Assembly: GCA_028285525.1 (NCBI GenBank) | Contig: JANQOZ010000106.1 | Location: forward strand, 18,822 to 82,821 | Length of the DNA stretch: 64,000 bases | Direction: 5' to 3' | From: Lysobacterales bacterium | GTDB taxonomy: Bacteria; Pseudomonadota; Gammaproteobacteria; Xanthomonadales; SZUA-38 | Part shown: in pieces, positions 1 through 64,000 of the stretch | Layout: each line of letters begins with the position of its first letter | How positions within the stretch are numbered: position 1 is the stretch's first letter | Program-made: the position numbers and the translations under genes | The notes under the pieces: model-generated | The model's input: the letters and a program-made list of their open reading frames with translations, nothing else | What the model was told of the DNA's origin: nothing | Database searches by the model: none

Positions 1-1647
1 GCCGATGCCATCAACCTGACGACGGAGGGCGACGGCGCAGCCTCCGAAGGCGACTTTGATATCAGCTCCAGCATCACCATTGAAGGCGCCGGCATCGGCC
101 GGAGTATCATCACTGAGGGACCGGCCGCTTCCCTGCTCCGGGCTTTCGACGTGCATGAGGGCGGCAGCCTGACGCTGCAGGACCTGACCGTGACTGGCTT
201 CGGCACAAATAGTTTCATTTTTGGCGGCGGCGCTGTCCGGATGGATGCCGACGCCACGGCCTCTCTGACCCTTCGCCGGGTTCATCTGCTGGACAACCAG
301 GCGGCGTTCGGCGCCGCAATCTTCGCCGACGCGAACGACGACCCGGCCCCCTCGCCCCTGGTGCAGATTTTCGACTCGGTGATCGGAGCCAACGTCTCCA
401 GCACCACCTCGCCGAGTACCTGCACGGGCGGCGGCCTGTTTCTGCGGGCACCCGCGATAATCGAAACCACCGATATCATCGACAACAGCGGGACACGCGG
501 TGGGGGCATCTGCGTTCGGGATACCCGTGTTGAGCTGCGAACCGTGACCCTGTCCGGCAACACCTATGACGCCAGCCAGTCCGGCGGCGCACTTTATGCC
601 TCCGAAGCGGATGTCGAGATCAGCGGTTCCAGAATCATCAACAATGGGGCCACCACCGGGGTCGGCGGCGCAATCAGGGCAGCCGGGGGGACGCTGACGG
701 TCTCCAACACCCGGATCAGCAACAACGAATCGCGCGGCGCGGCGCTGTTCCTGGAAGAAGGGATCACCGGCGATTTTTCCGGCTGCACGATCGCAGACAA
801 CGCCTCTTTCCCCTTGGCCGCTTTCGGTGCGCTGCTCAATTTTGATCGTACCGACGTCACGGCAAACATCGGCCCGGGATTTGAACTTTTCGATACCTTT
901 GTAACCGGTGTTGGGCTCACCATGAGCGGGTTCACGCGCCGCCTCGGCGGCGCCATCTTCGGCGACAACAGCACGCTGGATCTCGAGCAGTGCGTGTTCC
1001 GGGACAATCGGGCCCAGAACGTCGACGGTGAGTTTTCCGGCGTGGGCGGCGCGATCTACCTGCAGGACGGCACCCTGCAATTTCGGGCGTGCACCCTGGC
1101 AGATAACCAGGCCGACGCTGAGGGCGGCGCCATCGCCCTCTCCGGGGGACTCCTGCTGGCGCTGGAGAACACCACGTTCAGCGACAATGCGGCTGTCGGC
1201 GTCAGCGCCATCCAGGCGGCAAACGTCATGACGGTGGTCGACTTCGACCACGTCACGATTACCTCAACCGATCCTGGCCCAAGCGTCCAGACGCTGAATG
1301 CTGATTCGCGCTTTCACAACAGCGCCATCGACGGCGGCTGCGAGCTCTTTTTCGGCGGGGGTTTGCCCATCTCGCTGGGTGGTAACGTGGTCACCGACGC
1401 GTCCTGCCAGGTGGATCCGATGAGTGATACGCTGGTGCTGGACCTTGGGCTGCAGCCGTTAGGTGACTTCGGCGGGCCGACGCCGGTGCATCTCCCCGCA
1501 CCCATCAGCCCCGTGCTTGGGGTAGCTTCGGACTGTCCGCTGTCGGTCGACCAGCGGGGTGAACCCCGCACTAGCCCGTGTGACGCCGGTGCAGTGGAAG
1601 TGCAGCCGACGGACGACGCCGTGTTTGCCGATGGTTTTGAGCTGTAG
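1..1647 (+). CDS. Secreted right-handed beta-helix repeat protein (Pmp / choice-of-anchor-Q-like); 5' end lies outside the window
   Basis: Frame 1 is open from base 1 (ADAINLTTEGDGAASEGDFDISSSITIEGAG...); the ORF track only starts it at 151. Repeated beta-helix rungs are present: GGGAVRM, GGGLFL, GGGICV, GGALYA, GGAIRA, GGAIFG, GGAIYL, GGAIAL. The protein ends ...VFADGFEL-stop. Confidence 0.75.
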   Translation, partial: ADAINLTTEGDGAASEGDFDISSSITIEGAGIGRSIITEGPAASLLRAFDVHEGGSLTLQDLTVTGFGTNSFIFGGGAVRMDADATASLTLRRVHLLDNQAAFGAAIFADANDDPAPSPLVQIFDSVIGANVSSTTSPSTCTGGGLFLRAPAIIETTDIIDNSGTRGGGICVRDTRVELRTVTLSGNTYDASQSGGALYASEADVEISGSRIINNGATTGVGGAIRAAGGTLTVSNTRISNNESRGAALFLEEGITGDFSGCTIADNASFPLAAFGALLNFDRTDVTANIGPGFELFDTFVTGVGLTMSGFTRRLGGAIFGDNSTLDLEQCVFRDNRAQNVDGEFSGVGGAIYLQDGTLQFRACTLADNQADAEGGAIALSGGLLLALENTTFSDNAAVGVSAIQAANVMTVVDFDHVTITSTDPGPSVQTLNADSRFHNSAIDGGCELFFGGGLPISLGGNVVTDASCQVDPMSDTLVLDLGLQPLGDFGGPTPVHLPAPISPVLGVASDCPLSVDQRGEPRTSPCDAGAVEVQPTDDAVFADGFEL

Positions 1648-1689
1648 TCTGCGGAGGAATTTTTTTGGAGTCGCCTCCGCCGCGGGTTT

Positions 1690-2928
1690 TCATGCCGACT
1701 TGGCTGCGGACTCCGGGCTCGAGTCGGCGCTGGAGATCAGGCCCGCGATGATGTCGTCGGCCCACACCATGCTGTTGAGATAGGCGCTGCGGATGGTCTC
1801 AAACGCCACCCCCTTCATCTGGGCCTGACCCACCTCGGCCCGCTCGTAGGCCCGGCAGCAGCCCAGGGCTTCGCCGCAGGGCCCAACGCCGTCCTGCAGC
1901 GCGGCGCGAAAATCGGCGGTGAGCGGCAGCGACTCCAGCACCTCGTCCATCGGCACCTGCAGCATGACGTCCAGATGGGAAAAGAGGCCCACCGTAAAAA
2001 AGCGCGCGCCGTCGGTGTCGCCGATGGCTTCCCCGATCAGCTCGCACATCCGCGCTCGCTGCAGGGCAACTCGCAGGAGCTCAGGCGGATGGGAACGCAC
2101 GCCGGCGAGGGTCAGCAGGGACGCCCAGCGGCGCACCTCGACCAGGCCCATCATCACCAGCGCCTGGCGGATGGAGCCGATTTTATTGGCCCGCGCAAAG
2201 AAGCTGGAGTTGATGTAGCGCAGCAGCCGATAGGACAGACCGACATCCCGCTGAATGAGCTTTTCGATTTCGTCGAGTTCAGCGTCCGGGTCGCTCAGCT
2301 CGTTGAGCAGCTGCAGACCGGTGGCCAGACCGGCCGGAACGCTTCGGCCGGACATCATCTGGGGTCGTGAAAGAAAGTACCCCTGGAAGTAGTCGAACCC
2401 CATTGTCTGGCACATCTCAAAATGCGCCACGGTCTCCACCTTTTCAGCGAGAAGCGCTTTCCCCAATCCGCGCAGATGATCGACGTGCTCTTCGAGCCGC
2501 TCGGCTGACAGGCTCATAACGTCGAGCTTGACGGTCTGAGCGTAGGGCAGCAGCCGCTCGGTGGACAATCCGAGCTCAAAATCGTCCAGCGCAATGTGGA
2601 AACCCTGGCTCGCGAGGCGCTTAACGCCGTCGATGACCGCCTCGTCAACCTCAACGGTCTCCAGCACCTCCAGGATCACCTGATCCTTGTTCAGCGGCAG
2701 GGTGTATTCGCCGGTGAGGAAGGGCCGGGTCATGTTGATCAGCACCGGCCGGCCGGCGCTGACCGCCTCAAAATCCAGGTCCACCAAAGCACTCATCATG
2801 ACCCGGGCGGTGGCCCGGTCTTCCTCAAACTGATCGTCTTCGTCCATGGGCCGAAACAGAAGCTCGGAGGCGACGACCAGGCGGTTGGTGTCGTAGATGG
2901 GCTGACGGGCGACAAAAATATTGCTCAC
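1690..2928 (-). CDS. EAL + HDOD domain signalling protein (c-di-GMP phosphodiesterase-like)
   Basis: 412-aa ORF. The N-terminus FVARQPIYDTNRLVVASELLFRP and later DDFELG, KLD and DYFQGYF match EAL-domain signatures. The C-terminal half (LIQRDVGLSYRLLRYINSSFF...IRQALVMMG) matches HDOD. Confidence 0.85.
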   Translation of the reverse strand: MSNIFVARQPIYDTNRLVVASELLFRPMDEDDQFEEDRATARVMMSALVDLDFEAVSAGRPVLINMTRPFLTGEYTLPLNKDQVILEVLETVEVDEAVIDGVKRLASQGFHIALDDFELGLSTERLLPYAQTVKLDVMSLSAERLEEHVDHLRGLGKALLAEKVETVAHFEMCQTMGFDYFQGYFLSRPQMMSGRSVPAGLATGLQLLNELSDPDAELDEIEKLIQRDVGLSYRLLRYINSSFFARANKIGSIRQALVMMGLVEVRRWASLLTLAGVRSHPPELLRVALQRARMCELIGEAIGDTDGARFFTVGLFSHLDVMLQVPMDEVLESLPLTADFRAALQDGVGPCGEALGCCRAYERAEVGQAQMKGVAFETIRSAYLNSMVWADDIIAGLISSADSSPESAAKSA

Positions 2929-3087
2929 GGTTGGGTCTCGGCTGGCGTTCGAATCGTCAGGAATAGATCGGCAGCTGAGGCCAACTCTTTAGCGCTTAGG
3001 CCAGGATCGGACAGCGCCGGTGCGTTGCCGGTGGCCCCGCCTGATCCGGTTCAGCGTATGCCTTTATGAGCCAGGAGGAAATGGCCC

Positions 3088-5379
3088 ATGAATGGACACA
3101 CGCAATCGCCGCCTTGGATCCCCGCGGTCGTCATGCTTTACGCGCTCGCGATCCCCTTGCTGCCGCTCGATCCAGCCGCAGCCCAGGGGCTGATCGACCT
3201 CACCGGCGCAAGCGGGGCCAACCGCGTACAGTTCAGCAATACCAGCACCAGCGCCGACCGTCTGGGACAGTCCGTTAGCGGCACCGGCGACATCAACGGC
3301 GACGGTTTTGATGACGTTATCTTCGGAGCTCCGCAGGCTGACGGCGGGTTGGGTGAGGTTTACGTCCTCTTCGGCAGCGCGACGCCTGTCGCTGCGCTCG
3401 CCACGGCGGATCTCGACGGCAGCAACGGCTTTCGAATTTCCAACGGAACCCTGGAGTTCAGTCTGGAGCTGGGCCTTGCGGTGACCGGTGGCGCCGACCT
3501 GACCGGCGACGGTCGCGACGATCTGGCCTTCTCGACCGACAACAACACCAACGGCAGTGTCTACGTGCTGCCCGGCCAGGTGGGCGCCTTTCCGGCGAGC
3601 GTTACGCTCGGGCCGACGCTGCCGACCGGGATTCGACAGCTGATCACACCTTTTACGAACGAGAACATCAGCGCCCTCGCCATTGCCGGAGACGTCAATA
3701 ACAACAACGTCGGTGATCTCCTGATCGGCAGCCAGGACGCTAGCGGTGGGAACAATACAGGCCAGGGCTATCTCGCTTTTGGCCCGGTGGCCAATGGTCT
3801 CAATCTCGGTTCGCTGAACGGGCTCAACGGCTTTGAAATTCCCGGGTTCCGGTTCGGTGATCGCTTAGGGAGCACCGTTGCTGCCGCCGGCAACTTCAAC
3901 AACGACAATTTCGACGATCTGATCCTCGGTGCACCCGGCGACGCCACTACCTCCGAGGACGCCGCTTATCTCCTCTATGGGTTCAGTGACAGCACCGTGA
4001 GCTCCCGCGGCCTGAACTTCTCGTTTGGCGACGAGGGCGGCTTTGCGATGCGGGCCAACGCCGCTGACGAGGCGAATGCCGGCGTCGTGGGCACGGCCGG
4101 TGACCTGAACGGCGATGGCTTTGACGATCTATTTATCGGTTCACCGGGCCCCACAAACGCCGGGGTCTACGTTGTTTTTGGGCAGGCGGCCGACTACCCG
4201 CCGGCTCTGGACCTGGCCAGCCTCGACGGCGGCAATGGTTTTCGCATCAACGATGTCGCCATCCTGGGGCAGCTGGGAGAAGCTATCAGCGCCATCGGGG
4301 ACATCAATGGTGATGGGTTCGACGATCTCGCGATCGGAGATCCGAGTCGCGGCCCCGGTGACCTGACTGTCCCGGGGGTTGTTTATGTAGTCTTCGGCGC
4401 CGCCACGTTCCCTGCGGTTCTCGAATTGACAGACCTTGCCGGGAGCAACGGATTTGTCCTCGAGGGGCCCGCCGGGAACCAGCGACTCGGCGCCGCGCTG
4501 GCTGGCGCTGGAGATTTCAACGACGACGGGCTGGATGATCTGGTGATCGGCGCGCCGCAGGACGGCGGCGGCCGGGGCTTTGTGCTGCTAGGCAATTCAG
4601 CACCGCAAAGCCTCGAGCCCGCCCTGGCCCTGGCGCCCACGCTCGAGGATTCCACGTCGGACGAGATCTTGGTTGGTGATCTGCTGGGCCCGGTCTATGT
4701 CGACACAGAGCCGCTGGCCGGCGTTGCGGTGATCGACAATCCGTTCAGTCCGTTCCAGGGCAGCTGGCAGTTCAACACCGGCGGCCCGTGGTTTCCGTTG
4801 GCCACCGGCCAAAGCGAAGGCAGCGCAACGGTTGTCCTGGCAGCATCTCGCATTCGCTACGTTCCGGCACCGAATTTTGCCGGCGGCCCGGTCCGCCTGC
4901 AGGTGCGGTTGTGGGACGGCAACTGGGGCATAGGTGGTGATAATCGGGACATCCGCGATGCGATCAATGCACTGGGCGGCTTCGGCGATGTTGTATCGCT
5001 CGAGATCAGCGTGACGCCCGTTAACGACCGCCCCATGCTGCTGATCTCCGATCCGCCGCCAGTGGTTGCCGGCGAAGCCCCTCAGGTCCTGCCGGGCTTC
5101 GCGTCGTTTAACCCGGGCGGCGGCGAGACGGACCAGACGGCAACCTACCGCTTTGTGTCGTTGACCAATCCGCAGCTTTTTCTCGATCTACCCAGCCTCA
5201 ACAGCAACGGTGACCTGACCTATACCCCCAATGCAGGCAGCGGCGGCACGTCCGAGGTGCAGTTTGTGGTGGAAGACTCCGGCGGCACGGCCAACGGCGG
5301 CCAAAACACCTCACAACCGGTCACCGTTACGTTCACCATTTTGGATACGCAGCTGTTTGCCGACGGATTCGAGGACTGA
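3088..5379 (+). CDS. Secreted FG-GAP (integrin-alpha-like) seven-repeat propeller protein with a C-terminal cadherin/VCBS-like region
   Basis: AGGAGG lies upstream of the ATG, followed by a signal-peptide-like N-terminus. There are seven copies of the GD[IFV]N.DG.DD[LV].[IF]G.P calcium-binding FG-GAP motif. VTPVNDRPML is typical of cadherin-like Ig domains. The protein ends LFADGFED-stop. Confidence 0.85.
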   Translation: MNGHTQSPPWIPAVVMLYALAIPLLPLDPAAAQGLIDLTGASGANRVQFSNTSTSADRLGQSVSGTGDINGDGFDDVIFGAPQADGGLGEVYVLFGSATPVAALATADLDGSNGFRISNGTLEFSLELGLAVTGGADLTGDGRDDLAFSTDNNTNGSVYVLPGQVGAFPASVTLGPTLPTGIRQLITPFTNENISALAIAGDVNNNNVGDLLIGSQDASGGNNTGQGYLAFGPVANGLNLGSLNGLNGFEIPGFRFGDRLGSTVAAAGNFNNDNFDDLILGAPGDATTSEDAAYLLYGFSDSTVSSRGLNFSFGDEGGFAMRANAADEANAGVVGTAGDLNGDGFDDLFIGSPGPTNAGVYVVFGQAADYPPALDLASLDGGNGFRINDVAILGQLGEAISAIGDINGDGFDDLAIGDPSRGPGDLTVPGVVYVVFGAATFPAVLELTDLAGSNGFVLEGPAGNQRLGAALAGAGDFNDDGLDDLVIGAPQDGGGRGFVLLGNSAPQSLEPALALAPTLEDSTSDEILVGDLLGPVYVDTEPLAGVAVIDNPFSPFQGSWQFNTGGPWFPLATGQSEGSATVVLAASRIRYVPAPNFAGGPVRLQVRLWDGNWGIGGDNRDIRDAINALGGFGDVVSLEISVTPVNDRPMLLISDPPPVVAGEAPQVLPGFASFNPGGGETDQTATYRFVSLTNPQLFLDLPSLNSNGDLTYTPNAGSGGTSEVQFVVEDSGGTANGGQNTSQPVTVTFTILDTQLFADGFED

Positions 5380-5433
5380 TCGTCGAAGTAGCAAAACACT
5401 CGCGTACACGCTCATTCAACGGGAGGAAATGAC

Positions 5434-6381
5434 ATGACGCATCTCAAACAGTTTTTGGCATTGATCTGCCTGTCGGCCGGGGCTGTTCACGCAGCGGAGC
5501 TGCGCGATCAGCATTTCAATCCCCGGCCGATGAGCACCTCACCCTTGAGTGAGGGTTATAACGTTGCCCAGACATTCACCGTGGGATTGAGCGGGGACCT
5601 GGTCCAGATCGACCTCGCCCTGGACTGCAAATCTGGCGGCGACGTGTTTCTGTCTCTTTATTCCCAGAATCCACCGGGAAGCAGCGATCAGTGGCAACTG
5701 GTCCACGCTGTGACGCGGCGGGCTGCAAGCTTTCCGGAAAACGGTGGTGCCTGGCCGGACTATCAGGGCGTCCGCGTACCGGCAACGCCGGTGCTGGCCG
5801 GAGATCACCTGATGTGGGTGCTAGAGCATTCCGGCGACGGCTGCCGGTATGGTTTTGCGCCTGTGGGACGCTATCCAGACGGGAAAATGGGGACCTTTGT
5901 TGGCGGTAACCTGCTCGAATTTGCCGACACCGGCTACGACATGGCGTTTGCGACCTATGTTTCGGTCCCGGACGACAATACGCTCTGCCGCTTCGATCTC
6001 TACGGCCGGCCGAGCGGCAGAATTCCCGCGTGGGTACCGGTCTGCGGTTGTCTGAGCGACATCGACGCCAACGCGTTGCAGTGCCGCTTCGACCTGCCAG
6101 AGCTGGTGCTGTTTCGCGAGATTCCGCTCTTTGAGAACGTTGGCGAGATCGAGTTCTCGGTTGTGCCGCTGATTGAGCTGGAATCCCTGAAACTCGATCA
6201 GTGGGCCGCCGACGGCCTGTTCGAAGCGCCGACGGACGCACGCTTTGAGCTGCCGCGCATGGAGGCCGAGTCATGGCAAACGCCGTTCAGCTCGGAATCG
6301 GTGGGCCCGATCCATTTCCGGATCGACACGGGCGAAGCTAGCTACCAGTTTCAGATTCCGTCAAATTTTCCGGACGAGTGA
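5434..6381 (+). CDS. Hypothetical secreted protein
   Basis: 315-aa ORF with a classical signal peptide (MTHLKQFLALICLSAGAVHAAE), co-directional with the FG-GAP gene 55 nt upstream. No recognisable catalytic motif. Confidence 0.6.
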   Translation: MTHLKQFLALICLSAGAVHAAELRDQHFNPRPMSTSPLSEGYNVAQTFTVGLSGDLVQIDLALDCKSGGDVFLSLYSQNPPGSSDQWQLVHAVTRRAASFPENGGAWPDYQGVRVPATPVLAGDHLMWVLEHSGDGCRYGFAPVGRYPDGKMGTFVGGNLLEFADTGYDMAFATYVSVPDDNTLCRFDLYGRPSGRIPAWVPVCGCLSDIDANALQCRFDLPELVLFREIPLFENVGEIEFSVVPLIELESLKLDQWAADGLFEAPTDARFELPRMEAESWQTPFSSESVGPIHFRIDTGEASYQFQIPSNFPDE

Positions 6382-6398
6382 GCACGAAACTGACGTGG

Positions 6399-7367
6399 CT
6401 ATTGACCAGCGCCAGTGGCGTTGAAGGCAACCTGTTTTGCCAGTTCCGGAACGTCGTCTACGTCGATGGCCCAGACCTGCAGTATGCCTTGAGCTTGACC
6501 ACGGAGGGGCCGGTCCGAGGTAAAGACCAGCGTGCGACCGTCTGGCGTCAGCCGCGCCGAAAAATCTTCGTAGCCGGAGTTCACCGTTTCTCCGAGGTTG
6601 GCGGGCTTACTCCACTGGTCGCCGGTACGCGTTGAGGCAAAGATATCGGTGCCCCCTGAGCCACCCCGATCGCTGTAGTTCACCAGCATGAGCTGGCCGT
6701 CAGGGCTGACCCAGGCGCCGGCGTCGTTCCCAGGCGAATTGATCGGCGCCGGTAATGGCTCTGGCTTGAGAAAGCCGCCGGCCCCGTCTGCTCGGGCCAC
6801 GTAGACATCTCGATCGCCGACGCCGTCGAGCCTCTCGGTCCAGAAATAGAGGTCGCCGTCCTCCGTGAGTGACGGCGCGGTCTCGTTATTCACATACCGT
6901 AGCGTCCGGACCTTGCCGCCGCGGATTCGATTGATGTCAGGTTCATCCAGCGGCACTGGCTTCGCGCCGGGGTCGTTCAGCTCAAGCGTGTAGAGGTCAA
7001 AGTCTGTGTCGACGTCTTTGCCGCGATGGCGTTCGCGGGGGACCGCACAGGAGAACAGCAGCAGCGAGCCGTCCGGAGAAACTGAAGGCCAGTCAGCCCG
7101 GCCAAGCCGAGGTAGCTTGACCGGTTCGGGAGTGGACCAGCCGGCAGGCCCAAAGGTGGACGTCTTGAGCGTTTGCGGACATTCCCAAATTGGGCTGCAC
7201 TCGGACTGGGCGAAGTAGATCGTTCTCCCGTCGGGCGTAAAGGCGGGCGTCAGCGTGATGCGGCCATCTTGACCCAGCGCTTTTGGCGCGAACCGCTGGG
7301 GTTGCTGAGCGAGAACGGCCGGCGCGAGCAGCAGCACCAGGAGTCCGGCTGAAGAGTTCTTTTTCAT
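6399..7367 (-). CDS. Periplasmic TolB-like PD40 (WD40-like) beta-propeller repeat protein
   Basis: Signal peptide MKKNSSAGLLVLLLAPAVLAQ. Repeated PD40 signatures: TPDGRTIYFA, SPDGSLLLFS, TEDGDLYFW, SPDGQLMLV, TPDGRTLVFTSDR. Confidence 0.75.
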   Translation of the reverse strand: MKKNSSAGLLVLLLAPAVLAQQPQRFAPKALGQDGRITLTPAFTPDGRTIYFAQSECSPIWECPQTLKTSTFGPAGWSTPEPVKLPRLGRADWPSVSPDGSLLLFSCAVPRERHRGKDVDTDFDLYTLELNDPGAKPVPLDEPDINRIRGGKVRTLRYVNNETAPSLTEDGDLYFWTERLDGVGDRDVYVARADGAGGFLKPEPLPAPINSPGNDAGAWVSPDGQLMLVNYSDRGGSGGTDIFASTRTGDQWSKPANLGETVNSGYEDFSARLTPDGRTLVFTSDRPLRGQAQGILQVWAIDVDDVPELAKQVAFNATGAGQ

Positions 7368-7430
7368 GTCGACGCGTTTCCAGTATTTGAGCAGCGCTGT
7401 AGTTTAGATAGGCCCACTACGCCATAAGCG

Positions 7431-7462
7431 TCGTTTTTCGATGTACAACCGCCGAAAAACGA
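7431..7462. promoter_or_regulatory. 10-bp perfect inverted repeat in the divergent promoter region upstream of the Lrp/AsnC gene (candidate operator)
   Basis: tcgtttttcg (7431-7440) and cgaaaaacga (7453-7462) are exact reverse complements separated by 12 nt. They lie in the 129-nt gap between divergent genes 6399-7367(-) and 7497-7955(+). Confidence 0.35.
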
Positions 7463-7496
7463 TCTAGTTTGGCGATCCGATGACGGAAAAGTAACT

Positions 7497-7955
7497 ATGG
7501 ACCTCGATCGCCACGATCAGCGACTGCTGGCGCTGCTGCAACGCAATAACCAGCAGACCTACCAGAAGCTCGGAGAGCAGCTCGGACTTTCCGACACGGC
7601 GGTTCGACGCCGGGTACAGCGGCTCCGACAATCCGGCGTCATTACGGCGGACGTGTCGCTGCTGGATCCGGACCGGCTGGGCGTCACCGTGATCGTGTCG
7701 GTTCGCTTTGAGAAGGAAAGCCACGATACATACGCGGCCTTCAAAAAGCAGATGGGTGCCTCAAGTCCGGTCAGCCAGTGCTATACCGTTTCTGGTGAGG
7801 TGGACTTCATGCTGATCGCTCACTTCCCCGACCTGGCGGCATACGACCTCTGGGTTGGCGACCATATTCTCAACAACCCGGCGATCGCCCGCTCGACCAC
7901 CAACGTGGTGTACACGCGGGTCAAATTCGAGACGGCAATTCCCTTGGGAGAATGA
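7497..7955 (+). CDS. Lrp/AsnC family transcriptional regulator
   Basis: 152 aa. The N-terminal HTH (LDRHDQRLLALLQRNNQQTYQKLGEQLGLSDTAVRRRVQRL) and the C-terminal RAM/AsnC_trans_reg region (VSVRFEKES...VSGEVDFMLI) are family-typical. Confidence 0.9.
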   Translation: MDLDRHDQRLLALLQRNNQQTYQKLGEQLGLSDTAVRRRVQRLRQSGVITADVSLLDPDRLGVTVIVSVRFEKESHDTYAAFKKQMGASSPVSQCYTVSGEVDFMLIAHFPDLAAYDLWVGDHILNNPAIARSTTNVVYTRVKFETAIPLGE

Positions 7956-7970
7956 TCCGGCGCAAGGCGA

Positions 7971-9182
7971 TCAGGGCAACTCGAAGCCGTCGCTGAACAC
8001 CGGATCTGGCAGCGGCGCCTGACAGCTGCTCGCACTCTCAAACCGGAGCACGCTGCTGCCCTGCAGGAGATACAGCTCGCCGTCTTCGTCTTCGCCGAAG
8101 CCGTAGATGCTGCCCGGTAGATTGTCGAACTCGCTGGCGCTCCAATTGCCCGGGCTGTCCTCGGTGCCGAAAAATACCCGCGCGGTGCAGAAGTCGCCGT
8201 ACACGTACGTGCCCTGTAGTCCCTCGATGCAGCCCCGGTAGCGGTAGCCGCCGGTGATTGAGCAGTTGCCGGCGACGTGGGGATACGTGAGGATCGGTTC
8301 GACGAAGCTGCCCGAGCAGCCGCCCGGCCCCGGGATGTCGCCCTCGCGGCAGTTCCAGCCATAGTTGGCGCCGCCTGGGTCACCGGCTGACTGAAAGGAG
8401 ACCTCTTCGCGGGAGCCGGCGCCGACGTCCGCCAGAAACAGGTCACCGGTGTCGCGGTCGAAGCTGAAGCGGTAAGGGTTGCGCAGACCGCTGGCCCAGA
8501 TTTCGTCTGGCTCTGACGTGCCGACGTTCGGATTGCCCGGTGGAATGGTGTAGGGCTCGGTGCAGCTGCCGGTGTCGCACGGATCGATCCGTAGCACCTT
8601 TCCCTGCAGATCCTGTTCGTCCTGGGACGTCGACGAGGTGGCGCCACCGTCGCCGAACGCAATGTAGAGGAATCCATCCGGACCGAAGTGCAGGTCACCA
8701 CCGTTGTGGTTGCCGGCGGCCTGCGCCTGCGTGAGGATCACAACCCGGCTCGAGAGATCGGCAGCATCCGGGTCGGAGGGTGACACGCTGAACCGCTCGA
8801 TCACCGATTCAAGCGGGTTCGGGCCGGAGCCGTCCCGGGTGTAATTGACGTAGAAGAAGCCATTGCTGGCGAAGTTCGGGTGAAACGCCAGCCCAAGCAG
8901 GCCGCCCTCAAAAAACGTGTCGACGTCGCTGGTGATATCGAGGAATGGGGAGCTGGCAAGCCCGGCGTCTTCCCGATAAATCCGGATAAGCCCATTGCGC
9001 TCGACGATGAACAGGCGCCCGGACCCGTCGCCGGCATGGCGCAGCGCGAGCGGTGTGGAAACGCTGATGTTGAGTGAGTTGAGCGTGAGATCCGCCGGTG
9101 GTGTACCCGCGTATCCCGCAGCGTGCACCAGGATCATTAACAGGCCTAAGAACGCAGTCCCGAACGTCAAAGAAAAGCGCAT
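7971..9182 (-). CDS. Secreted PQQ-dependent sugar (glucose/sorbosone) dehydrogenase-like beta-propeller
   Basis: Signal peptide is present. Family motifs: GLLGLAFHPNF, FFYVNYT, HNGGDLHFGPDGFLYIAFGDGG, GKVLRIDP, IWASGLRNPYRFSFDRDTGDLFLADVG. The protein ends VFSDGFELP-stop. Confidence 0.85.
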   Translation of the reverse strand: MRFSLTFGTAFLGLLMILVHAAGYAGTPPADLTLNSLNISVSTPLALRHAGDGSGRLFIVERNGLIRIYREDAGLASSPFLDITSDVDTFFEGGLLGLAFHPNFASNGFFYVNYTRDGSGPNPLESVIERFSVSPSDPDAADLSSRVVILTQAQAAGNHNGGDLHFGPDGFLYIAFGDGGATSSTSQDEQDLQGKVLRIDPCDTGSCTEPYTIPPGNPNVGTSEPDEIWASGLRNPYRFSFDRDTGDLFLADVGAGSREEVSFQSAGDPGGANYGWNCREGDIPGPGGCSGSFVEPILTYPHVAGNCSITGGYRYRGCIEGLQGTYVYGDFCTARVFFGTEDSPGNWSASEFDNLPGSIYGFGEDEDGELYLLQGSSVLRFESASSCQAPLPDPVFSDGFELP

Positions 9183-9660
9183 AAGGTGTCTCCCACATCA
9201 CCTGCAAGCACTATAGCAATCCGGGCATACATAAACGTGAACTGGGTCAGCGACACGCGGAATCAGCGCAGCCGTCATTCAGAAGGTTGGCATCAATGGC
9301 TGAACCGATCTCCGTAGTTTGCGGGCCTAACGCGGAGGGATGGACGTGGTCTGGCGCGGAAGGGATGAAACGAGGCCTGGGTTAAGTCAAGAATGACCCA
9401 CGAGGTACAACTGGAGTTGACCTCCTCAAAAGATTGCCGAAGACGGCTCATAGATGAGCTCAGCTCAACTGAGTGTGGTGATTGATACGCCTCGACGCGG
9501 TTGTTTAAGCTCCTGAAAACCCGCACTTTTTATTTGGAGCAGAAACCGGGCGTTGACGGTGGTAAGCGCAAAAACGCCATGTTATGATTGCGCGCCTTTG
9601 AGCGCGGCCGCGAGGCAAGCTTGCGGACAGCGCCCGGAGTCAGAGGCTGGTTATGAGCCG

Positions 9661-11005
<1,345 letters not shown>

Positions 11006-11016
11006 GGAATCAATAA

Positions 11017-11367
<351 letters not shown>

Positions 11368-11430
11368 GCAGTTTTGCGGTTCCGGGGTTACTAACGCCCC
11401 GGAAGTACCCAAGGTGACAGGAGAAATCCG

Positions 11431-11901
11431 ATGAACATGAACCTCACGCTAATCGGTCAGAGCATTGCGATGATCGTGTTCGTGCTGTTCTGCATGAAGT
11501 ACATCTGGCCGCCGATTGTGAATGCGCTGGAAACCCGGCGTAAGAACATTGCGGACGGACTGGCAGCAGCCAGCGAGTCGGGGCTCAAGCTGGAGCAGGC
11601 GGAGAAAGAAGCCGCTGAGATGGTGGGCAGCGCCCGCCAGCAGGCCAGCGAAATTGTTGAGCAGGCCAACCGTCGCGCCGTCCAGATTGTGGAAGAAGCA
11701 CGCAACGACGCCATCGGTGAGCGAGAGCGGCAGGTGGCTGCGGCGGCGAGCGACATCGAGCAGGAGGTCAACCGGGCGCGCGAAGAGCTGTCCGGTAAGG
11801 TGGCCGCCCTGGCGGTGGCTGGCGCTGAGCAGCTCCTCGGTCGGGAGATCAACGCCGACGCGCACACCGACCTGCTGGACAAGCTGGCGGCGGAGCTTTA
11901 A
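11431..11901 (+). CDS. atpF: F0F1 ATP synthase subunit b
   Basis: 156 aa with one N-terminal TM helix followed by a long charged helix (EAE/ARQQA-rich), in operon order. Confidence 0.95.
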   Translation: MNMNLTLIGQSIAMIVFVLFCMKYIWPPIVNALETRRKNIADGLAAASESGLKLEQAEKEAAEMVGSARQQASEIVEQANRRAVQIVEEARNDAIGERERQVAAAASDIEQEVNRAREELSGKVAALAVAGAEQLLGREINADAHTDLLDKLAAEL

Positions 11902-11904
11902 GTC

Positions 11905-12435
11905 ATGGCCGACGCCACCACGCTTGCCCGCCCTTACGCCAAAGCTGTTTTCGAGGTAGCACGCAGCGCTGACGCGCTGGGCGCCTGGGCGGATGCGCTG
12001 GCGGTGGCGAGCGCCGGCGCCAGCAGCGAAGCCGTGCTGCAGATGATCGCTGATCCCAACGTGGACAACGACACGCTGCTGCCGATCTTTGCCGCTGCCG
12101 GCGACGCGCCGGAAGGTTACGACAACTTTTTAAGCCTGCTGAACCACAACGACCGGCTGCCGGTTCTGCCGGAGATCGCGAGGCTGTTCGAACAGCTTCG
12201 CGCTGAGGCGGAGCGCACGCTGAACGTCACGGTGCGTTCGGCCACAGAGCTGAGCGAAGAGTATCGCCGGCGCCTGAGCGACAGCCTGGCGAAGAAGTAC
12301 GACAAAAAAATTGCGCTGGAAGCGGTGGTGGACCCGAACATGATCGGTGGTGCCATCATCCAGGCCGGCGACATGGTGATCGACGGGTCGCTCAGACGAA
12401 AGCTGAATCTGCTGTCTGAGTCGCTGAAGCCGTAA
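11905..12435 (+). CDS. atpH: F0F1 ATP synthase subunit delta (OSCP)
   Basis: 176 aa. N-terminal LARPYAKAVFEVA and C-terminal IGGAIIQAGDMVIDGSLRRKL are OSCP signatures. Confidence 0.93.
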   Translation: MADATTLARPYAKAVFEVARSADALGAWADALAVASAGASSEAVLQMIADPNVDNDTLLPIFAAAGDAPEGYDNFLSLLNHNDRLPVLPEIARLFEQLRAEAERTLNVTVRSATELSEEYRRRLSDSLAKKYDKKIALEAVVDPNMIGGAIIQAGDMVIDGSLRRKLNLLSESLKP

Positions 12436-12513
12436 GAGATCACCAACGAGATCAAGCCAGATCATACGTTTTAGCCGCCGGCGGAGAAAAGGCCGGCAAA
12501 GAGGATTGGACCC

Positions 12514-14061
12514 ATGCAAAGCCAACTGAATCCGTCTGAAATCAGCGAGCTGATCAAGCAGCGCATCGACAAGTTCGAAGTTGCTTCGGAAGCCCGCAAC
12601 GAAGGCACCGTGGTCAGCCTGACCGACGGCATCGCCCGCATCCACGGCCTCGCCGACTGTATGCAGGGTGAGATGATCGAGTTCCCGGAAAACACCTTCG
12701 GCCTCGCGCTGAACCTCGAACGCGACTCGGTGGGTGTGGTGGTCCTGGGTGACTACGAGCACATTTCAGAAGGCGACAAGGTGCGTACCACCGGCCGGAT
12801 TCTGGAAGTTCCGGTGGGACCGGGCCTGCTGGGCCGGGTGGTCAACGCTCTGGGCGCGCCCATCGACGGCGGCGCCCCGATCGAGAACGACGGCTTCTCG
12901 CCGATCGAGCAGATTGCGCCGGGCGTGATTGAGCGTCAGTCGGTCGACCAGCCGGTGCAGACCGGGCTGAAGGCCATCGACGCGATGGTCCCGGTTGGAC
13001 GCGGCCAGCGCGAGCTGATCATCGGTGACCGCCAGACGGGTAAGACCGCGGTGGCTGTCGACACCATCATCAACCAGGCCGCCTCCGGCATTAAGTGCAT
13101 CTACGTGGCCATCGGCCAGAAGCGGTCTTCCGTTGCGGCGGTGGCAGCCAAGCTCGCCGAAGCCGGCGCGCTGGAGCACACGATTATCGTCGCCGCCACG
13201 GCGTCCGACTCAGCGGCCATGCAGTACGTTGCTGCTTACTCCGGCTGCGCCATGGGTGAGTACTTCCGCGATCGCGGCGAAGACGCCCTGATCATTTATG
13301 ACGACCTGACCAAGCAGGCCTGGGCTTATCGCCAGGTGTCGCTGCTGCTGCGTCGTCCGCCGGGTCGTGAAGCGTATCCCGGTGACGTGTTTTACCTGCA
13401 CTCGCGCCTGCTGGAGCGGGCCGCGCGGGTCAACACCGACTACGTCGAGAAGTTCACCAACGGCAAGGTCAAAGGCCGCACCGGTTCATTGACCGCACTA
13501 CCGATCATTGAGACGCAGGCCGGTGACGTGTCCGCGTTTGTTCCGACCAACGTGATCTCGATTACGGACGGACAGATCTTCCTCGAGACCGACCTGTTCA
13601 ACGCCGGTATTCGCCCGGCAATTAACGCCGGTCTGTCGGTATCGCGGGTGGGTGGTTCAGCCCAGACCAAGATCATCAAGAAGCTCGGCGGCGGTGTCCG
13701 CCTCGCACTCGCTCAGTATCGCGAGCTGGCGGCGTTTGCTCAGTTTGCTTCCGACCTCGACGAGGCAACCCGGAAGCAGCTCGAGCGAGGCCAGCGCGTG
13801 ACCGAGCTGATGAAGCAGAAGCAGTACTCACCGTTGTCGGTGTCCGAGATGGCGATCTCGCTGTACTCGGCCAACGAAGGCTACCTGGATGACCTCGAGC
13901 TGAGCCAGATTCTGACGTTCGAAGCCGGTCTGCACGATCACCTGCGCAGCAACTACGGTGAGCTCGCTAAGAAGATCGACGAGTCGGGCCCCTGGAACGA
14001 CGAGATCGAGGCGGAGTTCAAGGCCTGCGTGGAAGGCTTCCGCGAAACCGGAAGCTGGTAA
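12514..14061 (+). CDS. atpA: F0F1 ATP synthase subunit alpha
   Basis: 515 aa with Walker A GDRQTGKT and high-identity alpha-subunit motifs throughout. Confidence 0.99.
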
Positions 14062-14103
14062 GCAGACGAGCGACTGACGTAAGGCATTAGATAGGAACAG
14101 CTT

Positions 14104-14970
14104 ATGGCCGGTGCCCGCGAAATTCGGACCAAGATCAAGAGCGTCAACAACACCAAGAAGGTGACGAAGGCGCTGGAGATGGTGTCCGCGTCCAAGATCC
14201 GCAAAGCGCAGGATCAGATGGCCCGCACGCGTCCGTACACCCAGATGATGAAGCAGGTGGCCGGGCACATCGCCAAGGCCAATCCCGAGTACACGCACCC
14301 GTTTATGGTCGAGCGTGACGAGGTGAAAAACGTCGGCTTTGTCATCGTCTCTACCGACCGCGGCCTCTGCGGCGGCCTGAACACCAACCTGTTCAAGAAG
14401 GTGCTGGCTCCCATGCGGGAGTACGAAATGGAGAAGGGCGCCAAGGTGTCGATCGTGACCATCGGCCAGAAGGCGAATCAGTTCTTTCAGCGTCTGGGCG
14501 GCAACATCGTTGCGCACAAGTCGCACCTGGGCGAGACGCCGCAGCTGGCCGACGTGATCGGCGTGGTCAAAACGATGCTCGACGCGTACCGCGAAGGGCA
14601 GATGGATCGGGTGTATCTGGTGTACAACGATTTTGTGAACACCATGACTCAGACGCCGCAGGTGGAGCAGCTGCTGCCGCTGCCGCCCGACCACGACGAG
14701 CAGGTGCACCGCGGCTGGGACTACATCTACGAGCCGGACGCCAACGTGGTGCTGGACGACGTGCTGGTGCGCTACATCGAGGTGCTTGTGTACCAGGCCA
14801 CGGTGGAAAACCTGGCCAGCGAGCACGCGGCGCGCATGATCGCCATGAAGGCGGCAAGCGATAACGCCAATGAGCTGATCGACGATCTGACGCTCGCCTA
14901 CAACAAGGCGCGCCAGGCGGCGATCACGCAGGAACTTTCAGAGATTGTGGGTGGCGCCGCGGCGGTCTAA
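14104..14970 (+). CDS. atpG: F0F1 ATP synthase subunit gamma
   Basis: 288 aa. N-terminal [27 protein letters not shown] and C-terminal [14 protein letters not shown] are gamma-subunit signatures. Confidence 0.98.
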
Positions 14971-14980
14971 GCCGGCATAG

Positions 14981-16414
<1,434 letters not shown>

Positions 16415-16511
16415 GGCTTCGCCTTAAGCGGAGCGGGCGTAGTCGCAAAGCGACGAAGCCCCTCGGGTCAGAAAACCCCAGAAGTTGGAATAGGAAGAAC
16501 CGGAGAAAACC

Positions 16512-16940
16512 ATGGCCACCCTAACCTGCAATATCGTGAGCGCCCAGGAAGAGCTTTACTCGGGCGTGGCCAAAATGGTGGTGGCCTCCGGTGAAATGGG
16601 TGAGCTGGGCATCATGCCCCGGCACACCCCGCTGATCACCCGCCTCAAGCCGGGGCAGGTCCGCGTCGTGCAGGAAGACGACGAGGAAGAGTTCCTCTAT
16701 ATCTCCGGCGGCCTGATGGAAGTTCAGCCGCACGTCGTGACCATCCTGGCCGACACGGCGATCCGCGCCGGCGACCTCGACGAAGCCGCGGCCCTTGCCG
16801 CCAAAGAGGAAGCCGAGCGGACGCTGGCTGACAAAGAAGTCGGCATGGACTACGCCAAGGCGCAGGCTGAGCTGGCCGAAGCTGTTGCCCAGCTTGCAGC
16901 GCTCGAGCGTCTTCGCAAGGCGGTCAAGCGCTCCCGCTAA
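16512..16940 (+). CDS. atpC: F0F1 ATP synthase subunit epsilon
   Basis: 142 aa with the N-terminal beta-sandwich ([11 protein letters not shown]...[14 protein letters not shown]) and a C-terminal helical hairpin. It is the last gene of the operon. Confidence 0.97.
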
Positions 16941-16944
16941 ACGT

Positions 16945-16997
16945 GGGGTCAGAGTAAAGGGACAGAGTAAAATACTCTGTCCCTTTACTCTGACCCC
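16945..16997. terminator. 25-bp perfect stem / 3-nt loop hairpin between convergent atpC and the SDR-like gene (probable bidirectional transcription stop or REP-like element)
   Basis: ggggtcagagtaaagggacagagta (16945-16969), loop aaa, then tactctgtccctttactctgacccc (16973-16997), an exact reverse complement. Each arm contains cagagtaaa twice. There is no U-tract on either strand. Confidence 0.55.
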
Positions 16998-16998
16998 G

Positions 16999-17826
16999 TC
17001 AATCTTGATCACGTCTGTTTTCCCAAGCATCGCTGAATTGTTTGATGGCTGACGTCGGAAGTCGCGTTCCGTGGCTGGTGGCGTCGCGTCGGGCGCTAAT
17101 CTCCAGCATGGCCTGACCAATCTGCCTTGCTTTGATCGCCACGCCCACGGGTGCAAACACGCCATATAAGATCTGCTGCCCCAAGTGAGCTTCCGCCTCC
17201 GTTGGACCGATATAGTCTGGGCGATAAAACACGGCGGTGATCGCGGTGCCCTCCGTCAGTCCTTCAATCGTTTTCTCCGCGCGAATCTTTTCCCGCACCC
17301 ACATGGTGTCCGAATTCTCGGAGATATCGCTGGAGCTGATGTAGTGGAAACTGACGCGCGGCCTCTCGGTAACCTCAAGCCAGTGGCGAACAAACTGCGC
17401 CGGAAAATCCACGTGAATCTTGCCGTACGTCTCCTCATCGACACCCAGCGAACTGGTGCCGAGCGCCCAGAACACGGCTTCGACGTCCGCCAGCTGGTTG
17501 ATGACAGTGCTGTAGTCGAGATAGTCCAGGTGCTGGGTCATAACAACCTTGCCAGCAGCAACGCCCGCTTCGATGCGAGGGGACGGCCGACGCGTAACGA
17601 CATGGATCTGCCTAACGCCAGGATCCGCCAGAGCCGCTTCCAGGATGCCGTCTCCGGCCGTGCCCGTTGCCCCAAAGATCGCGATGGTTTCGTGGCCCGC
17701 CGGTGGGCCGTCAAATGCCGGAGCTTCGCGAGTATCGGTGGCCACCAGATACACCCCGGTCAGGTAGAACAACACCAGCCCACCAATAAGCACCAGAAAT
17801 ATTGATCGCAAACGAGGTCGTTTCAT
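16999..17826 (-). CDS. Membrane-anchored NAD(P)H-binding atypical SDR / NmrA-like protein
   Basis: The ATG at 17826 gives MKRPRLRSIFLVLIGGLVLFY (TM anchor), followed by the Rossmann motif IAIFGATGTAGDGILEAAL. The track ORF starts 38 codons further upstream. Confidence 0.75.
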   Translation of the reverse strand: MKRPRLRSIFLVLIGGLVLFYLTGVYLVATDTREAPAFDGPPAGHETIAIFGATGTAGDGILEAALADPGVRQIHVVTRRPSPRIEAGVAAGKVVMTQHLDYLDYSTVINQLADVEAVFWALGTSSLGVDEETYGKIHVDFPAQFVRHWLEVTERPRVSFHYISSSDISENSDTMWVREKIRAEKTIEGLTEGTAITAVFYRPDYIGPTEAEAHLGQQILYGVFAPVGVAIKARQIGQAMLEISARRDATSHGTRLPTSAIKQFSDAWENRRDQD

Positions 17827-18011
17827 CAATTTGCCTATAGTATTCCCGCCAGGTCCCGCGAGACGCTCTGGGTTAACCACTATGGCTAAAAAGAAACGCC
17901 AAGAAACGTGGCCAAAGTAGTAGTCGGTGCTCCTAAACACCTGGGGCCTGCACCGTGAAATTTGCGCCAGCGACTTCTAAACTGAGCGTTTTCCAGGCAA
18001 GTAGCGTCGCC

Positions 18012-19277
18012 ATGGCTTTCAGGCAAACCCCAGAACTTCGGAAGCTAAGTCATGCTGTTGCCGCACTATTCCTTGCGATCTTGCTTATACCTATGACATC
18101 CAACGCTCAACCCGCCTCGGGCAGACTAGCAAATGCGGACCAAATCGATCGCTACCTGGCTAAGCAGGTCCGTTCCACAAAGATCCCTGGCTTAGTAGCG
18201 CTCGTCATCGACAAGAACGGTGAGCTTTACTCGGCGGCTTTCGGTCAACGAGACGTTGCGAACCAAACGCCGATGACTATGGACACGATCTTCCGCATTG
18301 CCTCAATGACCAAGCCCATTGCGGCAACGGCGGTCATGATGCTGGTAGAGGATGGGCAGCTCGCCCTTGATGACCCAATTGCCGACTATATTCCGGCGTA
18401 CGCGGAGCCAAGAGTACTCGTCGAATTTGACCCTGAAACCACCGAATACACCACCCGTCCCGCGGCCACCCCAATGACCATCCGACACCTGCTGTCGCAT
18501 TCGTCGGGCATGGCGTACGGATTCTCTAACCAGATCAATGGGGCGATCAGACAGGCCAATCCCGAGCTGGACCAGCAAACGTTGCCGTTGCTCCACGATC
18601 CGGGGACCAGCTGGTCTTACGGGCAAGGCATCAGCCAGGCGGGAATTGCACTCGAGCACCTCACCGGAATGGGCCTGGAACGCATCCTACAAGAAAGATT
18701 GTTTCAGCCGTTGGGAATGACTGAGACGTCCTACATCGTTTCTAGAACCAACCAGCACCGGGTCGCCACGCTGCATCGGTTGGACGACTCGGGACTTATA
18801 GAAATTCCCAACCCGATTGATATTCGATCGACGGCGAATGGCGATCGCGGTCTACACAGCACTGCACGCGACTACGCCAGGTTTATTCAGCTGATGCTCA
18901 ATGACGGCGTCGCGCCAAATGGAAAGCGCCTGCTCAGCAGCAGGACGATCGGGGAGATGAGTCGCAATCAGCTTGGATCAGTGCGTATTTCCTTACAGCA
19001 GGGCAATCAGCCAGATTGGTCGAAACCCTTTCCGCTCGGTGTAGACCGCGACACCTTCGGCTTGGGCTTCCAGATCACCGGTTCTCATGCGAACGAAGAC
19101 CAACGACCACCGCGCAGCTTGAGCTGGGCAGGCCTCCTCAACACGCAGTTCTGGATTGACAGAACCAACGGGATCGGCGGAATCCTCCTGATGCAATACC
19201 TACCGTTCTACGACGAAGACGCCATAGAAACACTGAAAGGGTTTGAAACGCTGGTTTACCGTGGTCTTGAGCCTTAA
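18012..19277 (+). CDS. Serine hydrolase, class C beta-lactamase / penicillin-binding-protein family
   Basis: Signal peptide present after the ATG at 18012. The SxxK active-site motif is in context (FRIASMTKPIAA), and LLSHSSGM is typical of the family. Confidence 0.85.
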   Translation: MAFRQTPELRKLSHAVAALFLAILLIPMTSNAQPASGRLANADQIDRYLAKQVRSTKIPGLVALVIDKNGELYSAAFGQRDVANQTPMTMDTIFRIASMTKPIAATAVMMLVEDGQLALDDPIADYIPAYAEPRVLVEFDPETTEYTTRPAATPMTIRHLLSHSSGMAYGFSNQINGAIRQANPELDQQTLPLLHDPGTSWSYGQGISQAGIALEHLTGMGLERILQERLFQPLGMTETSYIVSRTNQHRVATLHRLDDSGLIEIPNPIDIRSTANGDRGLHSTARDYARFIQLMLNDGVAPNGKRLLSSRTIGEMSRNQLGSVRISLQQGNQPDWSKPFPLGVDRDTFGLGFQITGSHANEDQRPPRSLSWAGLLNTQFWIDRTNGIGGILLMQYLPFYDEDAIETLKGFETLVYRGLEP

Positions 19278-19298
19278 GCGCCATTACCAGAGCAACGC

Positions 19299-20189
19299 AT
19301 GATGTTTTCTTTCAAACGCAGAAAGAAGCACCTTGAGCCAGCGCGATCGTCTTTCGATCTGTCTGCGTTTGTCTCTCCCACATCAAACTATGCTCAACCG
19401 GACTGGGCAAAAATATCTGCGTACCAGCAGCAAACTGATGAGGATCCAGTCCAGTTCTGGAATGCGGTAGCCCATGCCTGGACCCAGCGTGTCGCGTCTG
19501 ACACTCACAAGACATTGCAGTCTGAGAACTTTCTTCTGGTCTATCCAAAAACCGTCAGCAAACCCGGCATGCTCTTGGACTATTCCGAAGCAACGCGCCA
19601 AAGGATTCTGAGGCGACTGCCGGGAATCGCTCTGGACGAAGGCCACGGGATCTGGGTGATCTTCGTATTCGACAATGCGGACCTCTACGACCAGTACCAG
19701 GAAGCCGCCTACGGCAGGGCATCTGCCATCCCCAGCTCCGGGCTGTTCGTCAATGATGGCTATGGGCACTTCCTGTTTCCTTACCTCGACCAGGGATTCA
19801 GTGAGGGCGTGGTCGCGCATGAACTCACACACGCCCTGATGAGCCACCTTCCCCAGGCACCGTTATGGGTACACGAGGGAGTAGCGGTAAACATGGAGCA
19901 CGACCTTGCCGGATCAGCCCCCCTGGAATATGACAAATTTCGACAGTCGCAGTGGACCAAGGCCACAATCAAGAAGCTTTTCAACGGCAAAGCATTCCAA
20001 GACGTAAAGTTGTCCGAACATGCTTACCTAACGGCGCGACTGCTCGTCATGAGCCTGGTCAAATTAGACTACAACCGCTTCACGGGATTTGTTCAGGAGG
20101 CGCGGCAGGAGGACGGCGGGTTTGCCGCAGCACGAAAATGGTTTGATGTCGATCTCAGCGAGATGGCTGACCATCTCGCCCATTCTTGA
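19299..20189 (+). CDS. Putative zinc metallopeptidase, peptidase-MA-like (HExxH...EG)
   Basis: 296 aa. VVAHELTHALMSHLPQAPLWVHEGVAVNME matches the HExxH plus downstream WxxEG pattern of MA-clan peptidase-like domains. No signal peptide. Confidence 0.55.
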   Translation: MMFSFKRRKKHLEPARSSFDLSAFVSPTSNYAQPDWAKISAYQQQTDEDPVQFWNAVAHAWTQRVASDTHKTLQSENFLLVYPKTVSKPGMLLDYSEATRQRILRRLPGIALDEGHGIWVIFVFDNADLYDQYQEAAYGRASAIPSSGLFVNDGYGHFLFPYLDQGFSEGVVAHELTHALMSHLPQAPLWVHEGVAVNMEHDLAGSAPLEYDKFRQSQWTKATIKKLFNGKAFQDVKLSEHAYLTARLLVMSLVKLDYNRFTGFVQEARQEDGGFAAARKWFDVDLSEMADHLAHS

Positions 20190-20586
20190 GTGCTCCCCGA
20201 CCATGCCGCTTACGAGTTTCGATGAATCCCACAGATCTTGTGCCCTAACTGCGAATTTTTGCGTAGTGGGTGACATCAGATCAGGGAACAGCAAGGCCGG
20301 CTTTCCAGTTATGCACTGATGTGTGCGGTAAGCGGTGATGGAACAAATACAGTGGCTTCTGCATCACGAATCGCGACAAGAATCTGTTCATCGGTAAATC
20401 AGCGTTTCGTCATTCGGTTTTCCTTGTTCAGTGGAGAGCCAAAATTGGTATTAGTCCACTCAGCTGAGAGCACTCCACGATCATTCAGATCATAGGAGCG
20501 GGGACGCTGAGAGATTCTTGTCCAGAACTGCACTTGTGAGATAGAGCCTGGGCAAACGTCACAAGTACTAACCTCTCGGCGAGGCG

Positions 20587-20613
20587 ACAACGGGCCCAGC
20601 GGACAATACGTTA
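20587..20613 (+). promoter_or_regulatory. Candidate ECF-type promoter (ACAAC-N17-CGTTA) upstream of the M6 protease gene
   Basis: ACAAC at 20587-20591 and CGTTA at 20609-20613, about 20 nt upstream of the ATG at 20634. This is a pattern match only. Confidence 0.25.
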
Positions 20614-20633
20614 CGTGGCTGAATGGTAGACCA

Positions 20634-22097
20634 ATGACTAGTATCTTTAATGAGACTTTGGAATTCACCCAGGAACATGGTGCAAACATAGAATTGCTGG
20701 TTAATGGTGACGAGTTCTATGCTCGATATGAAAATTTAGACGGATACACCGTCGTTTATGACCGCGAGATGGGCCAGTTTTGTTTTGCTGAGCTATTCAA
20801 TGGCACTCTAATCTCGAGCCGCATCCCCGTTAGGCGAAGGCCTCCAAAACGAATTCGGAAACACTTAAGGGACTCTTCGCGGAGGCGAAACGCGATATTT
20901 GAGCGCCGATTTGATTTGCTCCAACCACCAGCCCGACCTGTCTCCCCCGCCCATACGCTGCAGACATTTGGTCCCGACAACGGTCTTTTGAACGGTCGGC
21001 GAGTGAGCCAAGGTCCAGTCCGAGGCTTAGTCGTCTTGGTGGAGTTTTCAGACTTCCACGTCAACGTCAGTAACCAGCAAGTCTCCGACATTCTTAATGC
21101 CCATGGATACGACTCCTACGGCAACTACTGTTCGGTGAGAGACTATTTCTCTGAAATGTCCGGTGGATTGCTCGACTATACCAACGAAGTCGTTGGGCCG
21201 ATTCGGCTGCCAAAGCCTCGTCAGTATTACGCAACAAATCCCATGTTTAAGACGGTACTAGACGAAGTTGCGGCTACTGGTATCGATCTCAGCAACTTTG
21301 ACTCCCGCGATGAAAACATTATTGATGCCATTTCTTTCATCTACGCTGGACGTACTCTTTATCAGGACTGGCTGTGGCCGCACAATCACATCCTGAACTG
21401 GGGCCACGGAGGCTACCGCGCGAACTTTTATCAGGTAAGTAGCCTGGGCGACGACGTTTCCACGATGAGTATTGGAACTTTTGCTCATGAAACCGGGCAC
21501 ATGCTTTGTCGATTTCCAGATCTCTATGACTACGGAAGCCGCGATGGCGATTTTGAGAAAAGCGCTGGCATGGGGCGATTTTGCTTAATGAGTTCGGGAA
21601 ATCACTTGGATGCTGGAAAAACGCCGGCTCCGATCTGCGCTTACCTTCGTGATCTGGCGGGGTGGTGCCGACGAAAAAAAATCAACCGTCGCGGTCAGTA
21701 CCATGCTGAGCATGGCAAATATAACGAAGTGCACTTTTTCGAGACCGATCGACTGAACGAGTATTTTTTGATTGAAAATCGCTCACAGCTAGGCCTGGAT
21801 ACCCACCTACCATCATCTGGTTTGGCTGTTTATCACTGCGATACGCTTGGTTCGAACGAATGGCAAGGCGGCACTGCCGAAAAACATTATCAATGCGGTC
21901 TACTTCAGGCTGACGGGCATCTCGATTTGGAACATAACGCAAACGTTGGCGACAGCGGTGATCTTTTCAGTGAGCGAACGGGAAGCTTTCTTGCCCGCAA
22001 CACCGCTCCGTCGTCCTTACTCTGGGATGGGTCAGATTCGGGATTGACTCTAAGAAACTGTTCGGCGCCAGGGCATTTGATGACCTTTGAAACATGA
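20634..22097 (+). CDS. M6-family (immune inhibitor A-like) metalloprotease domain protein, no signal peptide
   Basis: 487 aa. The zinc motif is in typical context (IGTFAHETGHMLCRFPDLYDY). Upstream VVLVEFSD and downstream YFLIENR / GLAVYHCD resemble the M6 domain core. Confidence 0.8.
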   Translation: MTSIFNETLEFTQEHGANIELLVNGDEFYARYENLDGYTVVYDREMGQFCFAELFNGTLISSRIPVRRRPPKRIRKHLRDSSRRRNAIFERRFDLLQPPARPVSPAHTLQTFGPDNGLLNGRRVSQGPVRGLVVLVEFSDFHVNVSNQQVSDILNAHGYDSYGNYCSVRDYFSEMSGGLLDYTNEVVGPIRLPKPRQYYATNPMFKTVLDEVAATGIDLSNFDSRDENIIDAISFIYAGRTLYQDWLWPHNHILNWGHGGYRANFYQVSSLGDDVSTMSIGTFAHETGHMLCRFPDLYDYGSRDGDFEKSAGMGRFCLMSSGNHLDAGKTPAPICAYLRDLAGWCRRKKINRRGQYHAEHGKYNEVHFFETDRLNEYFLIENRSQLGLDTHLPSSGLAVYHCDTLGSNEWQGGTAEKHYQCGLLQADGHLDLEHNANVGDSGDLFSERTGSFLARNTAPSSLLWDGSDSGLTLRNCSAPGHLMTFET

Positions 22098-22302
22098 TGT
22101 TTTCCTCTGATTCAATTCTCCAAGGTGTATTTGCGATGAACTGTGCGAAGAATTGGCTTCGAGATTGTATGAGAGGAATAGAGACGCGGTCGCACTTGAT
22201 TTGAAAATCAATAACGAAACCTGGTTGTCGCACCGGTAAAGTTCTTCAAGAACCGACCGTATCGAATCCGGTTTCGGTTCGGGAACAAAGGGGTTAAGTC
22301 AA

Positions 22303-23685
22303 ATGTCATTTTTGCTTCAAATGCCACCACTTGCAGATGATGGCCTGCCACAGCTATGTGGGTCACCTACTGACATAGACCCCCTGTTTCCCAACCTAAA
22401 TCCAGCCCCAACCCTCGACCATATTCTCTATCAAGATATTCGAGGCCATATGCTGAGCAGTCGCCATATCCCTCCTTCGGGCGATGAGACGTCCGCTATT
22501 GCCACATATCTGGGACAAATGATTGCTCACGAAATTGTTCCGAGTTCCACGCTGTTCCCTGATCTTGAGGTCGAGCGGACCATGAACCTGGGCAGCCTTT
22601 ACGGGCACTCGGGACCCCACAACCCTCGCCCACCTTTCGACGCTGCGGGGCGTTTCATCATCGGCAAGCTGCCTGGAGACCAGTTTTTGGGGTCAGATCT
22701 ACCACGTGATTGCTATACGGGGAGGGCCCTCATAGCGGATCCACGCAATGACGAGAACCACCTCGTATCTCAAATGCACACCACCTGGCTTCGTTTTCAT
22801 AACTGCCTGGTAGATCACGCAACGAACAATTCGAAGGCAAAGCCTTTTGAATACGCTAAAGAGATCACGATCAAGGCATTTCAATTTGTAGCAATAACGG
22901 ATTTTCTGTTTCAAGTCGTCGATCCAGCCGTGTACCGACGTTGCACAAGTACAGGGCCTCACATCCTAAACGGAGACAGCTTCGACCGTATCCCAGATTC
23001 GTTTGCCTTCGCTGGTTTCCGTTTTGGCCACAGCATGGTGCGAGACTCATACACTCTCAACCGTAGATATGGTCGACGACGTATTCACAAAATGCCGGAT
23101 CTTTTCGCTGCATTTCGGGATGAGCCTTTCACGGTCGAAGAAATCGTTGATTGGCACACTCTTGATCAACAACCGGCACATAAAATTGATTGCGGCATTG
23201 TCAACGCGATGAATAAACCCCCATTTGATGGATCGCAGGCTTCAATCGTTGAAATCAACTTAGCTCAAGGTCGACATCTTCCTGCGGGCTACGATTGTGC
23301 TTCGTTCATTGCAAACGACTACCCAGACCTTGCCTCAGATGCAGGGTTAACTCCGCTCAACCAAGACTCATTACGAACGGGTCGGCTGCATTCACTAAGG
23401 CTACATATAGAGACACTTCCTCTGTGGCTCTATGTGCTCCAGGAGGCGCGAGTCTCCAGATATGCGGGCGATCGACTTGGACCTTTGGGGGGAATCATCG
23501 TCGCCGAGGTTTTGTCTTCCTCGGTGAAAATGAGCCCTCACTCAATATCTCAACTGTTGCCCCAGTCTTTTGATAGCTGGCTCAACAGCCTGGGCTTGTT
23601 TGGAGAGTTTCTTGGGCGGAGCGCCCGGCCCCGAAGGTATGGGATCAAGTTTCTCGACGTTGTCGAATTCATACAGTCGCGTTAA
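22303..23685 (+). CDS. Animal-type haem peroxidase family protein (peroxidase-cyclooxygenase superfamily)
   Basis: Distal-His motif LGQMIAHEI, catalytic Arg/Asn block RNDENHLVSQMHTTWLRFHN, and proximal-His motif FAGFRFGHSMV. No signal peptide. Confidence 0.8.
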   Translation: MSFLLQMPPLADDGLPQLCGSPTDIDPLFPNLNPAPTLDHILYQDIRGHMLSSRHIPPSGDETSAIATYLGQMIAHEIVPSSTLFPDLEVERTMNLGSLYGHSGPHNPRPPFDAAGRFIIGKLPGDQFLGSDLPRDCYTGRALIADPRNDENHLVSQMHTTWLRFHNCLVDHATNNSKAKPFEYAKEITIKAFQFVAITDFLFQVVDPAVYRRCTSTGPHILNGDSFDRIPDSFAFAGFRFGHSMVRDSYTLNRRYGRRRIHKMPDLFAAFRDEPFTVEEIVDWHTLDQQPAHKIDCGIVNAMNKPPFDGSQASIVEINLAQGRHLPAGYDCASFIANDYPDLASDAGLTPLNQDSLRTGRLHSLRLHIETLPLWLYVLQEARVSRYAGDRLGPLGGIIVAEVLSSSVKMSPHSISQLLPQSFDSWLNSLGLFGEFLGRSARPRRYGIKFLDVVEFIQSR

Positions 23686-23704
23686 TCAAAAAAGGGAAAA
23701 TGAA

Positions 23705-24130
23705 ATGACCGATCCAGTCGATTTTCACAAATTCATATTGATTGGAACCGCCGGTGAGCCAACATTCGATGAAGTCGCGCTTGCGAGCTATCATCCACCA
23801 ACAAATGCTGCTGATCGAGTTGGATACACTACAGAATCACTGCTCGGCTCTGATGGAAACCATTGGTACGTGAAGCTTTTGCTCACGGGAAGTTGGCATC
23901 GTGAAGCAAAACGACTAACTTCAGACCTAAAATTTTTCATCGAAACTGAGGATCAGTTGCTCGCTACCAACGTCGATAACGAGGAAATTTTCGCTGATGG
24001 GTGGGAACTGACGGCGTATCGACTTCGTCTGCCGAGAACTGGCGATCCCGCGGGCACCGTCATGGTCGGAGAACTCACCTGGGAAAAGGGAACTCTTGTC
24101 AAAGTTACGAGTTGGTATTGGAAAGAATGA
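23705..24130 (+). CDS. Hypothetical 141-aa protein, operon partner of the CHAT protein
   Basis: The ATG at 23705 is preceded by aaggga. It starts 19 nt after the peroxidase stop and ends 4 nt before the CHAT ATG. No recognisable domain. Confidence 0.5.
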   Translation: MTDPVDFHKFILIGTAGEPTFDEVALASYHPPTNAADRVGYTTESLLGSDGNHWYVKLLLTGSWHREAKRLTSDLKFFIETEDQLLATNVDNEEIFADGWELTAYRLRLPRTGDPAGTVMVGELTWEKGTLVKVTSWYWKE

Positions 24131-24134
24131 AGCT

Positions 24135-27100
24135 ATGACGAGATCGCGTAACCCATTTGATCTCGCTAGAAATCGGCTAGGCCTGATAGGAGCTTTGGCG
24201 TTTCTTTTCGCCACGCCGTCGATTTTAGCTACTACGGTCTCTTCAGAAAGCTCAGGGATTTTCGTTGGACCTGGGGAAACGGATTCTGAGGAAACGATGG
24301 TGTTTGTATTACGCCCATCTCAACTCGCCGCAGAGGTACGCCTAGAGTTCCCCTCAGGGGGGTCGTTAGCTTTCCTACCTGCGATGATGCCCGGTGTGGC
24401 CGTGGCGGGTCCGGTCGCTGCAAGAAAAGCTTCAGATTGGCTGCTTGCGCCTGTCGGGAACCATGCCTCGATCCCGCACGATGTGGAGGTCGAAGTCTAT
24501 CGCAATAGTCAAGATGAACAGTTTGGTTCTTACAGCACTCTAAGCGAGGCTCTGAATCGATTGTACGAGGGTACCAGCTCGGGCGAGAGAGCCGCCCTGG
24601 AGCTTCTGCAGAATCGGCTCGATCACGGTGGGATTAAAACTGATAGTGATCGACATTTAGCCTATGCATTGGCGAAAGCATATGGAGATGCGGGTAAGCC
24701 AGAATTGGCAGCAGATTTGCTCAACTCTATCGAAGCGCGTTGGCCCGATTCAAATTTAACATTCATCCATTTGGCTGGCGTCGCACGCGCCCGGCAAGCT
24801 GCAGAGGAATATGCTGCCGTAATTGAGCTTCTATCGCCTACGGTGGCTAGATACTGCGCGGATCAGCAATTTGTGTCCGAGTATGAATTGGATTGCGCGA
24901 AGATCATGCTGATGCTTGCTGGCGCCAATCTGATGCATGCTTCCCGTGGTCAGCAAAAGGAGCTCGTGCACTTAGCCAATGAAAGCCTCGAAAAACTGCT
25001 TAAGACGACAACCCTTCGAAAATCGCGCACTTTGACTGCGGACACGTATTCTTTGTTGGCATTGGCGGCGCTAATTTCGGGTTCATTCTCGGAGGCCAAC
25101 ACCTATTACCAACTCGCAATGGTGGAGTTTAAAAGTAATCTGACAACGCACCTGGATCAAATCAGGTCGAATCGAGTAAATCGAGCTTCCGTCTTAAATC
25201 GGTTAGGAAAGGTGAGCGAGGCGCAAAGAATACTGAGGGAAGTGCTTGCTGACTCAAGCGAGCAAATGACTGCCGAGTCCCAACTCGGAATACTCTTTAA
25301 TCTTGCTCTCACATATGAAGAGACAGGCGACTGGATACAATCGTATCGATACTTCAAGCAATCTCACGATCTTGCTGAAAGGATCGGAGATCGGTTTTCA
25401 ACACATCTCTCGGGCTTTCGCGCTGCCAGTTCTCTCCGAGAGAGTGGCGATGCCACAGGTGCGCTAGCAATTCATACGAGTGCCCTGAAATTCTTTGAGA
25501 CTGAGTCACCCGAGCTTGCTAACCGTCTTCGCGTGGAAATCGCGCGAGACTATCTAGATCTAGGAGATCTACTTTCAGCGCAGAGAATGATTTCCGAGGC
25601 AATGAGCGTTTCAGATAAGATCGTTAGCACCAGATACCGGCTTGACGCGCTTGCGACTGCTACTGAAGTTGCCTGGCTTAGCGCGGATTTCGAAAAAATG
25701 GCTAGGTACGAACAAAAGTTTGACAGCGAGTTCCGGGAAGCAGATCTTTTACCCGGCGTGAAGATAGACCTCTATCTTCTGTTCCTGCGCCATTCGAAAG
25801 CCTTGGGCGATAAAGCGAAGGCATCAGAGTACGCTAAAGAAGCTCTGGACCTCATGGAATCGGTCCGTCGGCAATTTACGGCTCCAGCAATTCCAAAATC
25901 ATGGGCACACCGAACTCATGACCTTGTTTCGGAGAACCTACGTCGACTCTTCCATGTAACGTGTTCACATACAACCAGATGTCGTGAGGAAGCATTTGAA
26001 ATGCTTGAGCGACACGAAAATTATTGGGTTCGTGCTGGGCGTAGAACACGTCTCAATGAATCGCTCAGTGACGCCAACTCAGTCGAACCGGCGTTGCGGG
26101 CCTATAGAACGGCAGAGGCGAACCTCGTTGATGCTGCGAGAAAGCCTGAGCAACTCGCGGTTGCGATGGAACAATTAGATCTCGCCCGAGAGCGCTATTT
26201 GGATTCGCGCTCAAACTTAGCTTTGCCTGAAGAAATAACGACTCTGACCTTCGACGAAATCCAGGCTTCGCTCCAGCCAGATACACTGGTCATTCGATTT
26301 CATTACGATGATTCGACGGAAACAATTACTGCATTTGCCGTGGGCGCAACGCAATTTCAGTCTCATGAGCTTTCGGCGCCAGATCTCCCCAGGCTATTGA
26401 ATCAATTCGCCCTGGACCGAGGTGCAGATTCCCATGTTGCTGGACAACTCTACACTACTCTATTTGGCAATCTTGGCAGCGTTAATTGGGTTGAGATTGA
26501 CAGGCTGGTGTTTGTGCTACCCGCGCTGATGGCCTCAACGCCCCTGGCTGCGTTGCCAATCCCTGGTTCACAGGAACATCTTGCGACAAGGTTTCAGATC
26601 ATTCAGACCCCATCGGTCTCTGATTTCCTTAACGAAAGGGTTCAACCTACCCCTAGTGCCAACGTCGCGGATATCGCGATATTCGCTGATCCTATTTTTG
26701 GCGAGATGATAGCAGCACAAACCGAAACCGAAGCATTCCGTAGCTGGAGTCAGAACCTCAAACGTTTGCCGTTTACTGCTCGTGAGGCTGAGTCAATTCA
26801 GAGGCGTTTCACCAATCGAAACGTAGTTTTAGCGGCCCGACGTGCCGCGACCGCAAATAATCTGCTATCTGAACCCTTTCGAAACGCGAGTGTCCTTCAC
26901 ATTGCGACCCACGGCTATTTTTCGGAAAAGACACCGGATGTAGTCGGATTAGCGGTGAGCCCTTCAAACGAAGTTGGCGACCGCGGTTTTGTGTCGCTAT
27001 CGCAATTTCTGGCAAAAGATATTAAGTCTCGCCTCGTTATTATCAGCGGATGTGAAACTGCACTGGGCAAACAGTACAACGGCGCTGGTCTGGAGAGTCT

Positions 27101-27347
27101 TACCAGCGGGTTGCTTTCCCGAGGTGCTGGATCTGTGATCGGAACTCTTTGGCCGGTAGATGATCGGGGAACGGCAACCTTTATGTCCCACTTCTACGCG
27201 GGTCTAGATCTCCATGACGGTAATGGAGCAATGGCTCTGCGGTCAGCTCAACGAGCCATGGTCGATTCTCGGAGATATCGCCACCCGAAGTATTGGTCGG
27301 GTTTCGTCATGGTGGCTTCGAACCAAAGCTATACCAGAGTACTCTAA
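24135..27347 (+). CDS. Exported or membrane-anchored TPR-repeat CHAT-domain (caspase-like) protease
   Basis: The ATG at 24135 gives MTRSRNPFDLARNRLGLIGALAFLFATPSILA (signal/anchor). About 700 aa of TPR-like helical repeats follow. The C-terminal CHAT core has the His/Cys dyad (VLHIATHGYF ... RLVIISGCETALG ... GAGSVIGTLWPVDD). Confidence 0.9.
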   Translation: MTRSRNPFDLARNRLGLIGALAFLFATPSILATTVSSESSGIFVGPGETDSEETMVFVLRPSQLAAEVRLEFPSGGSLAFLPAMMPGVAVAGPVAARKASDWLLAPVGNHASIPHDVEVEVYRNSQDEQFGSYSTLSEALNRLYEGTSSGERAALELLQNRLDHGGIKTDSDRHLAYALAKAYGDAGKPELAADLLNSIEARWPDSNLTFIHLAGVARARQAAEEYAAVIELLSPTVARYCADQQFVSEYELDCAKIMLMLAGANLMHASRGQQKELVHLANESLEKLLKTTTLRKSRTLTADTYSLLALAALISGSFSEANTYYQLAMVEFKSNLTTHLDQIRSNRVNRASVLNRLGKVSEAQRILREVLADSSEQMTAESQLGILFNLALTYEETGDWIQSYRYFKQSHDLAERIGDRFSTHLSGFRAASSLRESGDATGALAIHTSALKFFETESPELANRLRVEIARDYLDLGDLLSAQRMISEAMSVSDKIVSTRYRLDALATATEVAWLSADFEKMARYEQKFDSEFREADLLPGVKIDLYLLFLRHSKALGDKAKASEYAKEALDLMESVRRQFTAPAIPKSWAHRTHDLVSENLRRLFHVTCSHTTRCREEAFEMLERHENYWVRAGRRTRLNESLSDANSVEPALRAYRTAEANLVDAARKPEQLAVAMEQLDLARERYLDSRSNLALPEEITTLTFDEIQASLQPDTLVIRFHYDDSTETITAFAVGATQFQSHELSAPDLPRLLNQFALDRGADSHVAGQLYTTLFGNLGSVNWVEIDRLVFVLPALMASTPLAALPIPGSQEHLATRFQIIQTPSVSDFLNERVQPTPSANVADIAIFADPIFGEMIAAQTETEAFRSWSQNLKRLPFTAREAESIQRRFTNRNVVLAARRAATANNLLSEPFRNASVLHIATHGYFSEKTPDVVGLAVSPSNEVGDRGFVSLSQFLAKDIKSRLVIISGCETALGKQYNGAGLESLTSGLLSRGAGSVIGTLWPVDDRGTATFMSHFYAGLDLHDGNGAMALRSAQRAMVDSRRYRHPKYWSGFVMVASNQSYTRVL

Positions 27348-27362
27348 GGCCTGAAGTGTCAC

Positions 27363-28058
27363 CTATTCTGCCACGACCGAGTAAGAAACAGTCGGCGTTG
27401 ATTCCTCAGCAGTGAATACCTCGATCACTAAATCGCCCGTCGGAAGGAAACCAGAGGGGATATAGATTTTCACCTCACCATTGTCGGATTTCAGTCCCGA
27501 AAGTTCTCCTACTGCTTCGCCGTCCGGTTGAGTTATGACTAGGCGATATGAGTCGTTTGCGTTCACAGGTACGCTGGCGTAAACGAGCGAATGTTCACTA
27601 GCAGAAACCCGAGTGGGTTGGATTTCTCCCGAACGCATAGTCTCTAGGTATACCAGGTCTACTTTGTCAGAGATTGCACGCGAGGCTTCGAGCATTGCTT
27701 GGAGCTGTTGATTCTCCCGGCTAGCTGAAACCAATAGAGTTCCCAATCCTACAATGGCCGCTGCCGCGGCAGCCGCAGCAAGTAACGAGCCTGTTAGCCA
27801 CTTGCTCGGATCCGTCTTTCTTGGTGATGGCCCAGGAGCGAAACCCGTCTCGGCGGCTAAGTAATGATCAAGGGCTAGATCTGCGCTCAGATCAAACAAC
27901 AAATCGGGGTGCTCTGCCAGCCAAAGCTCAAACTCTTCCACTTCACGAGTGCTCAGTTGGTTGGCTTGGTATTTCCTAGCGAGACTTTCATCCAGGCCGT
28001 CAAGCGCGAGACGTTCCTGGATTTCTGAGTAAGCCTCGGTTTGGGTTTTCGCCGTCAT
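27363..28058 (-). CDS. Single-pass anti-sigma factor (no zinc-finger cysteines)
   Basis: There is a 4-nt ATGA overlap with the upstream ECF sigma gene. The N-terminal cytoplasmic helix region is LARKYQANQLSTREVEEFELWLAEHPDL, with one TM helix (LLAAAAAAAAIVGLGTLLV) and a ~130-aa extracytoplasmic domain. Confidence 0.65.
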   Translation of the reverse strand: MTAKTQTEAYSEIQERLALDGLDESLARKYQANQLSTREVEEFELWLAEHPDLLFDLSADLALDHYLAAETGFAPGPSPRKTDPSKWLTGSLLAAAAAAAAIVGLGTLLVSASRENQQLQAMLEASRAISDKVDLVYLETMRSGEIQPTRVSASEHSLVYASVPVNANDSYRLVITQPDGEAVGELSGLKSDNGEVKIYIPSGFLPTGDLVIEVFTAEESTPTVSYSVVAE

Positions 28059-28648
28059 TCTCTTCGGCCGTCTAAGTGTTTCTTCGTAAACAACTCGCGA
28101 AGCCTACCTTTTGCCCGGAATAGCACCCGATCAAAAAGACCAGAGTCTAGGTTGAGGTCCCGGCAAATTTCGCCTTTCTCCGCACCTAGAACAAAGTACC
28201 GCCGCAGAATATCTCGGTCTCTCGGTACTGTTAGATCGTCTATGCATTGTTTTGCACACTCGATTAGATCTATCCACTCCGTTTTGGCAGCTACATTTTC
28301 AGGCGAAGCCTCTAGTTCTGCTAACACCTGCGGATCGGATAGGAGTTGCTTGTTTTCACGAGTCATAAACCTTGCGGCCATTCGAAGACCCGTCCGCCGA
28401 AGGTAACCAAGAACTCTATCTGGGTTCTCGACCTTTGCGTCTTGAAGGCTCGTGATTGTCACAACTAGCGCCTCCTGTGCAATGTCTTCAACCCATGACG
28501 ACTCGACGTATCGCTTTCGTATGATGAAAACCAGCCAGCGATAGTACTTCTCATAAAATTGACTCTCCGCATCCTTGTCTCCCTCCATGATTCTCCGGGC
28601 CAATTCTCCGGCCGCGGAGCCTCGGGATGGCTCCGACTCGTCCCCCAC
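28055..28648 (-). CDS. ECF (sigma-70 family, group 4) RNA polymerase sigma factor
   Basis: 197 aa with a GTG start. Region 2 (FYEKYYRWLVFIIRKRY...EDIAQEALV) and region 4 (ILRRYFVLGAEKGEICRDLNL...RAKGRL) are both recognisable. Confidence 0.85.
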   Translation of the reverse strand: MGDESEPSRGSAAGELARRIMEGDKDAESQFYEKYYRWLVFIIRKRYVESSWVEDIAQEALVVTITSLQDAKVENPDRVLGYLRRTGLRMAARFMTRENKQLLSDPQVLAELEASPENVAAKTEWIDLIECAKQCIDDLTVPRDRDILRRYFVLGAEKGEICRDLNLDSGLFDRVLFRAKGRLRELFTKKHLDGRRE

Positions 28649-28796
28649 GTCGACTCCTGATTGCTGAACTCATGCGCTACGATCGATTGGTGTCCAGTTA
28701 TACCACTCGCGCGGCTATGGTTCTAAGCGGCGCTGAATTTCCGTTTTTTGGCGCCGATCAGGATTTATTCCTAGTAGATAAGTGCCTTGAGAATTC

Positions 28797-28820
28797 GAAA
28801 CCTATCACCGGCATGTCGTA
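28797..28820 (+). promoter_or_regulatory. Candidate ECF-type promoter (GAAAC-N15-CGTA) upstream of the second ECF sigma gene
   Basis: GAAAC at 28797-28801 and CGTA at 28817-28820, in the divergent region between the two ECF sigma genes. This is a pattern match only. Confidence 0.25.
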
Positions 28821-29029
28821 AAACTTGCCTATGCTTTCTTAATTGGATGCGAGCTTTCCCAAGTCCTGTTCACTACTAACGTATGTCAAGGCTACTGATC
28901 CATAGGGTCTGTCGGCAATTTCTGCGCTTTGCCGTAGGAATCTTCAGAAATTCATCAGATTTCTTGCCGCGACAAAAAAGTCCCTACGGTTCACTGTGCT
29001 TTTCCCACACGACGCCCCGGAAAAGCACC

Positions 29030-29653
29030 ATGGAATGCGTAGCAGAGGTCCCTGCGATCCACCGACGAAAAGAGCCGATCCGCAGTAATCTGGCCGAACA
29101 TTTTCTACGTGCCCGGCACGGCGACCAGCAGGCAGAGTCTGCTTTGGTTAATCACCTCTACCCACGGGTGACACGATTCGTCCGGGCTCAGACCCGAAAC
29201 ACGGAGCTTGTTGAGGGGGTGGTTCAGGACACCTTCCTGGTATTCCTAAAAAAAATTCGTGCCGGCGCGCCGGCAGACCCGGCCAAGATCGAAAGCTATG
29301 CGTTCGGGATCGCCCGATTCACCCTAATCGCCCGCTGTCGACTGCTGGCCCGCCTTTCAGAAACGGAGATCTCCGAAGAAATCTCCTGTGACAACGAAGG
29401 AGATTCACCCCTGGATATCGTCCTAGCCGAAGAGGTGTACGCCTGGGTTGAAAAAGCGATCGATCGGCTATCCAAAGAAAGAGACCGACAGTTGATGAGG
29501 CACTACATCGCCGAAGAGTTGGGCACCTCAGATTTGTGTGATTTGATAAAGGTAAGCCGAGACCATCTATACCGCGTGCTGTGGCGTGCAAAGAAGCGCC
29601 TGGGTGAAATCCTCAAGGAAAGCGCCAGGACGCACGAACTGCTTGAATCGTAA
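29030..29653 (+). CDS. ECF sigma factor (second, divergent copy)
   Basis: Region 2 (LVNHLYPRVTRFVRAQT...EGVVQDTFLVFLKK) and region 4 (RQLMRHYIAEELGTSDLCDLIKVSRDHLYRVLWRAKKRL) are present. The ATG at 29030 gives a typical 207 aa. The track ORF starts at ATG 28883, which remains an alternative. Confidence 0.8.
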   Translation: MECVAEVPAIHRRKEPIRSNLAEHFLRARHGDQQAESALVNHLYPRVTRFVRAQTRNTELVEGVVQDTFLVFLKKIRAGAPADPAKIESYAFGIARFTLIARCRLLARLSETEISEEISCDNEGDSPLDIVLAEEVYAWVEKAIDRLSKERDRQLMRHYIAEELGTSDLCDLIKVSRDHLYRVLWRAKKRLGEILKESARTHELLES

Positions 29654-29682
29654 CCCAATGACCCAGGGGCAAGTGAGAGGAA

Positions 29683-31905
29683 ATGGCCAAACGCAAAAAG
29701 ATCGCCATCGTCGGAGGTGGTCCTGCCGGGCTTAGCGCCGCGTTTCATTTGACGCAGGTTAAGGACTGGGATGCGCAATATGACATTACGGTCTATCAGC
29801 CGGGTTGGCGGCTGGGCGGTAAAGGCGCTACCGGCCGGGGTGAGGATACCCATTGGCGCGTTGAAGAACACGGGGTGCATGGCTTTTGCCGTTTTTACTT
29901 CAACACCTGGGGCATGATCAAGGAGGTGTATGAAAAGCTGGACCCGTCACACTACCCTAAGTTGATGTCCACTGAATTGCCGGATGCGTTTCTTCCAACC
30001 TCCTTCAGTTACCCTATCTCCAACGCCGATGAGCTTTATAAGCCGGAGCCGTCGGCGCTGCCGCGACATACCGGGAAGCCATGGTGCACGCCGCTGGCTC
30101 CGCTTCCTGAGCCGATTACGCTGCTCGAGAAACTGCTCCGATCGATAACTCATCGTCAAAATCTCAACGACGCCCTCGCATCCTTCAACCGGGATCTGCA
30201 AGAAATTTACACGTCCAGCTTTCAGCGAATCCTTAATACGCCGAATCGAGTCAAGCTGATGATCGCCATTCATCGTGCCAAAGCCGCGGTGGAGCGCCTA
30301 AGCGAGCGTGAGCATGTCACGGATGCAATCCGCGATACGCTGATCAAGCGATTCAAATCCGTTCAGAAGTACACCCATCAGGAAATCAAGAACCATGAGA
30401 ACGACCAACGGGGCTTCAGCTACCGGCTGACTATCCTGGATATCTTCACTGCGACCATCATTGGGGTTCTTAAAGAGGGGTATCTGACCGAACCGGAGGC
30501 TGAACTCGATCATATTGACGACTTGCGCGCGGACGTGTGGCTGCGGATGCATGGCGCCCATGCCTCGTCGATGAACTCACCGGCTTTTGTTGCAGTGCCG
30601 AATATTCTTTTCTCCTCGCCCAGCGGCAACGACAACCGTTATCCTGAGTTATCCGCTGCGTCGTGGCTGGGTTGGCTGCTTCGCGCGCTGACAGGCGACG
30701 GCGACTATTACTACTTTTTCCAGGCCGGAACTGGCGAATCGGTGATGCTGCCCCTCTATCTTCATCTGGTGGATCAAGGGGTGAAGTTCGAGTTTTTCCA
30801 TAAGCTTCGATCAGTCACTACGGCAACCAACGGCCGCGGTGACCGCAGAATCCATACCCTGCTATTCGATCAACAAGCGCAGCCAACGGACGGCGAGTAC
30901 TACCCTCTGATCAACATGGACTGGGAGAAAGAACCTGGTGCGCCAACCACAAAAGAGGTCTGGCCTAACGAACCGCGCTGGGATCAACTTGTAGACGGCA
31001 CTCAGTTGAAAGACAGCGGGGTCGACTTCGAAGCCTGGGAAAGCCCCTCATCGCCGAAGCCGGGTAAGGTGACATTAACCGAAGGGTCGGAGTTCGATTT
31101 TGTCGTGATGGCGATCCCGCCGTCCGTATTTCCTCTGGTGGGACTGGATTTCGGCGCGTGGCAAATCGCGAACGAACGTCTCTCGACGACCGCAACCCAC
31201 GCCGCCCAGGTCTGGTTTACGAAGAGCACTGCAGAGATGGGCTGGTCATTTGATCCGGACCTGGAACTCCCGCACACCAGCCGGTACGCATCACCCACGT
31301 TTCCGGCGCCGCTCAGTGCCATGGTGGCTTTCGATGATCTGATCCAGTACGAAGGCTGGCCCAAAGATGATCCGCCGGAAGGGCTCCTTTACGCCTGTGG
31401 GCCAATCCAAACCGACAAGAAGGCCACTGAGCCGGAGAAACTCATCCGCACCCAAACCCACGCTGAAAGCATCGTGCGAGTGCTGGGCAATTTTCTTAAG
31501 GACGGTCGACTGGATATCGAAGCGCGCCATGACGCCATGACGCTGGATTTTGAACTAATCTACGATCGGGAAGGTCGCGAAGGCCCGCAACGGATGGGAT
31601 ACCAGTTCTACAAAGTGAACGACGACCCGATGGAGGCCTATGTGCAAGCGCCCCCGCGCAGTGCTTCCGGTCGAATGCACGCTTGGGAAACCGGGTTAAC
31701 CAATACGGTCGCCGCCGGGGACTGGATCTATACCGGCATCAATGTCGGCGCCTTTGAGAGCGCGGTGACTGGCGGAAAGCTCGCCGCTTTCGCGCTAACC
31801 GGTGAGCCACATATCGACGAGATCAAGGGTTTCGACTTTCTCCACGCCGGCGCCCGCCGCAAGGCGAACAAGGCACAAGCTGACGGCCTCATTCCGCTCA
31901 TCTAG
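29683..31905 (+). CDS. Large FAD/NAD(P)-binding oxidoreductase (amine-oxidase / COG3349-like)
   Basis: 740 aa. N-terminal dinucleotide fold KKIAIVGGGPAGLSAAFHL...VYQPGWRLGGKG and C-terminal flavin motif AAGDWIYTGINVGAFESAVTGG. It starts 29 nt after the ECF sigma stop. Confidence 0.8.
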   Translation: MAKRKKIAIVGGGPAGLSAAFHLTQVKDWDAQYDITVYQPGWRLGGKGATGRGEDTHWRVEEHGVHGFCRFYFNTWGMIKEVYEKLDPSHYPKLMSTELPDAFLPTSFSYPISNADELYKPEPSALPRHTGKPWCTPLAPLPEPITLLEKLLRSITHRQNLNDALASFNRDLQEIYTSSFQRILNTPNRVKLMIAIHRAKAAVERLSEREHVTDAIRDTLIKRFKSVQKYTHQEIKNHENDQRGFSYRLTILDIFTATIIGVLKEGYLTEPEAELDHIDDLRADVWLRMHGAHASSMNSPAFVAVPNILFSSPSGNDNRYPELSAASWLGWLLRALTGDGDYYYFFQAGTGESVMLPLYLHLVDQGVKFEFFHKLRSVTTATNGRGDRRIHTLLFDQQAQPTDGEYYPLINMDWEKEPGAPTTKEVWPNEPRWDQLVDGTQLKDSGVDFEAWESPSSPKPGKVTLTEGSEFDFVVMAIPPSVFPLVGLDFGAWQIANERLSTTATHAAQVWFTKSTAEMGWSFDPDLELPHTSRYASPTFPAPLSAMVAFDDLIQYEGWPKDDPPEGLLYACGPIQTDKKATEPEKLIRTQTHAESIVRVLGNFLKDGRLDIEARHDAMTLDFELIYDREGREGPQRMGYQFYKVNDDPMEAYVQAPPRSASGRMHAWETGLTNTVAAGDWIYTGINVGAFESAVTGGKLAAFALTGEPHIDEIKGFDFLHAGARRKANKAQADGLIPLI

Positions 31906-31917
31906 GTTCGGCGGTCG

Positions 31918-34900
31918 ATGACTCAAGAATCCCTCCTAGCCTGCGTGATGTCAGTTCGTCTTCAGGGGTCCGGGGGGGCGCCGAATGAGTTGGAGAGCCT
32001 CGAACGCGTGGTTGCTGGCCGCGGTGGGCGAGTCATCCAAATCGACAGCCAGAGCTTCTTCGGCATCTTGCGAAGCGCAAGTGTCACGATCCAGGTCAGC
32101 GTAGCGCTGGCCCGATTTGCGGCCCAGATGGATCAAACCCAAATCCAAATCGGCATCTGTGCCGGCTCTATCTTCCTGGCCGGTAAGCAGTGCACGGGTC
32201 AGGCCACTGTGGAGGCCTCGCTGCTCAGAGACGCTGCCTCACAGGAGACACCGATCTTGTTGTCGCGCGAGGTCCGCCGGTTTTTGCTCTCCGAAGAATC
32301 GGTTCCTGAACTAAGAAAGCAGGAAAGCGGCCACTATGCCGTGAACTGGAAGGAAACCGCGACAGAATTCAGCTTACCGTTGTTCCTGGTCCCTGGTGAT
32401 CAGCCCATGGTGGGTCGCACCGCAGAACTTCGAGCTCTCAAGCTTTGCGTTTCGCCGCCCCAGGACCAGCCCATGCTGGTCACCGTTGTCGGCGAAGCGG
32501 GGATTGGTAAAACTCGTCTTCTGTCGGAGTTTGCGTTGTTTGCAGCCAACCAGGGTGCCCGAGTATTAGGAGGGCAGGAACACGAAGGGCTTGGTCAACC
32601 GTACGCGAGTTTTCACGATTGTCTCTCACTTTGGCTAAACCAAGTCGACCATGTGGCCCTGCAGTCTCTCGCTTCGGTCGCGCAGCTTGAAAAGATTGTC
32701 CCGGAGATCTCGGAGAGGCTCTACGGCTTAAAAAGCACCGAGGTCGAAAGCGCAGAAACAGAGAAACAGCGTTTGTTTGATGCGTTGGTTGAGTGGCTAG
32801 GGCACCTGGCCGCCGCTCAGCCCACCGTACTGATCTTGGACTCGCTTCATTGGGCCAGCGACAGCACGCTAAAACTCATCGAAGGTGTCATTGCGAACCT
32901 TGATCAAGCGCCGGTCACCATCGTGCTGGCCTCCCGAGAGGAAGATCCGCGAATCAAGCCGCTCACATCACTCGCCGCCGATCAATGGGGCTTGTCCCAG
33001 GTTAAGGAGATTTCTCTGGGAACGCTCACTCGCGACGACATCCGCGTCTTTTATGGCAATACTCTGTCGGACGAGCTCGCTGACTTTATACATGTCACAA
33101 CTCAGGGACGGCCGCTGCATCTGGTCAACCTGATGGATTTTGTTTCCAAAGGAATCGATCTGCCAGAGTCTTTGGAAACAGCCCTGCAGGCGCGTTTCGA
33201 GGAGTTGCCGGCTGCTGCTACGTCCGTTCTGCAAGCGTGTGCGGTATGCGGCCCCCGCTTTACGGCCCGCGTGATCGCTGATGTAAACCGGGATCCTTTG
33301 GATGTGTTTGAGGCGCTGGATCGCGCGACTGAGCTCGGGCTGATCAAGCTGGTCGATTCCGTCAAGCTCAAGTATCAGTTCGCCCACTCTCTGATACGAG
33401 CACATCTCCTGAAGGGTGTCGGTGCAGCCAGACTGGCTCATTTACACGCGCGAGCCGCCGAGGCTTTTCAGCTGCCTCAGAATCGCGAGCTGGCTTCTCC
33501 TGCAGACTTGGCGAGGCTTTATGCCGGTGCTATCTCCCTGGGCTACGTTGCTGAGGCTGCAATGTGGGCAGCGCTGGCTGCCGACGCTGCGCTGAACCAA
33601 CATGCGAACGAAGAAGCGCGCGACATGTATGAGTCTGCCTTAGGTCTTCAGCCCGACCAAAACACCTCCGCGGCTTGCCGCCTCAAGTTGGGTTTAGGCA
33701 TCGCGCTCGCAAGAATCGGAGATACTCGCAGCGACGAAGTTCTGTGGCAAACGGCTGATTTGGCGGAATCGCTTGGCGATGGTGTATTGATGGCGCGCGC
33801 GATGCTGTCGACCTATCGCTTGACGTTCTCCCGCGGTCGAGACGTTGAATTGGAGGCCGTAGAACGCCTGAAAAGGGCTTTGGCCATGCTGCCGGCTGAA
33901 GAAACTGCCTTGGCTACAAGGGTAACGGCGCTGCTAGCCGTTGAGCTCACTTGGTTGGATGACCGCAATCAGGCGGTGGAGACCTCCCAAAGAGCGCTGG
34001 AACTGGCTCGATCAGAATCTTCCGAAATTCTCGCCGAAGTCCAGTCCCGTCGGCTCTGGGTGTTTTTCCACCCCATCGAGCAGCGTCTGAAAGAAAATGT
34101 AGATCTGCTGAAGCTTGTGGCCAAGGCCAAAGACCCGGTGCTTCAGTTTGAGGCTGCCGGCCATGGCGTGTTCACCGCGGTGCGGATCGGTCAACGCGCC
34201 ATGCTCGACCAGAACATGGAATCGATGCGCGCGTCCGCCCGGGTGGTCAACGATCCAAGCGTAAGGAGCATGTGGTATCTGCGCGAATCGGCCGTCGCAT
34301 TGCTTGAAGCACGCTACACCGACAGCTTGACTTACGCTCAACGGCGATTGGAGCTCACCAAACGGACTGGTCAACGTGAGGGAAAGAACGCTTTTCGTAT
34401 TCAAACCTTCTGGGTTGCCTACGAAACGGTCGATAAGGCCGATATGTTGTTTGCCTTGGAGAAGCTGCTGGCCATATTGCCTGGCAGTCCGCTAGAGGAA
34501 TACGCCATCGCTGCGCATGTTGCCGCAGATTGCCAGGAATCGGCGTTGGTCCAGCCGCTGCTTGAACGGTTTGCCAGCTTTGAGTTTGCTCACGACCAGA
34601 CCTTCCTGTGGTTGAACTGCCTGCTGGTGGAGCCGGCAATTGCTGTATGCGACCAGGGCCTGATTGATCGACTCACCTTCAACCTGTCTGATCACCACAG
34701 CGAACATGCCAACACGGTGTTTACTTACCTTGGGCCAGTTGCCCGTTACCTGGGTTTGCTGGAACAGCATCGCGGGAACAATAGCTCAGCGGAGACCTTG
34801 TTCCGTCAATCCGCCCGGTCGGCCCAGGACCTTAAGTCGAAATTTTGGGCCAGCAAGAGCAAACTCAATCTGGCGGCGGTATCCGAGAAAGACTGTGAGT

Positions 34901-34989
34901 CGCTAACGACTGAAGTGGCTGCTCAATCCTCGCAATATGGATGGAAACGATTGCTAAGCCAGTCTCACCAGTTGGCGGCGAAAGTCTAA
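31918..34989 (+). CDS. Degenerate cyclase-homology domain - AAA_16/STAND P-loop NTPase - TPR-like superhelix protein
   Basis: 1023 aa. The N-terminal ~140 aa follow the class III cyclase layout (…GGRVIQIDSQSFFGIL…QIGICAGSIFLAG…GQATVEASLLRDAASQETPILLS) but lack the first metal-binding Asp. Walker A is VVGEAGIGKTRLLSEF and Walker B is VLILDSLHWA. A long helical-repeat C-terminus follows. Confidence 0.8.
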   Translation: MTQESLLACVMSVRLQGSGGAPNELESLERVVAGRGGRVIQIDSQSFFGILRSASVTIQVSVALARFAAQMDQTQIQIGICAGSIFLAGKQCTGQATVEASLLRDAASQETPILLSREVRRFLLSEESVPELRKQESGHYAVNWKETATEFSLPLFLVPGDQPMVGRTAELRALKLCVSPPQDQPMLVTVVGEAGIGKTRLLSEFALFAANQGARVLGGQEHEGLGQPYASFHDCLSLWLNQVDHVALQSLASVAQLEKIVPEISERLYGLKSTEVESAETEKQRLFDALVEWLGHLAAAQPTVLILDSLHWASDSTLKLIEGVIANLDQAPVTIVLASREEDPRIKPLTSLAADQWGLSQVKEISLGTLTRDDIRVFYGNTLSDELADFIHVTTQGRPLHLVNLMDFVSKGIDLPESLETALQARFEELPAAATSVLQACAVCGPRFTARVIADVNRDPLDVFEALDRATELGLIKLVDSVKLKYQFAHSLIRAHLLKGVGAARLAHLHARAAEAFQLPQNRELASPADLARLYAGAISLGYVAEAAMWAALAADAALNQHANEEARDMYESALGLQPDQNTSAACRLKLGLGIALARIGDTRSDEVLWQTADLAESLGDGVLMARAMLSTYRLTFSRGRDVELEAVERLKRALAMLPAEETALATRVTALLAVELTWLDDRNQAVETSQRALELARSESSEILAEVQSRRLWVFFHPIEQRLKENVDLLKLVAKAKDPVLQFEAAGHGVFTAVRIGQRAMLDQNMESMRASARVVNDPSVRSMWYLRESAVALLEARYTDSLTYAQRRLELTKRTGQREGKNAFRIQTFWVAYETVDKADMLFALEKLLAILPGSPLEEYAIAAHVAADCQESALVQPLLERFASFEFAHDQTFLWLNCLLVEPAIAVCDQGLIDRLTFNLSDHHSEHANTVFTYLGPVARYLGLLEQHRGNNSSAETLFRQSARSAQDLKSKFWASKSKLNLAAVSEKDCESLTTEVAAQSSQYGWKRLLSQSHQLAAKV

Positions 34990-35753
34990 GCGAGTGTTCC
35001 TACCCCCTGCGGTAAATCATCGGGGCCAATAAGGTCGATCGCCTCTCCGCTAATTCGAAGCTCTCGTTCAGAAGCTGACTTGAATAACGAAGTCGCTCGC
35101 TGAATCGCTCCGCCCGAAGGGGTTGAGCCCCCCATCAGCACATCGCCGGCACAGATACTCCCTCGAACCGTCGGTCCGCAGAACTCGATGATCGACACCA
35201 TTTTGGCGACGCTATTGGTCACCACCATCATCGTGCTTCCGGCCCGGTGAATTTCCAAAGTACATCCGGGCGATGGGTCGAGCTCAACGAATGGTCCCTG
35301 CGTCGGATCAATTTCGAAAATGCCTACGAGTGCGCACAGAATCTGATCAGAAACGGATTGTTCGTTTCCAATCTCATTGTCTAATCCAGCGGGCATGGGT
35401 GCCTGGTCGATTGCCGGCGAAATTACCTCGATTTCGCCCATCAAGCAGTAGCCAACTTTATGAACCGTTTTGACAAACCTGGGCGGCTTGTCGTCCAGCG
35501 CGCGGCGGAGTTCCGAGATACACCGGGTCAGGGAATCTTCTGTAACGATAGATTTGCCCCAGACCGAGTCGAAAATTTGGTTACGCGTAACCACTTCTCC
35601 CGGCCTGTCTGCGAGGCACATGAGCACGGACATCACCCGGGGCTGAACATTGGTACAGCCTTGAGGTCCTTCAATTCGCCCTTCTAGCGGAAAGACTTGG
35701 TTATCACCCAGCCGAAACGCGGCTGATTCTGGAATGCCCACACCGTCGCCCAA
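34986..35753 (-). CDS. Winged-helix (OmpR/CadC-type trans_reg_C) DNA-binding protein with a C-terminal cyclase-homology-like domain
   Basis: The wHTH is VQPRVMSVLMCLADRPGEVVTRNQIFDSVWGKSIVTEDSLTRCISELRRALDD...VHKVGYCL. The C-terminal ~120 aa (…VRGSICAGDVLMGG…GGAIQRATSLFKSASERELRIS) resemble a degenerate cyclase core. The start is TTG 35753 or GTG 35741. Confidence 0.75.
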   Translation of the reverse strand: MGDGVGIPESAAFRLGDNQVFPLEGRIEGPQGCTNVQPRVMSVLMCLADRPGEVVTRNQIFDSVWGKSIVTEDSLTRCISELRRALDDKPPRFVKTVHKVGYCLMGEIEVISPAIDQAPMPAGLDNEIGNEQSVSDQILCALVGIFEIDPTQGPFVELDPSPGCTLEIHRAGSTMMVVTNSVAKMVSIIEFCGPTVRGSICAGDVLMGGSTPSGGAIQRATSLFKSASERELRISGEAIDLIGPDDLPQGVGTLA

Positions 35754-36145
35754 TCAGAAGGTCAAGTATCTGAGGCGCACAAGCACAGACATTCCGATCA
35801 TGATTTTCACGATCTGGCCCCTGTTCTTTGCATTCTTCTTTCGAAAGCCAACCCATGGCTTTTGCGTCATGGCTTGCTGGACATTTAACAAATGACGCGC
35901 TACCCAACGCGCCATCGCCACCCCTCAAAACAAGAGGTTTTACTTATCACGTCGGAAATTTTTCTTCAAGGCTGAGCCAGCTGAATCATGGGCATTCACT
36001 ATGTGCCATTGGATCTCTCAATCTCTCACCTGACGCATGGGCGCAGCCATTGCTCTTCGGCTCTTAGAAATTATTTGTCGATACAGGTGATAGGAAACCC
36101 GTTGGTATGCCACCTATTTGAACAAAACGAACAATCAGGAGCGGC

Positions 36146-36820
36146 ATGACTATGGCAATCGAAATCTCCCTGGCGGAATCCGCTGAGGAAATCTCAGCAG
36201 CTCGTAGATTCTGGTACGAGGTTTACGTTGTCGAGATGGAGCGTCATCAAAGCGACGAGCGGACCAGTCACGAGGCTCGCGAGTTGTCCGACCCGTTCGA
36301 TGAAATTGGTGCGCTTTTTGTGGCAAGAGACCATGGTCGAGTCGTTGGGACAGTGCTGGGTACCCAGGGCAGAGATACCCATTTTGGGTACTACGATTCG
36401 CTATATCAGCTTCATGAGCTGCCCCCGAACAAGCGCTTGAACGCTTCGCTAACGAACAAGCTGATCGTGGCGCCAGAAAAGCGTCGATCCACGCTCGCAC
36501 TGAAACTGGCGAGCGAGATTTATCGGCTTGGCCTGAGCGACGGTGTTACGCAGAACTACATTGACTGCAATGCCCATCTGGTTGGTTTTTTCAAACGCAT
36601 GGGCTTTCGACGTCACCGAGGGTGGGTCATCCACAAAGATTACGGGCTTGTCTACTCCCTCGTACTGCATCTGGAAGATATCGATCATCTGCGAACCAAG
36701 CGTTCGCCTTTGATCTCGCACTATGAATCTTTCCGAGCCACCACAACCCAACCCAACCCTCAACAAACCAACGGAGCCAACAACAGTGAATGCCCTCCCC
36801 GCTATCCAGCAGCAATTTGA
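36146..36820 (+). CDS. GNAT-superfamily N-acyltransferase with LuxI/FeeM-like (N-acyl amino acid / acyl-HSL synthase) fold
   Basis: 224 aa. AARRFWYEVYVVEMERHQ...ELSDPFDEIGALFVARDHGRVVGTV follows the R..VF..E.GW...E.D.FD....L.V pattern of autoinducer-synthase/FeeM families. The low-complexity C-terminal tail overlaps the next gene. Confidence 0.55.
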   Translation: MTMAIEISLAESAEEISAARRFWYEVYVVEMERHQSDERTSHEARELSDPFDEIGALFVARDHGRVVGTVLGTQGRDTHFGYYDSLYQLHELPPNKRLNASLTNKLIVAPEKRRSTLALKLASEIYRLGLSDGVTQNYIDCNAHLVGFFKRMGFRRHRGWVIHKDYGLVYSLVLHLEDIDHLRTKRSPLISHYESFRATTTQPNPQQTNGANNSECPPRYPAAI

Positions 36821-37529
36821 ATCCGCCCTGACGGAGTTTTCCAAGTGTCGCACCATTCAGCTGCTTCGCGGCGGCGACATCACGGTGGACGACTACAAAT
36901 GGGTGATGCGACAGATCTTTCATCACGCTCGGGAAAATCCGCAGATTCAGGCCCTCGCCACGGTGTACTTTCGCGGCGAGCAGCGCGAAGCGGTACGAGG
37001 TTTTCTGACGCACGCCGTTTCCGAGATTGGCCACGACAAGCTGGCGCTCAATGATCTGGCTCGTTTGGGGGAAGACGTGTCAAGCATCCCCACCGAGAAC
37101 GCCCTGCCGGCGACAACCGCATTGATCGGTTTCCCGTTCTATCAGATCTATAACCTCAACCCGGTCGGCTACCTCGGTTATCTGTATTTTCTAGAGTTCA
37201 CGCCCACCTCTGTCGGCGGTGCCTATATGGCGGCGCTGACCGCCAAAGGTGTGCCGGCCGAAGCTATGACCTTCCTAAAAGACCACGTCACGATCGATGT
37301 GGGGCACAACAAGTTGATGGAAGGCTATGTCGAAAAACTGGTGAATACCGAGGCGGACCTGGAAGCAGTGGGTTACGCCATGCAGGTTACTGCCCGGCTG
37401 TACGCCAACATGCTGGATGGGGCCATCGAGCAGGCGCGCAGCGGTGTGGACTTCGGGCGCAACCTCGAGGAAACCCATCGCTTTGTTGTTCCCCAAGGAG
37501 GGCGGGGAGCGTCGGAGGCAGTAGCCTGA
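36723..37529 (+). CDS. Haem-oxygenase-like iron-containing redox enzyme family protein (HDO-type di-iron oxidase candidate)
   Basis: 268 aa, all-helical. Metal-ligand-like ExxH (HAVSEIGHDK) and DxxH (VTIDVGHNK) are present, with RQIFHHARENP near the N-terminus. The ATG at 36723 overlaps the acyltransferase by 98 nt; GTG at 36786 is an alternative start. Confidence 0.65.
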   Translation: MNLSEPPQPNPTLNKPTEPTTVNALPAIQQQFESALTEFSKCRTIQLLRGGDITVDDYKWVMRQIFHHARENPQIQALATVYFRGEQREAVRGFLTHAVSEIGHDKLALNDLARLGEDVSSIPTENALPATTALIGFPFYQIYNLNPVGYLGYLYFLEFTPTSVGGAYMAALTAKGVPAEAMTFLKDHVTIDVGHNKLMEGYVEKLVNTEADLEAVGYAMQVTARLYANMLDGAIEQARSGVDFGRNLEETHRFVVPQGGRGASEAVA

Positions 37530-37567
37530 ACATCGGGGTCAGTCCTCAGGCTCTGCCTCTATCGCGG

Positions 37568-37599
37568 GGCGGCGCGACCCAGGGGTCGCGCCGCCTTTT
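37568..37599 (+). terminator. Rho-independent terminator after the acyltransferase/HDO pair
   Basis: ggcggcgcgacc (37568-37579), a 4-nt loop, then ggtcgcgccgcc (37584-37595), followed by tttt. Confidence 0.7.
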
Positions 37600-37708
37600 A
37601 ACGCTCACCATGTGCATTAGCTTGGTCAAAGCACTTATTCCTAAAGACCAAAATTCACCGCCGGTTCTCGAGACCGGTGGGTCACCCAATCACCCTTGAG
37701 GCAAGAAA

Positions 37709-39544
37709 ATGGCAAGAGATCGCGCGCAACAAACCTTTGATTTTCGTGTTGAGGCCGCCGAGAAAGCCCGTCAACGTCAGCACCCGGATCACGAAGCCAA
37801 CCCGGATGAGGTCCGCTATGGGTCGGCCAACTACCCGATGAGCTTCACGAAAGGTCTGGCGCACGATCCGACCACTGGGCTGGTAGCCGAAGCGGCTCAT
37901 TTTGAGGCGTTCCGCGCGGCCATCGACGACGGCTATATCGAGCCTTTCACCACCCGAGTACCGGTACCGCAGGATCCCAATTTTGGTCGAAGACTATGGG
38001 AGGCGCCAACGGCGGGCCTCGTCCATGAGTTGCAGGGTCCCGACCCTCAGGCTGTAACGATGCCGCCGGCACCTGCGCTGGGTTCTGAGGAATTGAACTA
38101 TGAGATGGCGGAGGTCTACGAACTTGCTCTGGTTCGCGATTTGCCGTTTGACCAGTGGAACGCTGTTGGCGGGCCAGGCAATCCGACCCTCACCGCCTCG
38201 ATCGATCGGCTCAACAACATGCCCTTCGCGTTGGATGGTTCCGATGGACGTCCGCGAACGCATGAAAACGGCGTGCTCACTTTCCAGAACGCATTCCGAG
38301 GCTCTTCCCACGGCGTAGACCATGGTCCCTATGTCTCACAGCTGATGTTGATCGGCACGATAGATGATCCTTGTGATGGATTGGTTGGCTACGGCGCACA
38401 GCAATTTGATCAACGGGTTCCGCAAGCCGCTGACGGTGACGACTACATGATCACCTGGGATGAATGGCTGGCGGTACAAAACGGTTTTGAGGTGCGTGGA
38501 TCATCCGATGAATGCACGCCCACCGGACCTGGTCAGAACTTCTGCGGAAATCATCGAAGGTTCATCTACACGCCGCGTGATCTCGCTACCTATGTCCATA
38601 TTGATGCGCTGTATCAGGCTTATCTCACGGGCTGCCTGATTCTCCTCAACAAGGGCACGCCGTTCGACCCGGCATTCGAAAGGTTGTCGGCCAGCACCTC
38701 AGGCGAAAAATCTGCCCCGGCATTTTTTGACGCCATCAGCGGGGCTCAAGCACCCGCCAACGCCGGTGGTTTTGCGCTCTTTGGTGGGCCTCATATCTTG
38801 AGCTTGGTGACAGAAGTTGCTACCCGAGCTCTGAAGGCCGTGCGCTACCAGAAGTTCAATGTCCACCTTCGGCTCCGTCCAGAAACGCTCTCCGGGCGGC
38901 TGGAACGAGCGGCGGAGATCGAGCAGGCGCATCCGGTGATTTGCGAAGCGTTTTCCAGCATGGCCAGCGCGCTGGCGCCAACCATCGACGCAATTCGGAA
39001 ACACAATGATGGAACCGGAGGAGCGCCAACCGCGCTGCTGCCCATGGCGTTTGCGGAAGGTTCGCCCATGCATCCGACTTACGGTGCGGGACACGCCACC
39101 GTCGCTGGAGCTTGCGTCACCATTCTTAAGGCATTTTTTGATACCTCTGCGATATTTGCGCGGGTCACCAAGGGTAAAGGCAAAAATCGCGACGTGCAGG
39201 CCGGGTTTTTTGGTGCCGGGCAAATTGCTCGGTTCCGGAACTGCGGGTACACCGTTTCGTTTGGTGCCTACCAAGCCGTAGACGGTGGCCAGAGGCTGGA
39301 TTTCGCCAAGACCGATTGTCCCCTGACGCTGGAAGGAGAGCTCAACAAGCTTGCGGCCAACATCTCGATTGGCCGCAACATGGCCGGCGTTCACTACTAT
39401 TCCGATTACTACGACAGCGTAAGAATGGGGGAGGAGATCGCGATCGGAATCCTGGAAGAGCAGGCGCTCGGCTACGTTAAGGACGATTTTGTTCTATCGC
39501 TGAACACGTTTGACGGAGACGCGGTGAGAATCGGCAGGCCGTGA
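37709..39544 (+). CDS. Vanadium-dependent haloperoxidase (bromoperoxidase-like, PAP2 superfamily)
   Basis: 611 aa. All three vanadate-site motifs are present: K-x7-RP (KFNVHLRLRP), PMHPTYGAGHATVAGACVTILKAFFD, and SIGRNMAGVHYYSDY (the histidine that ligates vanadate). Confidence 0.85.
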   Translation: MARDRAQQTFDFRVEAAEKARQRQHPDHEANPDEVRYGSANYPMSFTKGLAHDPTTGLVAEAAHFEAFRAAIDDGYIEPFTTRVPVPQDPNFGRRLWEAPTAGLVHELQGPDPQAVTMPPAPALGSEELNYEMAEVYELALVRDLPFDQWNAVGGPGNPTLTASIDRLNNMPFALDGSDGRPRTHENGVLTFQNAFRGSSHGVDHGPYVSQLMLIGTIDDPCDGLVGYGAQQFDQRVPQAADGDDYMITWDEWLAVQNGFEVRGSSDECTPTGPGQNFCGNHRRFIYTPRDLATYVHIDALYQAYLTGCLILLNKGTPFDPAFERLSASTSGEKSAPAFFDAISGAQAPANAGGFALFGGPHILSLVTEVATRALKAVRYQKFNVHLRLRPETLSGRLERAAEIEQAHPVICEAFSSMASALAPTIDAIRKHNDGTGGAPTALLPMAFAEGSPMHPTYGAGHATVAGACVTILKAFFDTSAIFARVTKGKGKNRDVQAGFFGAGQIARFRNCGYTVSFGAYQAVDGGQRLDFAKTDCPLTLEGELNKLAANISIGRNMAGVHYYSDYYDSVRMGEEIAIGILEEQALGYVKDDFVLSLNTFDGDAVRIGRP

Positions 39545-39588
39545 TTAGGTCGCCTTGATGGCTGTTGCTGGAGTCGAGCACGGACAAG

Positions 39589-41685
39589 CTACCAAACCAA
39601 TTCTCGGACAATAAAGTACGCCTCTAAAACGGCATTCTGCTGCCGCTGACGTTCCGGCAAAATGGCCGCCCGGATTTCATCATTGAGCCATTGACGCCAC
39701 GCGGCACGTTCATCGAGAGGCTTGGTTTTTTCTTCGTTAAGCAGCTCAACAATTCGCTCAAGCACGGCATACCCGCCGGATTCCTCCGGCCAGGATGCGC
39801 CCTCGGGCACAACATATGATTCGGGCAGGGTCACAGAATTGCCGGAAAGATACCGCTGCCAGTAATTTGCGAGGAAGTGGTCAAATTTCTCGTTGATGCA
39901 TGGCAGATGAACCACGCGTCCTGCCCGAATAATCTCATCCGGCAGCTGGTAGACGCCTCCATCCTCTGTAAAGAGCTCGGGGTATTCGTACTGCTGGTGA
40001 TAGGCTTCTGAGTAGGTCAAGCAGCCGTAACGTTGTTTATTGCCGGTGATCCGGGCACGCAGGAAATCACTGCAGGGTATGTTGGATTTTTGTAATCGTC
40101 CCATCCGGGTCACGTTCATGCCGGCTGTCGGCGTATAGAAATGGAAGCCCGGCGTTCCCGGAAGGGCCTGTGGATTGTTCATGATGCTCTTGCATTGATA
40201 AATGACCTCAATGAACCGCTTGATTTGTTCGTCTTCCGGTGGTTCATAGTCCGCCATCAAGGCGCGGTAATCAGACAGCGTCAAAGGTCGTGATTCCAGC
40301 CACTTCAGAAGAACTTGCGGCTCTCTTCGAACGGGAGTCTCCGGTTGGTCGCGAGGTGTCGTTTGGTCATCGAAGGGAGAGCGCCATCCGCTTTTTTCAA
40401 ATAACGGGTATCTGTTTTTGCTGCTCCGCCAGGGATCTTTCGGCACAGCCAGCTCGTCCCAGGCTAATTCACGACCTTCAGTGATTTGGCTGGGCGACAT
40501 GCGCTTTTCGAGCTTCTGTCGAGCTTTAAGGGCCTTCCGATCGCCCCGTAGGTATCCAAGTGTGCACCATGCATACGCGGCGCTGAGGTTCTTGACGACT
40601 CCGGTACCGGTCGCCAGGTTTTGAGCAAGTTGTCGTTCGTGGCCTTTGAATTGAGCTTTTCGGGCAATGACCAGATGATAGTGCGCCTTTGCAAGATCCT
40701 GCGGCACCCCCAGTCCGCGGGCATAGAGATTCGCCCATGCCTCGTGAGCGTGAGAAGCGCCAGCCGGAGGCATTGAGCCCTTGAGGAGATTGAAAGCTTC
40801 GACGTGATGATCGGGATTGTCAGACAGGGTCAGCAACCTGGCGGCGTTCTCCGCCATGCCGACTGCCTGATAGATCTCTACGGCCCTTTCCGGATTGTGT
40901 TCGACTCCGTCGCCTTTTTCGAGGAGTTTGGCCAGCTCCCTCCCACACCAGGGGTCTCCTTCTTCGTACCCTTTTTCGAAACAGCGTGCGGCGTTCACGT
41001 AATCACTCGTCGAAAACCGCATACCGCAGTACAGCATGCCGAGGTGATACCAAGCCTTGCCGATTCTCGCTGCAGCGGCAACCCAGGCCTTGTGCCGCCA
41101 GTATTCACTTTTCTGTGGATCGAAATAGGGGCAGTCCGCCTGGCTGTAGGCTTCGGCAAGAAACAGGGCAGCCCCAGCAGCCGCTGCGTCTTCGGTATCG
41201 GAGGCTTCGCCCAGCTCCATTAATGCCCGGTTCACATCTTTTGCTGTGCCGGTGCCGTTGAGCATCATCACGCTTGTATTGAAGGCCGCATTGAGGCGCC
41301 GTTCGCGAGCCAATCGATACCAATTGAAAGCAGCCTCTGGGTCTTGGTCTTCAAAGGCCCGGTTCGCCAGGTCGAACGCGATGAACTCGGCACCCTTGTG
41401 GTGCGCCTCGCGGCCGAACTTCCTGGCCAGCTTTCGGTTTTGACGCACGCCAAAGTTGCCGCTGAAGAAACAGTGGCTGATCCACGCCAGCTGCTCAGAG
41501 CTTGCCGTCTTTGCGTGCTTAATGAGCCATTTGTCAGCCCGACCTGGGCCCAAGATCGCCTGCCAGTAGGCTTCTGTGAGCGAACTTTTTGGTTGAGCCT
41601 TTTGTTCCGGCACAGAGTTCCTCAGCCAATGCTGGGCGAAGATAAGAGCCAGAGTGATCAGGCCGGGGAAATACCAGGAGTCCAC
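39589..41685 (-). CDS. Membrane-anchored Sel1-like repeat (SLR) protein with an uncharacterised ~270-aa C-terminal domain
   Basis: 698 aa with a GTG start and an N-terminal TM helix (FPGLITLALIFAQHWL). Multiple Sel1-type repeats are present (e.g. AWANLYARGLGVPQDLAKAHYHL, GKAWYHLGMLYCGMRF, ELAKLLEKGDGVEHNPERAVEIY). The C-terminal region has no motif I recognise. Confidence 0.8.
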   Translation of the reverse strand: MDSWYFPGLITLALIFAQHWLRNSVPEQKAQPKSSLTEAYWQAILGPGRADKWLIKHAKTASSEQLAWISHCFFSGNFGVRQNRKLARKFGREAHHKGAEFIAFDLANRAFEDQDPEAAFNWYRLARERRLNAAFNTSVMMLNGTGTAKDVNRALMELGEASDTEDAAAAGAALFLAEAYSQADCPYFDPQKSEYWRHKAWVAAAARIGKAWYHLGMLYCGMRFSTSDYVNAARCFEKGYEEGDPWCGRELAKLLEKGDGVEHNPERAVEIYQAVGMAENAARLLTLSDNPDHHVEAFNLLKGSMPPAGASHAHEAWANLYARGLGVPQDLAKAHYHLVIARKAQFKGHERQLAQNLATGTGVVKNLSAAYAWCTLGYLRGDRKALKARQKLEKRMSPSQITEGRELAWDELAVPKDPWRSSKNRYPLFEKSGWRSPFDDQTTPRDQPETPVRREPQVLLKWLESRPLTLSDYRALMADYEPPEDEQIKRFIEVIYQCKSIMNNPQALPGTPGFHFYTPTAGMNVTRMGRLQKSNIPCSDFLRARITGNKQRYGCLTYSEAYHQQYEYPELFTEDGGVYQLPDEIIRAGRVVHLPCINEKFDHFLANYWQRYLSGNSVTLPESYVVPEGASWPEESGGYAVLERIVELLNEEKTKPLDERAAWRQWLNDEIRAAILPERQRQQNAVLEAYFIVRELVW

Positions 41686-41847
41686 CTTGTTTTCTCATAA
41701 GTCTTGGCTTGGATGAGAAGTGCGGTTTCCGACTCCAATCTCTCAGGCTCGAATGAACCGTCTGCAAGCCAAGTGACGAAACTGGCAGGGGTTCTCCGAT
41801 CGGGTCAATCGGTCCTCTTTTTCCGCTGACCGTCTGGTGCTTCTAGC

Positions 41848-42240
41848 TCAGCCCACTCGATAAATACCACAGATCTTGTGCCCGTCCGGATCCCGGAAAT
41901 AGCACAGGTGCATGGCCCCCGCTGAGTTGTCGCGGAGGCCCGGTGGATCTTCGATGCTGGTGGCGCCGTTGGCGACCGCCACGTCGTGGAACTCTTGGAC
42001 CTGTTCGGGTGAGGCGCAGTTGAAGCCGATGGTCGATCCATTGCTAATACTGGCGTCTTCGCCATCGATGGGTTCGGTCAGGCAGAACACCGATCCATCG
42101 TGTACATAGAAGATCCTGGTGTGGCCGGTGTCGTTGACGTTGGTCATTCCCTCGCGCGCTCCGATGACGCCAAGGACGGTGTCATAAAACTTTCGGGCGT
42201 TTTCAATATCGCTGGTTCCGATCATCACGTGGTGGATCAT
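41848..42240 (-). CDS. VOC family (glyoxalase/bleomycin-resistance/dioxygenase fold) protein
   Basis: 130 aa. MIHHVMIGTSDIENARKFYDTVLGV ... YFRDPDGHKI are the paired beta-alpha-beta-beta-beta module signatures. Confidence 0.85.
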   Translation of the reverse strand: MIHHVMIGTSDIENARKFYDTVLGVIGAREGMTNVNDTGHTRIFYVHDGSVFCLTEPIDGEDASISNGSTIGFNCASPEQVQEFHDVAVANGATSIEDPPGLRDNSAGAMHLCYFRDPDGHKICGIYRVG

Positions 42241-42428
42241 GGGTGGGTCTCCAAATGGCTTTCCCGATTCTACTTCTCCTGGCGCTCTCCTCGAAAGGGT
42301 TCAGGGCCATCCGGATGGGGAATTCCTGTCGTTGATTAGCAGCCGGAAACTGTGGCGGGATTCTGGAGTCGTATTGAAAGGGTCATGCGTTCGATATTTC
42401 GCAGACCCGTTAAACGAGAGGGGAGTTC

Positions 42429-43040
42429 ATGAGTATCGAGTTCATTCTAACGTCGCTGGTTGTTGTTCTGCTGCCGGGCACTGGGGTTTTGTACACGCTG
42501 GCTGTCGGGCTGGGGCGCGGCTTTTTGGCGAGTGTCGCCGCCGCTTTTGGCTGTACTCTCGGCATCGTTCCAGCGGCAGCGGCGAGCCTGGTGGGCCTGG
42601 CCGCCGTGTTTCACACCAGCGCGCTGGCGTTTCAGGTCGTGAAGTATCTTGGCGTCGCCTACCTACTTTATATGGCGTACAGCATCCTTCGCAGCGGCGG
42701 CACGCTGGACGTTGACGAAAATCGCGCGGCGGAGCCGCATTGGCGAACCGCGCTCAACGGAACGCTGATCAACGTCCTGAACCCGAAGCTTTCGCTGTTT
42801 TTTCTGGCGTTTCTCCCACAGTTTGTTGACCCGCAGCGCAGTGGCGCAACGCTGGAAATGGTGCTGTTGGCAGCGGTATTTATGCTGCTGACCTTCGCCG
42901 TCTTTATCGCCTACGGCGCGTGCGCGTCGCTCGCCCGCGACTACGTGATCTCTCGACCGGAGGTTATGAACTGGCTGAAGCGGGGTTTTGCCGCCACCTT
43001 TGGTTTTCTCGGCGTGAAGCTGGCGCTGAGCGAACGCTAG
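42429..43040 (+). CDS. LysE/RhtB family amino-acid exporter
   Basis: 203 aa with six predicted TM segments. N-terminal LLPGTGVLYTLAVGLGRG and NPKLSLFFLAFLPQFV are family motifs. Confidence 0.9.
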   Translation: MSIEFILTSLVVVLLPGTGVLYTLAVGLGRGFLASVAAAFGCTLGIVPAAAASLVGLAAVFHTSALAFQVVKYLGVAYLLYMAYSILRSGGTLDVDENRAAEPHWRTALNGTLINVLNPKLSLFFLAFLPQFVDPQRSGATLEMVLLAAVFMLLTFAVFIAYGACASLARDYVISRPEVMNWLKRGFAATFGFLGVKLALSER

Positions 43041-43088
43041 GACAGCGTTTCCGCCCATCATTCCCGACAGCAGGGTGCCCGACCCGGT

Positions 43089-44015
43089 TCAAGGCGTTTC
43101 GAGTGAATCAGAAAATATGCGCGGGTGCTCGATCATCGTTCCAAAAAAAACGTCGAACTGGTTCTGCACCTCGCAGCTGGAAAATCTGAGTCCCTGGGTG
43201 AGTCGAGCGGCAGCCTGATAGCCGCCACCGGCTCGCGAAGCCGCCGCGCAGGTGCTGGAAATCGCCAGCGGGTCGCTGGGGAGCCTCAAACCGCCCGGGC
43301 GTGCTCCGGAAGTGTTGACGCCGACCAAGGCGTGCAGCATGTAGCGGCGCTCAGTCGCGGTGCCAAACTGCTCAGGCGAAAGGGCGAGCAATACCGCATC
43401 AAAATCGGCGCCTGCGGCCTCGGCAGCAGTGGTTGAGGTGACCGGTGAATCGGATAGGACACCCATACGAAAGGTGCACTCGATTCGATCGTCGGTCAGG
43501 ATGATGATCTGTTTGAAGGCATTCGGACGAAGCCATGCGGACCAACCCGCTGGCTGCTGAAAGAACTCGTCAACGATGGCGCCGTCGAACGTCTTGAACA
43601 TATTGCACCAGGTATCGAAACTCAGATTTCTCACGCTGTAGTGCTTGAAGTTTGGCGTGTTGGCTGGCTCCGGAGGATTGAAGGCGCAGGCGCCAAAGGG
43701 GATGGCGCCAAGCGGATTCTCGAAACACAGCTCTGCCGTATTGGTCCCAAAGTCACCGATCACAATCACCTGCGGATCCATGCCGGCGTCCTCGAGAGGC
43801 TGAACCAGACTCGGGTACAGGTTCTGCTCCAGCGCCGCGTTTTCTGTGCCCATGCTGACGGAATTGTCGACCGCAATGATGATGTCCCAGGGTGCGCTCA
43901 GGACGTCGGGGGAGACGTCACCGGCGGATGGCGAGCTGAAATATGTAAGAAAACTCATTACCCAAAGGCTCCGCAAGAATCCGCTGTGCATAACTGACTT
44001 CCCGTTTAACTTCAC
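43089..44015 (-). CDS. Hypothetical exported protein, possibly vWA-like
   Basis: 308 aa. IIAVDNSVSMG resembles a vWA MIDAS DxSxS motif. The protein ends IFSDSLETP-stop. The signal peptide is weak. Confidence 0.5.
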   Translation of the reverse strand: MKLNGKSVMHSGFLRSLWVMSFLTYFSSPSAGDVSPDVLSAPWDIIIAVDNSVSMGTENAALEQNLYPSLVQPLEDAGMDPQVIVIGDFGTNTAELCFENPLGAIPFGACAFNPPEPANTPNFKHYSVRNLSFDTWCNMFKTFDGAIVDEFFQQPAGWSAWLRPNAFKQIIILTDDRIECTFRMGVLSDSPVTSTTAAEAAGADFDAVLLALSPEQFGTATERRYMLHALVGVNTSGARPGGLRLPSDPLAISSTCAAASRAGGGYQAAARLTQGLRFSSCEVQNQFDVFFGTMIEHPRIFSDSLETP

Positions 44016-44192
44016 TCCTTTAACGTTGTCGTTTCAAAAAACTGCACACAAAGCGCCACCGCCAACCGCAATCCACCGGCTGTCCTGGCAGTAAAGCTCC
44101 TGACGGCTGTCCGTCAGGAGCCGGTCAACCTTTCGTCAAGTTTCTTCCTGGATGACGGCTTAGCCTGACGCTGTACTCAAGGAGAAGAAGCC

Positions 44193-45983
44193 ATGCGAAG
44201 TGTTACGGGGTTGTTAGCGGGACTGATTCTGGCCACTGTCCAGGCGGCGTCAATCGAAACCACGATTACCTATCAGGGCCAGTTGTCTCAGGCAGGAGAG
44301 CCGGCCAGCGGCAACTTCGACCTGGAGATGCGCCTATTCGATGTCGCTGATGGTGGTCTGGAGATTGTCCCGGTGATCAATCTTCAAGACGTTTCCGTGG
44401 CGGACGGCCTGTTTACGGTTGAGCTGGACTTCGGTCCGACCCCCTACGCCGGAGATCAGCTCTGGCTCCAGGTCAGCGTCCGCGAAGGTGGAAGCAGCGG
44501 CGGCTTTACACAGCTTCTGCCAAGACAAAAAGTCACGCCCGCGCCGTACGCGCTACACGCGGAAATGGTGGCGGTTGGCGCGGTCGCGGGTGCCGAGATC
44601 GCTGACGGGACCATCGGCGTGGCGGATATCAACATCAGCCAGGTGCAGCAGCGGATCGGGGCCGACTGCCCGTCCGGAAGCGCCATCAGGCAGATTGACG
44701 CCATCGGTGCGGTGGTCTGCGAAACTGATGACGATACAACCTACACTGCGGGTGACGGCCTGGCGTTGGCCTCAAACGCGTTCAGCGTCGACTTTACAGG
44801 CGACGGCGTGGCATCGACGGCGGCGCGTAGCGACCATCTCCACGAGGATCGCTATGGTGCCGGGGACCTTGCAGTGCGCGTTGTGGCCGGCGGTTCACCC
44901 GCTGAAAACGGTGCCGCGCTACTTGCTGCTGTCGCCGGCATAACCGACGCCTCTGCCGCCCGGCCCTACACCATCCTGCTATCGGGCGGCGTGTTTGATC
45001 TACCGGCCGCGGGGGTCGTGCTGAAACCGTTTGTCAGCCTTAAGGGGGTTTCAACTGAGAGCACCGTACTGACTGCGCCCGGCAGCGACAGTTTCGGCGC
45101 GGCACAGGCGACAGTGACGCTGAGTGACGGCGTCAGAGTTGAGCGCCTGACCGTTATCAACACAGCTGGGGACACCAACAGCGCGATCGCCATTCTGGCC
45201 ACCGGCGAGGGGTTTCGCCTGAGCGACCTGAATATTCGCGTTGAGCCCACGACATCCTTCCTGGTGAGCGGGCTGACGTCGATCAACAGCAGCAACGCCA
45301 TCAGTGGTCGCCTGTCGCGCGTGAACATCGAGGTTGATGACGGCAATGGCCTGGGAGCCAACGACCCAACTGGCGACATTGTCGAGCTTGTAATCGAAGA
45401 CAGCGTGATCCGGGTCAACGGAGCCGGAACTGGCATCAGCGACCCGGGCCTCGATTCGAGCGGAACGATGCAGGTGAAAAACAGCCTGGTCGAAGTCCTT
45501 GGCGGGGGCACTGGATTCGCCGTCAGCGCGAGCAACCTGAGTGACAACCTGACGTTGGACGGCGTTGAGGTTCGGGTCAGCGGTGGTGTCGGCGCTAACC
45601 GCGGCTTGTTTCGTGCCGGTAGCGGGTTTCGGGTATTGGTCCGATCGAGCGTCATTGATGTGTCCGGAGCCAGCGGTAGTGCTGCGGTACGCTTCAACAA
45701 CGGTCGTGTGACGATACAAAACTCCCGCATCCGGGCGCCGATTGGTCTGCTCGCGAGCAGCAACGGATCGTTTGCTGGCGGCTTCTTCTTAGACAGCAGT
45801 GTGCTTGACGTCGGAACAGCTATTCAGATCGAAGGTTCCAGCACTGGCACCCACCAGGTAAGAGTCGGTGCCAGCAAAATCGACGCCTCCAATATCGTCA
45901 ATGTGGTCTCAGGCCTCGCCAACCTGGTGTGCGTGAACGCCTACGATGAGAATTACCAGGCTTTGGGTAGCGACTGCCTGTAA
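44193..45983 (+). CDS. Secreted protein with a tail-fibre-like N-terminal module and a beta-helix C-terminal half
   Basis: Signal peptide MRSVTGLLAGLILATVQAAS. ITYQGQLSQAGEPASGNFDLEMRLFD...DGLFTVELDFG and TYTAGDGLALASNAFSVDF...ARSDHLH resemble motifs common in tail-fibre-like exported proteins. Repetitive V/I-x-x-S/G rungs follow. Confidence 0.6.
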   Translation: MRSVTGLLAGLILATVQAASIETTITYQGQLSQAGEPASGNFDLEMRLFDVADGGLEIVPVINLQDVSVADGLFTVELDFGPTPYAGDQLWLQVSVREGGSSGGFTQLLPRQKVTPAPYALHAEMVAVGAVAGAEIADGTIGVADINISQVQQRIGADCPSGSAIRQIDAIGAVVCETDDDTTYTAGDGLALASNAFSVDFTGDGVASTAARSDHLHEDRYGAGDLAVRVVAGGSPAENGAALLAAVAGITDASAARPYTILLSGGVFDLPAAGVVLKPFVSLKGVSTESTVLTAPGSDSFGAAQATVTLSDGVRVERLTVINTAGDTNSAIAILATGEGFRLSDLNIRVEPTTSFLVSGLTSINSSNAISGRLSRVNIEVDDGNGLGANDPTGDIVELVIEDSVIRVNGAGTGISDPGLDSSGTMQVKNSLVEVLGGGTGFAVSASNLSDNLTLDGVEVRVSGGVGANRGLFRAGSGFRVLVRSSVIDVSGASGSAAVRFNNGRVTIQNSRIRAPIGLLASSNGSFAGGFFLDSSVLDVGTAIQIEGSSTGTHQVRVGASKIDASNIVNVVSGLANLVCVNAYDENYQALGSDCL

Positions 45984-46004
45984 CGGCTTGTCTTCTTAGG
46001 CGTA

Positions 46005-46847
46005 CTAGAAAGGCGCACTGCGCCCCGGCGCCTGCGCCAGTTTTTGGTATTCGCCCGGGGTGACGCCGAACGCTTTACGAAACACCCGGGTGAAATGGCT
46101 TTGGTCTGCGAAGCCCGTGATCTGCGAGACCAGCGACAGGTCGTTGCCTTCGTTGATCAGCTCTCGCGCCCTGGCCAGCCGTAGTTGTCGGAAGTAATTG
46201 CCCGGCGTGACGCCATGACACGCGTGAAAGTCTCGGATGACCTGATTGCGACTGACCTCGGTCTCATTGGCCAGCCTTTGAAGGTCAATCGGCTGATCCA
46301 GGTGTTTTCGCATCAGCGCTTCGTACGCTGGCGTTCTTTGCTGCGACCGATCGGTCTCCAGATCGTCCTTCGGCGGCGTCGCTGATACCGCGAAGCGGTC
46401 CACGAGCTTTGCGAGCGCCTCAATGGCGCTGGACTGACGATCCAACAGCTCGCCCTGCTGACTGGCCCGATGCGCCGAGAGGAGCGTTTGCGCCATGTCT
46501 TTGTCGGCAATTTTTGGCGCCGCAAGCTTTACGCCAGCAGCCAGGCCGGCCGCAGCGCCGAGTTCTTCCATCAGCTCCCCCGAAAGGTACCAGGTCTTGT
46601 GCGACCAGTGGCCGTCTTCGATGGGACCGCAGCCGTGCAGCTCTCCAGGGTTGGCAACGGCAATCTCTTCGGCTTGAACTGTGATCGTGTCTCCCTGGTG
46701 ATGAAAAGCTTTCCGGCCTGAGTCCAGGACGATGATCGAGTAAGCGTCATGGGCGTGCACCGCGTGCTCGTGGGGCCCGGGTTCCGCGCTGAACAGCGTC
46801 AAGCCATCAATTTCGGGGTGAAGCGCAAGCGTTGTAGCGGTGCCCAT
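46005..46847 (-). CDS. AraC family transcriptional regulator (cupin sensor + HTH)
   Basis: The C-terminal AraC HTH is RNQVIRDFHACHGVTPGNYFRQLRLARARELI...ITGFADQSHFTRVFRKAFGVTPGEY. The ATG at 46847 (MGTATTLALHPE) is preferred to the track start at 46928. Confidence 0.85.
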   Translation of the reverse strand: MGTATTLALHPEIDGLTLFSAEPGPHEHAVHAHDAYSIIVLDSGRKAFHHQGDTITVQAEEIAVANPGELHGCGPIEDGHWSHKTWYLSGELMEELGAAAGLAAGVKLAAPKIADKDMAQTLLSAHRASQQGELLDRQSSAIEALAKLVDRFAVSATPPKDDLETDRSQQRTPAYEALMRKHLDQPIDLQRLANETEVSRNQVIRDFHACHGVTPGNYFRQLRLARARELINEGNDLSLVSQITGFADQSHFTRVFRKAFGVTPGEYQKLAQAPGRSAPF

Positions 46848-46946
46848 AGCTGCTCCGATGGTGACAGGTGAGTCGAAGCATGAGATGACGTGGGACAAGC
46901 TGTTGTGACGCCAATCACAGTGCAGCAACCCTGCCTGTCTTCCACG

Positions 46947-48914
46947 TCAATTTGGCGTCTCAAACGAATCTCGGAAGAGGTCGTTCGACGTTGCCCTGAC
47001 CGACATGTAGGCGTTGTACTCCGCCATGAACGTGGCGTCCGTGGCGATGTTGCGACCGCCGATGTAGGTCAGCTGGCCGGTGCCGCTGACGGTACCGTCC
47101 ACGTCGATCATCAGGCTGTCTTCCAGGTCAACGCCTTCGCGACCCATGTACCAGAATCCGGGGGTGTCGATGAGCGTGATATTGGACGCCCGGAGATAGG
47201 GAGAGGTGTCCAGAACATCCTTCCACATCGTAAACGCGCCGGGTGCAAAGCCGACAAAGGTCACGTTATCCACCCGCGGGTTGTCCCCGCCGCGTCGTCC
47301 GCCCTGAAAATGCATGCCGCCGCCGAGGTGTCGACGATTCCCGATAATTTGATTCTCGCCGCCGATGAGATTGTCGGTCTGCTGAATGGCGACGATATTC
47401 TCAATGTTGGATTGGTGGTTGAAAATCGCCATGGAGCTGTCGGCGATGATTGAGTCTCGAAAGGTGTGGTTGCGATTTTCCAGCCACGCGCCGGCCAGGG
47501 AATTCTTGTAGGCGGTGAACTGCTCGAAGACCACGTTCTTACCGAGACCCGCGTAGTGGGTCACCATCAGCCCGCTGGTGCGGGTCTTCGGACCATAGGT
47601 GGGAATGCCGCCACCGGGCAGCACGCGATAGTGGGAGTGAGCGACGTTGCCGCGAAAAATGTTCGGCGTCTCGTTGTACACAATAAACTGCTGATCCCGA
47701 TGGCCGATAACCTGCGAATCGAAGAAAAACCCGATGCCCTGGGCCCCGCCCGCTGCGTGGTTGTCCTCGATGATGTTGTGATAGCTACGCATCCAGAACC
47801 CTGACGGGCGATGCTCCGCCTGGTCCGACTCAGTGTGGTCATCGCGCGGAAACGAGAAGTCTTCGTTGGGTCGCCGCTTGTACAACACCGCCAGGTTTCT
47901 GAGATAGGCGTTGCCCACCTCGGTGCCTGTCTCGGACGGCACGTAGGCATGACCCCACACGTCGTAAACAACGTTGTCGCTCACCAGCACGTTGTTCACC
48001 TCGTGGGTGACCACACCGCGCTGAAAACTGTTGTGGATGCTGGTGTCGCGGATGTAGCTGCCGCTCGCATCCAGCCCGGGATCTGAGGGGCCATGCCAGT
48101 GGGCTGGATAGCGGCCCTGTTTACGGAGCTGGCCGCCGCGCGTCATCTCGACTCCCGAGATCTGTACCTGGCTGTGAGGCATAAACATGGCGTGGAAGCC
48201 AAAGTGATCTGCCTCGGAGGACTCGGGCGCCTGGATCCGAACGTTCCGGGTCAACAGGCCGACCTCAGCTCGCACGTCGAGGTCGCGACCGACAATCGTT
48301 TTGACATGGCCGAGGTGCGGATAGGCGAGCGCCGGCGTAACCGACACGGTATTCCCATCGATCGCCGTAATCGACAGCTTCTCAGATTCTTCAGCATGGA
48401 AACCGCTGGCGGCAATCACGATTTCTTCCCCGATCGACCAGCCTGGCGCAGTTGCCAGCGTCAGCTCAGTGTCACCCGGATTCACGTCGGCCGCGAGCTG
48501 CGTCCAGCTCGTTTTGGCCGCGCTGGCGCCGTGCAGGGATAGCGAGCCGCCGCCCATGACCCCAAGCACCCGGTTGCCCATGGCCCCGCTACCCAGGTCG
48601 GGTTCGGTCAGCTCGATCACCGCGTTGGCGGTGAAGGGTTGAGTGGCGGTGCCCACCTCCAGAGTGCCGCCTGTGTGAATCATGATGCGCGCCACCTCCA
48701 GGCGTAAGTCCTGATCCGCAAAGGTCAGCGTCCCCATGACGTCGAGTGAACCCAGCGGTGGCGGCGAGACGTCGAGCGTGATGACCTGGCCAGCTGGAAT
48801 CGTGACGTTCTCACCAATCCCCGGAACGCCACCCGGCCAGCTGGCCGGGTCCGACCAGTTTCCGGCGTTAGCAGCCACCGCAAGAAAAAGCAGGGAAAGC
48901 GCTAGAAGCTTCAT
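46947..48914 (-). CDS. Secreted G8-domain / right-handed beta-helix protein
   Basis: The ATG at 48914 gives the signal peptide MKLLALSLLFLAVAANAG. The G8 domain signature is NWSDPASWPGGVPGIGENVTIPAGQVITLDV...LGSLDVMGTLTF...IHTGGTLEVGT. Beta-helix repeats follow. The protein ends LFRDSFETPN-stop. Confidence 0.8.
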   Translation of the reverse strand: MKLLALSLLFLAVAANAGNWSDPASWPGGVPGIGENVTIPAGQVITLDVSPPPLGSLDVMGTLTFADQDLRLEVARIMIHTGGTLEVGTATQPFTANAVIELTEPDLGSGAMGNRVLGVMGGGSLSLHGASAAKTSWTQLAADVNPGDTELTLATAPGWSIGEEIVIAASGFHAEESEKLSITAIDGNTVSVTPALAYPHLGHVKTIVGRDLDVRAEVGLLTRNVRIQAPESSEADHFGFHAMFMPHSQVQISGVEMTRGGQLRKQGRYPAHWHGPSDPGLDASGSYIRDTSIHNSFQRGVVTHEVNNVLVSDNVVYDVWGHAYVPSETGTEVGNAYLRNLAVLYKRRPNEDFSFPRDDHTESDQAEHRPSGFWMRSYHNIIEDNHAAGGAQGIGFFFDSQVIGHRDQQFIVYNETPNIFRGNVAHSHYRVLPGGGIPTYGPKTRTSGLMVTHYAGLGKNVVFEQFTAYKNSLAGAWLENRNHTFRDSIIADSSMAIFNHQSNIENIVAIQQTDNLIGGENQIIGNRRHLGGGMHFQGGRRGGDNPRVDNVTFVGFAPGAFTMWKDVLDTSPYLRASNITLIDTPGFWYMGREGVDLEDSLMIDVDGTVSGTGQLTYIGGRNIATDATFMAEYNAYMSVRATSNDLFRDSFETPN

Positions 48915-49195
48915 AGACCATTCCTTTCTCGATCGGCAGCGGGAAGCGGTGCCGGACTGGGATTCACTATCGAAGCAACGTTTGACAGTCGTATAGAACA
49001 GAATCAACGTGCGCCGCGCAGACGCGCAGTGAATTGTCCAATCTGTGACCCACTTCCGAAGAAAAGCGGTTTGGGAGAATTGGAAATGCATCGACAGGCC
49101 GGTCATCCGGCGTGCCTCTCGGAGCCACCCCTTTAGTTGCCGAAAAATCGGCCGTTACTTTAGGTGTCGTCTAACGGGAGTGGGCAAAGGAACGC

Positions 49196-50392
49196 ATGCG
49201 TGCTTCGTTTCTGATTGTCATTGCGCTGGCTTTAAGCTCGGCTGTGCTCTGCGCCATCTTCGCGATGGCGTATCTCCAGCTGGGCCGGCGCCCGCACGCA
49301 AAAAGCTGGGCGCTCTCTTTTGGGGTTGCTGCGGCGATGTTCGCTGTCTCGCTGATCCGAGATCTTTTTCCCTCCGTGACCAGCTACTGGATTCTCTCAG
49401 CGGCCATGTCGTTCACGGCGGTTGCGCTTGGGATACGCGGACACCTCCAGCGCGTAGGAAAACAACTCGCTGCCAGCCACCTTTTGATTACCTTTGGCGG
49501 GTTCGCGCTGCTGGTCTGGTCGACCCTTATCAACCCTCACTTCGGGCTGCAGATTTCGCTCTTGCCGCTCCACGCGGCCATCTTTAACGGCTGGGCGGCA
49601 AGGCTCATCGTGACCTTCCGCGAGTCGCCTTCGGCGGTCGAGTGGGGAGCGGCCACGTCCTGCTCGGCGTTTGCGCTATGTCAGCTACTGGCGGGACTCA
49701 TCGCGCTTTCTCAAGGCGCAACGATGAACCCCGAAACTATGGCGCTCTACTCAACGGTGAATTTTGTTGCGATGCCCGCCTGCTTCCTCGGGATGGGGAT
49801 GTTTGCAGTTTTCATTCTTGCCAGTGATCTGGCGGAAGAGATGCGCCGGCTGGCGGGGGTCGACCCTCTTACCGGGCTCGCCAATCGCCGCGGCATGAAA
49901 GACGCCATGGTTCGAGCCTGGTCGTCAGCGCAAAGAGCGGATCAACCGGTGTCGCTGTTGCTGGCGGATTTGGATAGCTTCAAGAAGATTAACGACAGGT
50001 ATGGGCACGACGCAGGTGACTCGGTGTTGAAGGAGGTCGCTGAGCGGCTCACCGCTCATCGTCGCGCTGATGACCTGGTCGCCCGCTGGGGCGGGGAAGA
50101 GTTTGTGGTGATGCTGACCGGGCCGTCAAACGATGAAGCGCTCGCCATCGCGAGGCAGATTGACGCCCGAATTCAGGCGTCTGCTGTTCACACCCTGGCA
50201 GGCCCGGTTGAGGCGTCGGCCAGCATCGGCGTTGCCACCGCAACAACCGACTCCGGCAGTATCGAGGAACTGCTGCGCCAGGCAGATGCCGACATGTACG
50301 AACGAAAAGTCGCCAGGAAAGCCGAACGAAAGCGCAGCCTCCATTCGGAGGCTGTGCCGTCACTCTCAACGGTACCAGGGCTGTCTGGCTGA
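49196..50392 (+). CDS. Membrane-bound diguanylate cyclase (GGDEF domain, GGEEF active site)
   Basis: The N-terminal half is polytopic. The C-terminal GGDEF domain has DPLTGLANRRG, FKKINDRYGHDAGD and RWGGEEFVVML. Confidence 0.9.
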   Translation: MRASFLIVIALALSSAVLCAIFAMAYLQLGRRPHAKSWALSFGVAAAMFAVSLIRDLFPSVTSYWILSAAMSFTAVALGIRGHLQRVGKQLAASHLLITFGGFALLVWSTLINPHFGLQISLLPLHAAIFNGWAARLIVTFRESPSAVEWGAATSCSAFALCQLLAGLIALSQGATMNPETMALYSTVNFVAMPACFLGMGMFAVFILASDLAEEMRRLAGVDPLTGLANRRGMKDAMVRAWSSAQRADQPVSLLLADLDSFKKINDRYGHDAGDSVLKEVAERLTAHRRADDLVARWGGEEFVVMLTGPSNDEALAIARQIDARIQASAVHTLAGPVEASASIGVATATTDSGSIEELLRQADADMYERKVARKAERKRSLHSEAVPSLSTVPGLSG

Positions 50393-50400
50393 CTCCCTAG

Positions 50401-51180
50401 CTACTCCATGTCGACGACGATCGTGACGCCTTCGGGTACCGCAAAGAGCTCTGAGGGCAGAGGCTCATCGAAGGTATAGGTCGCCTCGAGCGTCATTCCG
50501 TCGCCAATGTTAGCCTCGAGCCTTACGGGCTGGTTGGTATCCACGTCAGCCCACAGGGTGACACGCGTCGCGTCAATCTCCAGGCGGTAGCCGCGGCAGG
50601 GCAGGCCGTCGATGGTTCGAGTCTCCTCGAGCGGCTCGGCCATTCCTTGAAAGTCTCTTAGTTCGGCAAACCAAGCCAGCGACTCGTTACCCACCGCGGC
50701 CGCATCAACTGCCGAGTCCCAGCCCGTGTTGGCCGGAATGGCGATGCGCATCGCTTGATTACCCGGCAGCAGCGTGGTCATCGTGGCCGATTCCGGGTCG
50801 ACGATGTGGGTCACCGGGCCCGTTTCGATGCGGGCAAAACCGCTCGCTTCCGCCATGACGTCGATTTCCGTAACGATGGCGCCTCCGGTCTCGAATGTCA
50901 TATGCATGTGGACGGTTTCGAAGTTTCGAAACCACTCCTGGACCGACGCAAACGCCACGCCGTTGCCTGGTACCAGGAGCGGAAACAGCCCAACGCAAGC
51001 GACGAGCACGAGGGCGGCGCTAGCCCAACGCAGGGGGCCTGCGAAACGGGAGGCCGGGCGGGGTGAGGGCAGTTGCTCCTGAAATCGTCGCGCCGCCTGC
51101 TCAACGGCGGCCTGCGGCGTGTCAGATCGCGCAGCTTCGACGCAGGTGTCCAGCAGGTTGTTGGTCATTTCCGTAGTCAT
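50401..51180 (-). CDS. Anti-sigma factor-like single-pass protein with a LolA-like/DUF4367-like periplasmic domain
   Basis: There is an ATGA overlap with the upstream ECF sigma gene. The layout is a ~50-aa cytoplasmic N-terminus, one TM helix (ALVLVACVGLFPLLV) and a ~190-aa beta-rich periplasmic domain. Confidence 0.6.
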   Translation of the reverse strand: MTTEMTNNLLDTCVEAARSDTPQAAVEQAARRFQEQLPSPRPASRFAGPLRWASAALVLVACVGLFPLLVPGNGVAFASVQEWFRNFETVHMHMTFETGGAIVTEIDVMAEASGFARIETGPVTHIVDPESATMTTLLPGNQAMRIAIPANTGWDSAVDAAAVGNESLAWFAELRDFQGMAEPLEETRTIDGLPCRGYRLEIDATRVTLWADVDTNQPVRLEANIGDGMTLEATYTFDEPLPSELFAVPEGVTIVVDME

Positions 51181-51737
51181 TGTGTTTCTCCAGTGATTTG
51201 AGGCGCGGCATCCAGGAGACGGTTCAGGTCCTCAGACAGGCGTTTGCGGAGCCGGTGCAGGGCAACACCGACGGCGTTTGCGCTCATTCCTAGCTCACGA
51301 CCGATTTCTGCTTGATCAAGGTCCGCAAAACACTGCAGCGAAAACAGCTTGGCGTCGCGTTCAGAAAGCGCCGCGACGGCGTTACGAAGCGCCTCGGCAC
51401 GCTGGCGTTGGACCAGCTGTTCGTCGGGTTCTTCGGGCTGCGTTAGATCGACCGGAAGCTGCGACGGATCCCGGCGCCTGCGCAGCCGATCAATCGCCCG
51501 ATTCACCGCCATCTTCTTGAGCAATGCCGGCCAGCTTCGAACTTCCGCTGGACGTTTCCTTAAGAGCTTCTCTGCGATGTCCTGGGCAACATCTTCGGCT
51601 TCGGCCACGTCGCCAAGCACCCTGGCCGCTGCGCTGATCATCAGGCCCGCATGGGCACGAAGCGCCTCGATGAGTTCCTCCTCATCGACGCGGCTGGGAA
51701 AGAAGCGCGCCATCAGGTCCCGCGTTCGGGTGGTCAT
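51177..51737 (-). CDS. ECF sigma factor (third in the window)
   Basis: The ATG at 51737 has GAGGA 7 nt upstream; the track's TTG at 51767 was rejected. Region 2 is EDVAQDIAEKLL...AVNRAIDRLRRR and region 4 is DLDQAEIGRELGMSANAVGVALHRLRKRL. Confidence 0.9.
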   Translation of the reverse strand: MTTRTRDLMARFFPSRVDEEELIEALRAHAGLMISAAARVLGDVAEAEDVAQDIAEKLLRKRPAEVRSWPALLKKMAVNRAIDRLRRRRDPSQLPVDLTQPEEPDEQLVQRQRAEALRNAVAALSERDAKLFSLQCFADLDQAEIGRELGMSANAVGVALHRLRKRLSEDLNRLLDAAPQITGETQ

Positions 51738-51806
51738 TTCATCGTCCTCTCGGCTGCCGTTCGACAAGGAGACGTGGGTCTGCGGACTTTCTTACACACG
51801 CAAGAC

Positions 51807-51845
51807 AAAAAAAGGGGTCAGGTTCGGACATTGAACCTGACCCCC
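51807..51845 (-). terminator. Rho-independent terminator downstream of the beta-helix/PPC gene
   Basis: 12-bp stem ggggtcaggttc (51814-51825) / gaacctgacccc (51833-51844) with a 7-nt loop. On the minus strand it is followed by a run of seven U (A-run 51807-51813). It lies 22 nt after the stop at 51867. Confidence 0.8.
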
Positions 51846-51866
51846 GTTTTGGCAGCACCCGTGCCG

Positions 51867-53978
51867 TCAGGCGGAATCGATCTCTAGCAGGTAGCGGTTT
51901 TGGATGTCGCCGACGCCAAACACGCGCAGCGTGTATTCGCCGCCCTCGCCAGGGGGAACCAGATAATTGACCGATTCGTTATTGGTTGTGGAGTCGCCTC
52001 GAGCGACCACAGTGCCAGAGGGGTCGAGCAGCTCAAAGTCAATGTTGCCGTCGGCATGATCAAAAGTTGCCGTGAGAAACACGACCTCATTTTCCTCCGC
52101 CGTAAACCGAAAGAAATCGTCATTGCCACCGCAGCTTACAAAGCTGTCGCGCTCGAACGGCGGTAGGATGACTGTCGGCGCCGCCATGGAGTCGTTGGGT
52201 TCCCAGCCGTCGTCAAGCGGGCAGAGCTCTTCGAGGCCGTCGGAGAATAGTTTGCTGGTTGCGCCCACCTGGCTGAAAAATACCCGGCCGAAGAATTCGT
52301 TCTCGTTGGCGTTGGGTGATTCCAGGATCCGCAGCGTGTCGAAGACAATTGGCGTCCATATTCCGACGAAGTTGTCTACGGACGGGTTCGGCGTTCGAAA
52401 CGAGAGCGTCCCGACTTCCCGGCCGAGTAGAAACATCACGGCGTCAAAGGTGGAAGGGCTGGATCCGCCGGATGCGTCGTCAAACTCAATACCCAGCCCT
52501 CGAACCGATTGGCCAATTGCCTGGATATTCAGGTTCTCGGCGTCGTTGATCGCCAATTCGATGTTGTTGTCGCCGGGAAAGTCCGCCGGCCAATTGCTGA
52601 AATTGAGCGACGAGGGTGCCACCGCCGAGAGCGTGACACCGCCGCTGACAAAAGGCTCGCCCGGGCTGCTGTTGTTGGGATAGGGGTCTGATACAACAAA
52701 CCCCGCCGGTGCGCCTTCAAACACCTCCCGACGGGTGATCAGCAGCGGCGCCTCGGCGTCAAACTCATAGGCCCCGATGTCCGGGCCGCCGCCAATTCGT
52801 CGGGTCGCGCCGTCCGCGTCCAGCCGGAAGGAGCCATCACCGCTGGCACCCCTATCGATCAGGAATGACTCTTTGCGCAGCCGGAAATCGGCACCGGCAA
52901 TGTCAACAAACTGAGGATCAAGCGCCATCACGCCGTCAGCCGCCGAGCCGTCCAGCCCCACATCCGGCTGACCGTTGTTGAAGCTGTTGTTGTTCAATAC
53001 CAGCAGGCTCGAGGCAGCACCGCCAAGGTTGAGCCGATACCCCGACTGGCGCGCTTCGGAAACCGTGTTGTTGATGATCCTGAGCGAGATGACGGCGCCA
53101 GCGTCCACCACAAAAACGTCAATGCCGTCACCCATGCGTTGGATGTCGTGCAGCGTGTTGTGTTGAAAGTCAGCGTTGACCTCCGCCGCCTCTTCGACGC
53201 GAAGCTGAATCCCACTGGCGTTGCCGCAGGAACATCCGGCGACCGAGTAAACCACGTTGCCGTAGGCCCGCAGGTCGTGTGTCCCGGTGCCGATAATTCG
53301 GTAGCTCAGACCGGAGTTGCTCTCTTCCGGCAGGCTGGTGGTGACAATGTTGTCGAGAAAGTCGACAGTCGTTGCAGCGCCCTCGCTCTGCACCCGGATG
53401 CCTTGCCCGGTGCTCGCAATATGATTGCGTTCGATGACCGTCGTGGTCGGAACCTCCACCCGCAAATCGATGGCGCCGGAATTATTGTTGTCCAGCTGGA
53501 ACGTCATCCGGTTGTTTCTGAGCAGCAGCTCATGGCCCGTGCCAAACCGCACCACGCCGGTCAGCCGAGCGTTGTCGAACGTCAGATCTTCGACGATGAC
53601 CCGCTGGTTGTCACCGCTTATGCCCGTTTGCCCCAGACCACCAAAATCGATACCGCGAGTGTTTTCGCTGCCGCCGATCACGGGCGTAAAGCCGGGAGCG
53701 GGACGCAGCCTCAGGGTGCGTCCGATGAACAGCTGTTCGTCGATCGGCGTGTTGGTCGCAATGTCGATGGTGTCACCCTCGGCGGCTGCGGAGATGCAGC
53801 CCTGGAGCGTCGTGTCGCAGGGGGCCGGGCCTGGGTAAATGAGCTGGGCTGCCCGCACCGATCCGGCGATTGACAGGACCGCAAGCGCAAACAGCGCTGG
53901 AAGGAGGGAGGTGGTGGCCTGCACAAGGAGATTCGTTCTTCTGCCCCAAATCAAGGGCGCGATAGTCGGCTTGGTCAT
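51867..53978 (-). CDS. Secreted right-handed beta-helix protein with a C-terminal bacterial pre-peptidase (PPC) domain
   Basis: The ATG at 53978 has GAGGA upstream, followed by a signal peptide (...LLPALFALAVLSIAGSVRAAQ). Beta-helix repeats follow. The last ~115 aa (WEPNDSMAAP...GGNDDFFRFTAEENEVVFLTATFDHADGNIDFELLDPSG...GEYTLRVFG) match the PPC-domain pattern. LFSDGLEE sits immediately before it. Confidence 0.8.
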   Translation of the reverse strand: MTKPTIAPLIWGRRTNLLVQATTSLLPALFALAVLSIAGSVRAAQLIYPGPAPCDTTLQGCISAAAEGDTIDIATNTPIDEQLFIGRTLRLRPAPGFTPVIGGSENTRGIDFGGLGQTGISGDNQRVIVEDLTFDNARLTGVVRFGTGHELLLRNNRMTFQLDNNNSGAIDLRVEVPTTTVIERNHIASTGQGIRVQSEGAATTVDFLDNIVTTSLPEESNSGLSYRIIGTGTHDLRAYGNVVYSVAGCSCGNASGIQLRVEEAAEVNADFQHNTLHDIQRMGDGIDVFVVDAGAVISLRIINNTVSEARQSGYRLNLGGAASSLLVLNNNSFNNGQPDVGLDGSAADGVMALDPQFVDIAGADFRLRKESFLIDRGASGDGSFRLDADGATRRIGGGPDIGAYEFDAEAPLLITRREVFEGAPAGFVVSDPYPNNSSPGEPFVSGGVTLSAVAPSSLNFSNWPADFPGDNNIELAINDAENLNIQAIGQSVRGLGIEFDDASGGSSPSTFDAVMFLLGREVGTLSFRTPNPSVDNFVGIWTPIVFDTLRILESPNANENEFFGRVFFSQVGATSKLFSDGLEELCPLDDGWEPNDSMAAPTVILPPFERDSFVSCGGNDDFFRFTAEENEVVFLTATFDHADGNIDFELLDPSGTVVARGDSTTNNESVNYLVPPGEGGEYTLRVFGVGDIQNRYLLEIDSA

Positions 53979-54061
53979 ACGGTTCCTCGTTGATCCACCA
54001 AGTCTCACCCTAGCGGCGATTAGCCTTTTTGACTACAGGGTGCATGAAGCTGGTGTGGCCA

Positions 54062-57000
54062 CTAACCTCGCTCCGGGACCGCCTCGGGCGCCACATGCTC
54101 CTCGATGCCTAACAGCCGGTGGAAGAAGACCTCGATGCCTCGCACGTAGGAGAACACGACGGGTACCACCAGCAGGCTGAGCGCGGTCGACGAGATCAGG
54201 CCGCCGATCACCGCAACCGCCATCGGCTGGCGGAAAGTGCCGCTGCCGCCGAGGCTCAGCGCCAGCGGCGTCATGCCGGCGACCATCGCTACCGTGGTCA
54301 TCAGAATCGGGCGCGCGCGTTTGCGACAGGCGTCGATCAGGGCCTCGATGCGGTGTTTGCCCTCCTCCTGCATGCTCACCACGGCAAAGTCCACCAGCAG
54401 GATCGAGTTCTTGGTGACGATACCCAGCAGCATCACCAGGCCGATCAGCGACGGCAGGCCCAGCTCGCTGCCGGAGATCAGCAAGGCGATCATGGCGCCG
54501 CCCACCGACAGCGGCACCGCGGACAAAATCGTGATGGGCTGGAACCAGTCTTTAAACAGCAGCACCAGCACGCAGTAGACGCACAGCACGCCCGTCGCGA
54601 GCGCCAGCAGAAAGCCTGAGAACAAGGCCTGCTGATTCTCAGCATCTCCCGACTCCAGCAGGGCGACCGAATTGGGTCGGCCAGCTATGGATGGCAGCGC
54701 CTTGGCGGTAGCCAGGGCTTCACCCAGCGGATAACCCCCCAGATCTGCGGTGATGCTGACCTGGCGCTGCCGGTCGTAGCGATTGATCTGGGTGGGGCCA
54801 CTGGAAACCGAAATATCGGCGACGCTCGCCAGCGGCACCAATCCGTTCCTACCCGGCACCCGCAGGGCGGAGATCGCGTCGAGATCAGCCCGTACGCTCT
54901 CCGACATCATCACCCGGATATCGATCTGACGCTGGTCCAGGTTGAGCTTCGCCAGCGATGAGTCAAAGTCGCCGCTGAGCGCAACCCGCAGCGTCGCGCC
55001 GATGGCCTGGGTGGTGACGCCCCGCTCGGCGGCGCGCTGCGGGTTCGGGCGGATCACAATCTCCGGCCGTTCCAGGCTGGCGGTTGAGGTAACCCCGGTC
55101 AGGTACGGTACGTTCCGAAGCTCCCGCTCCGCGGCCTTGGCGGTGGCGTTGAGCGCCCGCGCGTCGCTGCTGGCCAGGATCAGCTCCAGCCGGCGGCCCG
55201 GGCCGCCACCGGTGACGGAGAAGCGGCCTCCCGGGACCTCTTTCAGCCGGTTCCGAATATCCCACTCGATATCCTGCTGGTGCCGTCGCTGGCTGCGTTC
55301 GGCCAACACCACCGACAGCGTGGCCTGCCGCACCTCGCCGGCGTTGCTTTTGTCCGGGTCGCCCACCGTGGTGAAGATGGTGACCACGCCCGGCGTCTGC
55401 CTGATCGCGCGTCGTGCTGACTCGGCGATCTCCTGTGTCGACTCCAGGCTCGAACCCGGCGGTGACTCGATCGTGACGGTGGTGGTGCCGGTGTCGGTGG
55501 CCGGGATAAAGCCGGTCGGAATCAGCGGAACCAGCAGCACGGCCATCGCAAAGAAACCGATTCCCGCGGCCAGCGTCGTTTTACGGTGATGCAGGCACCA
55601 GGCAACAAGCCGCAGGTAACCGGCCAGCAGCGGCCCGTCGCGCTGGTCATGTTCCTTGGTGGGCTTGCGCACCATCCAGATCGCCATCACCGGCGTGATC
55701 ACCCGGGCCACCAGCAGCGATACGACTACCGCAAACACCACCGTCCAGCCAAACTGCTTGAATACCAGGCCGGGTACGCCGTCCATAAACGCCGTCGGCA
55801 GGAACACCACTACCAGCGTCGCGGTGGTCGCTACCACCGCCAGCGCAATCTCTTTTACCGCATCAACGGTGGCCTGCCGCACCGACTTACCCTGACGCAG
55901 GTGTCGGGCGATGTTTTCCACCTCGACGATGGCATCGTCGACTAATATGCCGACCACCACCGACAAAGCCAGCAGCGTGATGAAGTTGAGCGTGTAGCCA
56001 ACCCAGGACATGAAGGCAAAAGCCGGAATGATCGACAGCGGCAGCGCCACGGCCCCGATCAGCGTCGCCCGCCAGTCGCGCAGGAACAGCCAGATCACCA
56101 GCACCGCCAGCAGCGCGCCTTCGTACAGCACGCGCATCGATCCGTCGAAATCGCGTTTGGTGGTGGTCACCGTGGTGGCCACGAGCTGATACTTAACGTC
56201 CGGATAGGTCTCGCCGACCTTTTCCAGTACCTCGGCCACCCGTTGTGCCGTCGTGATCTCGTCGAAGCCTTTGGTGCGCAGCACCTGGAACCCCAGCGCC
56301 GGCTGGCCGTCCAGCAGCGCCGCCTGCGTTCGGTCGGCGTGGGTGTCCGACACCGTGGCCACCTGGTCCAGGCGGATGAAACGTCCGTCGCTGAGCGCAA
56401 TCGGCAGCGCCGCCAGCTCGTCTGCGGTTCGCACCGTGGCGATGGTCCGCACGCCCTGCTCGCGTCCACCGACCGTACCCCGGCCGCCGGAGGCTTCCGC
56501 CTGCACCGTGCGCAGGGCGCGGGAGATATCCAGCGCGGTGACGTTGAGCGACGCCAGCCGCGTCGGGTCCACCACCACGTGCACCTCCCGCTGTACGCCA
56601 CCCAGCCGCTGGAACTCGCCAACTCCGGGAATTCCCAGGATCGGTTTGGCCAGGGTGTCGTCGACGAACCACGACAGCGCCTCCTCGTCGCGCTGGTCGC
56701 TGTAAACGCCGTAGCTCAACAGCGCGCCGCCGGGCCCAACCTGCACCTTGCTGATCTGCGGCTCTTCCAGGTCCGCAGGCAGGTCCGTACGGATCCGGTC
56801 TACCGCGTCCTTGACGTCGGCCAGCGCCTGCGTGAGCTCTGTATCCAGCTCAAAGTCCACCCGCATCGTGACGTTCCCATCGGTGATGGTCGTCTGGATA
56901 TGCTTGAGTCCGGTTAGGGTTGCCATGGAGTCTTCCACAGGGCGCGCCACCTCGGTCTCGAGCTGGGCCGGGGCCGCACCCGGCAGCTGCAGCTTCAGGT

Positions 57001-57136
57001 TGATTCGCGGCAGATCCAGGTCGGGAAAGCTCTGGACGGACAACGTGTTGAATCCCACTAACCCCGCCAGCGTCGCCAGCGCAAACAGCAGGATCGACGG
57101 GATCGGGTTGCGGATGGACCAGGTGGCAAGATCCAT
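54062..57136 (-). CDS. RND-family efflux transporter, inner-membrane permease (AcrB/HAE1-like)
   Basis: 1024 aa with 12-TM RND architecture and two large periplasmic loops. Typical motifs: IRNPIPSILLF, VGILVDDAIVEVENI, LMTTVAMVAGMTPLAL. Confidence 0.97.
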   Translation of the reverse strand: MDLATWSIRNPIPSILLFALATLAGLVGFNTLSVQSFPDLDLPRINLKLQLPGAAPAQLETEVARPVEDSMATLTGLKHIQTTITDGNVTMRVDFELDTELTQALADVKDAVDRIRTDLPADLEEPQISKVQVGPGGALLSYGVYSDQRDEEALSWFVDDTLAKPILGIPGVGEFQRLGGVQREVHVVVDPTRLASLNVTALDISRALRTVQAEASGGRGTVGGREQGVRTIATVRTADELAALPIALSDGRFIRLDQVATVSDTHADRTQAALLDGQPALGFQVLRTKGFDEITTAQRVAEVLEKVGETYPDVKYQLVATTVTTTKRDFDGSMRVLYEGALLAVLVIWLFLRDWRATLIGAVALPLSIIPAFAFMSWVGYTLNFITLLALSVVVGILVDDAIVEVENIARHLRQGKSVRQATVDAVKEIALAVVATTATLVVVFLPTAFMDGVPGLVFKQFGWTVVFAVVVSLLVARVITPVMAIWMVRKPTKEHDQRDGPLLAGYLRLVAWCLHHRKTTLAAGIGFFAMAVLLVPLIPTGFIPATDTGTTTVTIESPPGSSLESTQEIAESARRAIRQTPGVVTIFTTVGDPDKSNAGEVRQATLSVVLAERSQRRHQQDIEWDIRNRLKEVPGGRFSVTGGGPGRRLELILASSDARALNATAKAAERELRNVPYLTGVTSTASLERPEIVIRPNPQRAAERGVTTQAIGATLRVALSGDFDSSLAKLNLDQRQIDIRVMMSESVRADLDAISALRVPGRNGLVPLASVADISVSSGPTQINRYDRQRQVSITADLGGYPLGEALATAKALPSIAGRPNSVALLESGDAENQQALFSGFLLALATGVLCVYCVLVLLFKDWFQPITILSAVPLSVGGAMIALLISGSELGLPSLIGLVMLLGIVTKNSILLVDFAVVSMQEEGKHRIEALIDACRKRARPILMTTVAMVAGMTPLALSLGGSGTFRQPMAVAVIGGLISSTALSLLVVPVVFSYVRGIEVFFHRLLGIEEHVAPEAVPERG

Positions 57137-57138
57137 CG

Positions 57139-58260
57139 TCAGGAGTCGCCGCTCTCGCCGGCAGCGTCAGGGTCGTCGACGACTTTCACGAGGTCACCGT
57201 TGTTGAGGAAACCCGCACCTTTGAGCACCAGCTTGTCGCCGGGCGAGATGCCGGACAGAATCTCGATCAGGTCGCCTTCGCGCCGGCCGGTATCGACCAC
57301 CAGCTCGTCCACGACGCTGCCCCTCAAGCGAAACAGCAGCGACCGGCCGTCCCGGATCACGATGCTTGCCGCCGGCACGACCACCGCTGGGGCGTTCCCC
57401 AGCTCCAGCCGGCCGCTGGCGAACATGCCGGCGCGCGCGTTGCTGTTCGGCTCGATGTCGACATAGGCGAGACCGAGCCGCGTCTGGTTATCCAGCGAAG
57501 CCGCCCGCTGACGTACGGTGCCTGTCGTGGTGGTGCCGTCGGGCAGCGTCAGCTTTGCGGTCATGCCCGGGCGAACGGCAGCGAACTGTGAGGGGTTCAG
57601 CTCGGCTCGCCATTCGAGGCGGCCCTGCCGGATCATGCGAAAGAGTTCACTGCCCGGCTGCGGCACCTGGCCGAGTGTCGCCGAGCGTGCGGTAATGACC
57701 CCGTCATCCGGCGCGATCACCTGGGTATCTTCCAGCCGAATCTGGAGTGACTTCAGTGAGGCCTCGGCCGCCGCAACCTGGGCGACGGTCGTGTCGGCCG
57801 TGGTAACCGCCTGCAGAATATCCTGCTCGCTGATCGCGCTGGATTTGCCCAGCGCCAGCACCCGATCTTTGTTGACCTCGGCCTGTTTGCGCATTGCTTT
57901 GGCCTCCGCGAGGTTAGCCTCGGCCTGGCTGATGTCGGCCTCCACGGCGCGAGCGTCAAAGCGGGCCAGCATCTGGCCTTGGGTCACCGTATCGCCGACG
58001 TCTGCGCTGATCTCCACCAGCGTGAGCCCCGAGACGCGCGCACCAACGACCGCCTCCTGCCAGGGCGCAATGGCGCCCTGCGCCACGACTACCTGCGGCC
58101 AGATCTCGCTGCTGGCGCTGACGGCCGATACCACGGCCACCGGAATCGGCTCCTGTGATGGCTTCTCGACGTCGTCGGCATCCTTCGGCGCTCGCACGAA
58201 GAAGGTAAGCCCCGCCAGCACGGCAACGGCCAGCAGGGGATAGAGCACTTTCTTCATCAA
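57139..58260 (-). CDS. RND efflux periplasmic adaptor (membrane fusion protein)
   Basis: 373 aa with an N-terminal anchor, a coiled-coil hairpin (ADISQAEANLAEAKAMRKQAEVN...) and beta-barrel/MP domains. It ends 2 nt before the permease start. Confidence 0.93.
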   Translation of the reverse strand: MMKKVLYPLLAVAVLAGLTFFVRAPKDADDVEKPSQEPIPVAVVSAVSASSEIWPQVVVAQGAIAPWQEAVVGARVSGLTLVEISADVGDTVTQGQMLARFDARAVEADISQAEANLAEAKAMRKQAEVNKDRVLALGKSSAISEQDILQAVTTADTTVAQVAAAEASLKSLQIRLEDTQVIAPDDGVITARSATLGQVPQPGSELFRMIRQGRLEWRAELNPSQFAAVRPGMTAKLTLPDGTTTTGTVRQRAASLDNQTRLGLAYVDIEPNSNARAGMFASGRLELGNAPAVVVPAASIVIRDGRSLLFRLRGSVVDELVVDTGRREGDLIEILSGISPGDKLVLKGAGFLNNGDLVKVVDDPDAAGESGDS

Positions 58261-58558
58261 TTCCTCAGCAGACGTTCAGTCCGCTTCTCCCGGGTGGCGG
58301 TTGGCGAGCTTCATTTGACCAAAGTGAGCATGCACATTGAAACTGCACGATTCTGTGAACAACTTAATTATCGCCCACTTTGCCCGTAAGTTTTGGTTAT
58401 GGTACGCGCTTTGAGGAAGGTCGAACCGCAAAGTAAGCGGCAAGCTGGAGATACGGTTCGCCGTAAGCCGGATCAGCTCTGACAAAATGTCGACGGATGG
58501 CACGATAGCGTGCTCTTATTGATTCAGACCTGCACGAATATTCGGGCATGATCAGACC

Positions 58559-58843
58559 ATGGCAGAGCCAACAATCACCTTCGGAAGCCGATCCATTGCC
58601 ATCCACCTCATCAGAGGCGCCGGGGCCGCGGCTGTCCTGTGGGCAGGTTTTTTGGCCAGCCAAATCAGCCCCTGGCTGACGCTTCTGAGCGTCTTTTTTG
58701 CGCTGTGGCTGATGCGGGGCTGCCCGCTTTGCTGGACGATCGGGTTGTTTGAGACGCTTTCTTTTCGGCGCAAGAATCACGACATCGACGCGAACCGGTC
58801 CTCGGCCGCGGAGCCGTCGAGTGTTCGCGCGCCGCTGCAATAG
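58559..58843 (+). CDS. Small two-TM membrane protein, DUF2892/YgaP-TM-like (CPLC motif)
   Basis: 94 aa with two hydrophobic helices and RGCPLCWTIGLFET, which resembles the G-x-CP-x-Y/W-x-x-G end of DUF2892 proteins. Coding status is uncertain. Confidence 0.45.
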   Translation: MAEPTITFGSRSIAIHLIRGAGAAAVLWAGFLASQISPWLTLLSVFFALWLMRGCPLCWTIGLFETLSFRRKNHDIDANRSSAAEPSSVRAPLQ

Positions 58844-58925
58844 CCGCCGTTTGCCGGTCAGCTATCCGCCGATTGACCCCTGAGGCAAATTCGCAGTCGA
58901 GCATGGTAATTGCGACGGTTGCGTT

Positions 58926-61784
58926 CTAGCCTTCAAACCCATTCCTGAACAGGAGCCGGCCTGCCGGGCGTGGCAGTGGGCGCAGCGACCCGGCGGGTGC
59001 GGAGGCGGGAACGTTGGGGTCACGCATGCCGGACCGGTTGCCGTCAAACGAAAAGAGCTCCCAGCCGGTTGACTGATCCTCTGGTGGTGGCAGCCCCTCC
59101 AAAACAGCGGGCGGCAGGACGGACAGGTCCTCAGCTTCCTGCGTACCTGCAAAATATAGCCGCGTGCCCGCAGCAATGGTGAGCTGTTGGACAGATCCGT
59201 CAGTAAATAGTGGCGGCGCCGTCGCGAGTTCGTTGCGAAAGATCGAAAAATGATTGTCTTCCTCCGCCATCAGCCACAGCTCGCTCTGGTAGCTTTGGGA
59301 TGAGGGAAACCGCTGCCTCACATAGGCAAAGAAGCCGTTGAAGCTCTGAAACTCGCCGAAGAGGTTATCGGAGATGTCGTCAGACCAGGGAACCATGACG
59401 GCCTGAGTGCCCGCCGGCGTTCCGTCCGTACGCCAGAAGGTGGCGCTGCGGTTACTGGTGTTGTTGACGGCGAAGTAGACAAAACCGTTGTGCAGCGCCG
59501 AGCGATTGAGGCTGTCGTTGCCGATGCTGTGCGGCAGCATAAACAGCCGGTGAGTACCGGCAGGCGTGCCGTCGCTGACGTAGACCCCACCCGCGTCGTT
59601 GTCATACATCAGCGCCAGGCCGCCCAGGCCGCGGTTGTTGAGCAGTCGCAGCCCATTGGGCGGCGCATCGCTGCCCAGCCAGCTGCTTACGGGTGTGGCC
59701 AGGGTTTCATCGTTGGCAACAAAGTAAACGTCTCGCGCGGCCGGCGCGTTGGCGTCGATGAACAGCCCGTTTCGCATCGGTGCGGAACCCCACACCACGC
59801 CGGAAGCGGGAAGCTCGATGTTCTGGGTGCCGCCTGGGTAGCCATCGCTACGCCAGACAAAACCATTGGGGGCACCGCCAACATCCGGCAGGGCAACAAA
59901 ATACAGCTGCTCGTCGACGCTGTTGAGTATTTGATAACCCGCAGCCGGGATACCGTTATAGGTCGCTCTGGCGAAAACGCGGGTTTGCGCCGGCGTGCCG
60001 TCGCTTTGCCACAGCGCCAGGTCGGTCAGGCCATCACCATCGGGTGGCCGGGCCCGGAAGATCTGCAGGTCACCCAGCTGAAACGGGTCACTTTGCATGA
60101 GCGGCTCAAGATTGGTCTCCGTCAGCGCCCCGGTTTTGGCATCCAGACGATACCACTGGGTTTCGATGCCCTTGGCGTGCGCCGATTTATTGCCGACAAA
60201 AAGGATCAGAAACGCGTCGTCGACCGCAAAAGCAGCGTTGACGCTGCGGTCATTGCGGCAGAGAAAGGGGGTCTCGCCGTTGATGTTGACAGGTGATGGC
60301 GGGCCAACAGGGCGGTGGAGAAAATACGTTGTCAGGCGCTGGCTTCCATTGACCAGCCCGTTGTAGGCGCAGCTCAAGGCCACGTCTCCCGAGGTTGCCA
60401 CAATCCGGCTACCGCTGTCTTCAGGCCCCTCGACAGCCTCACCCACCGACTCAGCCTCCACCTCGCTGAGCGGAACCAGCAGCTCAAAAAGCTCGCTGCC
60501 TTCTACCAGGGACAAGGATGACTGGCGCAGGCGAAAGTAGTTGAGCACGTCCAGCCGACCCGCGCTGTCTGTTCCCATCCGGGCATACGTTCGGGAATAG
60601 AGATTGACAAAAAAACTGGTTCCAAACTCGGTCGTCATCGGGACATCGATGACCACACTCTCCGGAAAGGCCTCCAGGGGCTGCGGCTGACCGCCGGAAA
60701 TCTGCACCACTCTCTCGGTTCGCTGCAGTTCGATGAAATCGGATTCAGTGGGGTCTCGGAATCCCCGGTAGTAGTGGTCGTCATCAGGGGCTGGTGTTTC
60801 CAGGCGCAGAAGGTCCAGCGAGCGATAAAAGGTGGCCGGCGATGCTCCGGCCCACTCGGCGCCAAACAGGTCGTCTTCCAGCGTCGGCACCCCGTCACTG
60901 GTGAACAGCAGGGATTCGGCCTGGCCCCAGCTGCAGTCCAGGACGTTTGGATCAAAAGCGCAGCTAAAAGAGCTCAGCGAATCCGGCGGGTGGGCCCAGG
61001 AGACATAGTTGGCGTATTTTAGACTGAACAGAACCGGGACCGAGGTAGGAACCTCTGCGCCGTCAGGAAGATCACCGCGAAGCACCAGCTGGTATGGCAG
61101 CGTGACCAGCCCTTCGTGCTCCAGGCTGTCGACGTTGACGTAGTCAGCCGGCGCATTGCGATCCGGCAGCGTCCCGATCGGGTCGAGCACGCTGTTGCGT
61201 CCGACGCTCACCCTCACGCTGTTCAGTAAACCCGTGCCCGACCCACCTCGATTTCTGAACTTGTCCGCAAAACTGTACCCCTCGGTGTGCCAGCCTCGAG
61301 GCGTCAAATCAGGTGCCCAGAAGTTGTTCTCGGCGGTAGCCGGGAACGGCTCATAGGGTGAAAAAAAGCCTGGACCCGTGAAGTCGTCATCGAACCGGGT
61401 TCCAATGCATTGGAGGCCGAAATATCCCGGCGACAGATTAAAAAACGCGCCCTGACACCACTCTTCGGGCGTGATATCAAAAGAAAGCAGGGGTTCCTGG
61501 GTAGGCAGGGTTGTGTTGTAGATCTCCGGTCCGCCGGGATTGTAGAACACGCCGGGGTTCAGATCGCCTTCTTCAATTCGCTGTACGTATAGCCCCTCGT
61601 CACCAAAAGAGGGGTAGAAATCCAGCGCTTCAAAGTCAGACCGCAGTTCATATTTAGCGCCGCGCAGAAAGGCCGTGCTCGGCCAGGTCCCCAGGATCTG
61701 CGCAGGAGCACCACCTTGCGCCCAGGCGCCTGAAACCATGAGCAGCCCCAGGGCTGCCAAAGAGTGAATAGTCCGAACAGCCAT
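58926..61784 (-). CDS. Secreted ELWxxDGT-repeat beta-propeller-like protein
   Basis: Signal peptide MAVRTIHSLAALGLLMVSGAWAQG. Repeats: LALWQSDGTPAQT, FVWRSDGYPGGT, VYVSDGTPAGT, TFWRTDGTPAGT and ELWLMAE. The protein ends LFRNGFEG-stop. Confidence 0.8.
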   Translation of the reverse strand: MAVRTIHSLAALGLLMVSGAWAQGGAPAQILGTWPSTAFLRGAKYELRSDFEALDFYPSFGDEGLYVQRIEEGDLNPGVFYNPGGPEIYNTTLPTQEPLLSFDITPEEWCQGAFFNLSPGYFGLQCIGTRFDDDFTGPGFFSPYEPFPATAENNFWAPDLTPRGWHTEGYSFADKFRNRGGSGTGLLNSVRVSVGRNSVLDPIGTLPDRNAPADYVNVDSLEHEGLVTLPYQLVLRGDLPDGAEVPTSVPVLFSLKYANYVSWAHPPDSLSSFSCAFDPNVLDCSWGQAESLLFTSDGVPTLEDDLFGAEWAGASPATFYRSLDLLRLETPAPDDDHYYRGFRDPTESDFIELQRTERVVQISGGQPQPLEAFPESVVIDVPMTTEFGTSFFVNLYSRTYARMGTDSAGRLDVLNYFRLRQSSLSLVEGSELFELLVPLSEVEAESVGEAVEGPEDSGSRIVATSGDVALSCAYNGLVNGSQRLTTYFLHRPVGPPSPVNINGETPFLCRNDRSVNAAFAVDDAFLILFVGNKSAHAKGIETQWYRLDAKTGALTETNLEPLMQSDPFQLGDLQIFRARPPDGDGLTDLALWQSDGTPAQTRVFARATYNGIPAAGYQILNSVDEQLYFVALPDVGGAPNGFVWRSDGYPGGTQNIELPASGVVWGSAPMRNGLFIDANAPAARDVYFVANDETLATPVSSWLGSDAPPNGLRLLNNRGLGGLALMYDNDAGGVYVSDGTPAGTHRLFMLPHSIGNDSLNRSALHNGFVYFAVNNTSNRSATFWRTDGTPAGTQAVMVPWSDDISDNLFGEFQSFNGFFAYVRQRFPSSQSYQSELWLMAEEDNHFSIFRNELATAPPLFTDGSVQQLTIAAGTRLYFAGTQEAEDLSVLPPAVLEGLPPPEDQSTGWELFSFDGNRSGMRDPNVPASAPAGSLRPLPRPAGRLLFRNGFEG

Positions 61785-62087
61785 ATCCCTATGTCACTTT
61801 TTCTGTCCTCACTGACTATCTGGACGAAGCGAAGGCAACAAGCGTCTCAGTAGCGCCGGAAACCGAAAGGGGCACGCGGCGGATTGTCCACGCCGTTGAG
61901 GCTTTGGTCACAGCAAAGGCCCATGGATAGAGTGATCAGCCTGAGCAATACGCTTTGGTGGATCATCGAGCTGTCCGAATTTCTTCGATTGCCGCGCAAA
62001 GCACGCTTCCGACGCGGTATTGTCTGCGGCCGACGAGTAATCGAGTTCACTCGCTATCTTGGTCAAGGCCGCTTAATCTTTCCCGCT

Positions 62088-62873
62088 ATGACGCTAAAGC
62101 AATTTCAGGTGGATGCCTTCGCTTCTCGACCTTTTGAGGGAAACCCGGCGGCGGTTTGCCCGCTCGCGCGCTGGTTGAGCGACGAGCGGCTCCAGGCGAT
62201 CGCTGCAGAAAACAACCTATCAGAAACGGCCTTTCTTGTTCCGGATGGCGACAGCTTTCAGCTGCGTTGGTTTACGCCGCGCAGCGAGGTGGATCTCTGT
62301 GGTCACGCGACGCTGGCCACGGCGCACGTGCTGTTCGAAGAGCTGGGCTACGGTGAGCCAAGCATCAACTTCAATACTCGCAGCGGTCGGCTGACGGTCG
62401 AACGGCTCGATGGTGCGCTTGTCATGGACTTTCCTGCCCAGCCGCCTGAACCCTGTGACGCGCCAGAGGTGCTGATCGAAGGCCTCGGCGTAAAGCCGGT
62501 TGCGGTCCTGGCAGCGGACGACTATATCGTGGTGGTCGAGAGTGAGGCGGCGGTCCGGTCGGTGCAACCCAATCACGCGCTGCTCAGCGAAATCGACCTG
62601 CGAGGTGCCATCGTGACTGCGGCGGGAAACGACGTCGATTTTGTCAGCCGGTTTTTTGCGCCAGCGCTCGGTGTCCCCGAGGATCCGGTCACCGGTTCAG
62701 CCCACTGCGAGCTGGCGCCCTACTGGGCGGATCAGCTCGGCAAAAACCGCATGACAGCCCGACAACTGTCGGCCAGGAGCGGCGAGGTGATCTGCGAGCT
62801 ACGCGGAGACCGGGTTGTGCTGACCGGCCAGGCCGTCACCGTGATGCGAACGGAATGGCTGATCGACCTCTAG
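62088..62873 (+). CDS. PhzF-family isomerase-like protein
   Basis: The ATG at 62088 gives MTLKQFQVDAFASRPFEGNPAAV...NLSETAFLV...FTPRSEVDLCGHATLA...DPVTGSAHC, which are PhzF/YddE signatures. The track ORF is extended by 68 codons at the N-terminus. Confidence 0.9.
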   Translation: MTLKQFQVDAFASRPFEGNPAAVCPLARWLSDERLQAIAAENNLSETAFLVPDGDSFQLRWFTPRSEVDLCGHATLATAHVLFEELGYGEPSINFNTRSGRLTVERLDGALVMDFPAQPPEPCDAPEVLIEGLGVKPVAVLAADDYIVVVESEAAVRSVQPNHALLSEIDLRGAIVTAAGNDVDFVSRFFAPALGVPEDPVTGSAHCELAPYWADQLGKNRMTARQLSARSGEVICELRGDRVVLTGQAVTVMRTEWLIDL

Positions 62874-62948
62874 CCGATCTCTTTTGCGGTCCGCCGTTAT
62901 GTCCAAGCCCTTCAAACACCCAGCTGTCCGCCCTCAAGGAGTCCATCA

Positions 62949-63623
62949 ATGATCACCGTTCATCATCTGGAAAACTCTCGCTCGCAGCGAATCCTTTGGC
63001 TGCTCGAAGAGCTCGGCGTCGACTACGAAATTCAGCACTACGAAAGAGACAAAAAGACGAGCCTGGCTCCCCAGGCATTGTTCAACGTCCACCCGCTGGG
63101 TAAGTCGCCGGTGATCACCGACGGTGACGTGACGGTGGCTGAAACGGGCGCCATCTTTGAATACGTGATGGATCAATACGCTGATGGGCGGCTTCGCCCG
63201 GGAGACGACGCTGCCGCAAAGCGCGCCTACACCTACTGGCTGCACTACGCAGAAGGCACCATCATGCCGCTGATGGTGATGTCCCTGATCTTCAACAAAA
63301 TCGAAACCGCTCCGATGCCGTTCTTCGTCAAGCCGATCGCGAAGGGCATTGTCCGGGAGGTGAACAAGAGCTATCTCGGACCCAACATGGAGCGAAACCT
63401 CGAATTCATCGAGGCATCGCTGTCGCAGTCCACGTGGTTTACCGGCCAGGAGATGACGGCGGTCGATATTCTCATGAGCTTTCCCATCGAGGCGGCGGCT
63501 GCACGGGGCGGGCTGCTGGACGGTCGTCCGAAGATGAAGGCCTTTCTGACGCGTATCGGCACGCTGCCGGCCTATCGGCGCGCGCTGGAGCGGGGCGGCG
63601 ACTACGCCTACGCGGCCATTTGA
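62949..63623 (+). CDS. Glutathione S-transferase
   Basis: 224 aa. The N-terminal thioredoxin-like domain (MITVHHLENSRSQRILWLLEELGVDYEI...HPLGKSPVITDGD) and the helical C-terminal domain are both present. Confidence 0.92.
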   Translation: MITVHHLENSRSQRILWLLEELGVDYEIQHYERDKKTSLAPQALFNVHPLGKSPVITDGDVTVAETGAIFEYVMDQYADGRLRPGDDAAAKRAYTYWLHYAEGTIMPLMVMSLIFNKIETAPMPFFVKPIAKGIVREVNKSYLGPNMERNLEFIEASLSQSTWFTGQEMTAVDILMSFPIEAAAARGGLLDGRPKMKAFLTRIGTLPAYRRALERGGDYAYAAI

Positions 63624-63688
63624 GACCGTGATCTGCGTCCTGTAGTTGAGCTCAATTCGAACCCGACGACCGCCGCCGTGCGGTCCGT

Positions 63689-64000
63689 CTAGCCGGCTTC
63701 GTCCTGCAGACGGACCGGCCCCGGACCCTGTGCGGCTAATTCGTCTTCCGGGTTGTAGATCGGACAGCTTTCCAGCGACAGGCAGCCGCAGCCGATGCAA
63801 CTCGTCAGACTGTCTCGGAGCGTCTCCAGCCGCGCGATGCGATCATTCAGCTTATTGCGCCATCGCATGGACATCTGCGACCAGGCCTTCTTACCCGGCG
63901 CCCGGTAACGCGGCAGCGGCGCAAACACCTCAGCGATTTCCTCAAGCGATATACCCAGCTTTTGCGCCGCTTTGATCACCGACACACGACGGATTACGTC
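63689..64000 (-). CDS. soxR: SoxR-type MerR-family redox-sensitive regulator (N-terminus beyond window end)
   Basis: The C-terminal [2Fe-2S] motif CIGCGCLSLESCPIYNP is diagnostic. The reading frame stays open to base 64000 (…VIRRVSVIKAAQKLGISLEEI), so the HTH is only partly inside the window. Confidence 0.9.
   Translation of the reverse strand, partial: DVIRRVSVIKAAQKLGISLEEIAEVFAPLPRYRAPGKKAWSQMSMRWRNKLNDRIARLETLRDSLTSCIGCGCLSLESCPIYNPEDELAAQGPGPVRLQDEAG

Follow-up and report, generated by a model that had tools for sequence, protein, structure and literature searches.

A short C-terminal tail motif of exported proteins lies internally, ahead of a PPC-type domain, in a beta-helix protein of a Lysobacterales bacterium

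Background

A 64,000-nucleotide stretch of contig JANQOZ010000106.1 from a Lysobacterales bacterium (here called the window) contains a gene whose exported product carries the short string KLFSDGLEE directly before a C-terminal pre-peptidase (PPC) type domain, and strings of the same kind (tags) end six other proteins of the window. The question raised by this locus is whether the tag is a mark at which the PPC domain is removed, as the initial annotation proposed, a part of one of the neighbouring domains, or a module in its own right. To our knowledge, exoprotein selection and retention after Sec export are poorly understood in Gram-negative bacteria outside the Bacteroidota, and we know of no linear signal for type II secretion.

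Results and discussion

Architecture of the target protein

The product of the target gene is arranged in the order signal peptide, beta-helix with choice-of-anchor Q, middle domain, tag and PPC domain, with the following features:

51867..53978, minus strand: target gene, encoding an exported protein of 703 aa from the ATG at 53978, or of 713 aa from an alternative GTG at 54008
53847..53978, minus strand: signal-peptide-like N-terminus, aa 1-44, ending LSIAGSVRA and followed by AQ, judged from the sequence by eye
52761..53846, minus strand: right-handed beta-helix with choice-of-anchor Q at its end, aa 45-406
52272..52760, minus strand: middle domain of about 170 aa, aa ~407-569, without a Pfam family
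52227..52253, minus strand: internal tag KLFSDGLEE, aa 576-584 (703-aa numbering)
52215..52226, minus strand: spacer of four residues, LCPL, from the tag to the PPC start, read from the sequence
51870..52214, minus strand: C-terminal PPC-type domain, aa 589-703, 115 aa to the stop, opening with DDGWEPNDS (aa 589-597)

The translation agrees with the initial annotation in placing LFSDGLEE at 52227-52250, ahead of a C-terminal PPC-type domain of about 115 aa. The label "beta-helix protein" given there was correct but incomplete, as the separate middle domain lies between the beta-helix/choice-of-anchor Q part, which extends to about aa 406, and the tag. The beta-helix part matched Pfam Beta_helix and DUF5123 and was modelled by AF2 with a pLDDT of about 90, confidence beginning only at aa 45; the NCBIfam choice_anch_Q model matched aa 364-406 with 28.6 bits (cutoff 25). 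The orthologue P0001, with 93% identity, is annotated as "choice-of-anchor Q domain-containing protein". The target had no match to a protease family in either Pfam or NCBIfam. The middle domain was modelled at a pLDDT of 40-74 with beta strands as far as aa 569; its final strand is EFFGRVFFS, and the tag begins 6 aa later. The same middle domain is present, in differing architectures, in P0002, P0006, P0008 and P0018-P0024. The genes adjoining the target encode an ECF sigma factor and an RND pump, and the tag genes are dispersed. No candidate tag-processing enzyme was seen among the neighbour genes checked.

The Pfam model PF04151 matched the target at aa 621-688 (model positions 3-70 of 70) with an E-value of 1.1e-3 and 20.3 bits, under the gathering score of 25.9 bits. 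A phmmer search with the last 143 aa, tag and PPC included, against 1.84 billion representatives gave 3407 matches at E<=1e-3, dominated by tandem-PPC proteins. The three that were checked (P0262, P0278 and P0269) proved to be genuine PPC proteins (PF04151 at E 1e-29 to 1e-30), and therefore the PPC assignment of the target stands. PPC domains typically start with D-x-aromatic-E-x-N-D; the target has both this start and the position at the C-terminus of an exported protein. A PDB sequence search with the tag and PPC domain found no match.

Terminal tags in the window

The six further tags are found at the ends of the following proteins:

ORF 151..1647, tag 1621..1641, plus strand: VFADGFEL before the stop, directly behind a choice-of-anchor Q domain; the ORF start lies beyond the window edge
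ORF 3088..5379, tag 5353..5373, plus strand: LFADGFED before the stop; FG-GAP / Big_9 protein
ORF 7971..9182, tag 7980..8000, minus strand: VFSDGFELP before the stop; PQQ-type glucose/sorbosone dehydrogenase (GSDH)
ORF 43089..44015, tag 43098..43118, minus strand: IFSDSLETP before the stop; 308-aa protein with no family match
ORF 46947..49106, tag 46959..46979, minus strand: LFRDSFETPN before the stop; G8 / CEMIP beta-helix protein
ORF 58926..61784, tag 58932..58952, minus strand: LFRNGFEG before the stop; 952-aa protein with a sub-threshold ELWxxDGT-repeat match

All six ORFs were confirmed. The pattern [ILVM]F.[DN][GS][FL]E occurred 7 times in the 38 window ORFs (18,035 aa), in six cases within 3 aa of the stop codon. 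By comparison, 5000 within-protein shuffles gave an expectation of 0.024 motifs anywhere and of 0.0002 in terminal position (within 10 aa of the stop). The codons differ among the seven tag copies, and the DNA downstream of them is unrelated. The differing codons therefore reflect conservation at the protein level and not a DNA repeat, and an origin from a DNA repeat or mobile cassette is ruled out.

Signal-peptide-like N-termini were found on all complete tag proteins of the window. The tags sit behind at least six upstream domain types, namely beta-helix/choice-of-anchor Q, FG-GAP with Big_9, the GSDH propeller, G8 with a CEMIP helix, the sub-threshold ELWxxDGT protein and unassigned folds; the tail is thus an autonomous module. 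The initial annotation held the motif to be a domain-boundary or recognition element and no chance string, and this is upheld by the shuffling result, the conservation in homologues described below and the boundary position. The motif is genuine, stands at a domain boundary and is under selection.

Equivalence of the internal and terminal tags

The internal tag has the counterparts KLFSDSLEE in P0001 and DIFSDSLEE in P0018. Two other relatives, P0002 and P0024, have a middle domain as in the target and then stop right after the tag, without a PPC domain, their C-termini being NENEFFGTVAISREPMPWFVFENGFER and NENEFFGTVFTGQTRLPDLPFADGFEDL, respectively; the P0002 gene (from Wenzhouxiangella) is complete and lies inside its contig. 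Judged from these sequences, the internal tag of the target is the positional equivalent of the terminal tags, and it is internal because a PPC domain has been fused directly behind it. Together with the spacer it reads FSDGLEELCP, which resembles the short Pro-ended terminal tails FELP, LETP, FEGP and FEIP. In the AF2 model, aa 574-622, tag included, form a low-confidence linker (pLDDT 25-33), a value that could stem from the shallow 18-sequence alignment on which the model was built.

Conservation of the tail in GSDH homologues

About 116 of the closest 120 homologues of the window GSDH bear a short or long tail. By a loose tail pattern they comprise 86 long tails, 25 short ones, 4 longer extensions and one 10-aa tail without W; the remaining 4 of the 120 lie outside the pattern, and one of them, P0030, is by eye a long-form variant. 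In an alignment of 117 sequences, of which one is identical to the window protein and the others share 51-73% identity with it, conservation reaches at least 90% at F396, D398, G399, F400 and E401. The residues following the Glu in long-form tails (SGDTSAWSxxVP) are conserved as well, with a final Pro in 57 of 86. The alignment indicates that the tail is under strong purifying selection. Terminal tags with genuine stop codons are conserved in more than 100 homologues.

The AF2 model of the GSDH, built on the 117-sequence alignment, has a mean pLDDT of 92.3, with 93-98 in the propeller and the last strand at aa 377-382. The tail (aa 384-403) has a pLDDT of about 56 and is undocked. As predicted by these structure models, the tag is not docked onto the preceding fold, and neither in the beta-helix nor in any other domain does it form a buried strand; a buried core strand of the beta-helix would, according to the initial annotation, have refuted its reading.

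Distribution across lineages

Two forms of the tail were recognised. The short form, [ILV]FxDGFE plus 0-9 aa, is found in Lysobacterales, Wenzhouxiangellaceae and the metagenome-assembled genome (MAG) analysed here, and the long form, [ILV]FxDGFESGDTSAWSxxVP with 19-20 aa, in Thermoanaerobaculia and Holophagae of the Acidobacteriota; the short gammaproteobacterial form corresponds to the first 7 residues of the long tail. A genome scan for [hydrophobic]FADGFE found at least 120 loci, those listed being mostly from Lysobacterales, Dokdonella, Rhodanobacteraceae, Wenzhouxiangellaceae and Thermoanaerobaculia/Holophagae; the scan was seeded on one codon-restricted variant (FADGFE), and the taxon proportions among the loci listed are indicative only.

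The distance to the stop was 0-9 aa for 27 of the 30 tags in gammaproteobacterial ORFs and 7-13 aa for 29 of the 31 in acidobacterial ORFs, and the position is thus terminal in about 90% of the gammaproteobacterial cases. Natural tails have 0-13 residues behind the tag, and in some the number exceeds 20; an exactly terminal position is therefore not necessary. Copies directly behind signal peptides (loci L061 and L071) were found as well, and a purely C-terminal function cannot explain everything.

Tags followed by a PPC domain were rare. Behind another internal tag in Gammaproteobacteria, at locus L050, stands a domain of 86 aa. Among the best 150 of the 3407 PPC matches the strict tag was present once, and there it overlaps the PPC start; within the DNA compared for the tag loci, the PPC start motif occurred only in the target. 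In a metagenome scan for the tag followed by E-x-N-D, the matches listed (at least 120 loci) were due to chance or to chorismate synthase (GIEFGDGFE...GSEHND).

Pfam and NCBIfam scans of the tail peptides (E<=10) returned no model, the searchable literature held nothing relevant on the tail strings, and a PDB search with the tail peptide gave chance-level HasA matches only. The tail motif is apparently undescribed so far.

Relation to a longer domain in other phyla

The same 15 residues open a domain of about 180 aa in proteins of Chloroflexota and Actinomycetota (class-C proteins). The start of this domain, xFADGFESGDLSAW, matches the tail consensus IFxDGFESGDTxxW. Sub-gathering matches to it were obtained with PF14099 (E 0.0096, from model position 1, on FE) and CBM_4_9 (E 0.11, from model position 2), and PDB entry 2ZZJ matched at E 0.012 (PDB E-values 0.012-0.03). 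These matches weakly suggest that the class-C domain is a jelly roll. From the CBM4-type fold and the positions of the weak Pfam alignments we take FADGFESGDLSAW to be its putative strand 1.

The full domain was found behind the motif in other phyla only. The initial annotation had raised the question whether homologues carry a domain after the motif, the terminal copies being truncated forms. The motif does open a downstream domain in other phyla; the second part of the idea failed, since terminal tags have their stops in the interior of contigs and homologues share these stops, which rules out truncation or assembly error.

Proposed role of the tag and alternative explanations

The explanation that we favour, with a little more confidence than doubt, is that the tag is the standard C-terminal tail module of this lineage for Sec-exported proteins, that it became internal in the target through fusion of the PPC domain, and that it is read in trans. 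The module would have the consensus hydrophobic-F-x-[DN]-[GS]-[FL]-E, often closed by Pro, and would act as a flexible short linear motif recognised by an envelope component for sorting, surface retention or secretion. It is the flexibility, conservation and position of the tail that point to recognition in trans. The target tail would probably be active from within the linker, the PPC domain being an added accessory module, perhaps trimmed off and perhaps not; trimming would yield a product that matches the tag-terminated homologues.

According to the initial annotation, the tag is instead a processing mark: the PPC domain or other trailing residues would be cut at or after the motif, leaving the tag as the mature C-terminus, and the terminal-tag genes would encode an "already processed" form. 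Secreted proteases usually lose their PPC domain by cleavage once they have been secreted, and yet some retain it (PMC3327674). By analogy, PPC cleavage in the target is plausible, and homologues that stop exactly at the tag, its place in a low-confidence, probably exposed linker and the variable 0-13 aa after the Glu are all in keeping with a processing site. The target, however, matched no protease family, and conserved long-form residues after the Glu, mostly Pro-ended, are not what would be expected of a discarded remnant. Tag and PPC also occur together too seldom (in 1 of the 30 gammaproteobacterial tags, and with overlap in the single PPC match noted above), and we regard a processing mark as unlikely. 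The associated suggestion, in which PPC-processed forms would be the ancestors or models of the six terminal-tag proteins, is not supported: terminal tags are overwhelmingly the norm in several phyla with no PPC domain nearby, as the distances to the stop and the scarcity of tags among PPC matches attest.

The tag might also belong to one of its neighbours. If it were the N-terminal strand of a downstream domain, here the PPC domain, the terminal copies would be functionless vestiges of lost jelly-roll or PPC-like domains. The opening of the class-C domain by the same 15 residues, the matches to PF14099 and CBM_4_9, beginning at the motif or 3 aa ahead of it, and the resemblance of the PPC start D-x-[FWY]-E-x-N-D to DGFESGD (the PPC protein P0269 opens with LFDDGFESNDT) all fit such an origin. 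But the PPC domain of the target has its own start, DDGWEPND, 4 residues past the tag, and the tag is therefore an extra element; relatives without a PPC domain keep it, the stops are genuine and inside contigs, and five core residues are conserved in the GSDH alignment where decay would be expected. We consider vestiges improbable. That the preceding domain ends in the motif as its last strand or cap, a generic fold terminator with no partner in trans, seems to us likewise improbable: in many proteins the motif starts 3-10 aa past the last strand or last Cys of that domain, and F-x-[DN]-G-F could make a tight hairpin, yet at least six domain types precede it and AF2 leaves the GSDH tail undocked at far lower pLDDT than the propeller. 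The shortness of the motif is the one point in favour of chance similarity or a compositional artefact, which is of practically negligible probability; it is refuted by the shuffling, by the GSDH alignment and by conservation in homologues, with the copy kept in P0001 and P0018 and positionally equal to the terminal tags of P0002 and P0024.

Returning to a tail module read in trans, a bolder form of it, possible if rather doubtful, is that the tail represents a new class of C-terminal sorting or retention signal, without a transmembrane segment, for Sec-exported proteins and read by an envelope component. The short form would then serve exoproteins of Lysobacterales, Wenzhouxiangellaceae and related marine Gammaproteobacteria, and the long form those of Thermoanaerobaculia/Holophagae. 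A possible mechanism is donor-strand complementation, in which the tail would insert into a receptor domain without that strand; the tail corresponds to the opening residues of a putative jelly roll and therefore might fill the missing strand of the receptor. Should the tail be such a signal, the tag with PPC domain would be a natural test of whether it works inside a linker or only after trimming. The internal copy shows that the module tolerates a downstream domain or perhaps requires its trimming, and this position makes the target a handy natural construct for studying position dependence. Carried by hundreds of exported enzymes and adhesin-like proteins, a conserved flexible tail would provide a direct experimental handle on exoprotein selection and retention, and would aid secretome annotation of abundant environmental lineages.

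Comparison with known C-terminal signals

Like the PPC extensions of secreted proteases, the target has a PPC-type domain (about 115 aa) at the C-terminus of an exported protein. The known extensions sit on proteases, whereas the target carrier has no protease family match and its Pfam score is sub-gathering; PPC proteins generally have no upstream tag, and the target has one. The first residues of CBM4_9 and PL20-type (ConA-like) jelly rolls, with their "NGxFExGxxxW" start, resemble the long tail. Such domains, however, comprise about 150-200 aa when complete, whereas the window proteins stop 1-3 aa past the motif or enter the PPC domain, and the Acidobacteriota tails have just the first residues of a jelly-roll-like domain (7-20, the window included) and then stop.

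The C-terminal domain of type IX secretion (T9SS; Por_Secre_tail) is likewise a C-terminal element common to unrelated exported proteins. It differs in being a folded beta-sandwich of about 70-100 aa in the FCB group, against 7-20 aa for the tag element (7-9 in the window); Por_Secre_tail had no Pfam match in the seven tag proteins, and we know of no T9SS in Lysobacterales. Proteins of type I secretion (T1SS) have an uncleaved C-terminal signal, often with RTX repeats, and no N-terminal signal peptide. The complete tag proteins do not fit this type, as their N-termini are signal-peptide-like, and Pfam found no RTX repeats in the tag proteins. The beta-signal of outer membrane proteins (OMP) places an aromatic residue, usually Phe, last in a beta-barrel. 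The last residues of the terminal window tags (L, D, P, P, N and G) and the soluble beta-helix, propeller and Ig-type folds of the tag proteins do not fit it.

The sortase-type signals (PEP-CTERM/exosortase, IPTL-CTERM, GlyGly-CTERM/rhombosortase and MYXO-CTERM/myxosortase) share with the tag a short C-terminal motif on many unrelated Sec-exported proteins and a lineage-specific expansion. These signals are tripartite, with a motif, a transmembrane helix and a basic cluster (PMC11980579). The six terminal tags of the window, in contrast, have 0-3 residues after the motif and neither a hydrophobic helix nor an Arg cluster, and the NCBIfam sorting-signal models had no match in the tag proteins and tails. 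The "choice-of-anchor" families are named, in NCBIfam, for their interchangeable anchors. In P0003 and P0004 the choice-of-anchor Q domain is followed by a motif, a hydrophobic helix and Arg residues, as in IPTL-CTERM; in window ORF 151..1647 and P0010 the tag comes right behind this domain, and P0011-P0017 (676-714 aa) have it at their C-terminal end. Comparison of these homologues suggests that the tag occupies the slot of the transmembrane-type anchors and would be interchangeable with them.

Domain organization and genomic context of the target protein

The beta-helix protein studied here (the target) carries internally the peptide KLFSDGLEE, a copy of the tag (hydrophobic-F-x-[DN]-[GS]-[FL]-E) that ends six other ORFs of the window. 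Translation placed LFSDGLEE exactly where the initial annotation had it, and all six terminal-tag ORFs that it reported are present.

Features of the target (703-aa numbering)
51867..53978, minus strand: ORF, 703 aa from the ATG at 53978
After a signal-like N-terminus: right-handed beta-helix, ending in the choice-of-anchor Q (choice-Q) domain
aa 364-406: choice-Q domain, NCBIfam match above cutoff
After the choice-Q domain: middle domain, ~170 aa, without family; last predicted strand EFFGRVFFS, aa 561-569
aa 576-584, minus strand: internal tag KLFSDGLEE (LFSDGLEE = 52227-52250)
LCPL: spacer from the tag to the C-terminal domain
Last 115 aa: C-terminal domain, beginning DDGWEPNDS

The N-terminus resembles a signal peptide. 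The start is ambiguous (53979-54008, minus strand): a GTG at 54008 would give 713 aa by adding ten residues, VRLGGSTRNR, ahead of the ATG, and in homologues P0001 and P0298 the start corresponds to this ATG. The C-terminal domain scored 20.3 bits against Pfam PPC, below the 25.9-bit threshold. A phmmer search with the last 143 aa against 1.84 billion representatives gave 3407 matches at E<=1e-3, and since all three matches checked were true PPC proteins (PF04151, E 1e-29 to 1e-30), the earlier PPC assignment is sound.

The target is surrounded by an ECF sigma factor and the family-less ORF that overlaps it, an RND efflux pair and a GGDEF protein, none of which points to a dedicated partner. 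The ECF-type sigma-70 gene (51177-51767, minus strand) shares 4 bases with the 259-aa family-less ORF (50401-51180, minus strand), possibly an anti-sigma factor; the pair (50401-51767) has the same orientation as the target and lies directly downstream of it.

Frequency of the tag in the window

The pattern [ILVM]F.[DN][GS][FL]E was found seven times in 38 ORFs (18,035 aa), six of the copies no more than 10 aa from the stop codon, against 0.024 expected anywhere and 0.0002 expected terminally from within-protein shuffles. The seven copies differ in their codons and are followed by unrelated DNA, which rules out a DNA-repeat origin; selection therefore acts on the peptide. This excess over chance and the conservation across homologues support the initial reading of the motif as a genuine boundary or recognition element. 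The tag genes are clustered, with three in the first 9 kb (1-9182) and four at 43-62 kb (43089-61784); lying between them are two further, family-less signal-peptide proteins (5434-6381 and 44193-45983) and a PD40-repeat protein (6399-7367).

The tag in homologues of the target

The named proteins nearest to the target come from Wenzhouxiangella and Congregibacter MAGs. Tag and PPC are kept together in P0001 (93% identical to the target), as LFSDSLEELCPLDDGWEP, and in P0018 (87%), as IFSDSLEELCPADDGWEP. P0002 (Wenzhouxiangella, 596 aa), whose gene is complete and within its contig, has the target's beta-helix and middle domain and then ends ...FVFENGFER*; P0024 ends ...NENEFFGTVFTGQTRLPDLPFADGFEDL* immediately after its middle domain. 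In P0020 and P0021 the middle domain comes first and other sequence follows, ending in IFGSGFEGVP* and IFDGDFEAPPEP*, respectively. LIFADGFE plus 9 aa stands straight after the choice-Q domain in P0010, a complete gene, and P0011-P0017, all of 676-714 aa, have tags at the end. Judging by P0002, P0024 and the other tag-terminated homologues, the internal tag of the target is therefore positionally equal to the terminal tags.

In two choice-Q homologues, P0003 and P0004, the choice-Q domain is followed by a C-terminal end (AIPIPTLGFFALAALGGILLLTALIQLRRR and VEPVPAVGPQGLAGLALLLLGAAGLVLRARR, respectively) that consists of a motif, a hydrophobic helix and Arg residues. These look like transmembrane-type sorting anchors, similar to IPTL-CTERM, at the place where other homologues have the tag, and by sequence comparison the tag fills the slot held by such anchors in related proteins. 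Three middle-domain homologues without the tag (P0006, P0022 and P0023) have thrombospondin type-3 repeats followed by GLP[VI]WLL[FY]xxSQ*, which may be another terminal motif.

Distribution of the tag

One genome per GTDB species was scanned for [hydrophobic]FADGFE (TNTTCGCNGAYGGNTTCGAR), and each match (at least 120 loci) was read in frame. Three classes were distinguished, described here among the matches listed. Class A (Lysobacterales, Dokdonella, Rhodanobacteraceae and Wenzhouxiangellaceae) has the motif plus 0-9 aa before the stop; counting the copies in the window, there are 30 strict tags, of which 27 are terminal and three are not, namely those of the target (+120 aa), L050 (+86 aa) and L072 (+29 aa). 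Class B (Thermoanaerobaculia, Holophagae and other Acidobacteriota) has the tail [ILV]FADGFESGDTSAWSxxVP*, with the stop 7-13 aa past the Glu in 29 of 31. In class C (Chloroflexota, Actinomycetota, Vicinamibacteria and a few others), FADGFESGDLSAW[ST] opens a ~180-aa domain, located behind Pro/Thr linkers or FN3/Ig domains, or straight after the signal peptide (L071).

Class C loci
L029:2591-3418
L067:7177-7914
L086:6783-7523
L108:2268-3887
L112:1806-3806
L071:983-2032

At L061:5695-6108(+) and L071:983-2032(-) the motif directly follows the signal peptide (e.g. ...GAEVLPSESVFADGFEAESAG, Rhodanobacteraceae MAG), and therefore the tag is not solely C-terminal. L050:2575-3033(-), from a Lysobacterales MAG, has DUF11 repeats, LFADGFE and an 86-aa family-less C-terminal domain, a second gammaproteobacterial internal tag again followed by a small C-terminal domain. 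The long tail, as [ILV]FxDGFESGDTSAWSxxVP*, occurs on very many acidobacterial exported proteins (Thermoanaerobaculia/Holophagae loci L004, L005, L008, L019, L035, L056 and others). A metagenome scan for tags with a PPC start behind them was dominated by chorismate synthase (L121, L132, L154, L178 and others; PF01264, E 8e-17), whose GIEFGDGFE...GSEHND mimics the DNA pattern of a tag plus PPC start.

Long and short tails in the dehydrogenase family

The family of the window's sugar (glucose/sorbosone-type) dehydrogenase (7971..9182, minus strand, ending VFSDGFELP*) has both tail forms and links classes A and B. Its 120 closest homologues were sorted by a loose tail pattern.

Tail forms in 120 dehydrogenase homologues
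Long form (7-16 aa past the Glu, with W): 86
Short form (0-6 aa past the Glu): 25
More than 16 aa past the Glu: 4
10-aa tail without W: 1
Pattern unmatched: 4

The tail is present in about 116 of the 120; of the four proteins that the pattern missed, P0030 (ending IFSDAFESGDTSAWN) is by eye a long-form variant. Pro is the last residue in 57 of the 86 long forms (among P0027-P0144). In an alignment of 117 sequences (51-73% identical to the window dehydrogenase, except one identical copy), F396, D398, G399, F400 and E401 are each at least 90% conserved. Both tails are under strong purifying selection, and the short gammaproteobacterial form appears to be a 19-20-aa tail that has been shortened.

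Structure models

The AlphaFold2 model of the target, built from 18 aligned sequences, gave pLDDT ~90 for the beta-helix, 40-74 for the middle domain, 25-33 for aa 574-622, which contain the tag, and 44-68 for the PPC domain. Because this alignment is shallow at the tag, the dehydrogenase was modelled as well, from the 117 sequences, nearly all with the tail. In that model (mean pLDDT 92.3) the final strand of the propeller spans aa 377-382, and residues 384-403, which form the tail, stay undocked (pLDDT ~56). According to AlphaFold2, therefore, the tag is neither the preceding domain's last strand nor a buried core strand, the latter being the outcome that the initial annotation had set against its own reading; in the models its behaviour is that of a flexible short linear motif. 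Many proteins have a Cys 3-10 residues upstream of the tag (window 7971-9182(-), P0011-P0021, L001, L019, L033, L090; e.g. ESASDCxxxxIFADGFE and ELCSDVIFANGFE), which suggests that a disulfide may pin the preceding fold just ahead of the tail.

Origin of the tag

The initial annotation suggested that the terminal-tag proteins may be descendants or mimics of PPC-processed forms. In proteases, PPC domains are as a rule cut off following secretion, though some are retained (PMC3327674), and by analogy the target's tag could become the mature C-terminus once its PPC is removed. Neither Pfam nor NCBIfam gave a protease family match in the target. Natural tags are followed by 0-13 or more residues, so it is not evident that the tag has to be exposed at the extreme C-terminus. 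Descent from, or mimicry of, PPC-processed forms is not supported: in several phyla tags are as a rule terminal and have no PPC domain in their vicinity. Among the 150 PPC proteins listed of the 3407 matches, only P0269 has a strict tag, and its LFDDGFESNDT forms the beginning of the PPC domain; in the DNA examined for PPC start motifs, the target's was the only one. A simpler history would be that a tag-terminated exoprotein acquired a PPC domain behind its tail, and the target's ...FSDGLEELCP is still like a complete short tail closing in Pro.

As to the tail itself, CBM4/9-type jelly rolls usually have NG/DG-x-F-E-x-G-x-x-x-W as their first strand. The class C domain (alignment A3) weakly resembles PL20/CBM4_9 jelly rolls, matching Pfam Polysacc_lyase PF14099 (E 4e-4 to 1e-2; one alignment puts model position 1 on the motif's FE), CBM_4_9 (E 0.11, from model position 2 and three residues before the motif) and PDB 2ZZJ, a PL20 glucuronan lyase (E 0.012-0.03). 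Outside the six scan-seed residues, the consensus of the tail (SGDTxxW) and that of the domain (SGDLSAW) agree at 5 of 7 positions, and the relationship between the two is clear. The tail looks as if it were the opening part of such a domain, left orphaned; its conservation argues against a decayed vestige. The domain's own last strand (VVFDDAAF, LFFDAFES) also looks tag-like.

Proposed role and comparison with known sorting signals

We infer that tag proteins would be exported by Sec and that the tail, dangling off the folded cargo, would be recognized in trans by a component of the envelope, serving to sort, retain or secrete the protein. This proposal draws indirect support from the tail's autonomy over unrelated folds, its strong conservation, its flexibility in the models, its expansion in certain lineages (in the window, 7 of 38 ORFs) and the slot it shares with transmembrane-type anchors in choice-Q homologues. 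More speculatively, it might complement a jelly-roll receptor by donor strand.

No Pfam or NCBIfam model matched the tails even at E<=10, and a literature search for the motif strings found no paper. Sortase-type signals are defined by a transmembrane helix and a basic cluster, whereas the tail has neither, which rules out this type; nor could it be placed among T9SS CTDs, T1SS signals or OMP beta-signals. If a sorting signal, it is of a different kind, and we rate it among the C-terminal tags on exported proteins, with a motif that appears new to Pfam, NCBIfam and the searched literature.
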